Of a DNA stretch of 64,000 nucleotides, positions 1 through 64,000 are shown one piece after another; the first letter of the stretch is position 1, and every line of letters starts with the position of its first letter. The position numbers and the translations under genes are program-made. This stretch comes from Desulfobacula sp. (lineage in GTDB: Bacteria; Desulfobacterota; Desulfobacteria; Desulfobacterales; Desulfobacteraceae). The notes below the pieces were generated by a model. The model was not told where the DNA came from. It saw only the letters and a program-made list of their open reading frames with translations, and did not search any database. The DNA lies in NCBI RefSeq assembly GCF_030611305.1, contig NZ_JAUWQB010000007.1, forward strand, positions 76-64,075. The letters are read 5' to 3'.

Positions 1-275
1 CAACAAAAAGCCCTGCCTTCTCTGACCTGTCTAATCTACAGCAACATCTATCCCTGCCGGATATTGAACACGCCTTTTCAGGTTTAAATCTGCTGTTTTC
101 CTCATTCATACCAGCCTCTTAGCCACTTACAGCCCTTCATCAATTACAAAATGGTGCCGTATTTTGAACACAAACCATTTCTTTTGATCGGGATGGGGGC
201 GCTTTTCAGGGGAACGTGTGAGAGTTGGTGTGTAACACCCTGATAATACTGCAAGATATATTTTGATTCCGGCTT

Positions 276-291
276 TGGCACGGGCATTGCT
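276..291 (+). promoter_or_regulatory. sigma-54 (RpoN) -24/-12 promoter
   Basis: TGGCAC-gggca-TTGCT at 276-291 fits TGGCAC-N5-TTGCW exactly. It lies about 180 nt upstream of the first secreted-protein gene. Confidence 0.7.
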
Positions 292-455
292 TTACAGAAA
301 GGCAAACAACGGAAGAAAAGAAAGCGGGAGATTAAACCATGAAACATTTAAACAAAGATAAGGAGGTGAAACCGGGAAACGAGGAAACCTGACCAAAAAG
401 CAACAGACGTGATTGAGAGAATTTTAAACCATTTAACACAAAATTTAACATAAAC

Positions 456-1025
456 ATGAAAAGGAGAATGAAAATGAAAAAAAGACTATTAACTTTAATG
501 GCAATCGTAGCAGCCCTGGGCATGGTTTTTATGGCAGGGCCGGTAATGGCGGCAGAAAGTGACACCGCTACGCAGAGTACGAATCTGACCGTTGATGAAA
601 TAGCGGTCATTGATGTGACTGGGGGCGGGAGCGTTCCGGCTCTTAATATTACCGCTCCTGCAACTGGGGGTCTTGCTCCTCAGGATGCTAGCGACGCTAC
701 CACCTATGCTCAGTACACATCAGTCGTTGCCGACTCAGTAACAAGAAGTATAACGGCGCAAATGAGTGTTGCTGCGCCGGCCGGCACCCAATTGACATTG
801 ACCGCTACCCCAGCTAGTGGGATGGGGACTACAGGAGGAGAGAAGATCCTGAATCACACAACGGCAGAAACCATAGTTACGGCTATTGGAAGCTGTGCTA
901 CAGGGACCGGAGCGACTTACGGATCTCTACTCACATACAGTTTAGATGTGACTGATGTCACAGCCCTGGTAGCAGGCGCGAACGCAACGCCAACCATTAC
1001 CTTTACTTTAACAGAAGCGAATTAA
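456..1025 (+). CDS. secreted Thr/Ala/Gly-rich small protein, candidate surface-fibre subunit (paralog 1)
   Basis: Signal peptide KKRLLTLMAIVAALGMVFMAGPVMA. The likely true start is ATG 474, 8 nt after AAGGAG (460-465). The mature part is beta-type low complexity. The C-terminus ITFTLTEAN mirrors VTFTLSD in the next gene. Confidence 0.6.
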   Translation: MKRRMKMKKRLLTLMAIVAALGMVFMAGPVMAAESDTATQSTNLTVDEIAVIDVTGGGSVPALNITAPATGGLAPQDASDATTYAQYTSVVADSVTRSITAQMSVAAPAGTQLTLTATPASGMGTTGGEKILNHTTAETIVTAIGSCATGTGATYGSLLTYSLDVTDVTALVAGANATPTITFTLTEAN

Positions 1026-1168
1026 AATATAAGGCATGGCGGGGCGGATGAGTCTTTCCATCCGCTCAGGCTTGTCTTCAAATGCAAAAAACATCTTTAA
1101 GCTTCCCGCCATCTTTTGCCTTGACGATAGAGGGAAGCTTTGTAGCAGAAACAGGAGACATATTGAAA

Positions 1169-1654
1169 ATGAAGAGACTGAAGATTTTTTTTGTGGCTGT
1201 CGCACTGACCCTGGTGTCGGGTGGAGCGGTTTGGGGAGGTGAAATTGCCAGCCATGCGGTAACATTTAATTTTCAGGAAATCAACGAGATTGATATAACA
1301 GGCAGTCCCAGTTTGACAATCAACTCAGCCGTTGCAGGAGAACAGCCTGAAAATGCCATAGACAGTTCATCTATCTGCGCCATAACCACAAACGGAGCCA
1401 ACAAAAGGATTACCGCAAGCATTGACACGGCCATACCGGCATACGTTACGCTCAAGGTAAATGTTGCCGCCCCGTCTGGCAGCGGCACAAGTCAGGGTGA
1501 TGTATCCCTTACCACCTCGGCGTCCGACGTTGTCACAGGCATAAGCCATCTGGCCGACAGCAGCTTAACAATAACTTACAAACTGAGCGCCACTGTGCAG
1601 GCGGGTGTGATTCCCACCGACACAAGGACCGTTACCTTTACCCTTTCAGATTGA
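1169..1654 (+). CDS. secreted small protein, candidate surface-fibre subunit (paralog 2)
   Basis: ATG 1169 follows AGGAG (about 1153-1157) and gives the signal peptide MKRLKIFFVAVALTLVSGGAVWG. The upstream part of ORF 1082.. has no signal peptide. It aligns by eye with the 456..1025 product (EINEIDITG vs DEIAVIDVTG; VTFTLSD vs ITFTLTE). Confidence 0.6.
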   Translation: MKRLKIFFVAVALTLVSGGAVWGGEIASHAVTFNFQEINEIDITGSPSLTINSAVAGEQPENAIDSSSICAITTNGANKRITASIDTAIPAYVTLKVNVAAPSGSGTSQGDVSLTTSASDVVTGISHLADSSLTITYKLSATVQAGVIPTDTRTVTFTLSD

Positions 1655-1686
1655 GCTATCCCTGACACGCTGGAGAAAGGAAAAAA

Positions 1687-2430
1687 ATGAGATTTACAAT
1701 AAAAATTGTGATCATATTTTTTTTGATTCCGCTGTTTTTTGCAGCCCAGACGGCCCACGCCGCCATATCGATCACAGTAACCGGCAACTGGATTGATGAG
1801 ACCATTGATAAGAACGACTTTTACTCTGACGGCAGTAATATTTATGGTGAACCCGGGAAGGCCCCCCGGTCCAACGCCGACTGGATAACATTCAGTCCGC
1901 ATCGCCTTATAATTCCTCCCAAAGGCGTAGCACAAGTCAACTATACTGTGACTGTTCCCAATAATGAGACCTTGGCTGGAACCTACTGGAGCATGATGAT
2001 GATCGAGGGTATTTCTTCTATTTTGCCTGATGCGGTTAGACAAGAAAAAGACAAAATTACAGTCAGGATAAAACAGGTTATGCGCTATGGCGCTCAGATG
2101 ATAACGCAGATCGGCGATACCGGCACCCGCAAACTCAAGTTTGTGAAGACAAAGGTCTTGAAAACGGACGACAAGAGGATTTTACAGATTGATATAGAAA
2201 ACACTGGCCAGAGATGGCTGAGGCCGGATTTATGGGTCGAGCTTTATGATGAAAAAGGAATCTCGGCAGGTAAATTTGAAGGAGGGAAGTTGCGCATCTA
2301 CCCCGGCACCTCTGTCAGATTCAGGATTGACCTGAGCCGGGTGCCCAAAGGCACATACAAGGCCATGGTGGTAGCGGACTGCGGTGGTGAGGATCTGTTC
2401 GGGGCTACATATACCCTTAAGTTCGAATAG
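1687..2430 (+). CDS. periplasmic protein with two beta-sandwich (CARDB/NEW3- or DUF916/DUF3324-like) domains, chaperone-sized
   Basis: RBS GGAGAAAGG lies upstream. Signal peptide MRFTIKIVIIFFLIPLFFAAQTAHA. Two repeats carry the pattern ..PPKGVAQVNYTVTVPNNETLAGTYW.. and ..IYPGTSVRFRIDLSRVPKGTYKAMV.. Confidence 0.5.
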   Translation: MRFTIKIVIIFFLIPLFFAAQTAHAAISITVTGNWIDETIDKNDFYSDGSNIYGEPGKAPRSNADWITFSPHRLIIPPKGVAQVNYTVTVPNNETLAGTYWSMMMIEGISSILPDAVRQEKDKITVRIKQVMRYGAQMITQIGDTGTRKLKFVKTKVLKTDDKRILQIDIENTGQRWLRPDLWVELYDEKGISAGKFEGGKLRIYPGTSVRFRIDLSRVPKGTYKAMVVADCGGEDLFGATYTLKFE

Positions 2431-2439
2431 GTTTCATCA

Positions 2440-5239
2440 TTGAAGAGAAATCTTTTTATCCTGCTGATTATTTCTCATCTCTTATTTATTGCCGGCACGC
2501 TTGAGGCCCGGCAGAGAGGTGTGCAGGCCGGGCTGAGCGGCCAGGAATTATTTGAGACTGAGCCAAAAAACGTTGTAACCACCACGTTTGCTGTAACCAA
2601 TACCTCGGATGAAGAGCTGGAATTTATATCAGATGTAAAACTCCCCGCAGGATGGAAACTTACAATACCTTCATTTCCTTTCCGCCTTGCCCCTAATGCA
2701 ACCGAAATAAGGCTGGTCGGCTTTTTTATTCCCCAGGCAGCCTTAGCCGGCAAATATGAGATAATCTATCGGGTCAGTTCGGTCAAATATCCCTCCATCA
2801 GTGACCTGGCCAGGATTTATGTGGTGGTCAGTTCTGTCACAAAGCTGCAGGCCGAATTCCTGCAAGCCCCGGAAAGCGTTATTGCAGGACAGCCTTACGA
2901 AGCCATCTTTTCAGTGATTAATGCCAGCAATACAGAAAACAGGGGGTCGTTATTAAGGTCGAAAGCGGTCAGGACCTGCCCTATACAGTTGAGCCTGAAG
3001 AGCTTAAACTTGCCCCCGGGGAATCAAAGACCGTCAAAGTGACAGTAAAGACCGATGAAAAGCTCAGAAAGGGTTTCAAGCATCACCTCAGGTTGACGGT
3101 CCAGTCCGTTGAGGATGAAAAAATGAGAGGCCAGGCAAGGTGCGCTGTAAACATTATCCCTAAGATAACGGGAGAGGTGGATCGGTTTCACAGGATTCCG
3201 ATGGAGTTGACCTTCAGGTCAACAGGCCAAAGGAATGAAGAGAAAAAGACCGTGTTTCAGGGTGAATTTTCAGGGAGAGGGAAACTGAGTGAAGAAGGCG
3301 AAGATGAGATTGAGTTCCTGTTTAGGGGGCCTGACATCCTTGAAGATAGTTCAATGTTTGGACAGCGCGACAGGTATTTTGCCGGATACCGGAACAAGGC
3401 TGCCGACGTTTTTCTGGGCGATAATTATTACTCTCTTTCACGCCTCACCGAGCAGAGTCTTGATGGCAGGGGGGGTGAGGCCGGGCTGGTCTCAGGCGGT
3501 TTCGGATTAAGGGGCTATTATATGAAAACAAGGTGGCTTGATCCGGAAAAGAAAGAGACAGCCCTTCATTTTGATTATCTGTTTCGGGACAGGCACAGAA
3601 TTGGTCTCAATCTGTTTAAAAAAAAGTGATCTCGAAGATGCTCAAATTGCAAGCCTGCAAGGGAAACTTGAGCCTTTTGAAAACACGAACATTGAATTTG
3701 AAGCAGCATACGGGAAGGATGACAACAGGCATGACAATGCATACTGGCTCAATCTTTACGGCTCCCCTGAATGGGGGCGGATCTTACCGTTTGGAATACA
3801 TCTATGCAGAACCTGAATTTCCGGGCTATTATCAGGACAAGGAGTATATCTCAGGCAATTTCTTTTTTCCCATAAGAAAGGAGCTCACCCTGAATGCCAC
3901 CATCCGCCAGGAAAAAAACAATCTGGATTTAGACCCCTTGCTTGAATCGGCCGCCTTAAGCAGGTATGGTCAGATAGGCCTGAACTACAGATTTAAGACA
4001 GGAACAACCATTTCTATCGAGTCGCGGTTTCGTACCCGTGAAGACCGTTTGGCTGGGCCTGATTTTGACGACAGAGAACTGACTCACAAGGTCAGGTTAG
4101 GACAAAGCTTCAAAAAGCTATTTTTTAATGTTTCCGCCGAACTGGGGAAGGCAAAAGACAGACTGAAGGATCAGACCTCTGATCTAGGTATTTATGAAGG
4201 CTCATTTTATTTTATGCCTACTCATAATCAGAGCTACGGCAGTTATGTGCGCTACAGCACTTATAAAGACCCCGAAAGCGAAGGCAGGGACACCATAAAT
4301 ACCGGCCTGACCGGCGCTTTCAAGATAGCCAAAAGAGCCAACCTCAGGCTCAAACTTGATAGATATCATATTATAGGAAACGATTCCGGAGATCGGCATA
4401 ACTTTGATCTGGCATTGAATTATCTGTTCCCCAATAAGAGCAGGATTTCTGCTCACGGCCGTCATACCTTATATGGCAGGAATTCTGATCAGGAGGATGA
4501 AACCGCTTTTATTGTTGAGTTTACCGTTCCTTTCGGCCTGCCCGTTGGGAGGAAAAGAAGTATCGGTATGCTTGAGGGGTATGTCCGTGATCAGGAGACC
4601 GGTCAACCTATTAAAAATGCCATCCTCCGCCTGAGCGGCGTTCCCGCAGTAACGGATAGTGATGGCGAATTTACCTTCCCCGCCTTGAAACCAGGGGCCT
4701 TCTACCTGAACATCGATAGCGCAAGCATCGGCCTTGAGCGGATTCCTGTGCAAAGAACCCCTCTTAAAGTGGATATTGAGGGCGGGAAAGAGACCTCAAT
4801 TGAAATAGGAATAACAAAAAGCGCTGACCTTACCGGCAAGGTCATGGTCTATGAGTTTGCAGAAGAAGATGGGCTGCAAAAGGGATTCAGTATAAGTAAA
4901 GGGGAAAAGAAGGCAACCGGGGAAGAGGGTAAAGGCAAAATGGTTGAAGCTTGCGGTCTGGCGAATGTTCTTTTGGAGTTTAAGAGTAAATTGGAGATAT
5001 GGCGCGTCCTTACAGACAGGAAGGGACGTTTCAGATTTGACGACGTACGGCCCGGGCAATGGACGCTCACCGTGCGTGCCGACAATCTGCCTGAATATCA
5101 CTATCTTGAAAAAGATATCTTTGAGATCGAACTGGCGCCTGGTGAGAAAAAGGAGATGCTAATAAGGGTTTTGCCGAGGAAGCGTACTATCCAGATTATT
5201 GAGCAAGGTGAGATTTTAATTGAGGAAGAGGGGAAGTAG
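2440..5239 (+). pseudogene. large outer-membrane-type protein (2 NEW3/CARDB-like domains + beta-barrel-like region + carboxypeptidase-regulatory-like repeats) interrupted by three frameshifts
   Basis: TTG start with signal peptide MKRNLFILLIISHLLFIAGTLEA. The coding signal changes frame at three homopolymers. At G5 2942-2946 the join reads VINASNTEN | GVVIKVESGQDLPYTVEPEELKLAPGESKTVKVTVK. At A8 3618-3625 it reads IGLNLFKK | SDLEDAQIASLQGKLEPF. At G5 3773-3777 it reads NLYGSPEW | GGSYRLEYIYAEPEF. The barrel-like part ends FIVEFTVPF, followed by GYVRDQETGQPIKNAILRLSG..TDSDGEFTFPALKPGAFYL repeats. Confidence 0.7.
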
Positions 5240-5319
5240 GCTTGAGTGGAGATGAATCAGGCGGGACGTAGTGCTGTGACGAAAAAGTATATCCGAAAAC
5301 CAGAATTACACTGAATCGG

Positions 5320-5847
5320 ATGCATGTCTATACGGATGAGGAAGGCATGTTTGAATTTCCAGTCCTGGACCCGGGAGATTATCGCCTGAATATGGATATC
5401 TCGCAACTTCCCAGCGGGATTATACCGGCGATAAGTCTTCCGCGTGACATATCTTTGAAGAAAGGCGATAACATCTTTATAGATGTCCCGCTGGAGCAGG
5501 TTGGAACTATTTATGGAGTGGTCTTTGATGACGGCAACAAAAACATGCAGAAAGATGAAGAGGAAGACGGCCTGTCGCCAATCCGCGTAGTTTTATTGAA
5601 AGACGGGAAGGAAATTCAGGAAGCCTTTACTGATCAGAAAGGAAGGTATATATTAACCGACATAAAGCCCGGAGATTATGTTGTAAAGATCGACAGAGAA
5701 TATCTTCCTCATCGTTATATAATGACAACACCGGAGACCATCAAGGTTAACGTAAAATCCAAAGAACAGATTGCGGATATAAACTTTGGCACCTACAAAA
5801 AACCGCGCAAAATCATCAAGACGTTTTTTAAGAAGAAAAAGAAGTAG
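5320..5847 (+). CDS. ORF of carboxypeptidase-regulatory/Cna-B-like beta-sandwich repeats lacking a signal peptide; probably a severed continuation of the preceding gene
   Basis: It starts mid-domain (MHVYTDEEGMFEFPVLDPGDYRL). A second repeat reads YGVVFDD..IRVVLLKDGKEIQEAFTDQKGRYILTDIKPGDYVV. It has a Lys-rich tail. The same domain pattern continues upstream of the ATG in this frame (VYPKTRITLNR), back to a stop at 5269-5271. Confidence 0.4.
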   Translation: MHVYTDEEGMFEFPVLDPGDYRLNMDISQLPSGIIPAISLPRDISLKKGDNIFIDVPLEQVGTIYGVVFDDGNKNMQKDEEEDGLSPIRVVLLKDGKEIQEAFTDQKGRYILTDIKPGDYVVKIDREYLPHRYIMTTPETIKVNVKSKEQIADINFGTYKKPRKIIKTFFKKKKK

Positions 5848-5978
5848 AGGAGAAGCCGGAAAAATCAGCACTGGCAAAAAATATTGCCTTTCGTGTGCCC
5901 GAAAGACCCTTCTTCGTATGCCATACAATAGTTCTAAGAAAAAACAGGAGGTGGGTTTGCGGTAAAAGCTTTAATTAT

Positions 5979-6866
5979 TTAAGCTTTCAAAGTTTTTATT
6001 TTCTCATCTTTTTTTTGCCATAAAGCATTCAGCCAAATACAAAATCGGTCTTTATACTCGGGATCATTAAAATAATCCCCGGTCAGAGAATCCGTTAAGG
6101 GGATGACTTCAAAGTCAATAATGATTCTGTTGACCTGGCCTGAAATATATTGCCAGAACGTGGGGATTTTATCCGGATACACAATAGTGACATCAATGAT
6201 TTTATTAAGATAGTCACCCATGGAACTTAAGACAAAGGCGATTCCACCTGCTTTCGGGATCAGAAGATGATTGAAATGATTGTTTTGGGACTTGTTTTTA
6301 TGCTGTGTGAACCTTGTCCCCTCGACAAAATTCATGATGGAGACCGGGGTATGTTTAAATTTTTCACATGCTTTTTTTGTGCTGGCAAGATCTTTATTCT
6401 TTAGATGGGGTTTTTCTTTTAATTGTTTTTTTGAATATCGTTTCATAAAAGGAAAATCCAATGCCCACCAGGCAAGCCCTAAGAACGGAACCCAGATCAA
6501 TTCTTTCTTTAAGAAAAATTTTAACAGGGGAATTTTTTGGTTTAATGTTGTCTGCAAGGCTAAAATATCCACCCAGGATTGATGGTTGGAAATAATCAGA
6601 TACCATTCCTTTTTTTCTAATTTTTCAAGCCCTCTGATATCCCATTCTATTTTGCAAAATAGTTTTGAGTTGAATGAATTAACCCCTATCCAGAGAGTGG
6701 CAATGGATATCAGGATTTTGTCAAGAACAACAACAACAGAGGGAACCGGGATAAGAAACTTGAAAAAAGAGATCAGAATTAATGGAATGGTCAGCAGGAT
6801 GGTATTCAACGTGTATAATAATATCGATAAAACACCTTTGAGTGAGTATGGTAGAAAATATAACAT
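5979..6866 (-). CDS. PlsC/YihG-type lysophospholipid (1-acyl-sn-glycerol-3-phosphate) acyltransferase
   Basis: N-terminal TM segments; HX4D acyltransferase motif NHQSWVDILAL; FVEGTR motif block. Confidence 0.75.
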   Translation of the reverse strand: MLYFLPYSLKGVLSILLYTLNTILLTIPLILISFFKFLIPVPSVVVVLDKILISIATLWIGVNSFNSKLFCKIEWDIRGLEKLEKKEWYLIISNHQSWVDILALQTTLNQKIPLLKFFLKKELIWVPFLGLAWWALDFPFMKRYSKKQLKEKPHLKNKDLASTKKACEKFKHTPVSIMNFVEGTRFTQHKNKSQNNHFNHLLIPKAGGIAFVLSSMGDYLNKIIDVTIVYPDKIPTFWQYISGQVNRIIIDFEVIPLTDSLTGDYFNDPEYKDRFCIWLNALWQKKDEKIKTLKA

Positions 6867-6874
6867 AAAAATAG

Positions 6875-8359
6875 TCAGAGTTTTTTAAAATTCATGATAT
6901 GTTTTTTTATTGTTCTTCTATCCAGTCCTGTCATCTTTGCGACCTTCTCGTAGGTACCGGCATCATCGTACAAAAGCTTGCAATATCCTGATACCAGGGA
7001 AGACATAGAGATATCCCGGTCTGAAATTCCTTGTAAAAGTTCCTGTTTCAGGGAGATGGTTTTCTCCTCATCTTTTTGCTTGCCTTTATAGTCCCGTCTT
7101 AACAAAACACTTCTGACACACTGCTCAAGCTCTCGAACATTTCCTGGCCATTGATAATTCTTTCCAAGCCGGCGGTCAATAATTCTTTTAACTTTCAGGA
7201 TTAATTTTTCAGAATGGGTACCGGCCATTTTTTTTATGGTGAAGTCAAGGAGATCATTTAGTTCAGATGGTTTTTCACTGATCCTGGTTCTAAGAGGCGG
7301 AACTTCAATGATATCGGAACACAGCCTGTAATAAAAATCGTCCCTGAATACCTTACCGCTGAGAATATCTTTTTTGGGGCGGTTGGTGGCGGCAATGACC
7401 CTTCCGTTAAATCTTGATTTTTCATGAGTCCCGACAGGGGAAAAGCTTCTTTCCTGGAGAATTCTTAACAGTTTGATCTGCACATGGTTGGGGATTTCAC
7501 CGATTTCATCGAGAAGAATGGAACCATGGGGGCTGCACCGGTCAAACACACCCTGGTAATCATCCACTGCCCCGGTAAAGGCACCTTTTGTATGGCCGAA
7601 CAGTTCGGATTCGAGCAGAGTTTCAGGATATTGGGAGAGATTCAGTGAAGAAAAGGCCCGGGTGAAGCTCTGGGTAAAACATTGTTTTTTTTCATCAAAG
7701 GGAATATATCCGCTTCTGCCGATGGCTTTGGCGGCTGTCCCTTTTCCTGTGCCGGTTTCACCCAGAAGCAGAGTGGAAAAATCCTCCATCTTGTTCCATA
7801 GAAATTTGTTGTACAGATCAAAATTATAAGTGAAAACATTGTACCATAAATGCTTTTTCAGTTTTTTCATGCACGGGCTGCTGCCCACAAGGGAGTTGGA
7901 AATAAAATAAAAGGCCCGTCTGATTTGATAGGAAAGGGCAAAATAATGGGGGATGGTCTTAGCGGAAAATCCCTTTGTGTGGAGCATGTGCCTGGCTTTT
8001 TCGGCAAAGGGAACCTTGACCGGTGTGTCTTCGGCCTTGATTTGATCCTTTATCAGCTGATCAAAATCATCCTTGAATTTGTAAAAGAGATCAAACAGGA
8101 ACACAATCGTAATGATTTCTTTATCCTGGTCGTGAAACGCATTGATATTGGCACGGCCCTGGCTTTCAAGTTTTTTTATCCGGTGATCCACTTCCTTAAT
8201 ACATTGATCAATGCTTTCCCGCCTGGAAGCTGAAGGGAAAATGCCTGCAATTTTAAGATCAAGCTTTTCTCTTAAATCGCTGAACGGATTTGCAAAAGCG
8301 GCATTATAAACCGTTCTGAAAAAGTGACGTTCTTCGGAATTAAGCATTGCTTTTTTCAA
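6875..8359 (-). CDS. sigma-54-dependent transcriptional activator (bEBP) without receiver domain
   Basis: Walker A GETGTGKG, ESELFGHTKGAFTGA (GAFTGA motif) and a C-terminal HTH. The roughly 190-aa N-terminal domain has no motif I recognise. Confidence 0.85.
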   Translation of the reverse strand: MKKAMLNSEERHFFRTVYNAAFANPFSDLREKLDLKIAGIFPSASRRESIDQCIKEVDHRIKKLESQGRANINAFHDQDKEIITIVFLFDLFYKFKDDFDQLIKDQIKAEDTPVKVPFAEKARHMLHTKGFSAKTIPHYFALSYQIRRAFYFISNSLVGSSPCMKKLKKHLWYNVFTYNFDLYNKFLWNKMEDFSTLLLGETGTGKGTAAKAIGRSGYIPFDEKKQCFTQSFTRAFSSLNLSQYPETLLESELFGHTKGAFTGAVDDYQGVFDRCSPHGSILLDEIGEIPNHVQIKLLRILQERSFSPVGTHEKSRFNGRVIAATNRPKKDILSGKVFRDDFYYRLCSDIIEVPPLRTRISEKPSELNDLLDFTIKKMAGTHSEKLILKVKRIIDRRLGKNYQWPGNVRELEQCVRSVLLRRDYKGKQKDEEKTISLKQELLQGISDRDISMSSLVSGYCKLLYDDAGTYEKVAKMTGLDRRTIKKHIMNFKKL

Positions 8360-8514
8360 TTCAAGCCTCCATCAGATGATATTATTCGATAATGTGCAAT
8401 TTTGTACACGTCATATACATAAAATGCAAGAAGAAACATGTCGTTTGATAACCAAAAAAGAAAATTAAATTGAAAAATACTATTATTTCGGTTGGTTATA
8501 TCTTTCAAGGGTTT

Positions 8515-8530
8515 TGGCACAATACTTGAA
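8515..8530 (+). promoter_or_regulatory. sigma-54-like promoter (imperfect -12 element)
   Basis: TGGCAC-aatac-TTGAA has a perfect -24 element, but -12 reads GA instead of GC. It lies 94 nt upstream of the megasynthase ATG and is divergent from the bEBP gene. Confidence 0.45.
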
Positions 8531-8561
8531 GTATATAAATAAGTTTAAGTAATTAAGTTAA

Positions 8562-8575
8562 CGTGAATTTTCACG
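8562..8575. promoter_or_regulatory. 14-bp perfect palindrome in megasynthase leader (possible operator)
   Basis: CGTGAA-TT-TTCACG lies between the putative promoter and the start codon. Confidence 0.3.
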
Positions 8576-8623
8576 GCAGCAGTGTGAAAATGAAAAGTAC
8601 AAAACAATTATGGAGAAACACTT

Positions 8624-9560
8624 ATGATTAGAAGAATACTGAATTCAAGACTTCCTTTAATGGTTTATAATCCTGTAAAGGTATTTGATGTAAAGTATTT
8701 TAAAGAAATTTTCAACGCTGGCGCTCTTCCGGTATTTGATACGGAATGTTTAACCCATGAGGATATACTTCAAAACGCCTTGTTGCTTTCCAAAGAAAAA
8801 TTTAGCTTTGGTATCAGGCTTTCAGCCCATGATAGTGAGCTGATCAGGAAAATCAAACACCAGCAGATGATCAATCTTGATCTTTTAATTTCCCCACTTT
8901 CAAAAGATGATGCCCTCGCAGATTTCACAAATTTTGCAGATACAAAAATAGTGATAGAAATCAAAGATATTAATATTAACGATAAAATCAAAGAGGTTTC
9001 ACCCCATGCTTTGATCCTGAAAGGGAATGAAGCAGGCGGAAAGGTTTCAAAATATTCTTCTTTTGTTTTGATGCAATGGTATTTGAAAAACTATGAATTG
9101 CCGATATTCATCCATGGCGGTGTCGGAAAATATACCGCTGCCGGTATGTTTGCAGCAGGGGTATCCGGTCTTGTCATGGACAGTCAGTTTCTCATGACAG
9201 ACGAAGCCCCGGTATCGGATAACTTTAAAAAGCTCTTGGCGATGGTGGATGAGAGTGATTCCACCGAGATCACATATAAGACTCTGGACAGTTACCGGGT
9301 GTTTGCAAAACTTGGTACTAAAATTGTTAAAGACCTGAAACAGCAGGCAATTGAATTTAGTGATGATCCAAATGGCAGACAAAAGATTTATGACTCCATC
9401 GTGGATAATATGACAGCCTTTGACAAAGAGGATACCCAGTTTATCCAGTCTCTTTTTTACCTGGGCCAGGACGGCGTATTTGCAAAGGATTTTGTAAAGG
9501 AGTCAACAAGCCTTCATGAAATTATTTCAAGTTTTTTCAAAACCATTGGCGAGAATTTAA
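8624..9560 (+). other. domain: degenerate FMN/NPD (FabK/PfaD-type enoyl reductase-like) TIM barrel, copy 1 (approximate bounds)
   Basis: ALILKGNEAGGKVS appears where active homologs have EAGGH; GALPVFDTE. Confidence 0.5.
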
Positions 9561-12500
9561 ATTTCATTGATGTATATGATCCGGTAACGCCGGGTTCCCC
9601 GTTTGCCAAGGATCAGGGAACAAAATTCCCTTTGATCCAGGGGCCCATGGCCAATATTTCGGATAATTCTGATTTTGCAAATAAGGTCCTTGAGCAGGGA
9701 GCTTTGCCGTTTTTTGCAGTGGGAAGTCTTCCTGAACAGCTGGCGGACGATATGCTCAAGGATGGTGCCCAAAAAGTGGATGTTTTCGGTGCAGGACTTG
9801 TGGGCATGGAAGCTTTTAATCCCGCGGTAAAAAAACATTTGGAGATGGTTAAAGAATATAAGGTCCCCTATGCGCTTTTTGCAGGAGGTATTCCTTCTCA
9901 GGTGGCAGAACTTGAAAAGGCAGGAACCAAAACATATCTTCATACGCCATCGGTATCTATGATGGAAAATGCCCTGAAAAATGGATGCAAACGGTTTATT
10001 TTTGAAGGCGGGGAAGCCGGCGGCCATGTGGGCACTCTTTCCAGCATGGTGCTGTGGGAAGATGCTATTGCCACACTGATCAATAAAAATTATGATCTCA
10101 CGGATTTATATTTGGTATTTGCCGGTGGCATTTCCACCTGCTTTGCATCATTTTTTATTTCAGGGCTCACATCTTTTCTTGCGGCCAAAGGGGCAAAAAT
10201 CGGTATCCAGGTGGGAACCGCTTACCTTTTTGCCGATGAAATTGTAGCAACCAAAAGTATTAAATCGCAGTACCAGGAAATCATTATCCGCGAAAATGAG
10301 ACAGTGGTGATCGGTAAAAGCTTAGGGTTGGCATCCAGGACCGCACCCACCGAGTTTGCCCGAAGGATGCTTGAAGACGAAGTTTTGATGATGAAAAACA
10401 AGGGAAATTTTGATGATATAAAGCGGTCCTTTGAAAAGAGAAATATCGGTTCGCTGCTCATCGGTGCAAAAGGGTTTATACCGGATTTTAAAAATCCGGG
10501 ACCTGAGAATTACACCTGGTTTGAAGATAAAGAACACAGGGAAAAGGGCAATTTTCTTGTGGGGGACAGCCTGGCCTTTTTTGATCGGTCAGTCACCATA
10601 AAAGAGATCCACGATAAATACTTTGAAGCCAAATCAACACTTTACACAAATATTAATTTTCTTGAAATATTTTCAAGCTCGAAAAATAAAATTAATGATG
10701 AGATTGCCGTGGTGGGTATCGGTTGTACGCTGCCGGATGCCGATGATCCGGACAGCTTGTGGGAAAATATTTTAAACAAAAAATATTCCATCAGCCAGAT
10801 ACCAAAGTCAAGATTTGACCATGATCTCTATTATGACCCTGACAAAAGTGCGGAAGATAAAACCTACACCACCCTTGCAGGACATATAGACCAGTTTGAG
10901 TTTGAATGGGAACGGTTCGGGTATGCTCAAGGAAAGGAAAAAAGACTTTCCCGCAGTCAGAAAATGGTGTTGCAGACCGCATACAAAGCAGTCGAAAATG
11001 CAGGGTTTCTGGGAGAAGACAACCGTCTGCTCTGTGATGATCCTGCAAGAACTGCTGTTATTATTGCCACCTGCCTTTCCAATGAACTGGGAAATGACCT
11101 TCAGCTCAAGTACTGGTATCCGGAACTTGTTTCCATGATGGAGAAAACAGATGAATATCAGACGTTAAGTGATAATGAAAAAGAGGAAGTCAAACAAGCC
11201 TTAATGGAAGGCATAGAAGGGGAGAACAAAGGATATGATCCTGTCCATGGTATGCTTTTGAACATCGAAGCCTCAAGGATTGCCCGTCACTTAGGTATCC
11301 GGGGTGCAAATTATGTTGTGGATGCTGCCTGCGCATCCTCTGTCACTGCACTTGACGCTGCAACAGATGAACTTTTGTCCGGTGAACACGACCAGGTCAT
11401 TGTGGGTGGGGTAAATACCAATCTGACACCTGAGGCCTTTATCGGGTTTGCAAAAATGGGAACCTTGTCCCAGGTTGGGTCATTCCCTTTTGATGAACGG
11501 GCTGACGGGTTCATTCTGGGAGAGGGATCGGTTGTTTTTGTATTAAAAAGAATGAAAGATGCGATCAGGGACAAGAACCGTATTCTGGGTGTCATCAATT
11601 CCATTGGTTCAAGTTCTGACGGCAAAGGAAAGGCCATTGCCGCACCAAACCCGAAGGGGCAGGTATTAAGCGTCCAGCGGTGTTTTGAAAATATTCGGCC
11701 CGGTATCAGCCCGGAAGATATCGGATTTATCGAAGCCCACGGAACCTCCACCACCATCGGTGATCAGGTAGAACTTGAGACCTTGAACTCCATATATAAG
11801 AATGCCAATGCAGGTATCTCTTCCATAAAATCTCAGATCGGCCATCTTTTAGGGTGTGCAGGATCAGCAGGGCTTTTAAAGGCATTACTAACTATTAACA
11901 AAGGAATCCTGCCACCCAATGGCAGGTTTGAAACCCTTTCAAAAAATCATGATTTAAAAGGCTCTTCCCTGTTTATTGTAAAAGAGCCAAAAGAATGGAA
12001 ATCTGAAGGTAACACATCCAGGAAGGCTGCTGTTTCTTCTTACGGGTTTGGCGGTATTAATTATCACATCGTGGTTGAGCAGATGACCGAGAACTATCAG
12101 GCAATTTCCCGGAATATTTTTATTGACCCTTCCTATGATTTTAATGACGACCGAATCGTGGTTGCAGGTCTCGGGGTTTTCCTTCCGGGTGCAAAAAATA
12201 CAGAGGAGTTCTGGGATAAACTTGAATCAGGACAAAAACAATTATCCCATATCCCGGCTGTTCACTTTGACAATGATGCCTATGCGAATCTTGATAAAAA
12301 TTCCACTTACAGGCTTCCCAAAGTAAAGGCGGGTATGGTCAAAGAACATAAGTTCAACAATTTGAAATATAGAATGCCCCCCATGATGGTAAAATCCATT
12401 GAAAGAGGACAGATCTTCGGACTGGAGGCAGCCAATGAGGCACTTGAAAGTTCGGGTCTGCTGGACCAGCTGTCTGCCGGCAATAAGGTTGGCGTGATCC

Positions 12501-15500
12501 TTGGTACCATTTCAGGAGAACGGCAGAGCAAAAATATTATCAGGGTTAGAAAACAATTTATTGGTAATATCATTAAAAATTGTCAGAAGCTTGATGCAAA
12601 AAAGCGCAACAAGGTTTCAGATGCGCTTGTGGAATCCATCCGGAATACAATTCCAGAGAATAATGAAGATACCACGCCCGGGCTTTTGTCCAATATTATC
12701 TCCGGCAGGATTGCCAATTATTTTGGTCTCAACGGGGCTAATTACGTGATTGATGCATCCTGTGCATCTTCCTCCATTGCCATAAGAAATGCGGCCAGGA
12801 ATTTAAAGCAGAAAGATCTTGATTTCGTCCTTGCAGGCGGGGTCGATTGCAATCTGTACCCGGCAGTCCTCATGGCATTTAAACGCCTCGGCCTGTTGTC
12901 GGAAGGGGACTGCAATTTTTATGATTCAAGGGCTGACGGGTATGTGATGGGAGAGGGCGCAGCCATCCATTTGATGACCACTTATAAAAAGGCCAGAGAA
13001 TATAATATGGAGATTCTGGGTGAGATCAACGAGTGCGCCGTACGCTCAAGCGTACCGGATCACCTGCTTGCCCCTTCGGAACAGACTTTTGTATCCACCA
13101 TAAACGAAACATATTATAAATCCGGGATCAGAAAACAGGATATCAATCATCTGGACCTGTTTGCATTTTCCAATATCTTTGGGGATATCGTTGAAAAGCA
13201 GGTGATTGAACATTGTTTTGATCATGAAATGCATTGTGGAAACATCAAATCCCAGTTCGGGTATTTCAAAGCTGCCAACCCGGCCGTTGCCATGGCAAAG
13301 CTTATGCTCATGAACCGCAAGGGAAAAATTCTGCCGGACTTTAATTATAATCCCGAGCATTCCATTTTAAATGATTGTAAAATTTTAAAGCCTGCCCGAC
13401 AGATGGTTGTAAAGCCCAAAGGGCAGCCCTTTAGATTTGCAGCCAATGTTAACGGTATTGGCGGAAACCATTGCCATATGATTATGAGCACATTGCCGGC
13501 CCGGCTTGAAAGGAAAGAAGAGGTTGTGGAAGTCGAATTCAAGGCGGCTGCAGGGGATGATATTGTATTAATAGATCATGCTTACTCTGCTGATAATATG
13601 GGTAAAAAATTGAGAATGGTTGCACTTCTTTCCGGCCAGGGTGCCCAGAGAAGCCGCATGATGAAGGAACTTTTCAAAAAAGATGCCCACATCAGAAAGG
13701 TGATGGAAAAAGGTGAACAAATCTTTATTGAACAAAGGGGGTATTCCCTTTTAGACATGATGTTTGGCACGGATGATGCCATTAACTCAACACAGAATAC
13801 TCAAGCCGCAGTCTTTCTTTCATCTGCTGCCATTTACAGCCGACTGTCCCGGGAAGGATTTTCACCCGATTACTTCATCGGTCACAGTGTGGGAGAATAC
13901 ACAGCCCTTTTTTGCAGCGGTATGCTTTCTTTTGGCGATGCCATGCGTCTGATCATCAAACGCTCGGATCTTATGCATGAGGCCACCTTAAAGGTTCCGG
14001 GTAAAATCATGGTGGTATTCAAAAATGAAAAAGAGACAGAGCATCTGATCAGAAAAGCCTTTGTGTCCAATATTTATATTACCAATAAAAACAGTGAAAA
14101 ACAGACGGCTGTCTCAGGAAAGGCTGAGGACATTGAAAAATTTTGCACCTTTTTGACCCAGCAGGAAATTTTCTATAAAAAATTGAATCTTACCGGGGCC
14201 TTTCATACCCCTTTACTGAAAGAAACTTCGGTAAAATTAAGGGCGTACCTGGATACCATAACCTTTAATGACACCCGGTTTGGAAAAATTATTTCCAATA
14301 CCACTGCAAGACCATATCCGGAAAGGCACGAAGATGTAAAAGATCTGCTGGCAAGGCAGATTATCTCACCAGTTGAATTTATTACATCTATTGAGAATGT
14401 ATATGTATCCGGCAGAACTCATTTTATAGAGATCGGTCCGTCAAGGCTGCTGGTGAATCTTTTGAAAAATATCAATATCGGAGAGTATGGCACGGCCGTG
14501 TCCGTGGATGCCAAAGTTGGAGAGGTGAAATCCTTTGAGGAATGCAGAAAATATTTACAGGACTGCAATAGTATTTTTGAGGCAAAACCTGTTCGAGTAA
14601 GTGAACCTGGAATTATCCCTGATATGAAAGAGGAGTTATCAAAAATAGAGATGTCTGAAGATTTCGAATCCTTTAAACAAAATAACCAAGGACTGGTTGA
14701 TCAGATCCTTTACAAGGAATATCAGCACCAGAAACGCCAATCAGCCATTGATGCCGTTGAAAGATATGATTTTAATACCAACAAAATATTGATTTCAGGT
14801 GTTTCTGTGGGGCTTCCGGGCAAAGCAAGACGTGTCTTTGCAACCGATAATTTTGATGCCATTCTCAATGGCGAAAATTTTATCGATTCCCTGACGGTTG
14901 AAGACCAGGAGAAAATTATTGATAAGAATATCACCAAGCTTTATAAACAGCCGGATGGGAATGCAAGGTTTGTCCAGATCACTAAAGCCGAAGATGTAAT
15001 CCATCTGGCAGGCCAGTTAGGGTATTTTGACCTCAATGATGAATACGGCATTAAAGAACAATACGATATCAGCATGGCCCTTGGTATTGCCGCAGGGATT
15101 GAAGCGTTAAAAGATGCGAACATACCCCTTGTCATGCAGTATAAAAAGATGAAAGACGGGAAGACCATGATTCCTGACGGGTTTGCTCTGCCTGAAGAAA
15201 TGCAGGAAGATACAGGGGTGATTATTACATCGTTATGGCCCAATGGAGAAACCATGATGTCAGAGTTTGAAAAATATTTTTATGAGAAAATGTTTCTAAA
15301 ACCCTATGAAGAGTTTGAAAAAATTTATTATTATCTCATGGAAAAAATAAAGGATCTTTCCATTAAAGAGCAGTTGACAGAGTGGTTTTTCAAGGCAAAG
15401 TCAAGAAAACGGTCGGATTTTGGTCCTTACAAGTTTGACAGGAATTTTTTGGCCAATGCCTGTCCTCTGGGATCTGCCCATCTGGCTCAGATTATCAAGG

Positions 15501-18500
15501 CCAAAGGTCCTAACACGCTGGTAAGTTCTGCCTGTGCATCCACTACCCTTGCCATTGGTATTGCCGAAGACTGGATCAGGGTCGGCCGATGTAAAAGAGT
15601 GCTTGTGGTTGGCGGTGAAAATGCGACCTCTCCGAGTCAGAATCAGTGGGTGGGATCAGGGTTCCTGGCACTTGGAGCCGCCACCATTAAAAAGAGAGTC
15701 TCAGAAGCGGCCAAACCCTTTGATGAAGATCGTAACGGCACCATCCTGGGTTCCGGTGCTGTGGGTCTTGTTGTTGAAAGCGAAAGCTGTGCAAAGAAAA
15801 GAGGCATGAACGGCCAGTGCGAGATTCTTGGCACCCATATCGCCAATTCCGCTTTTCACACCTATAATATTGATGTGCCCCATATGTCCCATGAGATGGA
15901 AAAATTTATCAATAAAGTGGAAAAACAAAATGGGATTAAGAAAGAAGACTATGCAGACAAGCTCCTTTTCATGTCCCATGAAACCTATACTCCGGCAAGG
16001 GGAGGCAGTGCCGATGCAGAAGTAACTGTCCTTGAAACAACCTTTGCCGATCACCTGGACAGCATCTGCATATCCAACACCAAGGGATTTACAGGCCATA
16101 CCCTTGGGGCTGCCATAGAAGATGTCGTGCTGGTCAAAGCCCTTCAGAAAAGAAAAGCCCCTCCCATTGCAAACCTTCAGAAAATACCCGAACATTTCAA
16201 GAAACTCAGTTTTTCCGGCCAGGAGAAAATTAATTCTGAGTATGGTCTCCATCTGGCTGCCGGGTTTGGCTCTCATTTTGCTTTCATGTTTGTCAAACGG
16301 GTAGAGGAAAATCCGGTTGAAGGCAATGTCCGATATCAGAACTGGATAAAACAAATCACCGGATCTGAAGATCCTGAACTCAAGATAATTGATAATACCC
16401 TGTGTGCTGTGGCCGGAGGAGAAGCCCTGCTGTCTCTAACAAAGGAAACAAGGAAAGTTGAAAAACCTGCAAAAGTAGCTATTCCTGCCATGCTGGCAGC
16501 ACCTGCGCCCGTTGCAGCAGTGAAAGAAACACCAGTCAAGGTTGAAACAAAACCTGTTGAAGAGACAACCGGAGGGGCATCTGAGGGAGTTCCTGCCTTT
16601 GAAACGGTTAAGTCAATTATTGCCGAGCAGACCGGATATGCGGCAGACATGCTGGAGAATGATCTGGATCTTGAAGCAGATCTTGGAATTGATACGGTGA
16701 AACAGGTTGAGATTTTTGCCAAGATTGCCTCTCATTTTGCTTTCTCAGTACCGGATGATTTAAAACTCAGGGATTTGAACACCATTGCCAAACTGGCCGA
16801 GTATATTGTTACAAGAGTTGATATGCCGGGTACAGAAACGAGCATTCCGACACCTGTCGCTGCTCAACCCGAGACACAATCGGCACCGGGAGCACAAGTC
16901 CCCTCTAATGCCATTGACAAGGTCAAGGAAGTAATCGCCGAGCAGACCGGATATGCGGCAGACATGCTGGAGAATGATCTGGACCTTGAAGCAGACCTTG
17001 GAATTGATACGGTGAAACAGGTTGAGATTTTTGCTAAGATTGCCTCTCATTTTGCTTTCTCAGTACCGGATGATTTAAAACTCAGGGATTTGAACACCAT
17101 TGCCAAACTGGCCGAGTATATCCAGTCCAGGGCCGGGGTTGTACAAGCGCCCCAAACAGAAGAAGCGGCTGATGTGGAAAACGATGAAGTTCCAATGGCA
17201 AGCGACATCTCCATTCCTTTAAATAAAGATGACGAATTTCCTGATCCGGTATCACCCATCAAACGGTTGATTGTAAGAGTCAGAGAATCCCAGATTCCTG
17301 AACTTTCCAAAAAGGACTTTAAAGGCAAAAAAATTATTGTTTCCCTTGACAGTCATGGGTTTGCCAAAAAAATTATTGAAAAGATAAAAAAGAAAAAGGG
17401 CGAGGTCATTACCATCGGCGGCAAGGGTGCGGATTTTAAGTTTGACCTGACCGATGTCAAAGCTACGGAAAAACGGGTGGAAGAATTTAAAGAAGCTTAT
17501 CCGGAAGTGAACGGGTTCATCCATCTGGCACCCCTTGACACCTATTTTGATAAGAAAGATGGAAAAGGTGATTCAGACGACTCCCTCAACACAACCATCA
17601 AATCTTTTTTTGTCATGATTAAAGCTCTGTTTGAAACCCTTGATCAAAAAGAGAATATCATTGGAACCATTACCTTTGATTCGGTTGTATTCCCGTATAT
17701 GGAAGACTGCGGTGATATCCATCCCATGTTTGCAGGCCTTGCAGGTCTTTTGAAAACCGTGAATAAGGAGATGCCGGACACCACGGTCAAGGTTGTGGAC
17801 TTTTCTTATAAACAGCCCAAAAAGAGCATAGGAAGGATTGCAGATATATTCTTAAATGAGCTTCTTTGCGACGATACAAGGGTAGAGGTGGGATACAAGA
17901 ATAAAAAGCGGTATGTCCTCTCCATGAAGCCTTCCATTGCAGACAAAACGCAGCAGATCATATCTGAGAATGACACTCTGCTGGTTACGGGAGGAGCCGG
18001 CGGAATTACCTATGAAATTATTAAAAAAGTGGTTGAAAACTATAAGGTCAACCTGATTATTCTGGATATCAATGACATTTACAGTACCGATCCAAAATAT
18101 CTGGATAAAGTATCCACCCAGGCAGACCTCATGGGCATTCTCAGAGACGATATGCCCGGGGTAAAACCCGTTGAAATCAAACGTGCCCTTGATCGCCTGA
18201 TGCGGGTTCGCCAGTCACTTGAAAATATTGAAACCCTTGAGTCGCTGGGTGTCAGTGTTGAGTATAATTGTGTGGATGTAACGGATTTTAAGGCGGTAAA
18301 GGCGGCCGTTAACAAGTATGACAGGATTGATGGAATTTTCCATGCCGCAGGCATGGAGATGAGCCAGTTTATCGCCAAAAAAGAGCTCTGGTCATTTGAG
18401 CTGGTGGTGGATGTCAAGGTCAAAGGCATGAGAAATCTTCTTCGCGCCTTCAAAGACAGAGAGTATAAATACTTTTTTACCTTCTCATCTGTAACAGCCC

Positions 18501-19762
18501 GATTTGGAAACGAAGGTCAGGTGGATTATACATCTGCCAATGATTTTCTTGGGAAGACTTTGTTTCGTCAGAAACAGCTTCACCCTGAAAGAACTTACAA
18601 AGTCTATGCCTGGACTGCCTGGGGTGGTGTTGGCATGGCAACCAATCCAACCGTGAAAAAAGTGCTGGAGGACAGAGGCATCCAGTTCCTTCCAAAGGAA
18701 CAGGGCGTTAAGTTTTTCATGGCAGATCTCTTAGATAAAACAGACTCTGAAATGGTATTTTCCGGCCTTGATTATTCATTTGACAGGGACGGTCTCTTGG
18801 AAGATCCCGGAGATATTCAATTTCCATTTCTCGATACTCCGGTGGAGAAGACCGATACCGGTATGACGTATTCACGGATACTGGATGTTGAAAGGGATGT
18901 CTTCCTCCATGACCATACCATGGAAGAAGTGCCGCTTTTTCTTGGTGCAACCGGGATTGAAACTATGGCTGAACTCGCTGGTTCACTGTCCGAAGATAAA
19001 GGGCATTTTGTTGAATTGACGAATTTTCAGATTCCCTACGCCATCAAACTCTTAAAGGGGCGGCCAAAGGAGCTTCTGGTTTCAGGAGACAGGAGAAAAG
19101 GTGGGTTGTTTAACTGCAGGATAACATCCCAGTTCAAGAATCCCGACGGCCTTGTCATGGGAGACCCAAAGCTTCACTATGAAGGAAAATACAGGTTTGC
19201 CCGAAAACCATTAAAGGCAAAAAAGATCAAACTGCCGGAATTTAACCCGGTTTCTCATGAAGGTGATCTTGAAACCCTGGTATATGACCCCAAGCGGCTG
19301 TTCATGTTCGGCCTTTTCGCTACCATCACGGATATTAACTCCTTTGACGGTAAAACACTGGTCACAACAGTGGAGGATAAAAGCAAAAAAGAGTTTTTTA
19401 AAGGGGTGAAAGATCCCAATTTTGTAGCAGCCCCCATCCTGGTTGATGCCATGTTCCAGACCGGCGGCCTTCTTGAGTTCTTTACCACCTCAAGGACAGT
19501 TTTGCCCTATAAAATCAAGTCTTTGAAATTTTACAGAGATGTCGAGAAGAACCAAGAATACTTTTGTATTACCGAAAAGGTTGCCTCAGGTGAAGAAACC
19601 AATACCTACAACCTGAAACTGGTTGATAAAAAAGGAAATATTTTTGTTGAGGTGGACAGCTTTGAAATGGTAAAACTCAACCGCCTTGATCCCGAAGACA
19701 GAATTGTTGATTTGGTTGAGTTTGCTTTTTCTAACGAAAAGGAAAATTCAAAGGTCAACTAA
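8624..19762 (+). CDS. single-polypeptide PUFA-synthase-like iterative type I FAS/PKS (ER-ER-KS-KS*-AT-KS-ACP-ACP-KR-DH), 3712 aa
   Basis: Uninterrupted 11.1-kb ORF behind RBS GGAGA. The domain motifs are listed in the sub-features below. Confidence 0.9.
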   Translation: MIRRILNSRLPLMVYNPVKVFDVKYFKEIFNAGALPVFDTECLTHEDILQNALLLSKEKFSFGIRLSAHDSELIRKIKHQQMINLDLLISPLSKDDALADFTNFADTKIVIEIKDININDKIKEVSPHALILKGNEAGGKVSKYSSFVLMQWYLKNYELPIFIHGGVGKYTAAGMFAAGVSGLVMDSQFLMTDEAPVSDNFKKLLAMVDESDSTEITYKTLDSYRVFAKLGTKIVKDLKQQAIEFSDDPNGRQKIYDSIVDNMTAFDKEDTQFIQSLFYLGQDGVFAKDFVKESTSLHEIISSFFKTIGENLNFIDVYDPVTPGSPFAKDQGTKFPLIQGPMANISDNSDFANKVLEQGALPFFAVGSLPEQLADDMLKDGAQKVDVFGAGLVGMEAFNPAVKKHLEMVKEYKVPYALFAGGIPSQVAELEKAGTKTYLHTPSVSMMENALKNGCKRFIFEGGEAGGHVGTLSSMVLWEDAIATLINKNYDLTDLYLVFAGGISTCFASFFISGLTSFLAAKGAKIGIQVGTAYLFADEIVATKSIKSQYQEIIIRENETVVIGKSLGLASRTAPTEFARRMLEDEVLMMKNKGNFDDIKRSFEKRNIGSLLIGAKGFIPDFKNPGPENYTWFEDKEHREKGNFLVGDSLAFFDRSVTIKEIHDKYFEAKSTLYTNINFLEIFSSSKNKINDEIAVVGIGCTLPDADDPDSLWENILNKKYSISQIPKSRFDHDLYYDPDKSAEDKTYTTLAGHIDQFEFEWERFGYAQGKEKRLSRSQKMVLQTAYKAVENAGFLGEDNRLLCDDPARTAVIIATCLSNELGNDLQLKYWYPELVSMMEKTDEYQTLSDNEKEEVKQALMEGIEGENKGYDPVHGMLLNIEASRIARHLGIRGANYVVDAACASSVTALDAATDELLSGEHDQVIVGGVNTNLTPEAFIGFAKMGTLSQVGSFPFDERADGFILGEGSVVFVLKRMKDAIRDKNRILGVINSIGSSSDGKGKAIAAPNPKGQVLSVQRCFENIRPGISPEDIGFIEAHGTSTTIGDQVELETLNSIYKNANAGISSIKSQIGHLLGCAGSAGLLKALLTINKGILPPNGRFETLSKNHDLKGSSLFIVKEPKEWKSEGNTSRKAAVSSYGFGGINYHIVVEQMTENYQAISRNIFIDPSYDFNDDRIVVAGLGVFLPGAKNTEEFWDKLESGQKQLSHIPAVHFDNDAYANLDKNSTYRLPKVKAGMVKEHKFNNLKYRMPPMMVKSIERGQIFGLEAANEALESSGLLDQLSAGNKVGVILGTISGERQSKNIIRVRKQFIGNIIKNCQKLDAKKRNKVSDALVESIRNTIPENNEDTTPGLLSNIISGRIANYFGLNGANYVIDASCASSSIAIRNAARNLKQKDLDFVLAGGVDCNLYPAVLMAFKRLGLLSEGDCNFYDSRADGYVMGEGAAIHLMTTYKKAREYNMEILGEINECAVRSSVPDHLLAPSEQTFVSTINETYYKSGIRKQDINHLDLFAFSNIFGDIVEKQVIEHCFDHEMHCGNIKSQFGYFKAANPAVAMAKLMLMNRKGKILPDFNYNPEHSILNDCKILKPARQMVVKPKGQPFRFAANVNGIGGNHCHMIMSTLPARLERKEEVVEVEFKAAAGDDIVLIDHAYSADNMGKKLRMVALLSGQGAQRSRMMKELFKKDAHIRKVMEKGEQIFIEQRGYSLLDMMFGTDDAINSTQNTQAAVFLSSAAIYSRLSREGFSPDYFIGHSVGEYTALFCSGMLSFGDAMRLIIKRSDLMHEATLKVPGKIMVVFKNEKETEHLIRKAFVSNIYITNKNSEKQTAVSGKAEDIEKFCTFLTQQEIFYKKLNLTGAFHTPLLKETSVKLRAYLDTITFNDTRFGKIISNTTARPYPERHEDVKDLLARQIISPVEFITSIENVYVSGRTHFIEIGPSRLLVNLLKNINIGEYGTAVSVDAKVGEVKSFEECRKYLQDCNSIFEAKPVRVSEPGIIPDMKEELSKIEMSEDFESFKQNNQGLVDQILYKEYQHQKRQSAIDAVERYDFNTNKILISGVSVGLPGKARRVFATDNFDAILNGENFIDSLTVEDQEKIIDKNITKLYKQPDGNARFVQITKAEDVIHLAGQLGYFDLNDEYGIKEQYDISMALGIAAGIEALKDANIPLVMQYKKMKDGKTMIPDGFALPEEMQEDTGVIITSLWPNGETMMSEFEKYFYEKMFLKPYEEFEKIYYYLMEKIKDLSIKEQLTEWFFKAKSRKRSDFGPYKFDRNFLANACPLGSAHLAQIIKAKGPNTLVSSACASTTLAIGIAEDWIRVGRCKRVLVVGGENATSPSQNQWVGSGFLALGAATIKKRVSEAAKPFDEDRNGTILGSGAVGLVVESESCAKKRGMNGQCEILGTHIANSAFHTYNIDVPHMSHEMEKFINKVEKQNGIKKEDYADKLLFMSHETYTPARGGSADAEVTVLETTFADHLDSICISNTKGFTGHTLGAAIEDVVLVKALQKRKAPPIANLQKIPEHFKKLSFSGQEKINSEYGLHLAAGFGSHFAFMFVKRVEENPVEGNVRYQNWIKQITGSEDPELKIIDNTLCAVAGGEALLSLTKETRKVEKPAKVAIPAMLAAPAPVAAVKETPVKVETKPVEETTGGASEGVPAFETVKSIIAEQTGYAADMLENDLDLEADLGIDTVKQVEIFAKIASHFAFSVPDDLKLRDLNTIAKLAEYIVTRVDMPGTETSIPTPVAAQPETQSAPGAQVPSNAIDKVKEVIAEQTGYAADMLENDLDLEADLGIDTVKQVEIFAKIASHFAFSVPDDLKLRDLNTIAKLAEYIQSRAGVVQAPQTEEAADVENDEVPMASDISIPLNKDDEFPDPVSPIKRLIVRVRESQIPELSKKDFKGKKIIVSLDSHGFAKKIIEKIKKKKGEVITIGGKGADFKFDLTDVKATEKRVEEFKEAYPEVNGFIHLAPLDTYFDKKDGKGDSDDSLNTTIKSFFVMIKALFETLDQKENIIGTITFDSVVFPYMEDCGDIHPMFAGLAGLLKTVNKEMPDTTVKVVDFSYKQPKKSIGRIADIFLNELLCDDTRVEVGYKNKKRYVLSMKPSIADKTQQIISENDTLLVTGGAGGITYEIIKKVVENYKVNLIILDINDIYSTDPKYLDKVSTQADLMGILRDDMPGVKPVEIKRALDRLMRVRQSLENIETLESLGVSVEYNCVDVTDFKAVKAAVNKYDRIDGIFHAAGMEMSQFIAKKELWSFELVVDVKVKGMRNLLRAFKDREYKYFFTFSSVTARFGNEGQVDYTSANDFLGKTLFRQKQLHPERTYKVYAWTAWGGVGMATNPTVKKVLEDRGIQFLPKEQGVKFFMADLLDKTDSEMVFSGLDYSFDRDGLLEDPGDIQFPFLDTPVEKTDTGMTYSRILDVERDVFLHDHTMEEVPLFLGATGIETMAELAGSLSEDKGHFVELTNFQIPYAIKLLKGRPKELLVSGDRRKGGLFNCRITSQFKNPDGLVMGDPKLHYEGKYRFARKPLKAKKIKLPEFNPVSHEGDLETLVYDPKRLFMFGLFATITDINSFDGKTLVTTVEDKSKKEFFKGVKDPNFVAAPILVDAMFQTGGLLEFFTTSRTVLPYKIKSLKFYRDVEKNQEYFCITEKVASGEETNTYNLKLVDKKGNIFVEVDSFEMVKLNRLDPEDRIVDLVEFAFSNEKENSKVN
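9600..10640 (+). other. domain: PfaD/FabK-type enoyl reductase (NPD family), copy 2 (approximate bounds)
   Basis: FPLIQGPMANISD..GALPFFAVG; FIFEGGEAGGHVGTLSS. Confidence 0.7.
10703..12085 (+). other. domain: ketosynthase KS1 (C-H-H complete)
   Basis: IAVVGIGCTLPDA; DAACASS (Cys codon 11330-11332); EAHGTSTTIGD; KSQIGHLLGCAG. Confidence 0.85.
12155..13495 (+). other. domain: KS-like / chain-length-factor-like (Cys kept, both His lost)
   Basis: IVVAGLGVFLPGA; DASCASS (Cys codon 12761-12763). LFAFSNIFGD appears instead of xAHGTxT, and KSQFGYFKAA instead of KxxxGH. Confidence 0.7.
13616..14470 (+). other. domain: acyltransferase (AT)
   Basis: LLSGQGAQ; GHSVGEY (Ser codon 13886-13888); AFHTPLL. 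Confidence 0.85.
14785..16305 (+). other. domain: ketosynthase KS3 with enlarged N-terminal half
   Basis: ILISGVSVGLPG; SSACAST (Cys codon 15533-15535); SHETYTP; NTKGFTGHTLGAA. Confidence 0.75.
16619..16806 (+). repeat. ACP-encoding direct repeat, copy 1 (188 nt)
   Basis: Near-identical to 16934-17121, with a handful of mismatches by eye and a period of 315 nt. It encodes ..LEADLGIDTVKQVEIFAKIASHF.. Confidence 0.9.
16934..17121 (+). repeat. ACP-encoding direct repeat, copy 2 (188 nt)
   Basis: See copy 1; it encodes the same peptide. Confidence 0.9.
17330..18780 (+). other. domain: ketoreductase (KR) with structural subdomain (approximate bounds)
   Basis: LLVTGGAGGITYEI (Rossmann fold); FSSVTARFGNEGQVDYTSANDFL. 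Confidence 0.75.
18830..19700 (+). other. domain: PKS-type dehydratase (double hotdog) (approximate bounds)
   Basis: FLHDHTMEEVPLFLGATG resembles LxxHxxxGxxxxP. Confidence 0.65.
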
Positions 19763-19769
19763 ATAAATC

Positions 19770-19807
19770 ATAACACCTCTGTCTGAAATGCGGGGCAGAG
19801 GTGTTAT
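19770..19807 (+). terminator. stem-loop terminator candidate after megasynthase
   Basis: 12-bp perfect stem ATAACACCTCTG / CAGAGGTGTTAT with a 14-nt loop. It is followed by an AT-rich tail (ATATCTTT), not a clean U-run. Confidence 0.5.
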
Positions 19808-19977
19808 ATATCTTTCCGATGCCCTGCCTAATGAACCATACGGTTAATTTGTTTGAATTTTAAAATATCAGGTTTAAAATTTTTTACTTGAAAAAAAGTT
19901 GAAAAAAAGGTTGACTTTTATCTGGTACTCTTATCCACCTGTATTTAATATAAAATGATGAAAAAACGGAATGAAAA

Positions 19978-21762
19978 ATGCCGAAATTAATATCTGAAAA
20001 ACAGATTCTCAAAATCAAATTAGTGAGGAATGTTTTAATCGTATTCCTTTCAATGGCAACGGCACTTTCCATTTATAATATATTTTTTATTTATCCTTCG
20101 CTTACCGAACTGGTCATTGATAACACTAAAAACGATGCGGTACGTGTGGCAAAGCACCTGGCTACAACCTTTATGCCGGAAAGGACTGAACAAAGGCCTT
20201 CCTCTTTTAATGCAGACATGCAGGGTGAAATTAAAAAAATAATTGACGCCTTTGAGCTGAATAAATTACAGGTTTTCTCAAGTACAGGCGAAATTATTTT
20301 TTCTTCAGAACCGGATAATATTGGAAAAGTAAATAAAGAAAAATATTTTCATGAGATCGTAGCCCGGGGAAAAGTTTTTGCAACAGTTGTGAAAAAAGAC
20401 TCCAACTCAATGGAAGGACAGAGATTGACAGCCGATGTGGTGGAGACGTATGTACCTCAAATGCGTGGGAATACTTTTTTGGGCGCATTTGAAATTTATT
20501 ATGACATCACAGATCGGAAGGAAAAATTTGATAACCTCTTATCATTTTCCTCTACGGTCTTATTCATTGTCGTGTTTGGTCTTTTATCTGCAATAGTACT
20601 GGTCTGGCTAAAGGAGAATAAGACCATTAAAGAGCGCAGGCGAGTTGAAAAAGTATTGCTTGAGAGTGAGGAAAAACTGACAGGAATTCTTAATTCGTTT
20701 ACCGATTTTGTCATTCTTGTTGACAGGGACTTGAATATTGTCTGGTCCAACAACACCATGGATGATTTTTTTGGCACAAATTCTTTGGGTAAGAAATACT
20801 ACGATGTTTTTCATTCCCGAAATACACCTTGTACCACATACCATATTGAAAAGTGTTTTCAGGACGGCCGAAGTGTTGAGGATGAGATTGAATGTATAGG
20901 GGCAAATGGCGCCCGAATGGACCTGTGGTACACGGCCTCCGTGACTACCCGCTCTGAGGAGGGTGTTCCAACAACATTGATTGTCGTGTATCGGGATATT
21001 ACCGAGAAAAAGCGGTTGCGGGCAGAAGCTGTCAGGAGTGGTCAACTGGCTTCAATCGGTGAACTTGCGGCCGGTGTTGCACATGAAATCAATAATCCCA
21101 TCAACGGAATTATTAATTGTGCCCAACTGCTTATCGATGAAAGTGAAGAAGGCTGCGAACAGGCCGAGATCTTCCAGCGAATCATCAAGGCCGGCGGCCG
21201 GGTCGCCATGATTGTTCGTAATCTTCTATCCTTTGCCCGGGATACCAAAGATGAGCCGCAGCTGGTCACGCTAAAGAGCCTGCTGTCTGACTGTCTGGAT
21301 TTAACCGAAACGCAGATACGAAAGGAAGGCATAGACCTTAAGGTAGATATTCCGGATAAAATTCCAGAACTCAGGGTGCGAAGTCATCATATTCAGCAAG
21401 TATTTTTAAATATTATCAGCAATGCGAGATATGCTCTCGGCAAAGGTGCCGCTATTGTCCGGAAGAATAAAACAATTGAAATCAAGGGGGAATTGATAGA
21501 TAGTAATACCCATCACTATGTTCGGTTGAATTTTTTTGATAACGGCATTGGTATACCGGCAGATATAATGGATAGAATCTGCGACCCTTTTTTTTCCAGT
21601 AAACCGTCGGGTGAGGGAACAGGTTTAGGATTAAGTATCAGCCATTCTATCATTAAAGATCATGGCGGCAGATTGAATTTTGACAGTGTTGAAGGGGACC
21701 ATACCAATGTAATAATAGACCTGCCGGTTCAAAGTGAGGATGATTTTGAAAAGGAAAAATAG
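19978..21762 (+). CDS. sensor histidine kinase (TM - Cache-like periplasmic domain - TM - PAS - HisKA - HATPase)
   Basis: Two TM segments flank a periplasmic domain of about 150 aa. H-box LAAGVAHEINNPINGI; G-boxes DNGIGIP and GTGLGLSI. Confidence 0.85.
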   Translation: MPKLISEKQILKIKLVRNVLIVFLSMATALSIYNIFFIYPSLTELVIDNTKNDAVRVAKHLATTFMPERTEQRPSSFNADMQGEIKKIIDAFELNKLQVFSSTGEIIFSSEPDNIGKVNKEKYFHEIVARGKVFATVVKKDSNSMEGQRLTADVVETYVPQMRGNTFLGAFEIYYDITDRKEKFDNLLSFSSTVLFIVVFGLLSAIVLVWLKENKTIKERRRVEKVLLESEEKLTGILNSFTDFVILVDRDLNIVWSNNTMDDFFGTNSLGKKYYDVFHSRNTPCTTYHIEKCFQDGRSVEDEIECIGANGARMDLWYTASVTTRSEEGVPTTLIVVYRDITEKKRLRAEAVRSGQLASIGELAAGVAHEINNPINGIINCAQLLIDESEEGCEQAEIFQRIIKAGGRVAMIVRNLLSFARDTKDEPQLVTLKSLLSDCLDLTETQIRKEGIDLKVDIPDKIPELRVRSHHIQQVFLNIISNARYALGKGAAIVRKNKTIEIKGELIDSNTHHYVRLNFFDNGIGIPADIMDRICDPFFSSKPSGEGTGLGLSISHSIIKDHGGRLNFDSVEGDHTNVIIDLPVQSEDDFEKEK

Positions 21763-23473
21763 AATTCTGGTCATTGAGGATGAAGAGATTTTAAGGTTTA
21801 CCTTTAAATCATTCCTTTTGAAAGAAGGGCATGAAGTGATAACTGCCAAAGATTATTCTTCTGCCATAAAGCTCATTTCCGAGCCTGAACCGGACTTGAT
21901 CATCGCCGATATTATCCTGGGAGGTAATACAGGCATCGACATCCTCAGGAAAGTCAAAGAAAAAGGTGTGGAGTGCCCGGTCATCATGATTACCGGACAA
22001 CCCAGCATTGAAACGGCTGCAGAATCCGTCCGTCTGGGTGCCTATGATTACCTGTCCAAACCGGTTGGAAAACAGGACCTGATAAAAATAACAAATCGTG
22101 CCCTTCAATATCATTCAATTATGGCAGAAAAAGACAGAATGGAGGCTGAGAAAGAAAAATACCGTTCTGAGCTGGATACAATTTTTAGGAGTGTTCAAGA
22201 AGGCATCGTCACCGTTGATGAGCAAATGAAAGTGACAAAGGTGAATGACGCATTTGAGCGGATCTGCGGACTGAATGGCAAAAAGATAATTGGCAGACGG
22301 CTGTCTGATGTTTCCGGCCAATGCCGTCAAACATGCTGTCATGTTCTAGAAAAAGTTATACTCACTCAAAAGGGAGTCAAAACCAGTCGGCTTGAATGCC
22401 ACCATCATGACAGGAACAAACAGATCGTTGTCCTGACCGGCTCACCTTTGCGTGACTTGGAAAATAATTTTTCAGGCGCGGCCTTGGTAATCCGGGATGT
22501 AACCAGGGAAAGTGATCTTGAAGGCAGATTAAAGCCCCGTGAAAAATTCATGAATATAATTGGCAGAAGTAAGAAAATGCAGGAATTATATTCCCTTTTG
22601 GAAGATCTGGCCGATTCTGATACAACCATCCTGATCACAGGCGAGAGCGGTACGGGCAAGGAACTGGTTGCTGAAGCGCTCCACTATGGCAGCCACCGGG
22701 CACAAAAGCCCTTTGTTAAAGTTAATTGTTCAGCTCTTGCAGATTCTTTGCTTGAAAGTGAATTGTTCGGCCATATCAAAGGAGCATTTACAGGTGCGGT
22801 AAAAGACCAGCTGGGCCGGTTTGAGATGGCTGACAAAGGAAGTATTCTGCTGGATGAAATCGGTGATATCTCACCCAGATTACAATTAAAGCTGCTCAGA
22901 GTTATACAGGAAAAAGAGTTTGAACGTGTAGGGGAATCAACACCGGTCAAGGTGAATGTGAGGATTATTTCCAGCACAAATCAATTGCTTAAAGAATTGG
23001 TCCGAACGGAAAAGTTCAGAGCAGATCTTTATTATCGCCTCAAGGTAGTGGAAGTAAATCTACCCCCCCTGCGTGAGCGGATCGATGATATAGCATTGCT
23101 GGTCGAACATTTTTGTAAATTGTTTAATAAACGATTCAACAAAGAAATTGGAGACGTCTCCGATGATGTAATTCAGATCTTTTCCGGCTACCCCTGGCCA
23201 GGGAATATCAGAGAACTGGAACATGTACTGGAGCGTGCATTCGTTCTGTGTCATACGGATTTTATTACGGTTGATCATCTTCCTTCGGAAATAAGAACAT
23301 ATCATAAAAAGTTAAATTCTTCTTTTGAAGAGAATTTCGCAGTGGATATCAAGGATATTCTCCAGGCACTTGAAATGACAGGCGGTAATAAAGCCAAGGC
23401 TGCCAGACTACTGGGAATAAACCGCAAAACCATTTACCGCAAGCTGTCCCACCATGATAGTAGCGATCATTAA
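21740..23473 (+). CDS. NtrC-family sigma-54-dependent response regulator (REC-PAS-AAA+-HTH)
   Basis: ILVIEDEE..DLIIADI (REC); GESGTGKE; ESELFGHIKGAFTGA; HTH GGNKAKAARLLGINRKTIYRKL. The start is ambiguous (GTG 21734, ATG 21740 or TTG 21746) and overlaps the kinase stop. Confidence 0.85.
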   Translation: MILKRKNRILVIEDEEILRFTFKSFLLKEGHEVITAKDYSSAIKLISEPEPDLIIADIILGGNTGIDILRKVKEKGVECPVIMITGQPSIETAAESVRLGAYDYLSKPVGKQDLIKITNRALQYHSIMAEKDRMEAEKEKYRSELDTIFRSVQEGIVTVDEQMKVTKVNDAFERICGLNGKKIIGRRLSDVSGQCRQTCCHVLEKVILTQKGVKTSRLECHHHDRNKQIVVLTGSPLRDLENNFSGAALVIRDVTRESDLEGRLKPREKFMNIIGRSKKMQELYSLLEDLADSDTTILITGESGTGKELVAEALHYGSHRAQKPFVKVNCSALADSLLESELFGHIKGAFTGAVKDQLGRFEMADKGSILLDEIGDISPRLQLKLLRVIQEKEFERVGESTPVKVNVRIISSTNQLLKELVRTEKFRADLYYRLKVVEVNLPPLRERIDDIALLVEHFCKLFNKRFNKEIGDVSDDVIQIFSGYPWPGNIRELEHVLERAFVLCHTDFITVDHLPSEIRTYHKKLNSSFEENFAVDIKDILQALEMTGGNKAKAARLLGINRKTIYRKLSHHDSSDH

Positions 23474-23503
23474 AAAAAATCAAAATATAAAGTACAGACC
23501 TGA

Positions 23504-23553
23504 ATGTGGCCTGTCACATTAGCGTGACGTCCCACTAGTGTGACATGCCACAC
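23504..23553. promoter_or_regulatory. pair of dyad-symmetric sites (candidate bEBP upstream activating sequences)
   Basis: ATGTG-gcctgt-CACAT (23504-23519) and GTGTG-acatgc-CACAC (23538-23553), 34 nt centre to centre. They lie about 100-150 nt upstream of the sigma-54 promoter at 23652. Confidence 0.45.
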
Positions 23554-23651
23554 TTCTGCCCAAGTTTTTTTGCCTTTTCTATCCTCTTGTATTCTTTCAT
23601 AACTATTTGAAAAAATAAGAATTATTCTCATGACAAATTTTTAAATCTAAG

Positions 23652-23667
23652 TGGCATGTCTCTTGCT
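23652..23667 (+). promoter_or_regulatory. sigma-54 -24/-12 promoter
   Basis: TGGCAT-gtctc-TTGCT (GG-N10-GC spacing correct), 64 nt upstream of ORF 23731. Confidence 0.7.
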
Positions 23668-23730
23668 AATTAAATTCTATAGCCAAATATTTTATGTACG
23701 TATCGGCGAGTTGATGAACATTAACAGATA

Positions 23731-23961
23731 ATGAAGACCAGCGGGAAAATTATGAAATCTGACGATTCCAGTGTTTCACACCCAGAGAAGAAAAAAAAAT
23801 GTCCTTTTATCGGATCTCCATACAAGGACTGCTATTTTCTCGATATGAGCAGCAACAAGATCGCAATGGCGCTTTTCTATTGCCATAATCATTATACGCA
23901 ATGCGCAATTTATAAAAAGATGAAAACAAAAAAATCTACACAAAAGGATTTGAAGATATGA
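23731..23961 (+). CDS. small Cys-containing protein of unknown function
   Basis: 76-aa ORF with four Cys (CPFIGSPYKDC ... CHNHYTQC). Its stop overlaps the Rieske gene start (ATGA). Confidence 0.4.
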   Translation: MKTSGKIMKSDDSSVSHPEKKKKCPFIGSPYKDCYFLDMSSNKIAMALFYCHNHYTQCAIYKKMKTKKSTQKDLKI

Positions 23962-24413
23962 GCCGAAGAAAATTTTTAAAAACCGCTATTCTCACAGGCT
24001 GCACAGCCTTGGTCACGGGAATTCCGCTGGCTACTTACGTCATCTTACCGTCTTTGAAACAAGAACCTGGTAACTGGATTGATTTTGGATCTGTTGAAGA
24101 TTTGGAACCGGACAATTTTAATATGCTTTCCTATGAGTTCATGGTGAAAGATGGTTGGATAACCCTTCCCCAGAGAGGTTTTGTGTGGGCAAAGGCCGAA
24201 GCAAAACAACAGATTAAAATATTTTCATCAACCTGCTCTCATTTAGCGTGCAACGTGATCTGGCAAAAGGAAACCCGGGAATTTGTATGTCCTTGCCATT
24301 CCGGCCGGTTCGATGCACAAGGACAGCCCATTGCAGGTCCGCCGTCCCGCCCTTTAACTGTTTTGGAACATAAAGTTGCAGACGGCAATTTAATGGTCTT
24401 TATGAAAGTGTAA
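23958..24413 (+). CDS. Rieske [2Fe-2S] protein with Tat signal
   Basis: Twin-arginine signal SRRKFLKTA; cluster boxes CSHLAC and CPCHSGRF. Confidence 0.9.
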   Translation: MSRRKFLKTAILTGCTALVTGIPLATYVILPSLKQEPGNWIDFGSVEDLEPDNFNMLSYEFMVKDGWITLPQRGFVWAKAEAKQQIKIFSSTCSHLACNVIWQKETREFVCPCHSGRFDAQGQPIAGPPSRPLTVLEHKVADGNLMVFMKV

Positions 24414-24445
24414 TATTAACCCGTAATAATAGGAGAACATGAATT

Positions 24446-25432
24446 ATGCGTACTAAATTTGTTATCAGTTTGAGTGTGTGCCTGGCACTTTTTATCGGCA
24501 CACTGCATTTCACTGCCCAGGAAGCCATGGGGGCTTCCAAGCAAGTGCTCATTGCCGCAAAAGTGAAGTCTGCACCGGCAGGATTGGATGATGCCGCCTG
24601 GGGAAAAGCCAGGGGGATCGACGTCCCCTTTGAAGGTAAGGAAGTGTTTGCAGGCCAACATACCAGTGTGGCCACTAAGGCAGTTTATACGAAGGACAAT
24701 ATTTTTTTCCTTTATCAATGGAAAGATGCAAACCAAAGTATCACCAAGGGTGCCTGGCAGTATAAAGATGAAAATTGGATCCACCAAAAAGGTAACGAGG
24801 ATCGGATTTCAATGTTGTTCGAGATTAACCGGATCAACAATTTCGCCACCAAGGGATGTGCAATAGTCTGTCATGTTCCCGACGGTGCAACAAATGCCAA
24901 GGATGGAAAATTTGGTACCCTGACAACTGCTGAAAAAGGTGATTTGTGGCATTGGAAAGCTGCTCGGTCTGATCCGGCAGGCTATGCCGACGATACCTGG
25001 TTGACAAAGATCAGTGAGAAAAAAGGCGGCCGAAAGGGAGATAAAGGAAGCGGCGGTGACAAGAAAAATATAACGGAGGATAAATCCAAACCAAAATATA
25101 TGCTGGCCCAGGGTAAATCTTTGGTCAAAAACGGAATTTTGCTTGCGTCCCACGCCGTGGAGATTACGGATTACTCTGTTTTCAAGGATGGAGATACCAT
25201 TACCTATCGTATGCCTAAAATACCGACAGGCTCTTTTGCTGACATAAAAGCTGATAGCCGTTACGTCAACGGAGAATGGACCGTCATGCTGTCTAGAAAA
25301 CTTGATACCGGAAATCCGGATGATACCGCCTTTAATCCAAAAAGAAAATACAATTTTGCCATGGCGCTTTTTGATAACTCCGGTGATGAAGATTCTTATG
25401 ATTCTGAAGTCATCACCCTTAAATTTAAATAA
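24446..25432 (+). CDS. secreted EB_dh-like (ethylbenzene dehydrogenase gamma / cytochrome c-552-like) heme-binding domain protein, copy 1
   Basis: Signal peptide; GDLWHWKAARSDP and FAMALFDNSGDE blocks typical of this family as I recall it; CAIVCH (CX3CH). Confidence 0.6.
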   Translation: MRTKFVISLSVCLALFIGTLHFTAQEAMGASKQVLIAAKVKSAPAGLDDAAWGKARGIDVPFEGKEVFAGQHTSVATKAVYTKDNIFFLYQWKDANQSITKGAWQYKDENWIHQKGNEDRISMLFEINRINNFATKGCAIVCHVPDGATNAKDGKFGTLTTAEKGDLWHWKAARSDPAGYADDTWLTKISEKKGGRKGDKGSGGDKKNITEDKSKPKYMLAQGKSLVKNGILLASHAVEITDYSVFKDGDTITYRMPKIPTGSFADIKADSRYVNGEWTVMLSRKLDTGNPDDTAFNPKRKYNFAMALFDNSGDEDSYDSEVITLKFK

Positions 25433-25446
25433 TAGATATTTTCAAG

Positions 25447-26538
25447 GTGGAACCGGTGAATAATATACCCATGAAAACCCGATCTTTAAAACTGCTTGAA
25501 TTTTTATCTCTGGAAAAGAGTGCCGACAGGCTGCTCGCCCTTGAGGTCCCGAAGGATGCCCTTTCATGGACCCGTTTTTGTGGTGCCCTGCTCCTTGTGT
25601 TGGTTGTATTGCTGTTTTTGTCGGGAATCTTCATGGCCTTTTATTACTCACCGATTCCTGGAACAGCCTATGACAGTGTAGATTTTGCCCTGTTTAATGT
25701 TCCCTTTGGCAGCGTTGTAAAAGGCGTTCATCATTATTCCTGGAATCTTTTGCTCATGGTCATGGGTGTCCATCTTGGTCGATCCTTGATCCTCGGCAGT
25801 TACAAGGCACCCAGACAGATGGTCTGGGTCACGGGTGTGATAATTTTGCTATTCGTGCCCTTGTTTATCATTACCGGAGATCTTTTGCCTTGGGATCAGA
25901 AGGGATACTGGTCAACCCAGGTTCGTTTAAGTATCATTTCATCAGTCCCGGGTATGGGTCATATTGCCGCTCGACTTCTTCAGGGCGGTTCTCTGACCGG
26001 CGTTGTGGCCTTGACCCGGTTTTATGTACTCCACATCCTGATGCTGCCCGGGCTGCTTGTCTTGCTTATAGCGGTTCATTTTCATTTCATCCGTCATCGT
26101 GGATTATCAGAACCGCTGGGCGCAGACCCGGTCTCCCGGCCCAGGATTCCTTTTTATCCGAATGTGGTGAATCGCTGGCTGTTTTTGTTCATTATGGTTT
26201 CTATCATTCTGGGAGTCATCAGTTGGCATTGGATACCACCTTTTGGTGATCCGGCCGATCCAACAGATTCTTCATATATACCCAAACCAGAGTGGTGGGT
26301 CCTGTTTTTGAATCAGCTCGTATCTGTCTTTAAAGGCGGTTTGGCCGTGTTGGGGTCAACAATAATTCCTGCAGGACTGGCAGGGCTGTTGATATGTTTG
26401 CCATTCATAGATCGTTCCCCCCATCGGCATCCGGCCCGCCGGTGGAAAATTCTTTTGCCTGCCGCCGCGATAGTGATTGCCATCCTCACGCTTTCTATAA
26501 TGGGATACATGGAACACTTTGTCCTGGTTGAGAATTAA
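25447..26538 (+). CDS. cytochrome b (bc1/b6f-type, N- and C-terminal parts fused)
   Basis: Multi-TM protein. His pairs occur in GVHHYSWNLLLMVMGVHLGR and YVLHILMLPGLLVLLIAVHFHF. PEWWVLF sits at the PEWY (Qo) position. Start is GTG 25447 or ATG 25471. Confidence 0.85.
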   Translation: MEPVNNIPMKTRSLKLLEFLSLEKSADRLLALEVPKDALSWTRFCGALLLVLVVLLFLSGIFMAFYYSPIPGTAYDSVDFALFNVPFGSVVKGVHHYSWNLLLMVMGVHLGRSLILGSYKAPRQMVWVTGVIILLFVPLFIITGDLLPWDQKGYWSTQVRLSIISSVPGMGHIAARLLQGGSLTGVVALTRFYVLHILMLPGLLVLLIAVHFHFIRHRGLSEPLGADPVSRPRIPFYPNVVNRWLFLFIMVSIILGVISWHWIPPFGDPADPTDSSYIPKPEWWVLFLNQLVSVFKGGLAVLGSTIIPAGLAGLLICLPFIDRSPHRHPARRWKILLPAAAIVIAILTLSIMGYMEHFVLVEN

Positions 26539-26633
26539 TATGTTCAACGCTTGCCAGGACAAGACCGGATAAGCTCGGAGTAATTCAAGATTTATGAAGT
26601 TGTTAAGATATATAATTTTAATAAAGGTGTATC

Positions 26634-27635
26634 ATGCGTAAAGACAAACAACTATTTACGGTTTTTGCCGTTGTATCGCTTCTATTTTTTATGTGGACCG
26701 GGAAAAGCGTTTGCCTGGCCGCAGACATATTTATCATAAGGGCTGAACACCTTCAGCAGGCCCCGAAAGGATTGAAAGATCCGATTTGGAATCAAATCTC
26801 GTCTATACCTGTTTCCGTTCAGGGAAGAGATGTTCTGTCCGAATCAAAAAGCATCGTATCCACACAGTCAGCTTATACGGATGAATTTATTTATTTTAAA
26901 TTAAAATGGAAGGATCCCACCAGAAGTGTCGTTAAGCAATCCTGGAAATTTGACGGAGTCAACTGGCATCACCAGGAAGGAAATGAAGACCGGATAGCCC
27001 TTCTTTTTGAAACTACCCGGATCAACAAATTTGCAACACGGGGGTGCGCGGTGACATGTCACAGCCCTCCGGATGTCCCTAAAAAAGACTGGAAATTTAC
27101 CACCAGGACCAGTGCTGAAAAAGGCGATTTGTGGCACTGGAAATCTGCCCGGTCCGCCCCTTATCAATATGCAGATGATGCCTGGCTGACCATTGCCGGC
27201 AATCCAACCGGATCATACCGTGAAACCGGCAGGAGAAAAGATGCCGGAAAAGGTGGAGACATTAAAAATCATACTCAGGACGAATCAAAACCGATTTACA
27301 TGCAAGATCCAACTAAAAAGCAGACTGTGCCCGGATTTCTCCTGAAGGAAGAAGCAATAAAAATAAATGACTATTCGATTTTCAAGGCTGGAGATATTAT
27401 TCCTTTCCGGCTGCCTGTAAAACCTGGCGGTTCGCGGTTTGATGTTAAAGCCGAAAGTCAATGGGCAGATGGTCACTGGACGGTCATGCTTTCCAGAAAA
27501 CTGGATACCGGCCATGGGGATGATGTAAGTTTTAATCCCTTGAAAAGGTATAGTTTTGCCATGGCCTTGTTTGATGATTCAGGAGATGATCATTCAAAGG
27601 CAACCAGACCGATGATATTAATCTTCGACCATTAA
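26634..27635 (+). CDS. secreted EB_dh-like heme-binding domain protein, copy 2 (paralog of 24446..25432)
   Basis: Signal peptide; GDLWHWKSARSAP; FAMALFDDSGDD; CAVTCH (CX3CH). Confidence 0.6.
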   Translation: MRKDKQLFTVFAVVSLLFFMWTGKSVCLAADIFIIRAEHLQQAPKGLKDPIWNQISSIPVSVQGRDVLSESKSIVSTQSAYTDEFIYFKLKWKDPTRSVVKQSWKFDGVNWHHQEGNEDRIALLFETTRINKFATRGCAVTCHSPPDVPKKDWKFTTRTSAEKGDLWHWKSARSAPYQYADDAWLTIAGNPTGSYRETGRRKDAGKGGDIKNHTQDESKPIYMQDPTKKQTVPGFLLKEEAIKINDYSIFKAGDIIPFRLPVKPGGSRFDVKAESQWADGHWTVMLSRKLDTGHGDDVSFNPLKRYSFAMALFDDSGDDHSKATRPMILIFDH

Positions 27636-27783
27636 ATTCGGACATAGAGTACCTGGAGTTTTAGGGCATTAAGCAAAAATACCTATACAAGGAGGCCTTG
27701 TTATGGACCCATTTTTGCGATACCCTGCTGTGAGAGTTCATATTGGATAATATGGATAAAAATTTTAATAGTTTGGAGACCAT

Positions 27784-28683
27784 GTGGAATCAATTAGTTT
27801 TGAAAACAGGGTTGCTATTGTAACCGGTGCAGGAGAGGGGATCGGAAGAGAATATGCATTGGATTTTGCAAACAGAGGGGCCTGTGTTGTGGTCAATGAT
27901 ATCGGCCATGGGCCGGACCAGTGCCGGACAGCAGACAGGGTTGTGGATGAAATAAAAAGAGCCGGTGGTCAGGCAGTTGCCAGTTTCGATTCCGTGGCTA
28001 CCATGGCAGGCGGTCAGCACATTGTTGACACAGCCATGGATCATTTCGGGAAGGTGGATATCCTGATTAATAATGCCGGGATACTGCGGGACCGGACATT
28101 TATGAAGATGACGGAACAAGAGTGGGATGACGTTATTGCCGTCCATTTGAAAGGCGCTTTTTGTGTGACCCAGCCGGCAGTAAAAATCATGAAAGAGAAC
28201 GGGTACGGCCGAATCGTATTTACTGCCTCATCCTCGGGCATGTATGGAAATTTCGGCCAGGCAAATTACGGGGCTGCCAAAATGGGGGTTATAGGCATTA
28301 TGAACACCCTGAAACTGGAAACAGCCAGGTATAATATTAAAATCAATACAGTGGCTCCCAATGCCGCAACCGGCATGACTCAGGGGGCTTTCCCCGACGA
28401 GGTGGCCAAAAGAATCAAGCCTGCATTTAACACGCCTATGGTGACCTTTCTGTGTTCTGAAGAAAACCGGGAATCCGGGATGCTTTTTACCATGAGTGCC
28501 GGCTGGTTTGCCCGTTCGGCAATGGTTTCCGGCAAAGGCCGTTGCATTGGAGATACAAAAAGACCGATAAGGGCAGAAGAGATCAGGGATCAGTTTGATC
28601 AGATAAAAAGTCTTGAGAATGCTCGCCCCTATGAACATTGCGGTGAGATTTACAGCCTGGGAAGACCTCTGACCGGCAGATAG
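27784..28683 (+). CDS. short-chain dehydrogenase/reductase (3-hydroxyacyl-CoA dehydrogenase-like)
   Basis: VAIVTGAGEGIG, NNAG, SSSG...YGAAK catalytic set; GTG start. Confidence 0.85.
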   Translation: MESISFENRVAIVTGAGEGIGREYALDFANRGACVVVNDIGHGPDQCRTADRVVDEIKRAGGQAVASFDSVATMAGGQHIVDTAMDHFGKVDILINNAGILRDRTFMKMTEQEWDDVIAVHLKGAFCVTQPAVKIMKENGYGRIVFTASSSGMYGNFGQANYGAAKMGVIGIMNTLKLETARYNIKINTVAPNAATGMTQGAFPDEVAKRIKPAFNTPMVTFLCSEENRESGMLFTMSAGWFARSAMVSGKGRCIGDTKRPIRAEEIRDQFDQIKSLENARPYEHCGEIYSLGRPLTGR

Positions 28684-28689
28684 GGGATA

Positions 28690-28993
28690 AAGCTGTGGCG
28701 GGGCTACGCACTTTCCAAATCCTGCTTAGTCATCACAACGGGCGGTTTTTTCATCTTTCTGGATTGTACGGGAGCAATTTTTTTATCAATATTAATACCT
28801 AAAATTTTTTTATACAAAAAAATCTCAAATAGTGGGCAATCCACCTGCAATATGTTTCTTCAGTCTGGTATGCATAATGATGATAGCGTAAAACCTGTCG
28901 AACCTGATCCATGAGTTTTAATGATGAATCAGGCTTGAATTTTTGATTGACTTCCATGGTTTCATATTGTATTGGCAAAGGAAAAAAAGGCAA
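28690..28993 (-). pseudogene. intI: integron integrase (intI) remnant
   Basis: ORF 28799..28993 encodes LMDQVRQVLRYHHYAYQTEETYCRWIAHYLRFF, which resembles the IntI N-terminus ([32 protein letters not shown] in IntI1). It then stops. In another frame, 28690-28770 encodes QSRKMKKPPVVMTKQDLESA, comparable to IntI RPRPSRRLPVVLTPDEV. Everything further is missing. Confidence 0.65.
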
Positions 28994-29048
28994 TAGGTGA
29001 TTTTCTATTTATTTACACTGTTGTGCCTATCTATATTGAAAAAGAAAA

Positions 29049-29822
29049 ATGGTATTTTCTATCGTGTTGAATACAAGAAAACTTGCTGAAGAAATTTCAA
29101 AGAAGTTGTTTCATGGGAAAGAAAGTCAGTTTCTTCATGACCAGGAACTTATTGAAGATCTTATGTTGGTATTGAACCATTTGGAGAAACATCAACAAAT
29201 TGAAAAATATATTTCTCGTTTCAAGGGAAAACAGACACAAGTGATTGGAGCACTTGCAGAATCGAGGATATCGTATTTTCTGGAGCAAATTGGGTTTAAA
29301 ATTTGTACCTGGGAACCCACAGGGGCAGGCAATTACGAAGGTGATTTTACTGTTCAGTTTGGCAACTTACCACAGATATTTGTTGAGGTAAAAGCACCTA
29401 CATGGGAAGGCGAGCTTACACGAGAAGAATTGCTCGGTGAACGCAAGCTCCAGCCCAAATATTTACATGATGAAGCTCGATTTGCCGATCCAGTTAGCCT
29501 GATTGTTGGCGCTATAGAAAAAGCACTTCCAAAATTTGAAAAGAACAAAATCAATCTTCTCGCTGTTGGAGGCTATTTATCTTTTCTTTCTCCATTTGAA
29601 ATACCAAGAAATATTTTTGAACCTAAAATTAATTATGAACTTTCAAAAATAAATATTGAATACCTTGGCGGAATTTTCATCCTTGACTTAGGTAATTGGG
29701 GAAATGGTATTCAGTACAAGTCTTATTACATTAGAAATCCAGTTGTTCAGTCTATCTCCTCCCTACCTGAAAAAGTTGAGGAAAAGCTATGTGAAAACAA
29801 TCAAACAGCTTTTTTCCGTTGA
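29049..29822 (+). CDS. cassette 1: hypothetical protein with PD-(D/E)xK nuclease-like motif
   Basis: 257 aa. ..YEGDFTVQFGNLPQIFVEVKAP.. fits the D-Xn-E-X-K pattern. No other recognisable motif. Confidence 0.45.
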   Translation: MVFSIVLNTRKLAEEISKKLFHGKESQFLHDQELIEDLMLVLNHLEKHQQIEKYISRFKGKQTQVIGALAESRISYFLEQIGFKICTWEPTGAGNYEGDFTVQFGNLPQIFVEVKAPTWEGELTREELLGERKLQPKYLHDEARFADPVSLIVGAIEKALPKFEKNKINLLAVGGYLSFLSPFEIPRNIFEPKINYELSKINIEYLGGIFILDLGNWGNGIQYKSYYIRNPVVQSISSLPEKVEEKLCENNQTAFFR

Positions 29823-29832
29823 AGTTAAAAGG

Positions 29833-29962
29833 CACAACCAGGCGCTTGAGATGGACTGGGCAAAGCCGTGCCGCTTTTCGAAAGGCAGTATTTGACCGGT
29901 AGTTTTTACCTTTATCATTGTTTTTCGGTTATCGTTGTCCAGCCACTCAGCTTTACATTCTG
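29833..29962 (+). repeat. attC-like site 1 (long family, degenerate R' end)
   Basis: 5' CACAACCAGGCGCTTGAG; 3' CCACTCAGCTTTACATTCTG. The 3' end matches the long-family end CAGCTTTGCGTTATG except for two G-to-A changes, which destroy the GTT. Confidence 0.5.
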
Positions 29963-30001
29963 TGTAGATAGCCATGAAACAAACGACAAGAATAATGTGG
30001 A

Positions 30002-30556
30002 TTGAAAAAAATGGATTATAAGAATATCGGAAGAATGATTAAAAAAGGTCTATCACGTAGTTTGTCGTCTAAGATCGACTTTCAAAAGAGTTGGCATCGC
30101 AGAAATCACACTCACATGTATAAAAGTATTATGGTGAGCGTATCATCTGACTATAGTGGACCACATATAACTGCGGCTTTATGGAGTGAAGGTGATATAT
30201 TATCTGATAGATGTAGTATATCTTTTTTTAAACGCCCTATTGATTCTTTTATTGAAGGTGTGAACCAAATAACACTTGAAGTGAGCAAAGCAAAAAACAG
30301 TCACCCTGAATTGTACTATTTCAAAAGCACTAGCTTAATGAAGGATGATTTAAAAGAATATCTTTCAAGATTAAAAGCAGGTGGGGATGCTTTGTGCTCT
30401 CCTCGCATAGAAGAAATGCTTAAAAATGGTAATACTAATACCTTTAAGAACAAAAAAAAGCTAATCCATATATATGAAATGTATAGCAATGGCTCATGGA
30501 GCATTACTGATAAAGAACCTTGGATTGAACATACGTCAGGTTGTGATTATGACTAA
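30002..30556 (+). CDS. cassette 2: hypothetical protein
   Basis: 184-aa ORF (TTG 30002 or ATG 30011) with no recognisable motif. Confidence 0.4.
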   Translation: MKKMDYKNIGRMIKKGLSRSLSSKIDFQKSWHRRNHTHMYKSIMVSVSSDYSGPHITAALWSEGDILSDRCSISFFKRPIDSFIEGVNQITLEVSKAKNSHPELYYFKSTSLMKDDLKEYLSRLKAGGDALCSPRIEEMLKNGNTNTFKNKKKLIHIYEMYSNGSWSITDKEPWIEHTSGCDYD

Positions 30557-30564
30557 AAACCCCA

Positions 30565-30690
30565 CAGAACAAGCCGCTCGATAGGAGGGGGCTACTGAGC
30601 GGCTCTTGAAGATTTCGGCTATAACATAAATTTTAACTATGCTGAGGTTGTCGGCATAAAACCCCCGACCCCCTCAGCTTTGCGTTATGC
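30565..30690 (+). repeat. attC-like site 2 (long family, about 126 nt)
   Basis: 5' CAGAACAAGCCGCT; 3' CAGCTTTGCGTTATGC. Internal hairpin GCTGAGGTTGTCGG..CCGACCCCCTCAGC. About three-quarters identical by eye to site 9. Confidence 0.65.
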
Positions 30691-30713
30691 AATAAAACAA
30701 AAGGTGAAAAATA

Positions 30714-31193
30714 ATGGATAATTCTGGAAGCATTAATGGATCTCTACCACCCCTTAGGATGGTTCCCCCAAGCCAGTTGGATGCTTATATAATTGTTGCC
30801 CGTGACCTTTTGCAAGGGGTTGAAGCGCTATCAAATATTAATACTATTAATCATAGAGCGTGTTCGTTAATTGCCGCACACGCATTGGAATGTACACTTA
30901 AAGCTTTTTTGTGGTATAAGGGCAAAAAAGAGGAGATTCGTAAACCTAAAGTCCAACATAACCTAATAACCCTTTGGGATATGTCTTACAATGAAAAGAC
31001 CTTGAATATTCCAAAATCACCACCTGACTGGGTCAAAATACTTAGCTTAGGCCATGGTCCGAATTTTTATTTTCGATATCAGGAAGGAGAAAAAAAGGCT
31101 GTGGTTCAAGGAGGACAAACCCCCGCATTGATTCCTATGGCGATAGCATTAAAAGAAATAATCGAAAAAGTAGAGAATGTGATTAAGTTGTAA
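30714..31193 (+). CDS. cassette 3: hypothetical helical protein (weakly HEPN-like)
   Basis: RBS GGTGA. The AAHALECTLKAFL and HNLITLW helices recall HEPN, but no RX4-6H motif was seen. Confidence 0.35.
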   Translation: MDNSGSINGSLPPLRMVPPSQLDAYIIVARDLLQGVEALSNINTINHRACSLIAAHALECTLKAFLWYKGKKEEIRKPKVQHNLITLWDMSYNEKTLNIPKSPPDWVKILSLGHGPNFYFRYQEGEKKAVVQGGQTPALIPMAIALKEIIEKVENVIKL

Positions 31194-31216
31194 TGAAATA
31201 ATTTTCTGAAAATTTT

Positions 31217-31342
31217 GCGTAACCAGCGGGTGAACCGGACAGCAAGGGGCTGCTTCTTTTTAAAGATTGAAAAACTTTTGAATGATGTGCTTTCAATTGA
31301 TTTTATTGGAAACCCTTGCTGCCCGTTACCCAAACGTTATGC
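31217..31342 (+). repeat. attC-like site 3 (about 126 nt)
   Basis: 5' GCGTAACCAGCGGG; 3' CCCAAACGTTATGC; inner 9-bp dyad CAGCAAGGG / CCCTTGCTG. Confidence 0.6.
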
Positions 31343-31358
31343 CCCAAAAGGATCCAGA

Positions 31359-31919
31359 ATGAAAACAGAAGACTTGGGAAATTCAAAATTAATAAATCTT
31401 ATTTTCAAGCCAGCTGGAATTCTTATGGGGAGTAGGATCAGAAAATGGCTAATGAATCCTGTGAAAACTCTTCAAATAGCTGATGTTCAGCCTACCCAGA
31501 CCATTTTAGAGGTGGGATGTGGTACAGGCTTTTTCACAATACCGGCAGCACAACTGGTTGGTGACCAAGGGTCTTTGGTAGCAATGGATGCTTCATCCGG
31601 ATTTCTTGAAGTAGTAGCCAAGAAAGTGGAAAAGGCCAACTTGAAAAATGTTTCTATTATTCAAAGAGATGCGCTGAATACAAGATTAGAGACTGCAAGC
31701 ATAGATAAAGTTCTTTTATTTGGCGTGATCCCTTTTCCATTGCTACCTTTGGATAAGCTTTTACCTGAGATGCATCGAATTCTTAAACCAGATGCTACCA
31801 TGGCAGTATGGCTTTTTCCACCTTTGGTACACTCATGGGTGCCAAAAGCAATACTTCAAACAAATATATTTGAGCTTATTAATAAGAAGAATAGTGTCTA
31901 TAATTACAAACGGATATAA
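31359..31919 (+). CDS. cassette 4: class I SAM-dependent methyltransferase
   Basis: Motif I ILEVGCGTGFFT. Start placed at ATG 31359 because the ORF-track extension from 31215 runs through attC site 3. Confidence 0.7.
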   Translation: MKTEDLGNSKLINLIFKPAGILMGSRIRKWLMNPVKTLQIADVQPTQTILEVGCGTGFFTIPAAQLVGDQGSLVAMDASSGFLEVVAKKVEKANLKNVSIIQRDALNTRLETASIDKVLLFGVIPFPLLPLDKLLPEMHRILKPDATMAVWLFPPLVHSWVPKAILQTNIFELINKKNSVYNYKRI

Positions 31920-31925
31920 TGGAAG

Positions 31926-31997
31926 GCATAACAAATGAATTGAGATGGATTTTTAAATGCTGACGCATTTAAAAACCACTCATTCAAAGCGTTAGGT
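31926..31997 (+). repeat. attC-like site 4 (short, 72 nt)
   Basis: GCATAAC...GTTAGGT (GTTRRRY match). Outer imperfect dyad TGAATTGAGATGG / CCACTCATTCA has unpaired bases. Inner perfect dyad TTTAAATGC / GCATTTAAA. Confidence 0.7.
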
Positions 31998-32017
31998 TTG
32001 CAACAGGAGAAAAGTAC

Positions 32018-32452
32018 ATGTTTGAAAATCCGTCATTAATAACGCGTATAGCAATTGGTAAAGCAGTAGGTTTTTTGTTTGGGCTTATCGGTTTTATTTG
32101 TTTACCATACTTTTTGCCAGAAACTGATTGGTTACTTCGGTGGGGTATTTTGCTGTGGTACACCACACTTGGCGCAATTATTGGGGTATTCGGGGTCTTT
32201 ACCTATCATCCAATACTAAAACTGCCTTTCCCCTGGTGGTTTCGGGCACCCTTATTGGGAGCGTGGATGAACTTTGTTCTAACCTTTTTTGCTTTTGATG
32301 CTATGCAGACTATGATGTTCTCTGTATTTGGTGAGAATGGTATATTAACTTCACCGTTTTGGTTCACTGCTGAAGGAGCGATTATTGGACTAATTATGGG
32401 ATATTTAGCCACGAGGTTTGGCGGAGAGGGCAAGGCAACGGTTAGGAAATAA
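32018..32452 (+). CDS. cassette 5: small integral membrane protein (about 4 TM)
   Basis: RBS CAGGAGA; hydrophobic segments throughout; no known motif. Confidence 0.5.
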   Translation: MFENPSLITRIAIGKAVGFLFGLIGFICLPYFLPETDWLLRWGILLWYTTLGAIIGVFGVFTYHPILKLPFPWWFRAPLLGAWMNFVLTFFAFDAMQTMMFSVFGENGILTSPFWFTAEGAIIGLIMGYLATRFGGEGKATVRK

Positions 32453-32471
32453 ATTTGATAACACCTAAAAA

Positions 32472-32546
32472 CTTAACAAGGCAAATTAACATGGATATTT
32501 TGTTACGCTACGCTCTACAAAATACCAGTTATTTGCGGCGTTCGAT
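32472..32546 (+). repeat. attC-like site 5 (short)
   Basis: CTTAACAAGGCAAATTAAC ... GTTATTTGCGGCGTTCGAT; imperfect dyad ending in GTTCGAT. Confidence 0.55.
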
Positions 32547-32560
32547 CCATAAAGGAGGGA

Positions 32561-33382
32561 ATGAAAATGCATATGAAAAAAATCACTTACCTGTTTATTT
32601 CACTACTTATTGTGCTGGCTATTGGCACTGCCAGCGCCACTGCCCAAGGCATACAACCGTCAGGCAAGGAAATAGGGATAGATAAGCAGGGAAATACTAT
32701 CTATCAAGTCCAAGCGAATGGAATTAAAATAGGCTACAAATTGATTGGCTCAGGTGAACCACTCGTCATGATTATGGGGTTGGGTGCTACAATGGATCTT
32801 TGGCCTATAGAGATCATCCAAATGTTGTCAAAGAATTATCAACTGATCATACTGGACAACCGGGGCATGGGATATACAACGACTAATGACGAAAAGTTTA
32901 ATTATAAATTGTTTGCAGATGACGTCATTAGCCTCCTTACCGTTCTTGGTGTAAAAAAGACAAATGTGCTAGGGTATTCCATGGGAAGTGTGATCACCCA
33001 AAAACTATTACTGGAGTATCCGGAACAATTTAATAAAGCAATTATCCACGCAACCTCTGCAGATGGAAGTGATGTCGCTAAAGCTTTAACAGGTAAAACA
33101 CCTGACAACCCAACCGTTATACGACAAGTTTTAGCTACAATCCATTGGAAGACCCCCATGGACCAACTACCTTCCATTGCTAATCAGGTCATGTTTCTTG
33201 TTGGAACTTCGGATCACATAGTCGGAATTGAAAGTTCAAAGACCCTCGCTTCCGCAATTCCTGGGGCATGGCTGGTTCAATTCAAAAATGGAACACACCA
33301 TTTGATAATTGAAGCGCCTATCGAATTTGCCAAGGTCGTTTTAACCTTCCTAAATATTAATGAGACGATTGATGTGAAATAA
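32561..33382 (+). CDS. cassette 6: secreted alpha/beta-fold hydrolase
   Basis: Signal peptide KKITYLFISLLIVLAIGTASATA; nucleophile elbow GYSMGS. The start is more likely ATG 32567, given GGAGG at 32554-32558. Confidence 0.7.
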   Translation: MKMHMKKITYLFISLLIVLAIGTASATAQGIQPSGKEIGIDKQGNTIYQVQANGIKIGYKLIGSGEPLVMIMGLGATMDLWPIEIIQMLSKNYQLIILDNRGMGYTTTNDEKFNYKLFADDVISLLTVLGVKKTNVLGYSMGSVITQKLLLEYPEQFNKAIIHATSADGSDVAKALTGKTPDNPTVIRQVLATIHWKTPMDQLPSIANQVMFLVGTSDHIVGIESSKTLASAIPGAWLVQFKNGTHHLIIEAPIEFAKVVLTFLNINETIDVK

Positions 33383-33406
33383 TTGCTACAATGTAATGTA
33401 TGGCCA

Positions 33407-33467
33407 CTCGAACAAGCTCTTCCAGCGGATCGCAAAAAGCCGCGCTCGCTGAAGAGCGGCGTTATAT
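33407..33467 (+). repeat. attC-like site 6 (short, about 60 nt)
   Basis: CTCGAACAAGCTCTTC ... GAAGAGCGGCGTTATAT; inner dyad CAGCGGATCGC..GCGCTCGCTG. Confidence 0.7.
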
Positions 33468-33496
33468 TTCTAACCTAAAATAAAAGGTGTAAGATT

Positions 33497-34018
33497 ATGT
33501 TGCTAAAGACATTCACAAAAGAAATATTTAGATCAAAATGTATGCCAAGCGCTGAATCAGTTCATTGTTTTGCACATCTTGATGAGGATATTCAAGATGT
33601 GCTACCTTATCTTAACGCCGAACTCGGTGGCTCTTCTTATACAAAAGAACCACCATCAGTAACCTTTAAAGTTCATGGCAAACTAATGACCGTTCATCCA
33701 AGGAAAATTGCAATTAATGCACTCAAGGATGAAAAGGAAGCTGAAAAAATATTAATTTGGCTTAAAGGCATAATAAATGACACATGGGATAGGCATGATG
33801 AAATAGAACCCAGCTATGAAAGTGTGCCTCAGCCTGTTCTTTTTGAGATTCTCAAGCTTTTACCAAAATCTAACTGCCGAGAGTGTAATGAACCTACTTG
33901 TATGGTATTTGCTGCACGAGCAGTAGAAGGTGTAAAAGGTCATAATGACTGCCCTACGATAGAAGCAGAAAACAGAGAAAAGCTCAAAAAATACTTGTCT
34001 CAATTTCATTTTGAGTAA
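33497..34018 (+). CDS. cassette 7: protein with C-terminal CX2CX4CX16C Fe-S cluster domain
   Basis: SNCRECNEPTCMVFAARAVEGVKGHNDCP resembles the RnfB/CFeSP-type putative Fe-S domain. Confidence 0.55.
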   Translation: MLLKTFTKEIFRSKCMPSAESVHCFAHLDEDIQDVLPYLNAELGGSSYTKEPPSVTFKVHGKLMTVHPRKIAINALKDEKEAEKILIWLKGIINDTWDRHDEIEPSYESVPQPVLFEILKLLPKSNCRECNEPTCMVFAARAVEGVKGHNDCPTIEAENREKLKKYLSQFHFE

Positions 34019-34027
34019 ATAAATTGA

Positions 34028-34154
34028 ATATAACCTGTCAGTTCAGGTGACAGCCAGGGTCTTCGCCGTTTTGGCAGGTTGTTGTAAAATTGAAATATAT
34101 TATTTTTAGCAGAGGTAGTGGTAACCCTGGCCGCACCTGACTTCTGCGATATAA
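34028..34154 (+). repeat. attC-like site 7 (long, degenerate R')
   Basis: ATATAACCTGTCAGTTCAGGTGACAGCCAGGGT ... ACCCTGGCCGCACCTGACTTCTGCGATATAA. It has a long imperfect dyad, and the 3' core reads GATAT instead of GTTAT. Confidence 0.5.
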
Positions 34155-34210
34155 TTTAAAAGGGGCAGTGATATTTTGATAAACATATTGGTAAAGTTCA
34201 GGAGTAGATC

Positions 34211-34561
34211 ATGATTAAACCTTATGTATATGTACTTATTGATCCCAGAAAACAGAATAAGGTTTTTTATGTTGGTAAAGGAAAAGGTGCGAGAGCGACT
34301 CATCACATCGTTGAAACAAAAAAAGAAATATCAAGCACAAATACAGACTCTAAAAAAGATGTTGAAGGTGCATTGACAAATTTGAATACTTTGGGCTTAA
34401 CTGATAAGCAGGCTTAAATCGCAGAATTGCTTGAGGAAAAATATAAAGCAGAAGATATTTGCAGGGTGGTGGCAATTATAGATACCGAGGAAGAAGCTTT
34501 CGCTTGTGAATCCCTTCTGATTCATTTCGTATATGGATTGAATAATCTATCCAAATATTAA
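34211..34561 (+). pseudogene. cassette 8: GIY-YIG-type nuclease-like gene interrupted by in-frame TAA (34415-34417)
   Basis: YVYVLIDPRKQNKVFYVGKGKGARATHH (GIY-YIG N-terminus). After the TAA the same frame continues IAELLEEKYKAEDICRVVAIIDTEEEAFACESLLIHFVYGLNNLSKY to a stop at 34559-34561. Confidence 0.6.
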
Positions 34562-34618
34562 AGCTGGACACAAAAGTTCACGGTTTAGACCCCCAGAAGC
34601 TGAAAAACGAAAAAATCC

Positions 34619-34704
34619 ATCGAACCAGTCGTGTACCCTGACCGGAGTCCACGGCGGTCCTTCCAAGCAGTTCCTCGGTCAGCAGGTTCACTCAAACGTT
34701 CGGT
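34619..34704 (+). repeat. attC-like site 8
   Basis: ATCGAACCAGTCGTG..CCCTGACCGGAG ... CCTCGGTCAGCAGG..CAAACGTTCGGT. Confidence 0.55.
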
Positions 34705-34764
34705 TCCTTTTTTACAAAACAAAAAATACTTGACGGTTGACGTAACTTGTCATATCATAAAGTC

Positions 34765-35049
34765 ATGATAAAGACGTTTAAATGTAAAGACACCGAAAAG
34801 CTTTTTAATGATTTAGAGGTAAAAAAATTTAGAAGCATTTATAGAACAGCACGAATAAAACTTGAGGTGCTAAATGCTGCTGTATCATTAAACAGTTTAC
34901 GAGTTCCGCCAGGAAACAGGCTTGAACAATTAAAAGGAAATAGAAAAGGTCAACATAGCATCAGAATCAATAATCAGTGGCGCATTTGTTTTATCTGGAA
35001 AGGAGAAAGCGTTAATGCGGTAGAAATTGTTGATTACCATAAGGGGTGA
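34765..35049 (+). CDS. higB: cassette 9a: HigB toxin (plasmid maintenance system killer, RelE/ParE superfamily)
   Basis: MIKTFKCKDTEKLFND...PPGNRLEQLKGNRKGQHSIRINNQWRICF is the classic HigB pattern. Start is ATG 34765 (the ORF track starts at TTG 34747). Confidence 0.8.
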   Translation: MIKTFKCKDTEKLFNDLEVKKFRSIYRTARIKLEVLNAAVSLNSLRVPPGNRLEQLKGNRKGQHSIRINNQWRICFIWKGESVNAVEIVDYHKG

Positions 35050-35053
35050 AATC

Positions 35054-35380
35054 ATGACAAAAACATTATCTCCAATCACACCGGGTGATATTCTTTTAGA
35101 AGAATTTCTTAAGCCAATGAACATCACTCAAAACCAATTATCAAAAGATATTTGCGTACCTGCAAATCGTGTTAGCCAAGTGGTTCATGGTAAAAGAGAA
35201 ATCACCGCTGACACTGCACTTAGGCTCGGTAAATATTTTGGTATAGAACCAGAATTTTGGCTTAACCTGCAAGTGCGATACAATATGAAAATTGCTCGAA
35301 AGAAGATAGGAAAAAAGATTGAAAAAGAAGTCAAAGTCTATTTTTCTCAAACTGAAAGACTTAACCATGCAAGTGGATGA
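35054..35380 (+). CDS. higA: cassette 9b: HigA antitoxin (XRE-type HTH)
   Basis: ITPGDILLEEFLKPMNITQNQLSKDICVPANRVSQVVHGKREITADTALRLGKYFG. ATG 35054 follows AAGGGG. Confidence 0.8.
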   Translation: MTKTLSPITPGDILLEEFLKPMNITQNQLSKDICVPANRVSQVVHGKREITADTALRLGKYFGIEPEFWLNLQVRYNMKIARKKIGKKIEKEVKVYFSQTERLNHASG

Positions 35381-35395
35381 TTCAATGACAGCGTG

Positions 35396-35523
35396 ACCGA
35401 ACATGGCGCTGGAGTGGATCGGGTGCTACTGAGCGGCTTTCGAAAGTTTCTGCTTTAACAAAAATTTTAATCATGCAGAGATTGTCGGCATTATGCCCCC
35501 GACCACTCAGCTTTGCGTTAATC
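35396..35523 (+). repeat. attC-like site 9 (long family, about 128 nt)
   Basis: 5' ACCGAACATGGCGCTGG; 3' CACTCAGCTTTGCGTTAATC. It shares CTACTGAGCGGCT and TTGTCGGCAT..CCCCCGACC blocks with site 2. Confidence 0.65.
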
Positions 35524-35603
35524 CTAACAATAATAGAAAAATATACTTTGAAAACTATATCACAATGAGGTATAGTTTAATTTATGAAAAGACTTTCAAC
35601 TAA

Positions 35604-35924
35604 ATGAGAAAATCAATAAAAGAAGCAATTGGAACAACTATTCAGGATATGCTTGACTCTGGGTTTCAATCATCGTTTACAAAAAAAGAACTCAATTCGC
35701 TCGGGGTTAAAATTCCAGATATTGTAATAACATCTACAGACATTAAAGGAATTAGAAAAAAAACGAATCTAAGTCAAGCTGTATTTGCTAAATTGTTAAA
35801 TGTCAGTCCATCATCTGTCAAGCAATGGGAGCAAGGGAAAAGAGTCCCAACAGGATCAACAAAAGTATTACTGGAACTTCTCAATAAATCCCCTCATCTT
35901 CTTAATTATAGAATTGGTATATAA
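35604..35924 (+). CDS. cassette 10: orphan XRE/MqsA-HigA2-type antitoxin-like HTH protein
   Basis: IRKKTNLSQAVFAKLLNVSPSSVKQWEQGKRVPTGSTKVLLELL. There is no room for a toxin gene upstream and no attC downstream. Confidence 0.6.
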   Translation: MRKSIKEAIGTTIQDMLDSGFQSSFTKKELNSLGVKIPDIVITSTDIKGIRKKTNLSQAVFAKLLNVSPSSVKQWEQGKRVPTGSTKVLLELLNKSPHLLNYRIGI

Positions 35925-35946
35925 TTTATTCAGTGATTCAATGGAT

Positions 35947-36411
35947 TTATTTGATTATCATGTTTTCCGGTAGACGGACGGCCACAACATTACCCGTTGC
36001 ACAGACTTTATTGTTTGCCAGTAATTTTGCATCGACCACCACTTTTTTCTCTTTTATTTCAACAACTTTGCCACGGATTTCAAGTTCCACACCCAAAGGT
36101 GTCGGAGCAAGATAATCCACTTTTAAGGATGCAGTGACAAACCGAAGGGATGGTTCCGTATCCATCTCTCTGCCTTCTTTTCGGTAGGTTGCAGCAGCAG
36201 CAGTTCCCACACAATGGCAGTCAATAAGAGATGCAATCAAGCCGCCATAAACAAATCCCGGAATGGCAATATGGTGTTCATTGGGAAGGAACTTAACAAC
36301 ACTTTCTTCTCCATCCCAATAGCTTTTTATCTGTAATCCGTGCTCATTCAGCCTGCCGCATCCGTAGCAGTGACTGAAATCTTCCGAATAGTAGTCCTGA
36401 AATGCTTTCAT
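35947..36411 (-). CDS. PaaI-family hotdog thioesterase
   Basis: CYGCG ... PGFVYGGLIASLIDCH pattern; 154 aa. Confidence 0.7.
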   Translation of the reverse strand: MKAFQDYYSEDFSHCYGCGRLNEHGLQIKSYWDGEESVVKFLPNEHHIAIPGFVYGGLIASLIDCHCVGTAAAATYRKEGREMDTEPSLRFVTASLKVDYLAPTPLGVELEIRGKVVEIKEKKVVVDAKLLANNKVCATGNVVAVRLPENMIIK

Positions 36412-36445
36412 TTTTTATGTCTCCTTTGCAAAAGATTAATTCGTA

Positions 36446-37282
36446 TTAAATATAGTACTGAAGGGTAAGCCCCACCCCGACTTCTTTTAAATTGACAACC
36501 TTGGACAGGGCGATTTTTGATGTAAGGTCTGTACAATGACAGGCATGAATCTCTATGGGATGAAGGTTTTCAAAGTAGGAAATGGTACCATCAAGCTGGT
36601 GTTTTGAGGGATTTTGCAGATGAAATCCTCCGATAACATCCAGGATTTGCTGGTCCCCGCAGATTTTTTTTGCATATTCAATGATATTGCATATGCCTGC
36701 GTGGGAACATCCGGTAATAATGACGAGTCCTTTTGAGGTTTTACAGACAAGGGCGGAATCTTCAATGACTTTATCGTCTTCACTGGCCCCGTCTTTTCTG
36801 CCAAATGTCAGGTCACCCTCAAAATCATTTGTTCTTGGTATTTCTCCAAGAAATACAAGATGCTCGGTCAAAAATTGAGGTTCTTTGCTCAAGCTAAGAT
36901 CAAAGTGCTTGGCAAGTCTGTCTTTTGAAATCAAAGAGCCGAATTCTCTGAACCCGTCAGCGCCGGCACCAGTCAAACTTTTCGGATGTGCGACCAGGGC
37001 AGGGCGTGAAAAAGAACGGTGTTCAATTTCCAATTCAGCAAAATACCGGATGAACGGTTCTATCCCCCATGTATGATCCAGGTGGCTGTGGGAAAGAACA
37101 ATAAAATCCAGATGATTCAGGTCTTTTCCCATCTTCTGGGCATTCTTGATAAAGATGTCCGAATAACCCGTATCAAATAAAACAGACAACCCCTCAACCT
37201 CGATGAGGAATGACAATCCGGGCTCTGCCAGAAAATACCGGTCAATAAGAGTATTGTTGTCTACAAGAACAGTGAGCCGCAT
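36446..37282 (-). CDS. MBL-fold metallo-hydrolase
   Basis: HxHxDH motif LSHSHLDHTWG. Start placed at ATG 37282 (MRLTVLVDNN) behind AAAGGA. The longer ORF-track N-terminus looks non-coding. Confidence 0.75.
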   Translation of the reverse strand: MRLTVLVDNNTLIDRYFLAEPGLSFLIEVEGLSVLFDTGYSDIFIKNAQKMGKDLNHLDFIVLSHSHLDHTWGIEPFIRYFAELEIEHRSFSRPALVAHPKSLTGAGADGFREFGSLISKDRLAKHFDLSLSKEPQFLTEHLVFLGEIPRTNDFEGDLTFGRKDGASEDDKVIEDSALVCKTSKGLVIITGCSHAGICNIIEYAKKICGDQQILDVIGGFHLQNPSKHQLDGTISYFENLHPIEIHACHCTDLTSKIALSKVVNLKEVGVGLTLQYYI

Positions 37283-37507
37283 AATCATTTCCTTTGTCAC
37301 AAACGGGCTGTGCAAGTTAATGCCATTCCATGCGACATTTTTTTTGCTTCCGCACCAACATAGATGATTCCCCATGCAAGTCAAGCAAAAAAGGGATGAC
37401 CCCAAGGTGATTGCAGGTAAATTATAAAATTTTGCCAATAAGACCGGACTTGGTTAAAAATCTATACAGCAACTTTTTTTATTTGACAAAAAAGATTCAT
37501 ATGTTAC

Positions 37508-37529
37508 TATTCAATTAATCGCTTGAATA
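37508..37529. promoter_or_regulatory. inverted repeat, candidate ArsR-family operator
   Basis: TATTCAA-N8-TTGAATA (perfect 7-bp arms) ends 19 nt upstream of the ArsR-rhodanese start. Confidence 0.4.
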
Positions 37530-37547
37530 ATAGAGGAATAGAATATC

Positions 37548-38213
37548 ATGAACCCGAACAGACGATTTAAAGATGAAATATATGATCAATTTTCACGGAT
37601 TGGCAAAGCGGTTTCAAGCCCCAAACGACTTGAGCTTTTAGATATCCTTTGCCAGGGAGAAAGAACGGTTGAAAACCTTGCAAATGAAACCTCCCTTACC
37701 ATTGCCAATACGTCTCAACACCTTCAGGTATTAAAAAATTCCCGACTAGTTGAACAGGAAAAAAAGGGATTGTATGTGGTCTACCGGCCTGCGCCCATGG
37801 TCTGCGAATTCTTTTTATCCATGCGCAAGGTTGCTGAGAATCGGATTGCAGAAATTGAACAGATTAAAAACCGCTTTCTTGAAGGGAAAAAAGGAATGGA
37901 ATCGATTGACCGGGATGCATTGATAAAACGCATACAAAAAGAAGAGGTCACCATACTGGATGTCCGCCCGCCGGAAGAATTCAGGGCAGGTCATATTAAA
38001 GGAGCCGTGTCCGTTCCCTTGAAGGAACTTGGACTCATGCTGACAAAACTTCCTAAAAATAAAGAAATTGTTGCTTACTGTCGGGGACCTTATTGTGTCC
38101 TTTCTGTTGAGGCAGTCCAGTTGTTAAACGAGAAAGGATATCATGCAGTACGTCTTGAAGAAGGTGTCCAGGACTGGCGTGCCATGGGACTGCCTGTGGC
38201 CTCAGGTGAATAA
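37548..38213 (+). CDS. ArsR/SmtB-family HTH regulator fused to a rhodanese domain
   Basis: KRLELLDILCQGERTVENLANETSLTIANTSQHLQVLK (ArsR HTH). The rhodanese part has the loop IVAYCRGPYCVLS. Confidence 0.85.
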   Translation: MNPNRRFKDEIYDQFSRIGKAVSSPKRLELLDILCQGERTVENLANETSLTIANTSQHLQVLKNSRLVEQEKKGLYVVYRPAPMVCEFFLSMRKVAENRIAEIEQIKNRFLEGKKGMESIDRDALIKRIQKEEVTILDVRPPEEFRAGHIKGAVSVPLKELGLMLTKLPKNKEIVAYCRGPYCVLSVEAVQLLNEKGYHAVRLEEGVQDWRAMGLPVASGE

Positions 38214-38231
38214 TAATTTAAGGAAAGTGAT

Positions 38232-39989
38232 TTGAAGACAATTAAAAAAAACTTCACTGCATTGATTGTAATCTTTCTTACAATCAGTGCGTTGTGGTTT
38301 ACCAACCGGGCGGTTACTCTCCAGGATGCATCCTGGGAGGATGTAGTAGCAGAATCAAAGGCCGGTGGGTATAACCTTATAAAAACAGATGAGCTTTGGG
38401 AAAAATACCAGAAAGATCCGGACAACCTTCTCTTTGTTGATACCCGCCAGGAATGGGAATTTCGAACAGGACATATCAAACAGGCCGTCAATTTTCCCAT
38501 GGAGCCAACCTGGCTTTCCCGATGGCAGAAAAAAACTTCTCTTGAAAAGTTTTTAGGGCCGGATAAAGACCGGACCATTGTTTTTTACTGAGCCGGCCTG
38601 GCATGAGTCCGAAGCGACTCGGCAGCCCGTGTGGCTGTAAAACTTGGTTACACAAATATTTATCGTGATCCTCTAGGCTATCCTGAATGGCAGGCAAAAG
38701 GATTTCCTGTAAACAGCACTCCAGCCGGAACAGCTGGTATAGCCCAAATCGGAGAGGTTTCAAACTCTTCCGGAGACAATGCCTATGGTCAACTACACGG
38801 CTGGGCCATGACCTGGACGCTTCTGGGTATTTTTGTCGGTGGTATGGCCCTGAACCTTACTCCATGCGTATATCCCCTCATCCCGGTCACCATATCCTAT
38901 TTTAGCGGCAGGAGCGGTAAAGGACAGACTATTGCCCACGGCTTATGCTATGTGGGCGGAATCGCCTTTACAAATTCATTACTGGGAGTGTTTGCCGCCT
39001 TGACAGGCGGCTTGATGGGAGCAATTCTCCAGCATCCCCTGGTACTGATGATTATCGCAGTTCTTTTAATTTCTCTTTCTTTCAGCCTGTTCGGGTTCTG
39101 GGAATTACGGGTTCCTTATGGGCTTATGCAGGCAGCAACAAAATCACATGCAGGATTTTTAGGCTCTTTATTTATGGGACTCATGATGGGGGTCGTTGCA
39201 GCCCCTTGTATCGGTCCGTTTGTCCTGGGTTTGCTCACCTGGGTAGCCAGCATGGGTAGTCCCTGGCTGGGGTTTATCATTTTCTTTACCTTAAGTTTAG
39301 GATTGGGTCTGCCAATTTTTTTCCTGGCCATATTTTCGGGTAATATCAGTAGGCTTCCCCGGTCGGGTGAATGGATGCTATGGGTCAGAAAACTCATGGG
39401 TTGGGTCTTGATGGGTATGGCTGTCTATTTTATCCAGCCGCTTTTTCCCAAAACCATCGGAATTTTTGTTATGGCAGGGGTGGCTCTTTTGGCAGGGCTT
39501 CACCTGGGCTGGGTCGACAAAACAAAGGCAGCGTTTAAATCCTTTGAATGGATTAAAATGACTGTAGCCATGGCGGCATTCGTATTCATGACCATTCTTG
39601 TGGGAAGCTTTATCACCCAGGGGCCTGGAGTAAGTTTTAATTCCTATGATAAAAATCTGCTGGTACAGGCAAAAAATGAGGGAAAACTTGTGATTATAGA
39701 TTTTTTCGCAGAATGGTGCAGCCCCTGTCGGGAACTTGATGATATTACTTTTCATGACGACAGAGTGGTGGAGCCGATAGCAAAGGATTTTATTCTGATC
39801 AAGGTGGACCTGACCCTCAAAGGTAATCCAATCCATGAGAAACTACTAAATGAATATCATATTAAAGGGGTTCCAACTATTGTGTTCCTGGACAGGAAAG
39901 GCCAGGAAATCAAAGAACTTCGTCTGGTAGATTTTGAACCCCCGGAACTATTTCTGGAAAGGTTAAACAAGGCAAAACAGATACAATAA
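38232..39989 (+). CDS. selenoprotein: membrane-anchored rhodanese (U-x4-U) fused to a DsbD/CcdA-type transmembrane domain and a C-terminal thioredoxin; in-frame UGA at 38589-38591 and 38604-38606
   Basis: ORFs 38232..38591 and 38631..39989 are in the same frame. The read-through gives TIVFY-U-AGLA-U-VRSDSAARVAVKLGYTNIYRDPLGYPEWQAKGFPV, completing one rhodanese fold. Downstream come TPCVYPLIP and AAPCIGPF (DsbD beta-type Cys) and FFAEWCSPC (Trx). Confidence 0.75.
38604..38621 (+). promoter_or_regulatory. candidate SECIS-type hairpin
   Basis: UGAGUC-CGAAGC-GACUCG: a 6-bp stem (one G-U pair) with a hexaloop, starting 12 nt after the first UGA and including the second UGA. Confidence 0.35.
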
Positions 39990-40009
39990 AAATATTTAAG
40001 GAGGCAATT

Positions 40010-40327
40010 ATGTTAAAAGTGAGTTTTTTTTTAAACGAGCCCAATGGGAAGCCATGAAAGCACTTCAAAAAAATCATGCCCAGGCTGGGCAAAATATATG
40101 ATATAGAGATCGAAGTCATATCCAAACCCAAAGCCGAATACAATACAGATGAATACTTTGAACTGGATCTGCCCCTGGCCCCTGCAGTCATGGTGGGCGA
40201 TGAAATCGTGACGGAAGGGGCAGATGTGCCCCAGTATGATATAGAGGCGACTATTTGCAGACATCTGAACTTGCCGTTTCCGGAAAAAAAAGAAAAGGGG
40301 CTTTTAGGAAAAGTATTCAAAAAATAA
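40010..40327 (+). CDS. small thioredoxin-fold selenoprotein (in-frame UGA at 40055-40057)
   Basis: A strong RBS AAGGAGG (39998-40004) lies 5 nt before ATG 40010. The frame reads MLKVSFFLNEPNGKP-U-KHFKKIMPRLGKIYDIEIEVIS.. and runs into ORF 40076..40327, which has no RBS of its own. U sits at the beta1-loop-alpha1 redox position. Confidence 0.7.
40078..40090 (+). promoter_or_regulatory. candidate SECIS-type hairpin (apical part)
   Basis: GCCCA-GGC-UGGGC lies 20 nt downstream of the UGA. ATCAT (40073-40077) and ATGAT (40098-40102) could extend the stem. Confidence 0.3.
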
Positions 40328-40408
40328 AAATGAGGCTTTGGCTAATCTTATTTCAAAATGCACAAGGCAATGACCGGCAGTCTGTAGAAAAGAATCAGGT
40401 TCAGGTTG

Positions 40409-42337
40409 TTAGAAGATGGCCTCATTATTTAATGTTCTTTCTTTAACATGATGGGATACTGACGTGACAAACTCATCCATGGAAAGTCCCATTCTGACCT
40501 TGCCGTCAAGGGTTCTGACAGAAAGAGTTTCGCTTCCTTTTTCTTTATCTCCGATGGTGATGATCAACGGGATATAGTTTAACTGGGCATCCCTGATTTT
40601 CTTTTTCAGGGTTTCGCTTCTTTTGTCCACCTCACATCTGATTTTACATGCTTCAAGTTCTGATTTGATCTGGCTGGCATATTCCAACAAATCCTGGTTG
40701 ATGGGAAGCAGGATGGCCTGCACAGGCGCCAGCCACAACGGGAATTTTCCGGCAAAATGTTCCACAAGGATGCCGAAAAATCTTTCCAGAGATCCATAAA
40801 TAGTGCGGTGGATCATTATGGGTCGGTGCTTTTCATTATCTTTGCCTTTGTAAGTCAGGTCAAATCTTTCCGGCAAAGCCATATCCAGTTGGATTGTTCC
40901 GCATTGCCAGGTTCTGTCTAAAGCATCTTTGATGTGGAGATCGATTTTAGGTCCGTAAAATGCACCATCCCCTTCATTAATAACGTATCCATGACCATAG
41001 AGTTCCAATGCAGCCTTAAGGCCGTTTGTAGCTTCTTCCCACTGCTCATCTGAGCCGATTGATTTTTCGGGCCGGGTGGAGAGTTCCAGATTAAAATTCA
41101 GGCCGAACCTGCTATAGATTCTCTGGGACAGTTTCAGTACACCAAGGACTTCATTTTCGATTTGATCCGGAGTCATGAAAATATGGGCATCATCCTGATG
41201 AAAGGCGCGAACCCTGAAAAGACCTGAAAGTGCTCCGGAAAATTCGTGCCTGTGAACCAGGCCGATTTCGCCGGCTCTTATGGGAAGATCCCTGTAGGAA
41301 TAGGCCTTTGTTTTGTAAATCAGCATGCCGCCGGGGCAGTTCATGGGTTTTATGGCATATTCTTCATCATCAATCACGGACGTATACATATTTTCACGGT
41401 AATTTTCCCAGTGACCGCTTTGTTCCCAGAGTTTTTTGTTGAGCATGACAGGGGTTTTGGTTTCCACATAACCTGCAGCTCTGTGTTCATCACGCCAGTA
41501 TTCAAGGAGGGCATTCCATACCTCAACGCCCTTTGCATGGAAAAAGGGCATGCCGGCAGCTTCATCATGAAAAGAGTAAAGATCCAGTTTGGTGCCAAGT
41601 TTTCGGTGATCCCGTTTTTTGGCTTCCTCAATCAGGTGGATATACTTGTTGAGCTTTTTTTTATCAAAAAACGAGATGCCGTAAAGTCGCTGGAGCTGTT
41701 CCCTTGTCTGGTCTGCTCTCCAGTAGGCACCGGATATCTTTAACAGTTTGAAACCTTTAATCATGCCGGTATGGGGAATGTGGGGGCCTCGGCAAAGGTC
41801 TATGAATTTACCATTCTGATAAAGGGATATTTCTTCGGCTCCGTCAAGTTCATTGATGAGTTCAAGCTTAAATGGATTGTCCTTGAATATGTCAAGGGCC
41901 TCTCCCTTTGAAACAACTTTGCGTTCAAATGTATTTTTGGATTTGATAATTTTTTTCATTTCCGTTTCAATGGCGCCAAAATCATCTTTTGAGATTGGGT
42001 CCATATCAATATCATAATAAAATCCGTCTTCCACCACAGGACCGATGGTCAGTTTGGCATCCGTATAAATGTTTAACACGGCTTCGGCCATGACATGGGC
42101 AGAAGAATGCCTTAAGATGTCAAGACCTTCATCATCCTTGGCGGTTATAAAACTGATGGTGCAATTTTCCTTGATGGGAAGGCTTAAATCCAAAAGCAGG
42201 TCATCAATTTTCATTGCCACACAATTTCTGGCAAATCCGTCTGAAATACTTTTGGCAACATCCATTCCTGTGGGGATGTTTTCAAAGCTCTTTATACTAT
42301 TGTCCGGAAATGTTATGTTAATCATCTTGTTTTCCAT
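40409..42337 (-). CDS. thrS: threonine--tRNA ligase
   Basis: 642 aa. TGS-domain N-terminus (INITFPDNSIKSF), HSSAHVMA editing motif, class II core (FRVRAFHQDDAHIF). Confidence 0.95.
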   Translation of the reverse strand: MENKMINITFPDNSIKSFENIPTGMDVAKSISDGFARNCVAMKIDDLLLDLSLPIKENCTISFITAKDDEGLDILRHSSAHVMAEAVLNIYTDAKLTIGPVVEDGFYYDIDMDPISKDDFGAIETEMKKIIKSKNTFERKVVSKGEALDIFKDNPFKLELINELDGAEEISLYQNGKFIDLCRGPHIPHTGMIKGFKLLKISGAYWRADQTREQLQRLYGISFFDKKKLNKYIHLIEEAKKRDHRKLGTKLDLYSFHDEAAGMPFFHAKGVEVWNALLEYWRDEHRAAGYVETKTPVMLNKKLWEQSGHWENYRENMYTSVIDDEEYAIKPMNCPGGMLIYKTKAYSYRDLPIRAGEIGLVHRHEFSGALSGLFRVRAFHQDDAHIFMTPDQIENEVLGVLKLSQRIYSRFGLNFNLELSTRPEKSIGSDEQWEEATNGLKAALELYGHGYVINEGDGAFYGPKIDLHIKDALDRTWQCGTIQLDMALPERFDLTYKGKDNEKHRPIMIHRTIYGSLERFFGILVEHFAGKFPLWLAPVQAILLPINQDLLEYASQIKSELEACKIRCEVDKRSETLKKKIRDAQLNYIPLIITIGDKEKGSETLSVRTLDGKVRMGLSMDEFVTSVSHHVKERTLNNEAIF

Positions 42338-42410
42338 TGTGTTATGGTGTCAGTTAAATGTAAAACATGAATTTTAGAAGAAGTGGTGTAAACAATCAAG
42401 GGAAAAAACA

Positions 42411-43535
42411 TTGAATTACAAGTTTATTGAATCGGATACGGAACTGAAAAACGTCTGTGATGCACTTTTAAGCGAAAAAATAATTGGTGTGGACCTGGAA
42501 GCGGATTCCATGCACTGTTTTAAGGAAAAAATCTGTTTAATCCAGGTTGCCACGGAAAAAGAAGCCTTTCTAATTGATCCGTTTAAAATCAAAGAAGTAT
42601 CACCGTTTATGAAGGTGCTTGAAAATGATGATGTGATAAAAGTATTTCATGGGGCAGATTTTGATATCAGAAGTCTTGACAGGGATTATCAGGCACGGGT
42701 GAACAACCTGTTTGACACGGAAATTGCCTGCCGGTTTTTAGGCATCAAAGAACGGGGGCTTGCCGCCCTGTTAAAACGAAATTTTAACGTAGACGCAGAT
42801 AAAAAATATCAAAAAGTAGACTGGGCAAAACGTCCGCTCAAACAGGGGATGATTGAATATTGTGTGGGGGATGTGGCATATCTGGTAAAGCTGCATGATA
42901 TTATTCATCAAAAGCTTGTGGCAAAGGGGCGGCTTCTTTGGGCCAAAGAAGAGTTTGAAATACAAGAGCAGGTCCGATATGAAAACAATCATGCTTTACC
43001 CTTGTTTAGAAAATTTAAAGGCGCCGGTAAAATAGACAACAGAAGTCTTGCAGTTCTTGAAAATTTATTGCAGGTTCGGTTAAAGATTGCACAAAAAAAG
43101 GACCAACCCTTATTTAAAATTATGTCAAACGCCTCTTTAATGACTATGGCCTACGAGAAACCTGTGACAATTGATCAGATGGTGAGAATAAGGGCAATAA
43201 GCCCAAAACAGGCAGATATGTATGGAAAACTTTGCCAGGAAGCCATTGTTAAGGCAATTAATCTTGATCATAAGGAATTACCTTCATATCCGAAAACCAG
43301 AAGGCCCAGAAAAGATGTCCGGGTTCAGGAAAGGATCGAACGGCTGAAAAAGAGAAGAGAAAAGCAAAGCCACTCAATTGGGATTGAACCGGGATTTTTA
43401 TTGAATAATGCAGTGATTGGTTCCATTGCTTTTAAAAATCCTGCAACATCCGAAGACCTCCTAAAGATTGAACATGTAAGGTATTGGCAGGTAGAGGCGA
43501 TCGGCCGGGATATTATTTCAACCCTTGGGTATTGA
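42411..43535 (+). CDS. rnd: ribonuclease D (DEDDy 3'-5' exonuclease + HRDC)
   Basis: IGVDLEADSMH, FHGADFDIRSL, YCVGDVAYL exonuclease motifs; HRDC-like C-terminal half. Confidence 0.85.
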   Translation: MNYKFIESDTELKNVCDALLSEKIIGVDLEADSMHCFKEKICLIQVATEKEAFLIDPFKIKEVSPFMKVLENDDVIKVFHGADFDIRSLDRDYQARVNNLFDTEIACRFLGIKERGLAALLKRNFNVDADKKYQKVDWAKRPLKQGMIEYCVGDVAYLVKLHDIIHQKLVAKGRLLWAKEEFEIQEQVRYENNHALPLFRKFKGAGKIDNRSLAVLENLLQVRLKIAQKKDQPLFKIMSNASLMTMAYEKPVTIDQMVRIRAISPKQADMYGKLCQEAIVKAINLDHKELPSYPKTRRPRKDVRVQERIERLKKRREKQSHSIGIEPGFLLNNAVIGSIAFKNPATSEDLLKIEHVRYWQVEAIGRDIISTLGY

Positions 43536-43549
43536 TGATGGAGAAAAAT

Positions 43550-44401
43550 ATGGAACTTGATTTTATTAAAATGGAAGGCCTTGGCAATGATTTTATCATC
43601 CTGGATGATAGAAAGAAAACAATCGAACAATATGAAAATTACCCGACTTTGGCAAAAAAGCTTTGTTCAAGGCATTTTGGCATTGGTGCAGATGGTATTA
43701 TTCTGATTCTTGAGTCCTCTGACCATGATATTAAGTTCAGGATATATAATTCTGACGGCTCACAGGCCCAGATGTGCGGCAACGGCATTCGGTGTTTTGC
43801 TAAATATCTGTATGAAAACAAGATGATCCTCCAAAAAAAGATAAGGGTGGATACAAAGGCCGGGACCGTCATTCCAGAGGTGATCACCGATGATAAGGAT
43901 CAGGTTCGATCAATAAGGGTGGATATGGGAGAACCCGTTCTTTTTTGCAGAGACATCCCCTTTGAAAGCACAAAGGAGAAAGCCATTGAAGAGCGTTTGA
44001 TGGTCGGGGATAAGGAATATCGTATTACTGCTGTATCCATGGGAAATCCCCATGCCGTTATTTTTGTGGATGATGTGGAAAAAGTGGATATCAAGAGAAT
44101 TGGCCGATCCATTGAAACCCATGAAAGATTCCCGGAAAAGACCAATGTTGAGTTTATTGAAGTGGTGAATCCCGCGGAATTAAAGATGAAAGTGTGGGAA
44201 AGGGGAGCCGGGATTACACTGGCCTGCGGTACCGGTGCCTGTGCCGCTCTTATTGCCGCCAGCCTGACGGGCAGGGCGCAGGAAAACGCCATCGTTCACC
44301 TTGATGGCGGAGATCTTGACATTCACTGGGACAAAGAGACAAATCACATTTTTAAGACAGGCCCTGCCACCCTGGTGTTTGAGGGTCGTATCAGGATTTG
44401 A
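43550..44401 (+). CDS. dapF: diaminopimelate epimerase
   Basis: MELDFIKMEGLGNDFIILDD, MCGNGIRCF, MGNPHAV, ACGTGACAA. ATG 43550 follows GGAGA; the ORF-track start at 43484 overlaps rnd. Confidence 0.9.
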   Translation: MELDFIKMEGLGNDFIILDDRKKTIEQYENYPTLAKKLCSRHFGIGADGIILILESSDHDIKFRIYNSDGSQAQMCGNGIRCFAKYLYENKMILQKKIRVDTKAGTVIPEVITDDKDQVRSIRVDMGEPVLFCRDIPFESTKEKAIEERLMVGDKEYRITAVSMGNPHAVIFVDDVEKVDIKRIGRSIETHERFPEKTNVEFIEVVNPAELKMKVWERGAGITLACGTGACAALIAASLTGRAQENAIVHLDGGDLDIHWDKETNHIFKTGPATLVFEGRIRI

Positions 44402-44456
44402 GGTATATAAAGCCTATGGCTTTTTAAAGGTAATTTAAAAGAACAACTATAAAGAT

Positions 44457-45302
44457 ATGAAGACTTACTTGGATTGTATTCCTTGCTTTATGGGGCAGGC
44501 CTTGCGTGCAGGCCGCATAGCAACCAAAGACGAAAAAAAAATAAAAGAGCTGCTCAACATCATAGGTGGTTTAATAAAAGATATACCAATGGAAAATACG
44601 CCACCTGAAACTGCAAGAATTGTTTATCAAAAAATTAGTGAAATAACAGGAGTAGATGATCCTTACAAAAATATTAAAGAAGCAAATATTAAAGAAGCAT
44701 TATCATTATATCCTGAACTAAAAGAAATTATTAAAAAATCAAAAAATAAATTATTAACAGCAATTCGTATTGCTATTGCAGGTAATGTTATTGATTTTGG
44801 TGCCCTTAATGATTTTAATATTGTTGAAAATGTAAAAACTGTTTTAAAACAGGATTTTGCTATTTTTGATTTTGAAAAATTTAAAAATGAATTAAAAAAT
44901 ACAGAATCAATTTTATATCTCGGTGATAATGCAGGAGAATCGGTTTTTGATAAAATTCTGATAGAAGAATTAAATAAACCGGTAATCTATGCTGTACGTG
45001 AAATTCCAATAATAAACGATGTCACAATAGATGATGCTGCGGCTTCAGGCCTTAATGAAGTTGCCCAAATCATTTCCTCGGGAAGTACTGCTCCTGCGAC
45101 AATATTAAGTTTGTGCAATGAAAATTTTTTAAATAAATTTTATAATGCAGATATGATTATCAGTAAAGGGCAGGGGAATTACGAAGGTCTTTCCAATGTA
45201 AAACAGGATAGAATTTTTTTTATGTTAATGGCTAAGTGCTCTATTATTGCAAACGATTTGCAAGTTAAAAATGGCGATATTATTTTAAAAGCAATAAATT
45301 AA
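44457..45302 (+). CDS. DUF89 / ARMT1-like damage-control phosphatase family protein
   Basis: N-terminal YLDCIPCF; later GDNAGE and KGQGNYE blocks typical of DUF89. Confidence 0.65.
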   Translation: MKTYLDCIPCFMGQALRAGRIATKDEKKIKELLNIIGGLIKDIPMENTPPETARIVYQKISEITGVDDPYKNIKEANIKEALSLYPELKEIIKKSKNKLLTAIRIAIAGNVIDFGALNDFNIVENVKTVLKQDFAIFDFEKFKNELKNTESILYLGDNAGESVFDKILIEELNKPVIYAVREIPIINDVTIDDAAASGLNEVAQIISSGSTAPATILSLCNENFLNKFYNADMIISKGQGNYEGLSNVKQDRIFFMLMAKCSIIANDLQVKNGDIILKAIN

Positions 45303-45328
45303 ATAACCTTTTAAAAAAAGAAATACAT

Positions 45329-46270
45329 ATGTATGAATATCTTTTTGGCCCTGTCCCATCCAGACGGCTCGGCATGTCACTCGGAGTTGACCTGGTTCCC
45401 CATAAAGTATGCTCTTTAAATTGTATTTATTGCGAGTGCGGACGAACAACAAATTTAACAATACTAAGAAAAGAGTATATTCCTTATGATGATGTTGTTG
45501 AGGAATTAAAAAATTATATGAAAAACAATCCTGCTCCTGATTATATTACTTTTTCAGGTGCCGGAGAACCAACCTTAAATTCTCGAATAGGCGATGTGTT
45601 AGATTTTATTAAAACAAATTGGCCCGATATTCCCGTGGCCTTATTAACCAATGGAAGTTTATTCAACCATGAAAAGGTCAGAACACAGATTTTAAAAGCC
45701 AATCTGGTCTTACCTTCCCTGGATGCTGCTTCCAATTCAACTTTTCATAAAATTGACAGACCTTTTCATAAAATTAGTATTGAAGATTATATTCAGGGAC
45801 TTATTGATTTCAGGAAAGAGTATAAAGGTAAAATCTGGCTTGAAATTTTAATTTTGCCGGATATAAATGATAGTATTAAAGAGTTACAATTGTTAAAAAA
45901 TGCAATTATTAAAATTAATCCCGATAAAGTACAGCTGAATACTTTGGACAGACCGGGAACCGTCAATAATTTAAGACCGGCCAATAAGGCTGAATTGCAG
46001 CAAATTATGAATTTCTGGGATTTTAATAATACTGAAATAATTGCATCAGTACCGGAACGCAAAGATATGAAGTCGTACCGTGAAGATACTGAAAACGCTA
46101 TTTTAGAAACAATTTCAAGAAGACCATGCACCCTCAATGATCTTAGTAAAATACTCGGAATACATATTAACGAGGTAAATAAATATCTTGGAGTGCTTGA
46201 AGACGATGGAAAAATTAAAACAAACAGACAGGAAAGAGGGGTGTTTTATCAAAGTAAGGATTGGGGATGA
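45329..46270 (+). CDS. radical SAM protein with C-terminal winged-helix-like domain
   Basis: CSLNCIYCECG (CX3CX2C). The C-terminus RRPCTLNDLSKILGIHINEVNKYLGVLEDDGKI looks like a winged helix. Confidence 0.75.
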   Translation: MYEYLFGPVPSRRLGMSLGVDLVPHKVCSLNCIYCECGRTTNLTILRKEYIPYDDVVEELKNYMKNNPAPDYITFSGAGEPTLNSRIGDVLDFIKTNWPDIPVALLTNGSLFNHEKVRTQILKANLVLPSLDAASNSTFHKIDRPFHKISIEDYIQGLIDFRKEYKGKIWLEILILPDINDSIKELQLLKNAIIKINPDKVQLNTLDRPGTVNNLRPANKAELQQIMNFWDFNNTEIIASVPERKDMKSYREDTENAILETISRRPCTLNDLSKILGIHINEVNKYLGVLEDDGKIKTNRQERGVFYQSKDWG

Positions 46271-46366
46271 AACAAAAAACAAAACTAACCTTTTGGCAGG
46301 GTTGCGAATTTGAACCCACCGACTTTGAGCCGGTGGGTAGTTGGTTCGCTGTTCGTTTAAAATAAT

Positions 46367-46747
46367 TCAATCTAAAATTTTGGGAGTGTATCCTTTGGGA
46401 AGATGAGCTGTCCCAAGGACACATGGCAGTCCTGTCTCTTTATGAACTTGTTTGGCGATCCGGTTGAAATTATCACAAAAACCGCCATTTGAGTCGTCCC
46501 ATCCATTGTCTGTTTTTTTTGCAAAAGAACATGTTACAAAATGAATCGCATGAGCACCTTTTGATTTAAGAATCTTAGCAAGTTCTGCTATATTATCCCC
46601 GGGGCAGTGGCATGTAAATACCCCTGTAAGTGTACATGTATCATATTTATCAAAACCCTGCTTGGTTTTACTAAGCGCCGTAAAACAACCGGTTAAAGGG
46701 CATTTACTTTCATTTTTTTCACAACGAAGAATAGCAATATTTGTCAT
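46367..46747 (-). CDS. CGGC-domain (Cys-rich metal-binding) protein
   Basis: 126 aa. AILRCEKNESKCPLTGC ... FTCHCPG ... HFVTCSF pattern. Confidence 0.55.
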   Translation of the reverse strand: MTNIAILRCEKNESKCPLTGCFTALSKTKQGFDKYDTCTLTGVFTCHCPGDNIAELAKILKSKGAHAIHFVTCSFAKKTDNGWDDSNGGFCDNFNRIAKQVHKETGLPCVLGTAHLPKGYTPKILD

Positions 46748-46777
46748 TTTTTCTCCTTAATTTAAAAGTATGAAAAA

Positions 46778-47986
46778 TTATATTATCAGCGATTCTGATG
46801 CCAGGGATGCCACGGTATCAACCTTGATTCCCAGCTTATAATGATTGGAAAGTTCACTCAATTGCCTGTGGCAGGACAGACAGGCCGTGGCAAGATTGGG
46901 CAGGCCGGTTGCCTTCATCTGGTCTGCCTTGGGCTTTCCTGTAATCATCCTTTTGTTCTTGCTGGTGCTGTCCTGCAGGATACCGCCGCCGCCGCCGCAG
47001 CAGACGCCGTCTTCCCTGTTAGGTATCAGTTCCACAACCCCTTTGCAGACCATGGAAAGCAGTTCTCTTGGGGCATCATATCCCCCGGATTTCCTGGCAA
47101 TATTACAGGGATCATGGTAAGCGATTTTATAGGGATGTACTTCAGGATCAAATTTCAGGATTCCTTTTTTGGCATATCGAACAATGAGTTCAGGCATGCT
47201 GATCACTTCAAACCCGGGTTTTCTTCCAATGATATCTTCCAGGAGGTATTTTAAAGCATGATATCCATGGCCGCATTCTGAAAGTACAAGGGTTTCAACG
47301 CCGAGTTCTTCGGCCGGTTCCACCACCATCAGAACCATTTTTTTTGCAATATCATCCTTGCCCACAAAATATCCCCAGTTGGTCACATCGGTATGATGGG
47401 CTGACAGGGTCCAGGTTTCTTTTGTGGCATAAAAGAGTTTTGCCATGGCGGTTAAATGAAGCAGGTTAATACCAAGCTCCCTTGGATTGGGAAGGTAGAG
47501 AAGTTTTGTTCCTTTTATATCATGGGGAATCTGGGCATTCGGGTCATCCACCTCATCAACAAATTCTTCGCTGACCCATTCAACGGTTTCAACAAACTCC
47601 TCTTTGGTCAGGGCATTGACATCTCCCAGCTCAATGCGATTTTTAATGCCTATCTTGATATCTTTTGGGATATTGTCATCTGCAATGGCGAGGCTTCTTG
47701 CTTTCCTGACAACCTTGTCCATGGAGATACCCATGGGGCATCCCTGTGTACACCGGTTGCACAAAAGGCAATCCCATAGCATATTGCTGTTCACAAGCTG
47801 TTCATCAAGCCCCAGGGCTGCCATGCGGATAATCTGGCGGGGTAAGGGCCCGCCTTCCCCGTCAAACCATGTACATCTTGAGTTGCAGGCTCCGCAGGTC
47901 AGGCATTCAGAAATATTGTCCCCCAGCTCAAACTGGTTCAACATTTTATACAAAGCCGAAGTTTTATTTATTGTTGCAGTATTCAT
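46778..47986 (-). CDS. HdrD/DsrK-like Fe-S oxidoreductase (2x[4Fe-4S] + CCG domains)
   Basis: CLTCGACNSRC, CLLCNRCTQGCP, DPCNIARK, CCGGGGG. Confidence 0.8.
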   Translation of the reverse strand: MNTATINKTSALYKMLNQFELGDNISECLTCGACNSRCTWFDGEGGPLPRQIIRMAALGLDEQLVNSNMLWDCLLCNRCTQGCPMGISMDKVVRKARSLAIADDNIPKDIKIGIKNRIELGDVNALTKEEFVETVEWVSEEFVDEVDDPNAQIPHDIKGTKLLYLPNPRELGINLLHLTAMAKLFYATKETWTLSAHHTDVTNWGYFVGKDDIAKKMVLMVVEPAEELGVETLVLSECGHGYHALKYLLEDIIGRKPGFEVISMPELIVRYAKKGILKFDPEVHPYKIAYHDPCNIARKSGGYDAPRELLSMVCKGVVELIPNREDGVCCGGGGGILQDSTSKNKRMITGKPKADQMKATGLPNLATACLSCHRQLSELSNHYKLGIKVDTVASLASESLII

Positions 47987-48004
47987 ATTTATTTTCCTTT
48001 ATCT

Positions 48005-50491
48005 TCATACCTTGGAAATAATGCGCTCAAATTTTTTGGTTTCATTAGCTGCGACAGGTTCCCACACCACTTTTGAGGCATCCATTCCAGGAATACTTAA
48101 CACTTGTCTCACACTTGCATCGGCAACATTGCTGCCTTCAAGGGATCTACAGTTTTCTTCGTGGCAACCTGTGACAATCACTTTTGATGCGCCGTTTAAA
48201 AGGGCTTTAAGAATCACGTCGCTGCTGATCCTGCAGGCACAGGGAATGGATATCAAAGTGATGTTGTCCGGCAGCGTAAGGCTGCCTGCTGCAAGGGCTG
48301 CTGACCGTTCACAGGCCAGAATGGTCACCTTGTCTTTTTCAATTTTTTGGGCAATCTGATCATTGGTAAGCGTTTTTGATTCAATGGCATATGCCGGGCA
48401 GCTGGACACACAAAGGTGGCACGAAAAGCAGGAATCCGGTACAATCTGTGGTCTGTTTTTTTCGTTCATGACAATGGCTGCGTGCGGGCAGACCCGGATA
48501 CAGGTCAGACACTGGGCACATTTTTTCTGATTGATTTCAACCCCGGTATCAATCTCGGGTAAATCAAAAGACTCGGTTGAAAAGCCGGATAAAATATCAT
48601 TGATTTCATCGTTCAGATCATCCTGGTCGGTCTCATCATGACAGGTCCCGGCAAAAAAGATGCCTTTTCGAGGGGATCTGGTCAGACGGTGACGGATGTT
48701 GGCAGATTGTAAAAAGCCTTCACTGTCAAGGGGCTGGCGCAAGAGTGCGGCAGCATCTTTAAATCCTGCCGCCGGTGTCAGGCTCGGCGGCAGAACAAGG
48801 CAGTCACAATTGAGATTCAGTTCAATGGATGGCAGTGTAGCCTCTTTGAGTTTAATCAGAAATCCAGTACCTGAATTCTCAAATTTTAAATCTTCACTGG
48901 TCTCAAACCTGAAAAAATCGACCCCCTGCTGCCTTGCAGTATCATAGAGGCGCTGTCCCAACGCACCGTGAACCAGCATCTTATTCATGATAATGGAAAT
49001 GTTTTTCCCCAAAGCCTTTGCTTTGATAGAAATTTCCAGGGCAAGGCGTGCAAAAGATTTAAACTCAGGACCAAAATAATCCAGCAGGATGACACTATTA
49101 CCCGGACAGGTGTCAGGCGTTTTTTCAATCATTTGAGAGAATGCATCAAGGCTTAAGGAAGCATTTGTGAGGCTGTCCAGCCTGTTCAATGATTGTTTTG
49201 GTTCAAATGCAGCAATAATGGCCGCACAGGCCAGATATTTTTTTTCATTTCCTGATTCATAATAGAGTGAAAAGTTGCCGGCAGTACCGCTGACAGAAAT
49301 GATGTTGCTCTCATCTAAAATAGTGACAGGAGCATCCTTTGAAAGGCTTGTCCCCGGTCCGAACAGATAGGTGGAATAACCTTTTGAAGAGATGACCATA
49401 GCTGTCTGATCTGCCTGGACACTTTGTCCAAATACGGCTATGTTCAATTCCTTTTTTGTATTCAATCCAAGATCTTCAATGACTTTGGCCGCTGCAACCC
49501 TGCCGTCCTGTTTGGAAGAAAGGATATCTTTGGGACCATTGGCACAGCCTGCAATAATTACGTCCTTAGACAGAACCGCCTGATCCGTATTGAAAAATCC
49601 CCATGAATTGGGTTTCAGATCAAGCATGCCGGCAGTTGCCTCAAGGGTCTGGGCGGGCTGCATGCCGACAGAGAGAACGATAAGATCAAAGGCTTTGGAA
49701 ACCCTGGCTTGGGTTAGTTTATCTTCTGCCACGATGGTCAGCATATTCGTCTGATTGTCCTCAAGGATCTCGGCAGGAACTCCCTGAACCAGGGCAATAT
49801 TTTTGGAAAGCGTGTTGAACAGGGGTCTTACCTCTTTCCCAATGACCTGAAGATCCATGTGAAAGAGTGTGATGTCGGACTCAGGGTAAAGATGGGTAAG
49901 CTTGTTAGCATGGCGCATGGATATCTTGCAGCATACCTGGGAACAAAAATCTCTGCCCTGCTCACGGTTTCGTGAACCCACACACTGGATAAAGGCAATT
50001 TTAGGATCAGGCTTCCCATTAAAATACCCGGAAAGCCTTTCCTCTCGCAGTATGGCGTTCAACTCAGCCGAGGTGATCACGTTTTTATACTCATCATAGT
50101 GAAGGGAATTTATCTGGCCAGGGTTAAAGGGGGAAAATCCTGTGGCCATGATAATTTTTTTTACGCGGAACGTCTCTTTATTTTCCAAGACTACCTCATA
50201 CCCTTGCTTTTCCTTATTAATGGTTTCAACAATGGTATTGAGGTGTAAAATAATATTTTTCTGTTTTCCGATCTGATCTGCCATTTCAATACTGAGGCAG
50301 GCACCGCAGTTTTCACAGGTGTCGGTTGCCATACAGGCCCACATGGCGGCATGCCCGCCAAGGGCGCTTTCTTTTTCCATCAGGTGTACGGCAACATTCT
50401 GATCAGCAAAGGTTTGCGCCGCAGCCATTCCTGCAACGCCTCCCCCTATAATCAGGATATTTGGGGTTGTTTTTTTCATATATTCCTCCAA
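48005..50491 (-). CDS. HdrA-like FAD/Fe-S oxidoreductase fused to an MvhD domain
   Basis: ILIIGGGVAGMAAA (FAD). Ferredoxin motifs CAQCLTCIRVCP and CFSCHLCVSSCP. C-terminal ILACERSA..IPCACRISSDVILKALLNGASKVIVTGCHEENC (MvhD-type). Confidence 0.85.
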   Translation of the reverse strand: MEEYMKKTTPNILIIGGGVAGMAAAQTFADQNVAVHLMEKESALGGHAAMWACMATDTCENCGACLSIEMADQIGKQKNIILHLNTIVETINKEKQGYEVVLENKETFRVKKIIMATGFSPFNPGQINSLHYDEYKNVITSAELNAILREERLSGYFNGKPDPKIAFIQCVGSRNREQGRDFCSQVCCKISMRHANKLTHLYPESDITLFHMDLQVIGKEVRPLFNTLSKNIALVQGVPAEILEDNQTNMLTIVAEDKLTQARVSKAFDLIVLSVGMQPAQTLEATAGMLDLKPNSWGFFNTDQAVLSKDVIIAGCANGPKDILSSKQDGRVAAAKVIEDLGLNTKKELNIAVFGQSVQADQTAMVISSKGYSTYLFGPGTSLSKDAPVTILDESNIISVSGTAGNFSLYYESGNEKKYLACAAIIAAFEPKQSLNRLDSLTNASLSLDAFSQMIEKTPDTCPGNSVILLDYFGPEFKSFARLALEISIKAKALGKNISIIMNKMLVHGALGQRLYDTARQQGVDFFRFETSEDLKFENSGTGFLIKLKEATLPSIELNLNCDCLVLPPSLTPAAGFKDAAALLRQPLDSEGFLQSANIRHRLTRSPRKGIFFAGTCHDETDQDDLNDEINDILSGFSTESFDLPEIDTGVEINQKKCAQCLTCIRVCPHAAIVMNEKNRPQIVPDSCFSCHLCVSSCPAYAIESKTLTNDQIAQKIEKDKVTILACERSAALAAGSLTLPDNITLISIPCACRISSDVILKALLNGASKVIVTGCHEENCRSLEGSNVADASVRQVLSIPGMDASKVVWEPVAANETKKFERIISKV

Positions 50492-50646
50492 TATTCATCA
50501 ATACTGGTTTTGTAAAAATTAAATGATAAATGGATAAAACCACAGCAGAGTCTTATCATATTACAGAATTAAAAAGAACTGGATTCCAAACATTCCCTAT
50601 TTTTTTGACCACTAATTTGTAGACGACTGCCGATCGAAAAGCTACA

Positions 50647-52050
50647 ATGGAAAACATGCTAATCTTTATTCAGATTTTAATCCTTTTGTGGGCCATCAAT
50701 CTTACGCCGGTTCTGCTGGCATACTTTTTTGAGGAAAAGTGGGATACCCCCCTTGATAAAGGCATGCTTTTTATAGATGGAAAGCCGTTTTTAGGAAGTC
50801 ATAAAACAATTCGCGGAACGGCAGGAGGGATTATAGCCGGAATTCTTTTCGGGTTTGTTATGGGAATTTCTTTGTGGGTGGCATTGTCGGCCGGTATCAT
50901 GAGCATGTTCGGCGATCTTTTAAACAGTTTTATTAAAAGACGTTTCAAGATGCTTGAAGGTGCTGACTTGCCTGTTATGGACCAGCTTCTTGAGGGGGCA
51001 CTCCCCTTTGTTATCATAGCTCCGGCATACTCATTATCCTTTGCAAAGTTGTTTTTTTTAATTTTAGTGTTTGGTATCACAGCCTATCTTGGCGCACAGT
51101 TTTTAACCCGGGTTTTGCTTACAGAGCCGTTTGCAGGTTATTCCAGGAAACTGAGATCAAAAATACGATTCAGGGAATGGAAGGCATGTGATACCATTGA
51201 ATACCCTTTTCATCCCATTATCAATATTGAGCGCACACTTTATTACCATTGGTTCATGAAAACGATTTTCAGGGCGACAGGCCTGTATGAACGAGGAAAA
51301 CAGAATGCACTGGATTTAAAATTACGCAAACTTGAGTTTGAATTTGATGATTTGCCTCATGGTTTTGATAATACCACTATTCTTTTTATTTCCGATCTTC
51401 ACCTTGACTGTATGGAAGGGATTGCTCAAAAAACACAGGATATGGTTGAAGGGCTGAAACCCGACCTGTGCCTGCTGGGAGGGGATTACAGGACCGAATC
51501 CTGGGGCTCTTTTTCAAAAGCATTATTCCATTTAAAAAATTTGCTGGACCATATAGAGACAAAGCATGGAATTTATGCGGTTTTAGGAAATCATGACTGC
51601 CTTGAAATGGTCAGCCCTTTAAAAGAAAAAAATGTGACATTTCTGGTAAATGATGCAAAAAGTATTGAAAGGGATGGTGACAGGATCTGGATTGCAGGGG
51701 TGGATGATCCCTCTTATTTCGAGGGCCAGAATTTAGGGGAAACATTTGACCGGATACCTGACAACAGTTTTACCATATTTCTTGCACATACTCCCGGGAT
51801 TTACCAGGAGACAGCAGCATACTCTCCGCAGCTTTATCTTTGCGGACATACCCATGCAGGACAGATACAGCTTCCTTATTTTGGTCCCGTTATTACCCAT
51901 TTCAATGGGCCCGGGAAAATGGTGCATGGAAAATGGTCTTATAAAGGGATGCAGGGGTATACAAGTTCGGGTGCCGGAACCTCGGGTATCCCTGTCAGAT
52001 TCGGCTGCCGGGGAGAAGTGGTATTCATAACTTTGAAAAAAATTTCATAA
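50647..52050 (+). CDS. fusion: CDP-archaeol synthase (CarS/DUF46)-like membrane domain + calcineurin-like metallophosphoesterase
   Basis: The N-terminal approx. 165 aa carry [27 protein letters not shown] and [17 protein letters not shown], which match CarS blocks. The C-terminal part carries [16 protein letters not shown] and GHTHAGQ. Confidence 0.7.
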
Positions 52051-52096
52051 AACAGACTTGACGTAAAATCAGGGGGATATCCTTTTGATGGCTTGT

Positions 52097-52966
52097 CTAA
52101 GTTGCAGCCAGGAGGGATGAGGCAATGATAAAGATAGTGATGAATAGGGCGATGAGATTTTTTTGCGGAAATTGAAGCATCCTGTTCAGAGGAAAGAAAA
52201 TGACACCGGAGCCAAGCCCGCTGAAAAATCCAAAAACATGAGCCCATACATCTGTCTTCTCTCCCTGGCTGAACATGGCGATCAGCACGGTACCGGCGAA
52301 TATAGGCATGAGAATGTTCAATCGAAACGGTTTTGCCTTTTGCGTTATCTGGAATGCCACAAGAAGGCCTGCCGCTCCCATGATGGCTGTTGAGGCGCCA
52401 ATGGAAAGATGGGCGGTTTTGTGCATGTGGGCATTGATAAGATTGCCAAGGGTGCCTGCAAACAGCAGCATAAAAGGCCCCACACCAAACCCGGAAAGGG
52501 TGATCACGGGTGCCCCGAAAATGAGCATGCCTGCCATATTCCCTGCAAGATGCCGGGCATCTGAATGTAAAAGCAGGGCTGTAACGGCTCTGTACGTCTC
52601 TCCCTGGAGAATAAAAAGGGCGGATGCACCATACTTTAGTATCATGTCCTCGTGGATATGATATTGAAGACATAACGCATGGATAAGCCAGAGCAGTCCC
52701 ATGATAGAAAAAGCAGTATATGATTTAAATGAGGATATGGGAATTTCCTGTAACTGTTGTTTGAGCTTGAAAAATTTATTTTCTTTATAATAGGCCTCAA
52801 TCATGATGAGGGCTTTTTTCATATCAGCATGATTTACAAGGATATCAAATGATTTGTTTTTCCGTTCAACCCGGGTTTCAATGTTTTGAGAGGTTAAAAT
52901 CAGGATGATTAAATCTGCTTTTTTGGCAGAAAGACCAGTCAGTAATTTTTCTAAATTCCGGCTCAC
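52097..52966 (-). CDS. rhomboid-family intramembrane serine protease
   Basis: HSDARHLAGNMAGMLIFG, GASTAIMG (GxSxxxxG) and HVFGFFSG. Confidence 0.8.
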   Translation of the reverse strand: MSRNLEKLLTGLSAKKADLIILILTSQNIETRVERKNKSFDILVNHADMKKALIMIEAYYKENKFFKLKQQLQEIPISSFKSYTAFSIMGLLWLIHALCLQYHIHEDMILKYGASALFILQGETYRAVTALLLHSDARHLAGNMAGMLIFGAPVITLSGFGVGPFMLLFAGTLGNLINAHMHKTAHLSIGASTAIMGAAGLLVAFQITQKAKPFRLNILMPIFAGTVLIAMFSQGEKTDVWAHVFGFFSGLGSGVIFFPLNRMLQFPQKNLIALFITIFIIASSLLAAT

Positions 52967-53064
52967 GGGCTAAAGGGCCTTGATTTTTTAAGACAAAGAT
53001 TTTAATAAAATAAAAAAGCAATTCATGATTTAAACGTATATATGAATACCAGGAGAAAATAAAC

Positions 53065-53874
53065 ATGCAAATACTAAGGTTTGAAAGTGATGACAATAAA
53101 ATCTATACAGGTTGTGACTTTGATAATGAGAGTGCCTCTGTTCTTGAGGGGGATATTTATACTGATTTTTCCAGCACAGGGAAAAGAAAACCGGTTAAAA
53201 AAATTTTAACGCCCGTCTTACCCAGTGTTATATTTTGTATTGGGTTAAATTATACACTTCATGCCAAAGAGACCGGCCTATCATTGCCAAAGTATCCGGT
53301 GGTGTTTATGAAAAATCTGAGTGCAGCAGCAGGTCCCCTGGATGAGATCAGGATTCCGGTCTCCTGTGCAAAGATTCCGGAAGTGGATTATGAGGCTGAA
53401 CTTGCCGTGGTCATAAAAAAGAATGCCAAGAATGTCTCACCGGAAAATGCCCTTGACTATATCCTGGGATATACCTGTGCCAATGATATTTCTGCCAGAA
53501 GGTGGCAGATGCATGCAGGCGGCGGGCAATGGATAAAGGGAAAAAGTTTTGACACCTTCTGTCCCTTTGGCCCCTGGATTGTGACACCGGATGAACTTGA
53601 AGATTCGGGTAGCCTTGATATTGAATGTGTGTTAAACGGCAATACCATGCAGAAAAGCAATACAAGCGACATGATTTTTTCGGTGGCCCAGATCATTTCA
53701 TATTTATCCGAGTCAGCCACCCTGGTACCGGGTACCATTATATTAACGGGAACACCAAGCGGGGTAGGGTTTATCAGAAAGCCGCCTGTTTATCTTGGCC
53801 CGGGTGATGTGCTGGAAACAAAAATTGATAAAATCGGTGTGTTGAAAAATTATGTAACGCTTGAGAAAGAATAA
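53065..53874 (+). CDS. fumarylacetoacetate hydrolase (FAH) family protein
   Basis: VDYEAELAVVI, GYTCANDISAR, KGKSFDTFCPFGPWIVT, PGTIILTGTPSGVG. Confidence 0.9.
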   Translation: MQILRFESDDNKIYTGCDFDNESASVLEGDIYTDFSSTGKRKPVKKILTPVLPSVIFCIGLNYTLHAKETGLSLPKYPVVFMKNLSAAAGPLDEIRIPVSCAKIPEVDYEAELAVVIKKNAKNVSPENALDYILGYTCANDISARRWQMHAGGGQWIKGKSFDTFCPFGPWIVTPDELEDSGSLDIECVLNGNTMQKSNTSDMIFSVAQIISYLSESATLVPGTIILTGTPSGVGFIRKPPVYLGPGDVLETKIDKIGVLKNYVTLEKE

Positions 53875-53876
53875 AC

Positions 53877-53916
53877 AAAACCCCCGGGATGATGATTCCA
53901 TCATCCCGGGGGTTTA
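53877..53916. terminator. bidirectional Rho-independent terminator
   Basis: AAAA-CCCCCGGGATGATG-attc-CATCATCCCGGGGG-TTTA, between convergent genes. Confidence 0.85.
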
Positions 53917-53937
53917 TAAAGTGAATCAGATTAGATC

Positions 53938-54435
53938 TTAATTGTTGTTATAATAGCAGCCGTTTCCCTGTCCCTGAAAACCTCTTTGCCCGCCCCTTTT
54001 TGACCATTTGCCAGGGCCTTGCCTAAATCCTTTACCCATACCAAGTTCAGGAGAGATTTTTTTTGCGTCCAACTGAAAATCGATCCGTTTGTCTCTTATC
54101 TGTTTTTGCAGATCTGTGATTTCCCGGGATAATTTTTCAAGTTTAGCCCTGTCCGGGTCGGATGTTTCCATGAGCATTCTCATTTCCTGCCGTTTTACAA
54201 ATTTTCCAGATCTGACCTCATAGGTTTCATCAACAAATGTCTGGCGAAGGGTAGTCAGTGCATTTCTCTGATCCTTGGACAAATCATTGAAGGCGCTTTG
54301 CCCACCATATCGCGGGCAGTCTTGATTGTATCCTGAGCCCATTCCCCGGCCTTTGCCCTGGCCCCAGGCAAATACATTTCCTGATACAAATGCAACAATA
54401 AGTATTGAACTGATGATAATGATTGTTTTTTTCAT
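53938..54435 (-). CDS. periplasmic Spy/CpxP/ZraP-family protein
   Basis: Signal peptide MKKTIIIISSILIVAFVSGNVFA; LSKDQRNALTTLRQ (LTxxQ-like); Gly-rich ends. ATG 54435 follows GGAGA (the ORF track starts at TTG 54447). Confidence 0.7.
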   Translation of the reverse strand: MKKTIIIISSILIVAFVSGNVFAWGQGKGRGMGSGYNQDCPRYGGQSAFNDLSKDQRNALTTLRQTFVDETYEVRSGKFVKRQEMRMLMETSDPDRAKLEKLSREITDLQKQIRDKRIDFQLDAKKISPELGMGKGFRQGPGKWSKRGGQRGFQGQGNGCYYNNN

Positions 54436-54500
54436 AATAATCTCCAATTAAAATTTAGTTTGTTTATTGAACTTTGTTTCGTTCTGTTGAAGCATAATAT

Positions 54501-54516
54501 AGCAAGGGGTGTGCCA
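54501..54516 (-). promoter_or_regulatory. sigma-54 -24/-12 promoter (minus strand)
   Basis: The plus strand reads AGCAA-ggggt-GTGCCA, so the minus strand reads TGGCAC-acccc-TTGCT. It lies 66 nt upstream of the ZraP-like ATG. Confidence 0.75.
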
Positions 54517-54707
54517 AGAGGAAAAATATTTTTCAACTCATTGAATTTACAATACATATTTAAAATTATACAATAATAAGGCATTGTCATTAAATCTGTG
54601 GTATTGTATACTTTTTACTCAGGGCAATGTATCCAGGTGTATATAAAATACCCAGAACCATGATACCTGGAAATCAATGGTCCCTTAAAACAAAGGCGTT
54701 CCCCCCA

Positions 54708-54723
54708 TGGTATTGTTTTTGCT
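54708..54723 (+). promoter_or_regulatory. sigma-54 -24/-12 promoter
   Basis: TGGTAT-tgttt-TTGCT, 74 nt upstream of the kinase ATG 54797. Confidence 0.6.
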
Positions 54724-54796
54724 TCTAATATTTGGGTATAATTAAATATATTAAGAAATAACTAAAGTATGACGGGTATAAAAAAGAGAAAAGAAA

Positions 54797-56575
54797 ATGA
54801 AAAAGCATAATTTTCCATTGATATCCCCTTTATTCCTCATTGGTGTTTTATTGATCCTTTTGCCGATCTTTACGGTTATGACCCTGGACAGGCTTGAAAA
54901 ACAAAAGGAATTCTTCACTCAACGACTATTGGAAAAAGGCGGTTCACTGATCCGGACATTTGAGGCGGGGACAAGAACGGGAATGTTTACCATGCGATGG
55001 GGTGCAAAAAGAATTCAGGCCATGCTTCTGGAGACTTCGTTGCAGCCTGAAGTTATCTATATGATGATTACATCAAAGGACGGCCGGATACTGGCACACT
55101 CGGATGCCGCCATGGTGGGACTAACTTTTGATGCCATGCCCGGGACTGCAAAGATGAATGAAGATACTGCTTTGGTCTATCACAGGGTAAGACTGCAAAA
55201 AGATCAGATGCAGGTTTTTGAAGTGTTCAAGCGGTTTGTACCGATCAGGTCCAGACCCATACGCGGGCACAGGCGGATGGATAGGATGTCAATGTTACGG
55301 GTTGAGGACTTGTCAGATCGGCAGAATACTGAAAGGGGATTTTTGGACTGGAGCCGGCCTTATCTTCAAAGCCAGGAAGGTAAAATGTCTGAAATGGTGG
55401 AACATTATATTTTTGCCGGGCTTTCCATGGAGAGGGAGAAGATTGCCCGGGACAGGCTGTTAAAAGAGACTATCTGGCGGGGCATTCTTTTTTTTATATT
55501 GGGATGTGTTGGTATGGTTGCCTTGTTTGTCTTCCAGGCATACCGATCTGCAAAAGCATCTTTGACCCACGTAAAGGCATTTTCCGATAATGTGATCCAG
55601 AACATGCCGTCAGGACTGGTTACCATCAATTCTGATCATGAAATCACATCCATGAATAAAGCAGCAAAAGATATCCTGGGAGGGGATCTGACGCAACCCT
55701 TCCCGCAAATGATCGAATTGATACAGGAAATGGAAATATCTCAAGGGGTTCTAAACCGGGAGATCAATTTCGCAATTAAACCCGACCATGAGGTTCGGCT
55801 GGATATCATTGCGTCCCCTATCAAGGAGAGTGAAAATGAAGTCATGGGATTTTTATTTCTGTTCAGGGATCTGACCCAGATTAAAGAGCTTAAAAAACAG
55901 GTGGAGACAAACAAGCGGCTTGCAGCAATCGGAAAGCTTGCAGCAGGCGTTGCCCATGAGATCAGAAACCCCTTGAGTTCCATTAAAGGATTTGCAACCT
56001 ATTTTGGCAAACGGTATGAAGATAATGCCTCTGATAAGGAAACCGCCCAAATTATGGTCAAGGAGGTGGAGCGTATCAACCGATCCGTTACCCAGTTACT
56101 TGAGTTTTCAAAACCCATGGCTATTGAAAAAAAACAAGTGAATATCAATGAGTTGATTACCCATGCCTTAAGGCTTGTTCACCATGATCTGGATCAGAAG
56201 ACAATTGAAACAAAGGTCAATATTGATACAGAAAAAGCCGTAATTCACACGGACCCGGACCGGATGAACCAGGTTTTTTTAAATTTATATATTAATGCCA
56301 TAGATGCACTGGGAGACAGAGGAAAATTAGAAATTCAGGTGCAGGATGCTGTGGAGGATGGACGAATTGAAATAAGAATCATGGATAATGGCATTGGGAT
56401 TGACAAGGCATCCCTTGATCTGATCTTTGATCCCTATTTTACCACCCGGCCCAGCGGTACTGGGCTTGGGCTTTCAATCGTTCACCGGATCATTGAAAAC
56501 CTTAATGGCAGCATCCGTGTGGAAAGTACAAAAGGCCGCGGCACTTGTTTTATTATTAATTTGCCTGTTTCATAA
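54797..56575 (+). CDS. sensor histidine kinase (ZraS-like: TM-periplasmic-TM-PAS-HisKA-HATPase)
   Basis: H-box LAAGVAHEIRNPLSSIKGF; DNGIGID; GTGLGLSI. Confidence 0.85.
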   Translation: MKKHNFPLISPLFLIGVLLILLPIFTVMTLDRLEKQKEFFTQRLLEKGGSLIRTFEAGTRTGMFTMRWGAKRIQAMLLETSLQPEVIYMMITSKDGRILAHSDAAMVGLTFDAMPGTAKMNEDTALVYHRVRLQKDQMQVFEVFKRFVPIRSRPIRGHRRMDRMSMLRVEDLSDRQNTERGFLDWSRPYLQSQEGKMSEMVEHYIFAGLSMEREKIARDRLLKETIWRGILFFILGCVGMVALFVFQAYRSAKASLTHVKAFSDNVIQNMPSGLVTINSDHEITSMNKAAKDILGGDLTQPFPQMIELIQEMEISQGVLNREINFAIKPDHEVRLDIIASPIKESENEVMGFLFLFRDLTQIKELKKQVETNKRLAAIGKLAAGVAHEIRNPLSSIKGFATYFGKRYEDNASDKETAQIMVKEVERINRSVTQLLEFSKPMAIEKKQVNINELITHALRLVHHDLDQKTIETKVNIDTEKAVIHTDPDRMNQVFLNLYINAIDALGDRGKLEIQVQDAVEDGRIEIRIMDNGIGIDKASLDLIFDPYFTTRPSGTGLGLSIVHRIIENLNGSIRVESTKGRGTCFIINLPVS

Positions 56576-56592
56576 AAGGATAAAAAAGACAA

Positions 56593-57939
56593 ATGAAAAA
56601 GATACTTGTGGTTGACGATGATGCAGCCCATGCCAGGATGCTCAAAACCTTGATGGCTGACTGGGGGGTTGATGTCCATCTGGCAGATGATGGGACAACC
56701 GCCGTTGCAATGGTAAAAGAACAGTCCTTTGATATTGTTCTGATGGATATGAAAATGGTGAAAATGTCCGGGATGGAAGCGTTGCAGCTCATTAAAACTT
56801 ATAATCCTTCCCTGCCTGTGATTATCATGACCGCCTATTCATCAGTTCACACAGCCGTAAAGGCCTTGAAAATCGGTGCCTATGATTATCTGACCAAGCC
56901 ATTGGATTTTGATAAGCTGAAACTGACTATTGAGCGTATATTCGAAAGCATTTTTTTAAAAACGGAAAACAGGCATTTGAAGACCCGGTTAAAGGAGCAG
57001 TCTTTTGCCCATGACATCATCGGGAAAAGCCCTGCCATACTCTCTTTGCTGGACACCATCCACATGGTGGCGCCTACGGATGCCAATGTCCTGGTAATGG
57101 GAGAATCGGGAACCGGTAAAGAACTGGTGTCATCTGCTATTCATTTTAATTCTTCACGGAAAGATCAGCAGTTTGTAAGGATCAATTGTGCTGCTATTAC
57201 AGAGACTCTGCTTGAGTCCGAACTTTTCGGCCATGAAAAAGGATCGTTCACCGGTGCAGACAAGAAAAGAAAAGGAAAATTTTTACTGGCAGACAAGGGC
57301 AGTATTCTATTGGATGAAATCGGTGAAATGAGCCTTGCCATGCAGGTAAAGCTGTTGAGGGTGATTCAGGAAAAAGAAATCACACCAGTGGGAAGTGATC
57401 AAAACATTAAAACAGATGTGAGGATTATTGCCGCAACCAATAAGGATTTAAGAAAACTGTCTGAACAGGGAAGCTTTCGCCAGGATTTATACTACCGGCT
57501 GAATGTTGTGAGTGTTGAAGTTCCGCCCTTGAGGGAAAGGAAAGAAGATATCCCAACTCTTGCATTGCATTTTTTAAAAAATTTTTCAAAGAAAAATAAG
57601 CGGGATATCAAAGGCTTTTCACCCGATGCCATGGATGCCATGATTCGATATGGATGGGAAGGCAATGTCAGGGAATTGATGAATTGTGTGGAAAGAGGAG
57701 TCGTCCTTGCCAGATCCGATTATATCTGCCTGGAAGACCTTTCTTTTATAAAGGCAAAAATAGTTGACAAGCTTGATGCCGGGACGGATTTTGGAAATAT
57801 CAGGCTTTCACAGATAGAAGAGAAAGCCATTCTTTCCACCCTTGAATCAGCTGGCGGCAACAAGAGTGAAGCTTCCAGAAGGCTTGGTATCACCAGGAAA
57901 ACCTTATTGAAGAAATTAAAACAATATGGGAAAAGCTGA
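56593..57939 (+). CDS. NtrC/ZraR-family sigma-54-dependent response regulator
   Basis: ILVVDDDAAHA..DIVLMDMKM (REC); GESGTGKE; ESELFGHEKGSFTGA; HTH GGNKSEASRRLGITRKTLLKKL. Confidence 0.9.
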   Translation: MKKILVVDDDAAHARMLKTLMADWGVDVHLADDGTTAVAMVKEQSFDIVLMDMKMVKMSGMEALQLIKTYNPSLPVIIMTAYSSVHTAVKALKIGAYDYLTKPLDFDKLKLTIERIFESIFLKTENRHLKTRLKEQSFAHDIIGKSPAILSLLDTIHMVAPTDANVLVMGESGTGKELVSSAIHFNSSRKDQQFVRINCAAITETLLESELFGHEKGSFTGADKKRKGKFLLADKGSILLDEIGEMSLAMQVKLLRVIQEKEITPVGSDQNIKTDVRIIAATNKDLRKLSEQGSFRQDLYYRLNVVSVEVPPLRERKEDIPTLALHFLKNFSKKNKRDIKGFSPDAMDAMIRYGWEGNVRELMNCVERGVVLARSDYICLEDLSFIKAKIVDKLDAGTDFGNIRLSQIEEKAILSTLESAGGNKSEASRRLGITRKTLLKKLKQYGKS

Positions 57940-57950
57940 ACCAAAGTACA

Positions 57951-59093
57951 TTAAAACCGTTCGATCAACTTGTCGATGAGAAAGGTGCTTTCACGCATGG
58001 CCTGTTCACTGAATGGACCAAACCATCTGGCGATATGGTCGAATTTTTCAATAAAAAGATGTTTGTCATTGGTTTCCAGCATTTCAAGATGGTTATTCAA
58101 GGATGCAATATAGTCTTTTAAAAGACGTCGCCGTTTTTTTGTTGCAAAAATGATTTCAGAATAAAGAGAAGCGTCCTGGGCAAACAGCCTTCCCACCATT
58201 CCCAGCTCAAGGCGGTAAATCGGGCTTGAAAATTCAAGGGTACTTTCAATGCGGGCATGTTTTTCATATAAAAACTGTCCGAAACTAAAAGTGGCAAAAT
58301 GGCGCAATGCCTGCACAATTCCCATTATTTCGTCATGTTTTTTGGCCTTCGACCGGACAATAACGGCACCCCAGAGGGTAAGCTGTTCCACCAGCCACTG
58401 GCAGTGATCTGAATCTCTTCCCGGGGTGACGATAATGATCTGTTTGTCAAGGGAGCCTGTGGTAGGACCAAACAAAGGATGAAGCCCTGTTACAGGGCCT
58501 GGATGGGATTCAAGCATTTTTTCCAATGGTCCCGCTTTGATACTGGTCAGATCGGCAAGAATGGTTTCAGGTTCAAGAAATGATGCAATCTGTTCAATAA
58601 CATCTTCTGTTTTTTCAATGGGAACACAGATAAGGCAAAGGTCAATATCTTTGCAAAGTTTTTTTGCTTTGTCCCAGTCCTCTTCTGTAAGGATTCTAAC
58701 CTCATAACCGGATTTGTGAAAGAGTGAAGCAAAAAATCGTCCCATCTGACCGGCGCCGCCGATGATTAGTATCCCGGCATCCGGCCTGACTCCCTTATGC
58801 TCCATTTGGCCGGTCTGCTTGATGCGTGATTGCCTTAAAATCACCCGGTAAAGGTCTTCCATAAAATCCGGGTCAAGATTTGCTTTTCCGGCCTGTAGTC
58901 GAAGTTTTGAGATCAGATCTTCCTCCCTTGCAGGATGATACACCGGAATATAGTGCTTTTTCTTTAACTTGACTACTTTTTCAACCTGGACCTGGCGTTG
59001 AGCAAGAAGGGAAAGTATTTGCGAATCAATGTAATCAATATTGGTCCGTAAAGAAATGATTTCTTTATTAAATGTATGATTATCTTTTTTCAT
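57951..59093 (-). CDS. tyrA: bifunctional chorismate mutase / prephenate dehydrogenase
   Basis: The CM helix LRTNIDYIDSQILSLLAQRQ..VYHPAREEDL is followed by ILIIGGAGQMGRFF (Rossmann fold). Start at ATG 59093; the ORF extends to 59165. Confidence 0.85.
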   Translation of the reverse strand: MKKDNHTFNKEIISLRTNIDYIDSQILSLLAQRQVQVEKVVKLKKKHYIPVYHPAREEDLISKLRLQAGKANLDPDFMEDLYRVILRQSRIKQTGQMEHKGVRPDAGILIIGGAGQMGRFFASLFHKSGYEVRILTEEDWDKAKKLCKDIDLCLICVPIEKTEDVIEQIASFLEPETILADLTSIKAGPLEKMLESHPGPVTGLHPLFGPTTGSLDKQIIIVTPGRDSDHCQWLVEQLTLWGAVIVRSKAKKHDEIMGIVQALRHFATFSFGQFLYEKHARIESTLEFSSPIYRLELGMVGRLFAQDASLYSEIIFATKKRRRLLKDYIASLNNHLEMLETNDKHLFIEKFDHIARWFGPFSEQAMRESTFLIDKLIERF

Positions 59094-59482
59094 TTTTTCT
59101 CTTTTTAAATCGTTAAACTCAAGGCAGCATGGATTATCGCTAAAGCCTAACAAGTTCAAGGACAATTGGCAATTTTAAAATTAAGACATCTGCAATAAAT
59201 TATAAATCAAGATAAATGAAACAAAAAAATCTGGGCAATGACTTGTTAAATCACTCTGAATGGGTTATAGAAAATCCATATTTTACCATGGGAGAACGGC
59301 CATAAACCAACAATGGAAACCAATATGAAAATGCTGGATGAAATTATCAAGAGAGTTCGCAATCTTACCCATGATCAGCAAAAAGAGATTCCGGAGAATG
59401 ATCTTTCCTAAACAGGTATTTTACTCTCTCCTTATAAACAAGTCTTCTTTTGTTATTCAAGCACACTAAGGATATTTAAACA

Positions 59483-60361
59483 GTGCAGGAAAAGTTTCAA
59501 TTTGATTTAAAGGTATTGCTTGGATGCATCTGTATTTTTGGATCCGCCTTCTTTTTTTATTTGGCCACGGTCATTATTAAATGGGCACGGATCAAAGGGT
59601 TGCAGGTCGATACAGCTTCTTTTGTATTTGCAAGGTTTTTGTTGGGATTTATCAGTGTGTTGATCCTGATGGCCCTCAAAAAGAAGAAGATCAGAGTTAA
59701 AAAAAAACGATATCTGATTGGCAGGACGGTTGCCAATTGTGTCGCAGTATACTGTTTTTTTAAAGGGGTTGATTTAACATCCGTGGCCCAGGCCAATATT
59801 TTAAATATGACCTATCCCTTGTTTATCGCAATTTTTTCATGGATCTTTTTAAAGGAACAGCGGGATGCCGTTGCAATCCTTATCGTTTTTTTTGCATTTG
59901 CAGGGATCTGGCTGATTTTGACGCCTGGGAAAATGAGTTTTCATCTGGATTCATTATGGGGGCTGGCATCAGGGATCAGCGCGGCCATTGCCATTATGTA
60001 CCTTAACCTTTCAAGGCAGGTGCATGATACGGAAACCATCTTGTTTTTTCTGTTTGGCCTTGGGTCTGTGATAATTTTTATCTTCTTTTTTAATAAGATG
60101 CATCTGCCCCAATACTCAGAATTGAAATATCTTTTTTTCTGTTCACTTTCTGCCATTGTGGGCCAATACCTGATTACCCTTGGTTTTAAATATGTGACCG
60201 CCATTGAAGGGGGTATTATCTCTTCAACCCGGATTCTGCTGGCAGCCGTGTTAGGTCCTGTTATTGCAATGGACCCAGCTCTTTCCGCCTCTGGATGGAC
60301 AGGGGCACTCCTTATTTTTGTCGGCAATGTGTATTTAACCCTGAGAAAAGCCAGACGATAA
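59483..60361 (+). CDS. EamA/DMT-family transporter
   Basis: About 10 TM segments in two EamA-like halves; GTG start. Confidence 0.7.
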   Translation: MQEKFQFDLKVLLGCICIFGSAFFFYLATVIIKWARIKGLQVDTASFVFARFLLGFISVLILMALKKKKIRVKKKRYLIGRTVANCVAVYCFFKGVDLTSVAQANILNMTYPLFIAIFSWIFLKEQRDAVAILIVFFAFAGIWLILTPGKMSFHLDSLWGLASGISAAIAIMYLNLSRQVHDTETILFFLFGLGSVIIFIFFFNKMHLPQYSELKYLFFCSLSAIVGQYLITLGFKYVTAIEGGIISSTRILLAAVLGPVIAMDPALSASGWTGALLIFVGNVYLTLRKARR

Positions 60362-60390
60362 AACCGTAAACAGTTGAGACCAGGATTTTG

Positions 60391-61599
60391 TTAAGAGGAA
60401 ATGCCGGGTTTAAGCCGGGAAAGACACAGGCTTAACACAAGGCCCAAAAGTGCAACGCTTCCCAGAAACCATGACCCGCATGACCATGACCCTGTCTGGG
60501 AAACAAGATAGGCTAGTATTGGTGGACCCATTACCTGGCCTGCCTGTCCGCCCTGAATCACAAGCCCGTTAGTGGTTGCAATCAGGTTTTTTGAGGGTGC
60601 ATAATCAGGGACTGCCCCAAGGATAGAGGCAGGGATTAAACCGCCAAAAATAGAAAAAATAAGACAACCTGTATAGTTTAATATAAAGCTAGCATCGGCA
60701 GAATATATGGCAATGGAACTCAATCCCATTACCGTGCAGGCAAATGCGATTAATTTCCATCGGTTGATGCCTCTTTTCAACAGCCTGCCACCTGCAAGGT
60801 TGCCAAAAATATTAATAAAGACCATGGCGGCCGTCAAAATCGAGGCCATGGATTTGGAAAATCCATATTTCTCAAGGATCAGTGTGGGTAAAAACCCCAT
60901 GACTGTCAGCCATTGCAGGGCATAGGTGACAAAAATCAATGCAAGAATCAATGGCCCGGCACTGGTGGATGTCCTTATAACATCCTGTATCAGTTTTTTA
61001 AAGGTCACCAAAGTTGACCGGTTCATGAATTTGATATGGGACGTCTTTTTTGAAAGTAACAGGGTATAGGCCATCAATATGACGGCATTGATTTGCCAAA
61101 GGCCTTTCCAGTCCGTGCCGGTTAAAATAAATGGAACCAGGATCATCATCAATGAGGCCCCGGCCGGCAGATAACAGGTCCAGATGGAAAGGGCTATAGT
61201 CATATCTTTAGGCTTTACCACCTGGAAAATCAGTGTCGGGGCGCTGACAACAACCGCCAGGAAGCCAGCCCCTTCAAGAAACCTGGTTGCAAGCAATCCA
61301 TAAAAGGAATCGGCAAACGATCCTAGAAGACAGCCTATAATTTGAAAGACAAGACCGGTAAGCATCAGGCGGCGGTGGCCAATGGCATCGGCAATGGCCC
61401 CTGTGAAGGCCCCAAGTAAAAGGCCGGTAAGATTAAAAATGGATAAAATCCATCCCGCATAAAACAGGCTGATCACAAGATCAAGCCTGATATCTGACAA
61501 GACAGGCGGCACCTTGCCAACCTGGAAGGCAGACAGAATCCCGGCTCCGAACAGGATTAAAATAAGCCCCCAGGGGCTTTGGTCTTCATTTGTTTTCAA
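60391..61599 (-). CDS. MFS transporter
   Basis: About 12 TM segments; GAIADAIGHRR loop between TM2 and TM3. Confidence 0.8.
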   Translation of the reverse strand: MKTNEDQSPWGLILILFGAGILSAFQVGKVPPVLSDIRLDLVISLFYAGWILSIFNLTGLLLGAFTGAIADAIGHRRLMLTGLVFQIIGCLLGSFADSFYGLLATRFLEGAGFLAVVVSAPTLIFQVVKPKDMTIALSIWTCYLPAGASLMMILVPFILTGTDWKGLWQINAVILMAYTLLLSKKTSHIKFMNRSTLVTFKKLIQDVIRTSTSAGPLILALIFVTYALQWLTVMGFLPTLILEKYGFSKSMASILTAAMVFINIFGNLAGGRLLKRGINRWKLIAFACTVMGLSSIAIYSADASFILNYTGCLIFSIFGGLIPASILGAVPDYAPSKNLIATTNGLVIQGGQAGQVMGPPILAYLVSQTGSWSCGSWFLGSVALLGLVLSLCLSRLKPGISS

Positions 61600-61623
61600 A
61601 TCATCTCTTTTGTTACAGATTTT

Positions 61624-63069
61624 TCACATCCTTTTGTTTGTGAATGCAAATTTTAAAAATCCGGCAATGTCTTTAATAAATCTTATCCAGCTGTCCGGCG
61701 ATCGCCAGATCATTGATATATAGCCCATCAGAACTTTTGTCCGTTTGAAATGGGATTTATAAAAATCAATAAAAAGAACTTCCATTCTTTCTTTTGTGAG
61801 GCCTTTGGGGATAAAGAGGAACTGCATGCAGTCCATTTTTTCCCAATCTTCAGTAAATGTCCCAATCTTTTCGCCTTGTTCTTTGATTTTGCTATATATG
61901 GGGGAACCCGGAAAGGGAGTGAATTTGGCCAGGTTGAAATCATCAATTGGAAGAGAAAAAACATAAGCCTTGCTTTTTTTTATGCTTTCTTCTGATTCGC
62001 CTGGAAGGCCCATCATTAAGAGGCCTTTGACACGAATCCCCGCCTTTTTGATCAAATGGATTTTGTCTCTCATCATTTCAAGATCAGGATTCTGTCTGTG
62101 CTGCGCCAAAAGAGTTTCATCACCTGTCTCAATCCCCAGACTGATCATCCAGCAACCTGCAGCTTTCATGAGTTTGAGCAGTTCGAAATCAAGGTGTTCA
62201 GCTCTTGCTGCACAGTTAAAAGTGATTTTCAGCGGATTTTGAATCATCAGCCTGGCAAACTCTTCCACCCGGGGGCGATTAAAAGTAAACTGATCGTCAT
62301 AAAAATTGATATGCCTGATATTGAAATTATCTTTCAAATATTTCAAGTGATTGTACAGGTATCGAGCTGAATTATATCTGAAGCTTTTTTGGAAAACCGA
62401 TCTGTCACAATAACTGCAGGAATAAGGGCACCCTCTGCTGGATATACAACTTGCATTGGGGACTTTAGGATAATTAAATATGGGAAGTTTATAACTTGAG
62501 GGGTAACCTGATAATTTTTTATAAGCAGGAAAGGGTAGTGTATCCAAATCAATCAGTTTGTTACGAAAACCTGTGAATATGATCTTGTCATTTTTTTTTC
62601 TGAAAACTATATTCTTTATTTTTTCAAGGTCTGTTTTATTTGTCCTTAATAATTGGTACAGGGTGTGTTCTCCTTCTCCAACCACAACATAATCAATAAT
62701 CGGGTATAATTGCAGAATTTTTTCTTTTAAAGAAGAAACATGAACGCCTCCAAAAATAATATGAGTTTCAGGGATAATTTTTTTTGCATATTCGGCAATC
62801 CTTATCCCGTCAAGAAAACTGGATGTTGTGCATGAAAAACCGATAAAAACAGGGGCCTCGTTTTCCAGATATTTTACGATCAACTCATCTGATTCAGGGT
62901 CAGCATAACAGTCAATTATGTGGGAGTTGATTTGAAACTGGTCAAGGTATGCTGAAATGCTGGCAAGCCCGAGAGGAGGCATAATGTTGGCTTTTCTGGA
63001 GATATCTGTTTTCGCATTCGCAGAATTGTAACCAAGGGGATGGATCAACAGGATTTTTTTTTGAATCAT
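61624..63069 (-). CDS. B12-binding-domain radical SAM protein
   Basis: N-terminal Rossmann-like B12 domain (KILLIHPLG...IIFGGVH); SSRGCPYSCSYCD. Confidence 0.8.
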   Translation of the reverse strand: MIQKKILLIHPLGYNSANAKTDISRKANIMPPLGLASISAYLDQFQINSHIIDCYADPESDELIVKYLENEAPVFIGFSCTTSSFLDGIRIAEYAKKIIPETHIIFGGVHVSSLKEKILQLYPIIDYVVVGEGEHTLYQLLRTNKTDLEKIKNIVFRKKNDKIIFTGFRNKLIDLDTLPFPAYKKLSGYPSSYKLPIFNYPKVPNASCISSRGCPYSCSYCDRSVFQKSFRYNSARYLYNHLKYLKDNFNIRHINFYDDQFTFNRPRVEEFARLMIQNPLKITFNCAARAEHLDFELLKLMKAAGCWMISLGIETGDETLLAQHRQNPDLEMMRDKIHLIKKAGIRVKGLLMMGLPGESEESIKKSKAYVFSLPIDDFNLAKFTPFPGSPIYSKIKEQGEKIGTFTEDWEKMDCMQFLFIPKGLTKERMEVLFIDFYKSHFKRTKVLMGYISMIWRSPDSWIRFIKDIAGFLKFAFTNKRM

Positions 63070-63071
63070 AT

Positions 63072-64000
63072 CTATAATGATCTTTTTTTACGGTTTTTAG
63101 GAATTATAGCCATGTCCCATAACAACCCTCTGAAACCAAATACTTTTAGTGCCCTCATCCTCATCTGTCCTTCTTCCGGTGGGAAAAACCGGTCTTTTTT
63201 CTTATGAAAAGCTTCTTTAATTTTTATATCCATCCAGTTCTTATCAACGAGAGGAGAAACATAATAGCAGGGCTTTAACAGGTCATTGTTACTGGAGATG
63301 ATCTCTTCCTCAACGGCAATTTTATGGAGCCCTGTTTTTGGAAGAATCCGGATGCCTGAAAATACAAAGACAGCACATTTTTTTAACCGGTCTATATTTT
63401 TTAATCCTTCCTGAACAGTTGCCCGTGTCTCTTTGGGCCCACCAAACATGAAAAAGTGGGCACAAGGGATTTTTGCTTTAATGCAATTTTCATTAAAGCT
63501 GAATATATCTTCAAAATTAAATGATTTGTTGATACCCTTTAAAGTCACATCACAAGCTGCATCGGAACCGACTTCCATGGCGTAAAGACCGGAATTTTTT
63601 AATAGTTTCAGATCATTCTGTTTTATATGTTCAGGTCTGAAATAGGCTGCCCATTTGATATTGCATTTCTTTTTGATCATTAGTTCAGCAATCGTAAGAT
63701 AATGGCCCTGCCGGTCATTAAAAACCGAATCTGTAAAAAACAATGTATCAACATGGAAATTTTTTTTTAGCCGAATCAGGTTGTCCACAACAAATTCAGG
63801 GCTCTGGTTCCGAAGTTTGTTCCCCTCTATCAAAGGGTATGAACAATAATTACATCCATGCGGACATCCTCTTTTTGTCTGGTAACTTAACATGCCGCTT
63901 TGATCAAAGTAATACGCCACAAGTTCTTTTTCATAAAGGGGAGAGAAAAAACCATTTTGAGTGATGGGTGTTTTAAAGGGATATATGATTTTTTTTGTTT
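63072..64000 (-). CDS. second radical SAM protein (probably B12-binding class), 5' end beyond the window
   Basis: TKRGCPHGCNYCSY. The reading frame stays open upstream of GTG 63920 to the window edge (..KKIIYPFKTPITQNGFFSPLYEKEL), so the gene is partial. Confidence 0.75.
   Translation of the reverse strand, partial: TKKIIYPFKTPITQNGFFSPLYEKELVAYYFDQSGMLSYQTKRGCPHGCNYCSYPLIEGNKLRNQSPEFVVDNLIRLKKNFHVDTLFFTDSVFNDRQGHYLTIAELMIKKKCNIKWAAYFRPEHIKQNDLKLLKNSGLYAMEVGSDAACDVTLKGINKSFNFEDIFSFNENCIKAKIPCAHFFMFGGPKETRATVQEGLKNIDRLKKCAVFVFSGIRILPKTGLHKIAVEEEIISSNNDLLKPCYYVSPLVDKNWMDIKIKEAFHKKKDRFFPPEEGQMRMRALKVFGFRGLLWDMAIIPKNRKKRSL

What the first reader, a model, noticed from the sequence alone, without database searches (positions are those of the whole stretch)
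19978..27635. Two-component/sigma-54-controlled Rieske-cytochrome b module whose third redox partner is a pair of EB_dh-like heme proteins
Downstream of a Cache-PAS kinase and an NtrC-type regulator lie a textbook sigma-54 promoter and five genes: a small 4-Cys protein, a Tat-exported Rieske protein, an EB_dh-like secreted protein, a full-length cytochrome b (PEWW at the PEWY Qo position) and a second EB_dh-like protein. No cytochrome c1, cytochrome f or di/tetraheme c partner is encoded. No molybdoenzyme, the usual companion of EB_dh-type subunits, is encoded either. This looks like a Rieske/cyt b complex that uses a different periplasmic heme module, in an organism type not expected to need a bc complex constitutively.
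Basis: partly seen in the sequence, partly recalled or inferred. Interest (0 to 1): 0.65.

Follow-up and report, generated by a model that had tools for sequence, protein, structure and literature searches.

The report
Rieske/cytochrome b with EB_dh haem partners
An uncultured sulfate-reducing bacterium carries a switch-controlled quinol-oxidising membrane module in which two secreted beta-sandwich proteins, each with a conserved C-x3-C-H probable haem c site, stand where cytochrome c1 or f normally would; this arrangement is conserved in over 60 species and I found no description of it in the literature searched.

Summary
All seven genes lie at the stated coordinates with the stated domains: both flanking proteins hit Pfam EB_dh at about 1e-53, the Rieske protein is Tat-exported, and the cytochrome b is full length with PEWW.

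- **Conserved core.** The unit is four genes, Rieske-EB1-cyt b-EB2 (the last two sometimes swapped), found in about 60 Desulfobacterota species. It is rare overall: 4 of 401 sampled genomes of the phylum.
- **Clade-specific parts.** The sigma-54 kinase/regulator pair and the small 4-Cys gene occur only in close relatives and one Myxococcota MAG. Other clades use an OmpR/CopR-type pair.
- **No usual partners.** No cytochrome c1/f, molybdoenzyme, haem-copper oxidase, NrfA or CCP is encoded in this 97%-complete genome.
- **Probable haem c.** Each mature EB protein has exactly two cysteines, in a conserved CX3CH, and no conserved Met ligand. 141 of the top 150 family representatives carry CX3CH, once per domain. 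Position 318 is fixed as Tyr in EB1 and Lys in EB2.

My reading is a regulated menaquinol:EB-cytochrome oxidoreductase whose terminal acceptor is unknown. It is a new variant of a known kind. The scan noted this architecture before in another genome (e1-4785075) and on this stretch (e1-4202989).

The parts
19978..21762 (+). Sensor histidine kinase: two TM helices flanking a periplasmic sensor domain of about 155 aa, then PAS, HisKA and HATPase_c
   Evidence: Pfam and TM scan. The sensor-domain model matches the WalK sCache/PDC fold, but Pfam Cache reaches only E=0.19. Conserved upstream of the module only in L002-L005 and L074.
21734..23473 (+). NtrC-type sigma-54 enhancer-binding response regulator (REC-PAS-AAA+ with GAFTGA-HTH_8); overlaps the kinase gene by 29 nt
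   Evidence: Pfam Sigma54_activat 5e-68, Response_reg 9e-25, HTH_8 8e-12. GAFTGA is visible in the translation.
23504..23553 (.). Two RTGTG-N6-CACAY dyads (23504-23519 and 23538-23553), probably the upstream activating sequences for the regulator
   Evidence: Read from the sequence. GTGAC..GTCAC-type palindromes are conserved at the aligned place in L001-L005 and L074.
23652..23667 (+). Sigma-54 -24/-12 promoter TGGCATgtctcTTGCT, 64 nt upstream of the first gene
   Evidence: Pattern search. Conserved in L001-L005, and the GG-N10-GC spacing is kept in L074. rpoN is present in the genome.
23731..23961 (+). Small basic 76-aa protein with four conserved Cys and no signal peptide; its stop overlaps the Rieske start (ATGA). 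An accessory of the sigma-54-regulated variant, function unknown
   Evidence: No Pfam or NCBIfam hit. Homologues occur only in L001, L002, L004, L005 and L074. No paralogue in the genome.
23958..24413 (+). Tat-exported, N-terminally anchored Rieske [2Fe-2S] protein of the bc/b6f type (CSHLAC ... CPCHSGRF)
   Evidence: Pfam Rieske 1.9e-9; NCBIfam PetC / Rieske_proteo / TAT signal. Both cluster boxes are conserved in 64 sequences.
24446..25432 (+). EB1: secreted EB_dh/CBM9-fold protein with CX3CH (C138-AIV-C142-H143) and a paralogue-specific Tyr318
   Evidence: Pfam EB_dh 1e-52. AF2 model pLDDT 90.9. Foldseek top hits NxrC and EbdC. CX3CH at least 90% conserved. AXA-type signal peptide.
25447..26538 (+). 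Unsplit 7-TM cytochrome b with b6-type His spacing (H95/H109, H196/H211) and Qo motif PEWW; the true start may be the ATG eight codons downstream
   Evidence: Pfam. PDB sequence hits to b6 (3.5e-39) and bc1 cyt b. TM and His analysis. PEWW in 60/60 sequences and His spacing in 59/60. The only Cytochrome_B in the genome.
26634..27635 (+). EB2: secreted EB_dh/CBM9-fold paralogue (46% identical to EB1) with CX3CH (CAVTCH) and a conserved C-terminal His-Ser-Lys
   Evidence: Pfam EB_dh 2.4e-53. The EB2 clade has 99% support. Lys322 falls within 1-2 residues of the axial Lys of NxrC and EbdC by ungapped extension.

Best explanation
This is a conditionally expressed menaquinol-oxidising Rieske/cytochrome b module.

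**Regulation.** A periplasm-sensing kinase phosphorylates an NtrC-type activator. The activator binds two dyads and fires a sigma-54 promoter in front of five tightly packed genes.

**Membrane core.** The core is a Tat-inserted Rieske protein, probably of the low-potential type, plus a 7-helix b6-like cytochrome b. This pair oxidises menaquinol at the Qo site (PEWW). One electron goes through the two b haems back to the quinone pool (Q cycle) and the other goes to the Rieske cluster.

**Periplasmic acceptors.** Cytochrome c1 or f is replaced by two secreted paralogous beta-sandwich proteins of the EB_dh/CBM9 fold. Each most likely carries one haem bound covalently through a CX3CH motif. The motif's His would be one axial ligand. 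The other would be a paralogue-specific residue at the position of the EbdC/NxrC lysine: Lys in EB2 and Tyr in EB1. EB1 and EB2 would then hand electrons to a periplasmic acceptor that the locus does not encode.

**Shown:** the genes, domains, fold, motif conservation, synteny, promoter conservation, and the absence of c1/f, Mo-enzyme and oxidase.

**Inferred:** haem binding and its type, the axial ligands, complex formation, the direction of electron flow, the quinone species and the acceptor.
For: - **Domains:** confirmed by Pfam and NCBIfam.
- **Synteny:** the four-gene core is syntenic in about 60 species-level genomes, 35 as Rieske-EB1-cytb-EB2 and 13 as Rieske-EB1-EB2-cytb.
- **Evolves as a unit:** gene order needs only 2 changes on the cyt b tree, and 0 of 500 shuffles do as well.
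- **Second layout:** Rieske, split b6, subunit IV (PEWY) and one EB_dh with CAVLCH occur together in L074 and L066.
- **Old paralogues:** EB1 and EB2 are ancient and both retained.
- **Fold:** EB_dh/CBM9, model pLDDT 90.9, top hits NxrC and EbdC, TM 0.70 normalised to EbdC.
- **CX3CH:** at least 90% conserved in 97 sequences. The mature proteins have exactly two Cys, both in the motif. 141 of the 150 best representatives (out of 2144 clusters) carry CX3CH, once per domain in tandem proteins. Some are fused to CXXCH multihaem regions.
- **Ligands:** no conserved Met. The Met155 (NxrC) register falls on a conserved Thr. Position 318 is one of only three fixed paralogue differences, Tyr versus Lys.
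- **Export and maturation:** signal peptides with AXA-type sites. ResB-CcsA System II is present.
- **Tight packing:** gaps of -4, 32, 14 and 95 nt, with no convincing internal terminator.
- **Promoter:** the promoter and dyads are conserved and rpoN is present.
- **Absences in the genome:** no Mo-enzyme alpha of type II, no other EB_dh, no other cyt b.
- **Literature precedents:** a proposed EB_dh-type 'soluble cytochrome b' shuttle downstream of Rieske/cyt b in haloarchaea (PMC3509893), and an EbdC-like 'haem b/c' protein beside a NapC-type quinol dehydrogenase in Azospira (PMC3884062).
Against: - No experiment or transcript data.
- Covalent haem attachment through CX3CH is inferred from a motif. 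The solved family members bind haem b non-covalently (PMC8387239, PMC8840923).
The Lys alignment is an ungapped extension that is off by 1-2 residues.
- The EB proteins have no membrane anchor, so a stable three- or four-subunit complex is not implied.
- No plausible high-potential terminal enzyme was found in the genome: COX1, CCP and NrfA are absent. The physiological purpose therefore stays open.
- In two related genomes the module is partial or the EB gene stands alone, so the EB family is not strictly tied to Rieske/cyt b.
Confidence: 0.62

Rival explanations
1. EB1 and EB2 bind haem b non-covalently, like EbdC and NxrC, and the two cysteines form a structural disulfide. The module would still be a Rieske/cyt b unit with EB_dh partners, but of the classical haem b type, as proposed for the haloarchaeal 'soluble cytochrome b'.
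For: All solved EB_dh proteins carry haem b with Met/Lys ligation (PMC8387239; PMC8840923). EB2 keeps a Lys close to the ligand position. A haloarchaeal precedent exists.
Against: No Met is conserved anywhere in 97 sequences, and the Met register falls on Thr. The second Cys is followed by His in at least 90% of sequences and in 141/150 distant representatives, which a disulfide would not require. EB1 has Tyr, not Lys, at the ligand-like position.
Confidence: 0.17
2. The EB proteins are the gamma subunits of a type II DMSO-reductase-family molybdoenzyme encoded elsewhere. The Rieske/cyt b would feed or drain that enzyme, as in the haloarchaeal Rieske-cytb-NarGH cluster.
For: EB_dh subunits usually accompany such enzymes. 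Haloarchaeal gene clusters link Rieske/cyt b, a soluble cytochrome b and NarGH.
Against: The best hit to the type II alpha subunit model in this 97%-complete genome scores 97 bits against a 985-bit cut-off, and none lies on the window's contig. No molybdoenzyme recurs among the neighbours in 60 loci.
Confidence: 0.06
3. The module runs in reverse or as a sensor or protective device. EB1/EB2 would take electrons from a periplasmic donor, or react directly with an oxidant such as O2, H2O2 or a metal. The Rieske/cyt b would couple this to the menaquinone pool, as a stress response and not as an energy-conserving respiratory branch.
For: The module is always under two-component control. Outside this clade the pair resembles the CopRS/HprRS/RppAB-type family, with all hits below equivalog cut-offs. 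No classical terminal enzyme is present in the genome. The module is rare and patchy, as accessory stress modules are. A distant stand-alone EB gene sits beside a Cu-oxidase_4 protein and an OmpR pair.
Against: The Qo motif keeps the Glu of PEWY, unlike the APWY clade discussed for reverse operation. Nothing in the sequences identifies a substrate. The regulator similarities are at family level only.
Confidence: 0.12
4. The EB_dh-like genes are unrelated neighbours, for example carbohydrate-binding CBM9-like secreted proteins, and are not redox partners of the Rieske/cyt b pair.
For: The fold is shared with CBM9 carbohydrate-binding modules. The proteins are soluble and secreted.
Against: The genes are interleaved with Rieske and cyt b on one strand, with short gaps, in about 60 species and two architectures. 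The CX3CH is conserved. Relatives are fused to multihaem cytochromes.
Confidence: 0.03

Closest known systems
Haloarchaeal Rieske/cytochrome b-Nar cluster (Rieske NarB, cyt b NarC, 'soluble cytochrome b', NarGH), as analysed in PMC3509893
   Same: A Rieske/cyt b pair without cytochrome c1/f. A periplasmic EB_dh-type haem protein encoded in the same cluster is proposed to take electrons from the Rieske protein.
   Different: The haloarchaeal cluster has one haem b protein that serves an adjacent NarGH molybdoenzyme. This module has two paralogues, no molybdoenzyme in the locus or genome, no Met ligand, a CX3CH motif, and bacterial two-component control.
EbdC (PDB 2ivf_C) and Kuenenia NXR-C (7b04_C), haem b gamma subunits of type II DMSO-reductase-family enzymes
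   Same: The same Pfam family (PF09459) and the same beta-sandwich fold (Foldseek E 1e-10 and 5.5e-10). They share the W-[HY]-W-K-A motif and a C-terminal segment. EB2 keeps a Lys near the axial-Lys position.
   Different: About 15% identity. Haem b with Met/Lys ligation versus CX3CH with no Met. Bound to a Mo/Fe-S enzyme versus encoded with Rieske/cyt b. The EB proteins are about 110 residues longer than EbdC.
Cytochrome bc1 / b6f complexes (cytochrome c1, cytochrome f)
   Same: A Rieske protein with both cluster boxes and the disulfide cysteines. A cytochrome b with four His ligands and a PEWY-type Qo motif. Expected Q-cycle chemistry. Like cytochrome f, the candidate acceptor is a beta-rich haem protein, possibly with an amine (Lys) axial ligand.
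   Different: No c1 or f homologue and no CXXCH. The acceptor proteins have no membrane anchor. The Qo motif is PEWW. Cytochrome b is unsplit with 7 helices and b6-type His spacing.
[quoted passage not shown]
   Same: A stand-alone EB_dh-family protein encoded beside a quinol dehydrogenase and thought to relay electrons in the periplasm. The island is also under sigma-54 two-component control.
   Different: Its partner is a NapC-type tetrahaem quinol dehydrogenase, not Rieske/cyt b. It lies in an island with perchlorate reductase. I did not compare sequences, so whether it carries CX3CH is unknown to me.

Membership tests
Rieske/cytochrome b (bc-type) quinol oxidoreductase | Rieske protein with the CxH...CxxH cluster ligands, the two disulfide cysteines, and an N-terminal Tat/TM anchor | tested here: met
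   CSHLAC ... CPCHSGRF is conserved in 64 sequences. Pfam Rieske and the TAT signal model are over their cut-offs. One N-terminal hydrophobic segment.
Rieske/cytochrome b (bc-type) quinol oxidoreductase | Cytochrome b with two His pairs on helices B and D for haems bL/bH | tested here: met
   H95/H109 and H196/H211. The spacing is present in 59/60 orthologues. PDB hits to b6 and bc1 cytochrome b at 1e-39 to 1e-29.
Rieske/cytochrome b (bc-type) quinol oxidoreductase | Qo-site P-E/D-W-Y motif | tested here: inconclusive
   The motif is present as PEWW in 60/60 sequences. Pro, Glu and Trp are kept and the Tyr is replaced by Trp. This variant does not appear in the main text of the Qo-motif survey PMC4122944. 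The functional consequence is unknown.
Rieske/cytochrome b (bc-type) quinol oxidoreductase | A c-type cytochrome subunit (c1, f, or di-/tetrahaem c) encoded with the pair | tested here: not met
   No CXXCH in any module protein, and no c1/f Pfam hit. None recurs in 60 neighbourhoods. This subunit is known to vary between lineages, so its absence does not exclude membership of the wider Rieske/cyt b class.
Rieske/cytochrome b (bc-type) quinol oxidoreductase | Quinol oxidation with Q-cycle proton translocation | not testable with these tools
   Needs biochemistry.
EB_dh (PF09459) haem b gamma subunits of type II DMSO-reductase-family enzymes | Match to the family model and to the beta-sandwich fold | tested here: met
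   180 and 182 bits against a 33.3-bit cut-off. Foldseek top hits 7b04_C and 2ivf_C.
EB_dh (PF09459) haem b gamma subunits of type II DMSO-reductase-family enzymes | Met and Lys axial ligands of a non-covalent haem b | tested here: not met
   No conserved Met, and a conserved Thr at the Met register. A Lys lies near the ligand position in EB2 only; EB1 has Tyr. NCBIfam gamma-subunit models score 35-40 bits against a 170-bit cut-off.
EB_dh (PF09459) haem b gamma subunits of type II DMSO-reductase-family enzymes | Encoded with, and bound to, a Mo-bisPGD alpha subunit and an Fe-S beta subunit | tested here: not met
   None in the window, the genome or the 60 related neighbourhoods.
c-type cytochromes (covalent haem) | Haem-attachment motif CXnCH in an exported protein | tested here: met
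   CX3CH, a known but uncommon spacing (my own knowledge of CX3CH/CX4CH variants). It is at least 90% conserved and supplies the only two Cys of the mature protein. AXA-type signal peptides.
c-type cytochromes (covalent haem) | A cytochrome c maturation system in the genome | tested here: met
   ResB plus CcsA (System II) on contig C156. A DsbD/CcdA-type thiol reductant transporter at window 38631-39989.
c-type cytochromes (covalent haem) | Covalently bound haem demonstrated | not testable with these tools
   Needs haem stain, mass spectrometry or spectra.
Sigma-54-dependent two-component regulon | An enhancer-binding protein with REC, AAA+ (GAFTGA) and HTH; a -24/-12 promoter with upstream dyads; rpoN present | tested here: met
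   Actual activation is not testable here.

The most novel reading that the evidence does not exclude
EB_dh-fold proteins with one CX3CH per domain are a large, unrecognised class of beta-sandwich c-type cytochromes (over 2000 clusters at 50% identity, some in tandem arrays or fused to multihaem domains). In Desulfobacterota they form a third, independent evolutionary solution, after cytochromes c1 and f, for the acceptor of the Rieske cluster. EB2 would use His/Lys-amine ligation, which converges on the His/amine ligation of cytochrome f. EB1 would use His/Tyr, giving two haems of very different potential in one module.
Probability: 0.4. Interest if true: 0.78.

Novelty: new variant of a known kind. 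Interest (0 to 1): 0.62.

Why it matters
Rieske/cytochrome b complexes are the central energy-conserving quinol oxidases of respiration and photosynthesis. Their haem subunit is the part that has been reinvented several times (c1, f, dihaem and tetrahaem c). A version that uses EB_dh-fold proteins with an unusual CX3CH site would add a new acceptor type. It would also connect the bc world with the gamma subunits of periplasmic molybdoenzymes.

It would give a testable handle on a protein family of more than 2000 sequence clusters that public sources label only 'ethylbenzene dehydrogenase-related'.

It also raises a physiological question: what a strictly regulated, higher-potential quinol-oxidising branch does in sulfate reducers that lack haem-copper oxidases, NrfA and cytochrome c peroxidase. 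Answering it could reveal an unrecognised electron acceptor or oxidant defence in sediment bacteria.

Tried and rejected
- **Model coordinates.** They are not exposed to the Python box, so I could not measure distances between the CX3CH His, residue 318 and the EbdC-type haem pocket. I fell back on HMMER registers.
- **First promoter regex.** It required a pyrimidine before TGG and missed the real site. I replaced it with alignment.
- **First Qo regex.** It was wrong and was corrected.
- **Literature.** Searches for Rieske + cytochrome b + EB_dh and for PF09459 found no description of this module.
- **Recurrent neighbours.** I looked for a terminal enzyme among neighbours and found only two-component systems, plus sporadic FeoB, ECF sigma/anti-sigma and DtxR-type genes in 3-5 loci each.
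- **Acceptor candidates in the genome.** I tested COX1, CCP, NrfA and the type II Mo-enzyme alpha subunit; all were absent. The Otr-type and Hao-like octahaem cytochromes that are present have no genetic link to the module, so I do not propose them as more than candidates.
- **SDR gene.** I considered the SDR at 27784-28683 as an operon member and rejected it, because it is not conserved next to the module in relatives.
- **Haem ci.** I considered a haem ci site. The Cys near helix A is offset by one residue from the b6 Cys35 register and is not conserved, so I rejected it.

Full report
**What is in the sequence.**

Pfam and NCBIfam give the following.
- 19978-21762: a sensor kinase with PAS, HisKA and HATPase_c.
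- 21734-23473: a REC-PAS-AAA+ sigma-54 activator with HTH_8 and a GAFTGA loop.
- 23731-23961: a 76-aa protein with four Cys and no family hit.
- 23958-24413: a Rieske protein whose N-terminus passes the TAT signal model.
- 24446-25432: an EB_dh protein (1e-52).
- 25447-26538: a cytochrome b.
- 26634-27635: a second EB_dh protein (2.4e-53).

The genes are packed with gaps of -4, 32, 14 and 95 nt. No convincing internal terminator is present. No clear terminator follows EB2 either. The downstream SDR gene is not conserved next to the module in relatives, so I leave it out.

**Regulation.**

TGGCATgtctcTTGCT at 23652-23667 has one mismatch to the sigma-54 consensus. Matches of that quality are as common as chance in this window (41 found, 36.5 expected), so the pattern alone proves nothing.

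Aligning the regulator-to-first-gene spacers of the five closest relatives shows the element conserved in place. The same GG-N10-GC spacing is kept in a Myxococcota MAG locus (L074). GTGAC...GTCAC-type dyads and an A/T-rich tract are conserved upstream. The genome encodes sigma-54.

Pfam does not recognise the kinase's periplasmic domain as Cache (best E=0.19). A moderate-confidence model (pLDDT 69) does match the WalK extracellular sCache/PDC domain best (TM 0.6-0.7), followed by CitA, KinD and TlpA sensor domains.

**Comparative genomics.**

A scan of one genome per prokaryotic species returned 74 loci, almost all Desulfobacterales or Syntrophobacterales MAGs. Mapping all window proteins onto them shows that the conserved unit is four genes.
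- 35 loci have Rieske-EB1-cyt b-EB2.
- 13 loci have Rieske-EB1-EB2-cyt b.

The two orders cluster on the cytochrome b tree: 2 changes are needed, and 0 of 500 label shuffles do as well. The module therefore evolves as a unit.

The sigma-54 pair and the 4-Cys gene accompany the core only in the closest relatives and in L074. In 25 of 60 loci an OmpR/CopR-family regulator and a HAMP kinase sit directly upstream instead. No molybdoenzyme, cytochrome c or oxidase recurs among the neighbours.

A second layout exists in L074 and L066: Rieske, split cytochrome b6, a subunit IV-like protein with canonical PEWY, and a single EB_dh protein. On the EB tree, EB2 forms one clade (99% support) and EB1 another. 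The single EB proteins of the split-b layout branch outside both. The duplication is therefore old, and both copies have been kept.

The module is rare. Only 4 of 401 evenly sampled genomes of the phylum, this one included, have the family at E<=1e-30, and none of the sampled genomes of the same order do. In one genus it looks partly eroded: G088 has Rieske-EB1-cyt b only, and G214 has EB1 alone.

**The membrane core.**

The cytochrome b has seven predicted helices. Its His pairs are H95/H109 and H196/H211, the b6-type spacing, conserved in 59 of 60 sequences. Seven-helix unsplit cytochromes b were already noted for delta-proteobacteria (PMC3509893).

The Qo motif is PEWW in 60 of 60 sequences. 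That variant is not mentioned in the main text of the Qo-motif survey (PMC4122944).

A haem ci cysteine is not conserved.

The Rieske protein has both cluster boxes and the disulfide cysteines. Box II reads CPCH-[S/T]-G-x-F in most orthologues. From general knowledge of the Ser163/Tyr165 hydrogen bonds in bovine ISP, Gly and Phe at those positions suggest a low-potential cluster suited to menaquinol. This is an inference that I could not verify in the paper I consulted.

This is the only cytochrome b of the bc type in the genome.

**The EB_dh-like proteins.**

An AlphaFold model of EB1, built on 97 homologues, is confident (pLDDT 90.9). Its best PDB matches are Kuenenia NXR-C and EbdC, followed by CBM9 modules. 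That confirms the fold. Sequence similarity to those proteins is low (profile E=4.5e-10 and 0.0025).

NXR-C and EbdC bind haem b through Met and Lys (PMC8387239; PMC8840923). The window's proteins differ in the following ways.
- No Met is conserved, and the Met155 register falls on a conserved Thr.
- Both paralogues carry a C-x3-C-H that is at least 90% conserved.
- That motif supplies the only two cysteines of the mature protein.

A full HMMER scan of 1.8 billion representative proteins found 2144 relatives (273 at 1e-30). Of the best 150, 141 carry CX3CH. It occurs once per EB_dh domain in tandem-domain proteins, about 20-30 residues before the W[HYF]WK motif. Most exceptions are fragments. 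Several members are fused to CXXCH multihaem regions.

Orthologues of both paralogues have signal peptides with AXA-type cleavage sites and no other hydrophobic segment. They are probably soluble periplasmic proteins.

Only three alignment positions are fixed differently between about 48 EB1 and 48 EB2 sequences: K65R, Y318K and S320T. By ungapped extension of the HMMER alignments, the EB2 Lys lies within one or two residues of the axial Lys of NXR-C (K305) and EbdC (K201).

I read this as a switch from Met/Lys haem b to a covalently bound haem. The CX3CH His would be one ligand, and Lys (EB2) or Tyr (EB1) the other. This is inference. Coordinates of the model were not available to measure it.

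**Genome context.**

The genome is 3.57 Mb in 159 contigs and 97% complete. The table lists what was found.

| Feature | Result |
|---|---|
| dsrA | present |
| Cytochrome bd | present |
| ResB-CcsA cytochrome c maturation system | present |
| Usual multihaem cytochromes | present |
| Otr-family and Hao-like octahaem proteins | present |
| Haem-copper oxidase | none |
| Cytochrome c peroxidase | none |
| NrfA | none |
| Type II molybdoenzyme alpha subunit | none over cut-off |
| Other EB_dh gene | none |

The acceptor of the module is therefore not identified.

**Comparison with what is known.**

- **Haloarchaeal cluster.** The nearest documented arrangement is Rieske-cyt b-'soluble cytochrome b'-NarGH. 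There a periplasmic b-type cytochrome is proposed to carry electrons from the Rieske protein to NarH (PMC3509893).
- **Azospira perchlorate island.** It encodes an 'EbdC-like haem b/c' protein beside a NapC-type quinol dehydrogenase (PMC3884062).
- **Operon surveys.** The surveys of cytochrome bc operon contexts that I could search do not mention an EB_dh or DOMON partner.
- **Public annotations.** Homologues are named only 'ethylbenzene dehydrogenase-related' or 'hypothetical'.
- **Earlier scan notes.** They record the same architecture in another genome (e1-4785075) and the CX3CH on this stretch (e1-4202989). I treated them as leads and re-derived each point here.

**Verdict.**

- The core is four genes, not five.
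- The EB proteins are probably c-type, not classical haem b.
- The EB proteins are soluble partners, not anchored subunits.

This is a new variant of a known kind of system. Haem binding, complex formation, co-transcription, the inducing signal and the terminal acceptor remain to be shown.

Noticed in passing
window 38631-39989 (+): A DsbD/CcdA-type protein (DsbD_TM 2e-39 plus a thioredoxin domain) lies 11 kb downstream of the module. This is the kind of thiol-reductant transporter used in cytochrome c maturation. No link to the module was shown.
   Followed up: no
window 6875-8359 (-) and 8149-8530: A second sigma-54 activator without a receiver domain is encoded divergently from the 3712-aa PUFA-synthase-like gene. 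Two near-consensus -24/-12 matches (8149, 8515) lie just upstream of that gene. An earlier scan note (e1-4202983) covers this megasynthase.
   Followed up: no
window 22322-22342 (regulator residues 197-203): The PAS domain of the sigma-54 regulator contains a Cys-rich string, CRQTCCH. It might bind a metal or haem and make the regulator itself redox-sensitive.
   Followed up: no
L074 1722-8286 (Myxococcota-labelled MAG): The same sigma-54 kinase/regulator pair, the 4-Cys gene and the promoter spacing precede a different module layout there (Rieske, split b6, subunit IV with PEWY, one EB_dh). The regulatory cassette and the 4-Cys gene therefore travel together across module types.
   Followed up: partly
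L095 6740-10026 (genome G214): A stand-alone EB1-like CX3CH gene lies convergent to ResB-CcsA cytochrome c biogenesis genes, with no Rieske or cyt b nearby. The sister genome G088 keeps Rieske-EB1-cyt b without EB2. The module looks partly eroded in this genus.
   Followed up: partly
L093 4328-10148 (genome G353): A distant CX3CH EB_dh protein (384 aa) is followed on the same strand by a 240-aa membrane protein with one CXXCH, a Cu-oxidase_4 (laccase-like) protein and an OmpR-type regulator/kinase pair. This is another two-component-controlled context for the family.
   Followed up: partly
deep-search proteins P0125, P0132, P0137, P0267: Long relatives carry three to six tandem EB_dh domains, each with its own CX3CH. 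One 966-aa protein combines eight CXXCH motifs with one EB_dh domain. These could be extended electron-transfer proteins.
   Followed up: no
genome contigs C144:43535-45178 and C3:9502-13710: The genome encodes an Otr-family octahaem cytochrome with a C-terminal hydrophobic tail. It also encodes an Hao/HDH-like octahaem cytochrome near a tetrahaem NrfH/NapC-like protein. Both are possible periplasmic electron sinks.
   Followed up: partly
window 25447-25473: The cytochrome b ORF opens with GTG and has no obvious Shine-Dalgarno sequence. An ATG eight codons downstream may be the real start.
   Followed up: no

Follow-up and report, generated by a model that had tools for sequence, protein, structure and literature searches.

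A tsoB locus of Desulfobacula sp. with two in-frame UGA codons, probably read as selenocysteine, followed by two abutting hairpins

Introduction

The fusion of a rhodanese domain carrying a U-x4-U loop to a DsbD-type membrane protein is a known selenoprotein family, published and curated by NCBI as TsoB (NF045694). In a 2026 review (PMC13188914), the rhodanese/DsbD fusion family is listed as UxxxxU, with two Sec residues, and Haft & Tolstoy (2025) is cited for it; TsoB was described in that study (Haft & Tolstoy, 2025, mSystems 10:e0141724, as cited in PMC13188914). The gene belongs to the Tso "three selenoprotein operon", arranged as TsoR-TsoA-TsoB-TsoC. Selenocysteine in a rhodanese loop also has an older precedent. 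The rhodanese-related sulfurtransferase selenoproteins, soluble and of a single domain, carry UxxS, UxxG, CxU or UxU motifs; they comprise forms 1–4, each with a single Sec, and a di-Sec UxU form from the Olavius Delta-1 symbiont (Zhang & Gladyshev, 2007, PMC1976440). The membrane part of TsoB has its counterpart in E. coli-type DsbD (PRK00293 / NF001419), which is built from an immunoglobulin-like alpha domain, a transmembrane beta domain with two essential Cys residues, and a gamma domain of the thioredoxin type with a CxxC motif.

Here we analyze a tsoB locus in Desulfobacula sp. that had been picked out in an earlier note from the letters of the DNA. That note was aware of no described U-x4-U rhodanese loop. 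Its suggestion of novelty does not stand, as the loop is published and curated within TsoB, and the UxU rhodanese of 2007 speaks against it as well. Coordinates are those of the window, by which we mean the whole 64-kb stretch of DNA that was analyzed.

Results

A single gene across two UGA codons

The annotation splits the locus into two ORFs, 38232–38591 and 38631–39989. The first opens with TTG and ends in ...DRTIVFY before a TGA; the same frame then runs on as AGLA-TGA-VRSDSAARVAVKLGY... into the second. The two TGA codons, 15 nt apart and both in frame, merge the ORFs on translation into a product of 585 residues, made up of a signal/anchor, a rhodanese domain, a DsbD-type membrane domain and a thioredoxin domain, with the loop motif FY-U-AGLA-U-VRSD in which the UGAs occupy positions 120 and 125 (Table 1). 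With Sec entered as Cys, the product scores 960.1 bits against NF045694 (seleno_TsoB; cut-off 805), and its residues 7–581 align with positions 3–571 of the 572 of the model. We put at about 0.9 the probability that 38232–39989 is a single gene, tsoB, and that it encodes a membrane selenoprotein with two selenocysteines.

Table 1. Features of the tsoB locus (window coordinates; all entries on the forward strand).
Feature	Position	Strand	Basis
Promoter-like site, TTGACA-16-TACTAT with TG extension	37483..37510	+	Consensus match only, 10/12
Presumed regulator, fusion of an ArsR/SmtB-type HTH with a rhodanese domain, loop CRGPYC (C-x4-C)	37548..38213	+	HTH_5 and Rhodanese
tsoB, full read-through CDS, 585 aa, predicted Sec120 and Sec125	38232..39989	+	Profile match NF045694
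Rhodanese domain, residues 53–156, predicted periplasmic, both putative Sec codons inside	38388..38699	+	PF00581
UGA-1, putative Sec120, canonical catalytic Cys position of rhodaneses	38589..38591	+	Alignment with solved rhodaneses; TGA in 80/80 orthologues
UGA-2, putative Sec125, in a two-residue insertion that lengthens the loop to U-x4-U-x-R	38604..38606	+	TGA in 80/80 orthologues
Hairpin 1, UGAGUC / loop CGAAGC / GACUCG, candidate SECIS for UGA-1	38604..38621	+	94% of cells paired
Hairpin 2, GCAGCC / loop CGUGU / GGCUGU, best-supported candidate SECIS	38622..38638	+	99.4% paired, covariation, -8.0 kcal/mol
DsbD-type transmembrane (beta) domain, conserved Cys212 and Cys326	38814..39443	+	PF02683, 134.6 bits; about 8 hydrophobic segments
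C-terminal thioredoxin-like (gamma) domain, WCSPC = Cys496 and Cys499	39663..39917	+	Thioredoxin_7, Thioredoxin_2, Thioredoxin
tsoC, 105-aa NEPxGxxU selenoprotein (predicted), UGA 40055–40057 = Sec16	40010..40327	+	NF045708, 146.3 bits (cut-off 45)
tsoC candidate SECIS hairpin, UGCCCA-GGC-UGGGCA, 19 nt from UGA to stem	40077..40091	+	Consensus fold, 56 loci

A Pfam profile search gives the domain order PF00581, PF02683 and PF13899/PF00085, with DsbD_TM at residues 195–404 and thioredoxin at residues 478–562. The rhodanese match takes in both TGAs and covers positions 3–102 of the 102 of the profile. This bears out the earlier reading that the two TGAs join two annotated ORFs into one rhodanese-DsbD-thioredoxin gene and that the rhodanese fold is complete only with both halves joined. 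The same holds for the placing of UGA-1 at the catalytic Cys: in the solved rhodaneses 6mxv, 4f67, 3d1p and 6k6r, 'fyCgGg--fRS' is aligned to 'fyCaglacvRS', with the catalytic Cys at UGA-1. A two-residue gap is needed in all four of these best PDB alignments, and the loop thus does not have the standard C-x4-R/T length. The proposal that Cys pairs with both TGAs in the neighboring paralogous domain was likewise upheld (YCRGPYCVLS against YCAGLACVRS, ungapped, E = 1e-15), as it was by Cys-containing homologues; Cys forms are rare, and the full-length homologues P0037 and P0038 read FYC-x4-CVRSD.

Downstream of the loop, C212, C326, C496 and C499 are invariant in the homologue alignment. Hydropathy reveals a hydrophobic segment at residues 7–28 and a pattern in the DsbD_TM domain that agrees with DsbD topology. 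The DsbD model NF001419 reaches 246 bits, under its cut-off of 330, and matches only through its positions 159–573, in line with the earlier claim that the alpha domain of DsbD has been replaced.

Moreover, we show that both UGAs are conserved across species without loss of frame and are subject to selection at the level of the protein. In 80 out of 80 orthologous loci, each from a different species-level genome of Thermodesulfobacteriota, the two codons are TGA and the reading frame is maintained, a pattern far beyond chance. The encoded proteins are 58–89% identical, with purifying selection on both sides of the TGAs; between and after the two codons, variation is free at third codon positions, whereas first and second positions do not change. 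A reassigned genetic code was considered and rejected, since TGA is an ordinary stop elsewhere in the window, where it terminates 11 of 45 large ORFs.

Two abutting hairpins downstream of the UGAs

The hairpins were judged against the bacterial SECIS (bSECIS) model of bSECISearch, as summarized in PMC13188914, which specifies a loop of 3–9 nt, a stem of 4–16 bp, a G as first or second loop nucleotide, a spacing of 16–37 nt and an MFE of at most -7.5. Folding of positions 38586–38660 as a single sequence gave nothing exceptional relative to shuffles (z = -1.06), leaving comparative analysis as the only informative approach, and a search of the window against Rfam at gathering thresholds returned no match.

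The hairpin named in the earlier note, UGAGUC-CGAAGC-GACUCG (hairpin 1), exists and is conserved, but the better-supported SECIS candidate is a second hairpin lying directly 3' of it; the covariance analysis proposed for the UGA region likewise found covariation in hairpin 2, whereas hairpin 1 was without compensatory change in the comparative alignment. Hairpin 1 begins at UGA-2, which it holds within its own stem; 12 nt separate UGA-1 from its first base, and its loop lies 18 nt from UGA-1. Third-position entropy in the stem is 0.67, as against 1.30 outside the hairpins. Its energy, -5.7 to -6.3 kcal/mol, is weaker than the bSECIS threshold (as in 79/81 loci), and in the other respects it agrees with the model.

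Hairpin 2, with a 5-nt loop, a 6-bp stem and G then U/G at loop positions 2–3, agrees with the bSECIS model on every count. Its loop begins 21 nt past UGA-2 and 36 nt past UGA-1. Two of its pairs covary at synonymous sites (GC41/AU33 and CG70/UA11) and take ranks 1 and 2 among 666 column pairs by mutual information. As both pairs switch from AT to GC on both sides, an artefact of GC content was considered; it was rejected because pair 45–51 is independent of local GC3 and because of the ranks of the two pairs. Three relatives with Cys and Gly/Arg forms in place of Sec (L081, L082 and L083) also keep the hairpins, in which decay had been expected. All of the codons that stand in place of TGA there differ from it by a single substitution, so that at these loci a role as SECIS and a recent common origin would look alike.

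Most likely, hairpin 2 would direct Sec insertion at UGA-2, and possibly also at UGA-1, with hairpin 1 serving UGA-1. How the work would be divided between the hairpins can be read in more than one way. It is quite possible, if short of an even chance, that hairpin 2 is a single SECIS for both UGAs and that hairpin 1 is a stabilizing or spacing element. Hairpin 2 by itself suits either UGA by the bSECIS model, covariation is confined to it, and hairpin 1 falls below the energy requirement at nearly all loci. However, the 36 nt from UGA-1 to the loop of hairpin 2 only just fall within the permitted range. For UGA-1, hairpin 1 is suitable in both loop size and distance and carries a G as its second loop nucleotide, and the synonymous sites of its stem are unusually fixed (GAC in 79/81 and GTC in 70/81 sequences). 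Only tentatively do we entertain the fuller proposal that the two UGAs are decoded via tandem mini-hairpins, hairpin 1 for UGA-1 and hairpin 2 for UGA-2, in an operon whose ArsR-rhodanese protein would sense the substrate of the enzyme.

Other readings of the UGAs

Decoding of both UGAs as selenocysteine, judged from sequence, is very probable and forms part of the best explanation of the locus. It is very unlikely that the codons are read through in another manner, for example by near-cognate Trp/Cys suppression or through a local recoding signal. Such a reading could draw on the absence of Sec machinery from the window: selA, selB, selD and tRNA-Sec were not found within its 64 kb, a tRNA search of it found none, and Pfam detected no SelA, SelB or SelD domain among its 43 large ORFs. 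Against it, the pairing of UGA with Cys at redox-active positions is a signature of Sec, the conserved hairpins fit bSECIS geometry, the adjacent tsoC has a UGA of its own at a Cys position together with a canonical GG-loop SECIS candidate, few known clades are as rich in selenoproteins as that of the host, and other genes end normally at TGA.

The annotation as it stands, i.e. a truncated rhodanese fragment of 119 residues and a separate DsbD-like protein of 452 residues starting from the GTG at 38631, is effectively refuted. Gene callers do give the same split, and about 117 of the best 120 database homologues are called as proteins of 444–452 residues. This uniform truncation is, however, an artefact to be expected when TGA is called as a stop. 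The rhodanese profile continues across both TGAs, the in-frame codon pattern is conserved between and after them, and Cys homologues of full length exist. Moreover, the GTG "start", which falls within hairpin 2, is an internal Val codon, replaced by GTA in 11/81 sequences.

A pseudogene with two nonsense mutations, which two stops within 15 nt of a conserved domain might bring to mind, is rejected as having a negligible probability, because the same two TGAs recur in every one of the 80 species-level genomes, at catalytic-loop positions aligned with Cys and with purifying selection on either side.

Operon context

Directly downstream of tsoB and on the same strand lies tsoC, of which the annotated ORF 40076–40327 is a truncated form that should be extended; tsoC is found downstream of tsoB in about 57/80 loci. 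In the consensus fold of its candidate SECIS, the apical loop starts with GG. The locus is thus like the Tso operon in having TsoB and TsoC adjacent, each with a predicted Sec, and differs from it in that the window holds two of the three selenoprotein genes and an ArsR-rhodanese protein with a C-x4-C loop in the place of TsoR. The TsoA motif L[U/C]LAxC, in its Sec or Cys form, does not occur in any frame of the 64-kb window. Among the related loci, TsoA is encoded upstream of tsoB in about 27/80 (NF045695 at 230 bits in L017), a true TsoR is present in L078 (NF045707, 170.7 bits), and the full TsoR-TsoA-TsoB-TsoC set is found in these two relatives, among others.

The presumed regulator gene stops 18 nt ahead of tsoB, and the promoter-like site upstream of it probably marks the start of a regulator-tsoB-tsoC unit. 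Its product scores 63 bits against HTH_metalloreg and only 31.2 bits against the TsoR model (NF045707; cut-off 115), and it has, in addition, a rhodanese domain that shares 36% identity with the one in TsoB. An ArsR-rhodanese gene is found at about -507 nt in approximately 22/80 loci, mainly from Desulfobacula and Desulfobacterales. Since this protein carries a paralogous C-x4-C loop, it may sense the substrate of the enzyme, replacing TsoR and TsoA in a Desulfobacula-type operon. The fusion of ArsR to a Cys version of the loop suggests, in other words, that the regulator detects the very substrate of the enzyme by means of a paralogous active site.

Discussion

The protein encoded at this locus does not differ from TsoB as modeled in NF045694, which it matches over its full length, in its rhodanese, DsbD-TM and thioredoxin domains, in its UxxxxU two-Sec motif and in having TsoC next to it; what differs is the operon context, with an ArsR-rhodanese fusion instead of TsoA and TsoR. 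With E. coli-type DsbD it shares homologous beta and gamma domains. The number of hydrophobic segments, about eight, implies that the N- and C-terminal domains should share one side of the membrane, but the immunoglobulin-like alpha domain is here exchanged for a rhodanese with a predicted Sec pair. With the rhodanese-related selenoproteins it shares a putative Sec at the catalytic Cys, and the UxU form among them already places two Sec in one such loop; unlike these proteins, TsoB has a U-x4-U loop, two residues longer, and is fused to a DsbD electron-import module. At the RNA level, hairpin 2 resembles the bacterial SECIS consensus in loop, stem, loop G, spacing and energy, whereas two closely spaced UGAs followed by two abutting short hairpins, not one, set the locus apart from that consensus.

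The substrate and the electron path of TsoB can be proposed from homology. By analogy with DsbD, the rhodanese and C-terminal thioredoxin domains would both be periplasmic, following the N-terminal signal/anchor, and electrons would travel from cytoplasmic thioredoxin via the membrane pair Cys212/Cys326 and then WCSPC to the Sec pair. There they would re-reduce the selenenyl-selenide (or Se-S/Se-X adduct) that arises in the loop of the rhodanese domain. More speculatively, Sec120 might bind sulfane sulfur or a chalcogen/metalloid species and Sec125 might resolve the Sec120 adduct, with the DsbD module recycling the diselenide. Possibly, the outcome is a periplasmic reductive activity that handles sulfur or metalloids, under the control of the upstream ArsR-rhodanese regulator.

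Reading of the raw sequence correctly recovered a selenoprotein family that had been described only recently, and whose motif and operon are already in the literature (as reported in the review cited above) and in NCBI annotation models. In any event, gene callers still split the family, with about 117 of the best 120 database entries truncated, and the two ORFs analyzed here should be joined under one tsoB annotation. The protein is unusual in that an electron-importing DsbD module is fused to a predicted periplasmic rhodanese with a putative Sec pair. If the tandem SECIS arrangement is true, two rounds of SelB recruitment would be needed in a stretch of five codons, and the ribosome would melt hairpin 1 between them. 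The conserved pair of hairpins after two close UGAs may offer a compact natural system for the handling of closely spaced Sec codons by SelB and SECIS.

Reading frame and conservation of tsoB

The earlier note described two open reading frames, interrupted by two in-frame TGA codons and sharing one frame throughout, and the sequence bears this description out in full (see the table). Read through both TGAs, the frame yields a product of 585 residues in which the Pfam Rhodanese match (residues 53-156; profile positions 3-102 of 102) contains both codons and is followed by DsbD_TM (195-404) and then by thioredoxin-family domains (478-562). Because TGA ends 11 of the 45 large ORFs of the window (TAA, 27; TAG, 7), it is an ordinary stop here, and a reassigned genetic code is ruled out.

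Features of the tsoB-tsoC region
Feature	Position	Strand	Description
Promoter-like site			TTGACA-16-TACTAT, upstream of the regulator gene
Regulator gene	37548-38213	+	ArsR-type HTH fused to rhodanese, CRGPYC (C-x4-C) loop; directly upstream of tsoB
First ORF	38232-38591	+	TTG start, preceded by AAGGAAAG; ends ...DRTIVFY-TGA
UGA-1	38589-38591	+	Sec120; followed by AGLA-TGA-VRSDSAARVAVKLGY...
UGA-2	38604-38606	+	Sec125
Hairpin 1	38604-38621	+	UGAGUC, loop CGNAGY, GACUCG (81-sequence alignment)
Hairpin 2	38622-38638	+	GCNGCY, loop CGKGU, RGCYGU (81-sequence alignment)
Second annotated ORF	38631-39989	+	same frame as the first ORF
Shine-Dalgarno	40000-40004	+	GGAGG, upstream of tsoC
tsoC	40010-40327	+	105 aa, NF045708; MLKVSFFLNEPNGKP-TGA-KHF... 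(NEPNGKP-U), UGA 40055-40057
Annotated 83-aa ORF	40076-40327	+	truncated form of the TsoC selenoprotein
tsoC hairpin	40077-40091	+	own conserved GG-loop hairpin (SECIS)

Among 5.8 billion predicted proteins, nearly all close homologues (65-88% identity) were called as 444-452 aa; all share one truncation point and match no more than the C-terminal 77% of the query. The rhodanese domain is present in three more distant, full-length homologues. Two of them read FYC-x4-CVRSD, with one Cys aligned to each TGA; the third has Gly and Arg at these positions. One TsoB relative (P0053, at 4358-4375 of the related locus L083) has GGA Gly and CGA Arg, not Cys, in place of the Sec codons, with both hairpins intact and a TsoX gene just upstream; its rhodanese domain may be recently inactivated or repurposed, or the locus may contain an assembly error.

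The comparison extended to 80 related loci of species-representative genomes, every one of them from the Thermodesulfobacteriota or from a MAG binned close to them; Desulfobacula, other Desulfobacterales, Syntrophobacteraceae and the Olavius Delta-1 symbiont are among the sources. TGA occupies both positions, with the frame kept, in 80/80 (consensus FYU[A/S]G[L/F]xU[V/A]RSDSAARVA), and between and after the TGAs the third codon positions are free to vary, the first and second being fixed. Moreover, the GTG at 38631, which gene callers take as the start of a '452-aa protein', encodes an internal Val and reads GTA in 11 of 81 sequences. Therefore, both a pseudogene and two separate genes are excluded.

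Where the two Sec residues lie

The catalytic Cys of four solved rhodaneses (6mxv, 4f67, 3d1p and 6k6r; 'fyCgGg--fRS') aligns with UGA-1, and all four alignments require a two-residue gap; UGA-2 falls in that insertion, which extends the catalytic loop to U-x4-U-x-R. The neighbouring regulator has a rhodanese domain 36% identical to that of TsoB, and the alignment of its cysteines with both TGAs, claimed previously, holds without gaps (YCRGPYCVLS versus YCAGLACVRS).

Two hairpins as SECIS candidates

An ungapped alignment of 81 sequences, from 6 nt before to 81 nt after UGA-1, contains two abutting hairpins. An Rfam search of the window gave no match. Hairpin 1, the one already seen in the earlier note, includes UGA-2 in its stem and is 94% paired, with no compensatory changes among the 81 sequences. 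The third codon positions of its stem are unusually fixed (mean entropy 0.67, versus 1.30 outside the hairpins), and the Asp codon in its stem is GAC in 79/81, compared with GAT in 41 and GAC in 26 at a largely Asp codon outside the hairpins. Hairpin 2 is 99.4% paired and has two pairs covarying at synonymous sites (GC 41, AU 33, GU 5; CG 70, UA 11, none unpaired), a covariation score reached by 0 of 500 shuffles. Since both pairs switch from AT to GC on both sides, we checked for a GC-content artefact: of all 666 pairs of polymorphic columns, these two have the highest mutual information (ranks 1 and 2), and pair 45-51 shows no relation to local GC3 (0.50 versus 0.49).

The bacterial SECIS (bSECIS) criteria, as given in a review, are a loop of 3-9 nt with G in its first two positions, a stem of 4-16 bp, a UGA-to-loop distance of 16-37 nt and an MFE of -7.5 kcal/mol or lower (PMC13188914). 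Hairpin 2 (-8.0 kcal/mol), whose loop starts 21 nt after UGA-2 and 36 nt after UGA-1, passes all of them; hairpin 1, spaced 18 nt from UGA-1, passes all except energy (-5.7 to -6.3 kcal/mol). Stacked, the two reach -14.9 kcal/mol. The Cys-form and Gly/Arg-form relatives keep the hairpins, and a single substitution separates each of their codons (TGC/TGT, TGT/TGC and GGA/CGA) from TGA.

Other genes in the window

Neither selA, selB, selD nor tRNA-Sec lies within the 64-kb window. HdrA-like/MvhD/FlpD and CCG/HdrD-like proteins, families that frequently carry Sec in this clade, are encoded side by side at 46778-50491 (-): an 828-aa fusion of an HdrA-like flavoprotein with an MvhD/FlpD domain, and a CCG/HdrD-like Fe-S protein. 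No in-frame UGA was evident there. A giant 3,712-aa ORF at 8624-19762 (+) encodes a PUFA- or polyketide-synthase-like megasynthase (KS, AT, ACP, KR, DH and a nitronate-monooxygenase-type enoyl reductase), with a sigma-54 activator and an acyltransferase just upstream on the opposite strand. The cluster at 23958-27635 (+), possibly a membrane redox complex, comprises a Rieske protein, two paralogous ethylbenzene-dehydrogenase-type haem subunits (EB_dh) and cytochrome b, preceded by a PAS histidine kinase and a sigma-54 response regulator. A HigB-like toxin and HTH_3 antitoxin (type II) overlap in reading frame at 34747-35380 (+). At 456-3629 (+), five ORFs of 189-247 aa, none with a Pfam match, follow one another on the same strand; after them come two proteins with CarboxypepD_reg/SdrD-type domains.

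A two-selenoprotein variant of the Tso operon

The feature is real and is an orthologue of TsoB with TsoC beside it. The structural interpretation as a di-selenocysteine rhodanese-DsbD-thioredoxin protein was right. Its supposed novelty does not stand: the review credits Haft & Tolstoy 2025 (mSystems 10:e0141724) with the family and also sets out the Tso 'three selenoprotein operon' (PMC13188914), and a 2007 paper notes an earlier di-Sec rhodanese, differing in its UxU motif (PMC1976440). The tsoC gene scores 146.3 bits (cut-off 45) as 'NEPxGxxU motif selenoprotein TsoC' and contributes the third Sec codon of the window.

Upstream of tsoB in related loci such as L078 (5076-5990) and L017 (1811-2269), set against 37548-38213 of the window, are TsoR (170.7 bits, cut-off 115) and TsoA (230.3 bits, cut-off 170); here, in contrast, the ArsR-rhodanese fusion takes the place that TsoR and the selenoprotein TsoA have in other lineages. 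The fusion is not itself TsoR (31 bits against 115), and no TsoA motif, in Sec or Cys form, was found in the window. In the set of 80 loci, one layout almost always excludes the other: TsoA is present near -650 nt in some 27 loci, and the ArsR-rhodanese near -507 nt in some 22, among them the window's closest relatives. The C-terminus of TsoA gives a sub-threshold winged-helix match (20.1 versus 21.9 bits), at most a hint that TsoA, too, might bind DNA. The promoter-like site and the gap of only 18 nt between the regulator stop and the tsoB start suggest a single transcription unit.

Possible working of TsoB

Sec120 and Sec125 are conserved, and Cys212 and Cys326 (membrane domain) and Cys496 and Cys499 (WCSPC, thioredoxin domain) are invariant among full-length homologues. 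From the homology to DsbD (model positions 159-573) and a crude hydropathy profile, with an N-terminal hydrophobic segment and about eight membrane segments, we infer that the rhodanese and thioredoxin domains would both face the periplasm, and that electrons would pass from cytoplasmic thioredoxin through the membrane Cys pair and WCSPC to the Sec pair. Speculatively, Sec120, at the position of the rhodanese nucleophile, would take sulfane sulfur or a chalcogen or metalloid species; the adduct would be resolved by Sec125, leaving a selenenyl-selenide for the DsbD module to recycle. A metalloid or reactive-sulfur substrate would fit both the lengthened loop and the ArsR/SmtB-type regulators. 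Any remaining novelty would lie in how two UGAs 15 nt apart are decoded and in the swap of the regulator.
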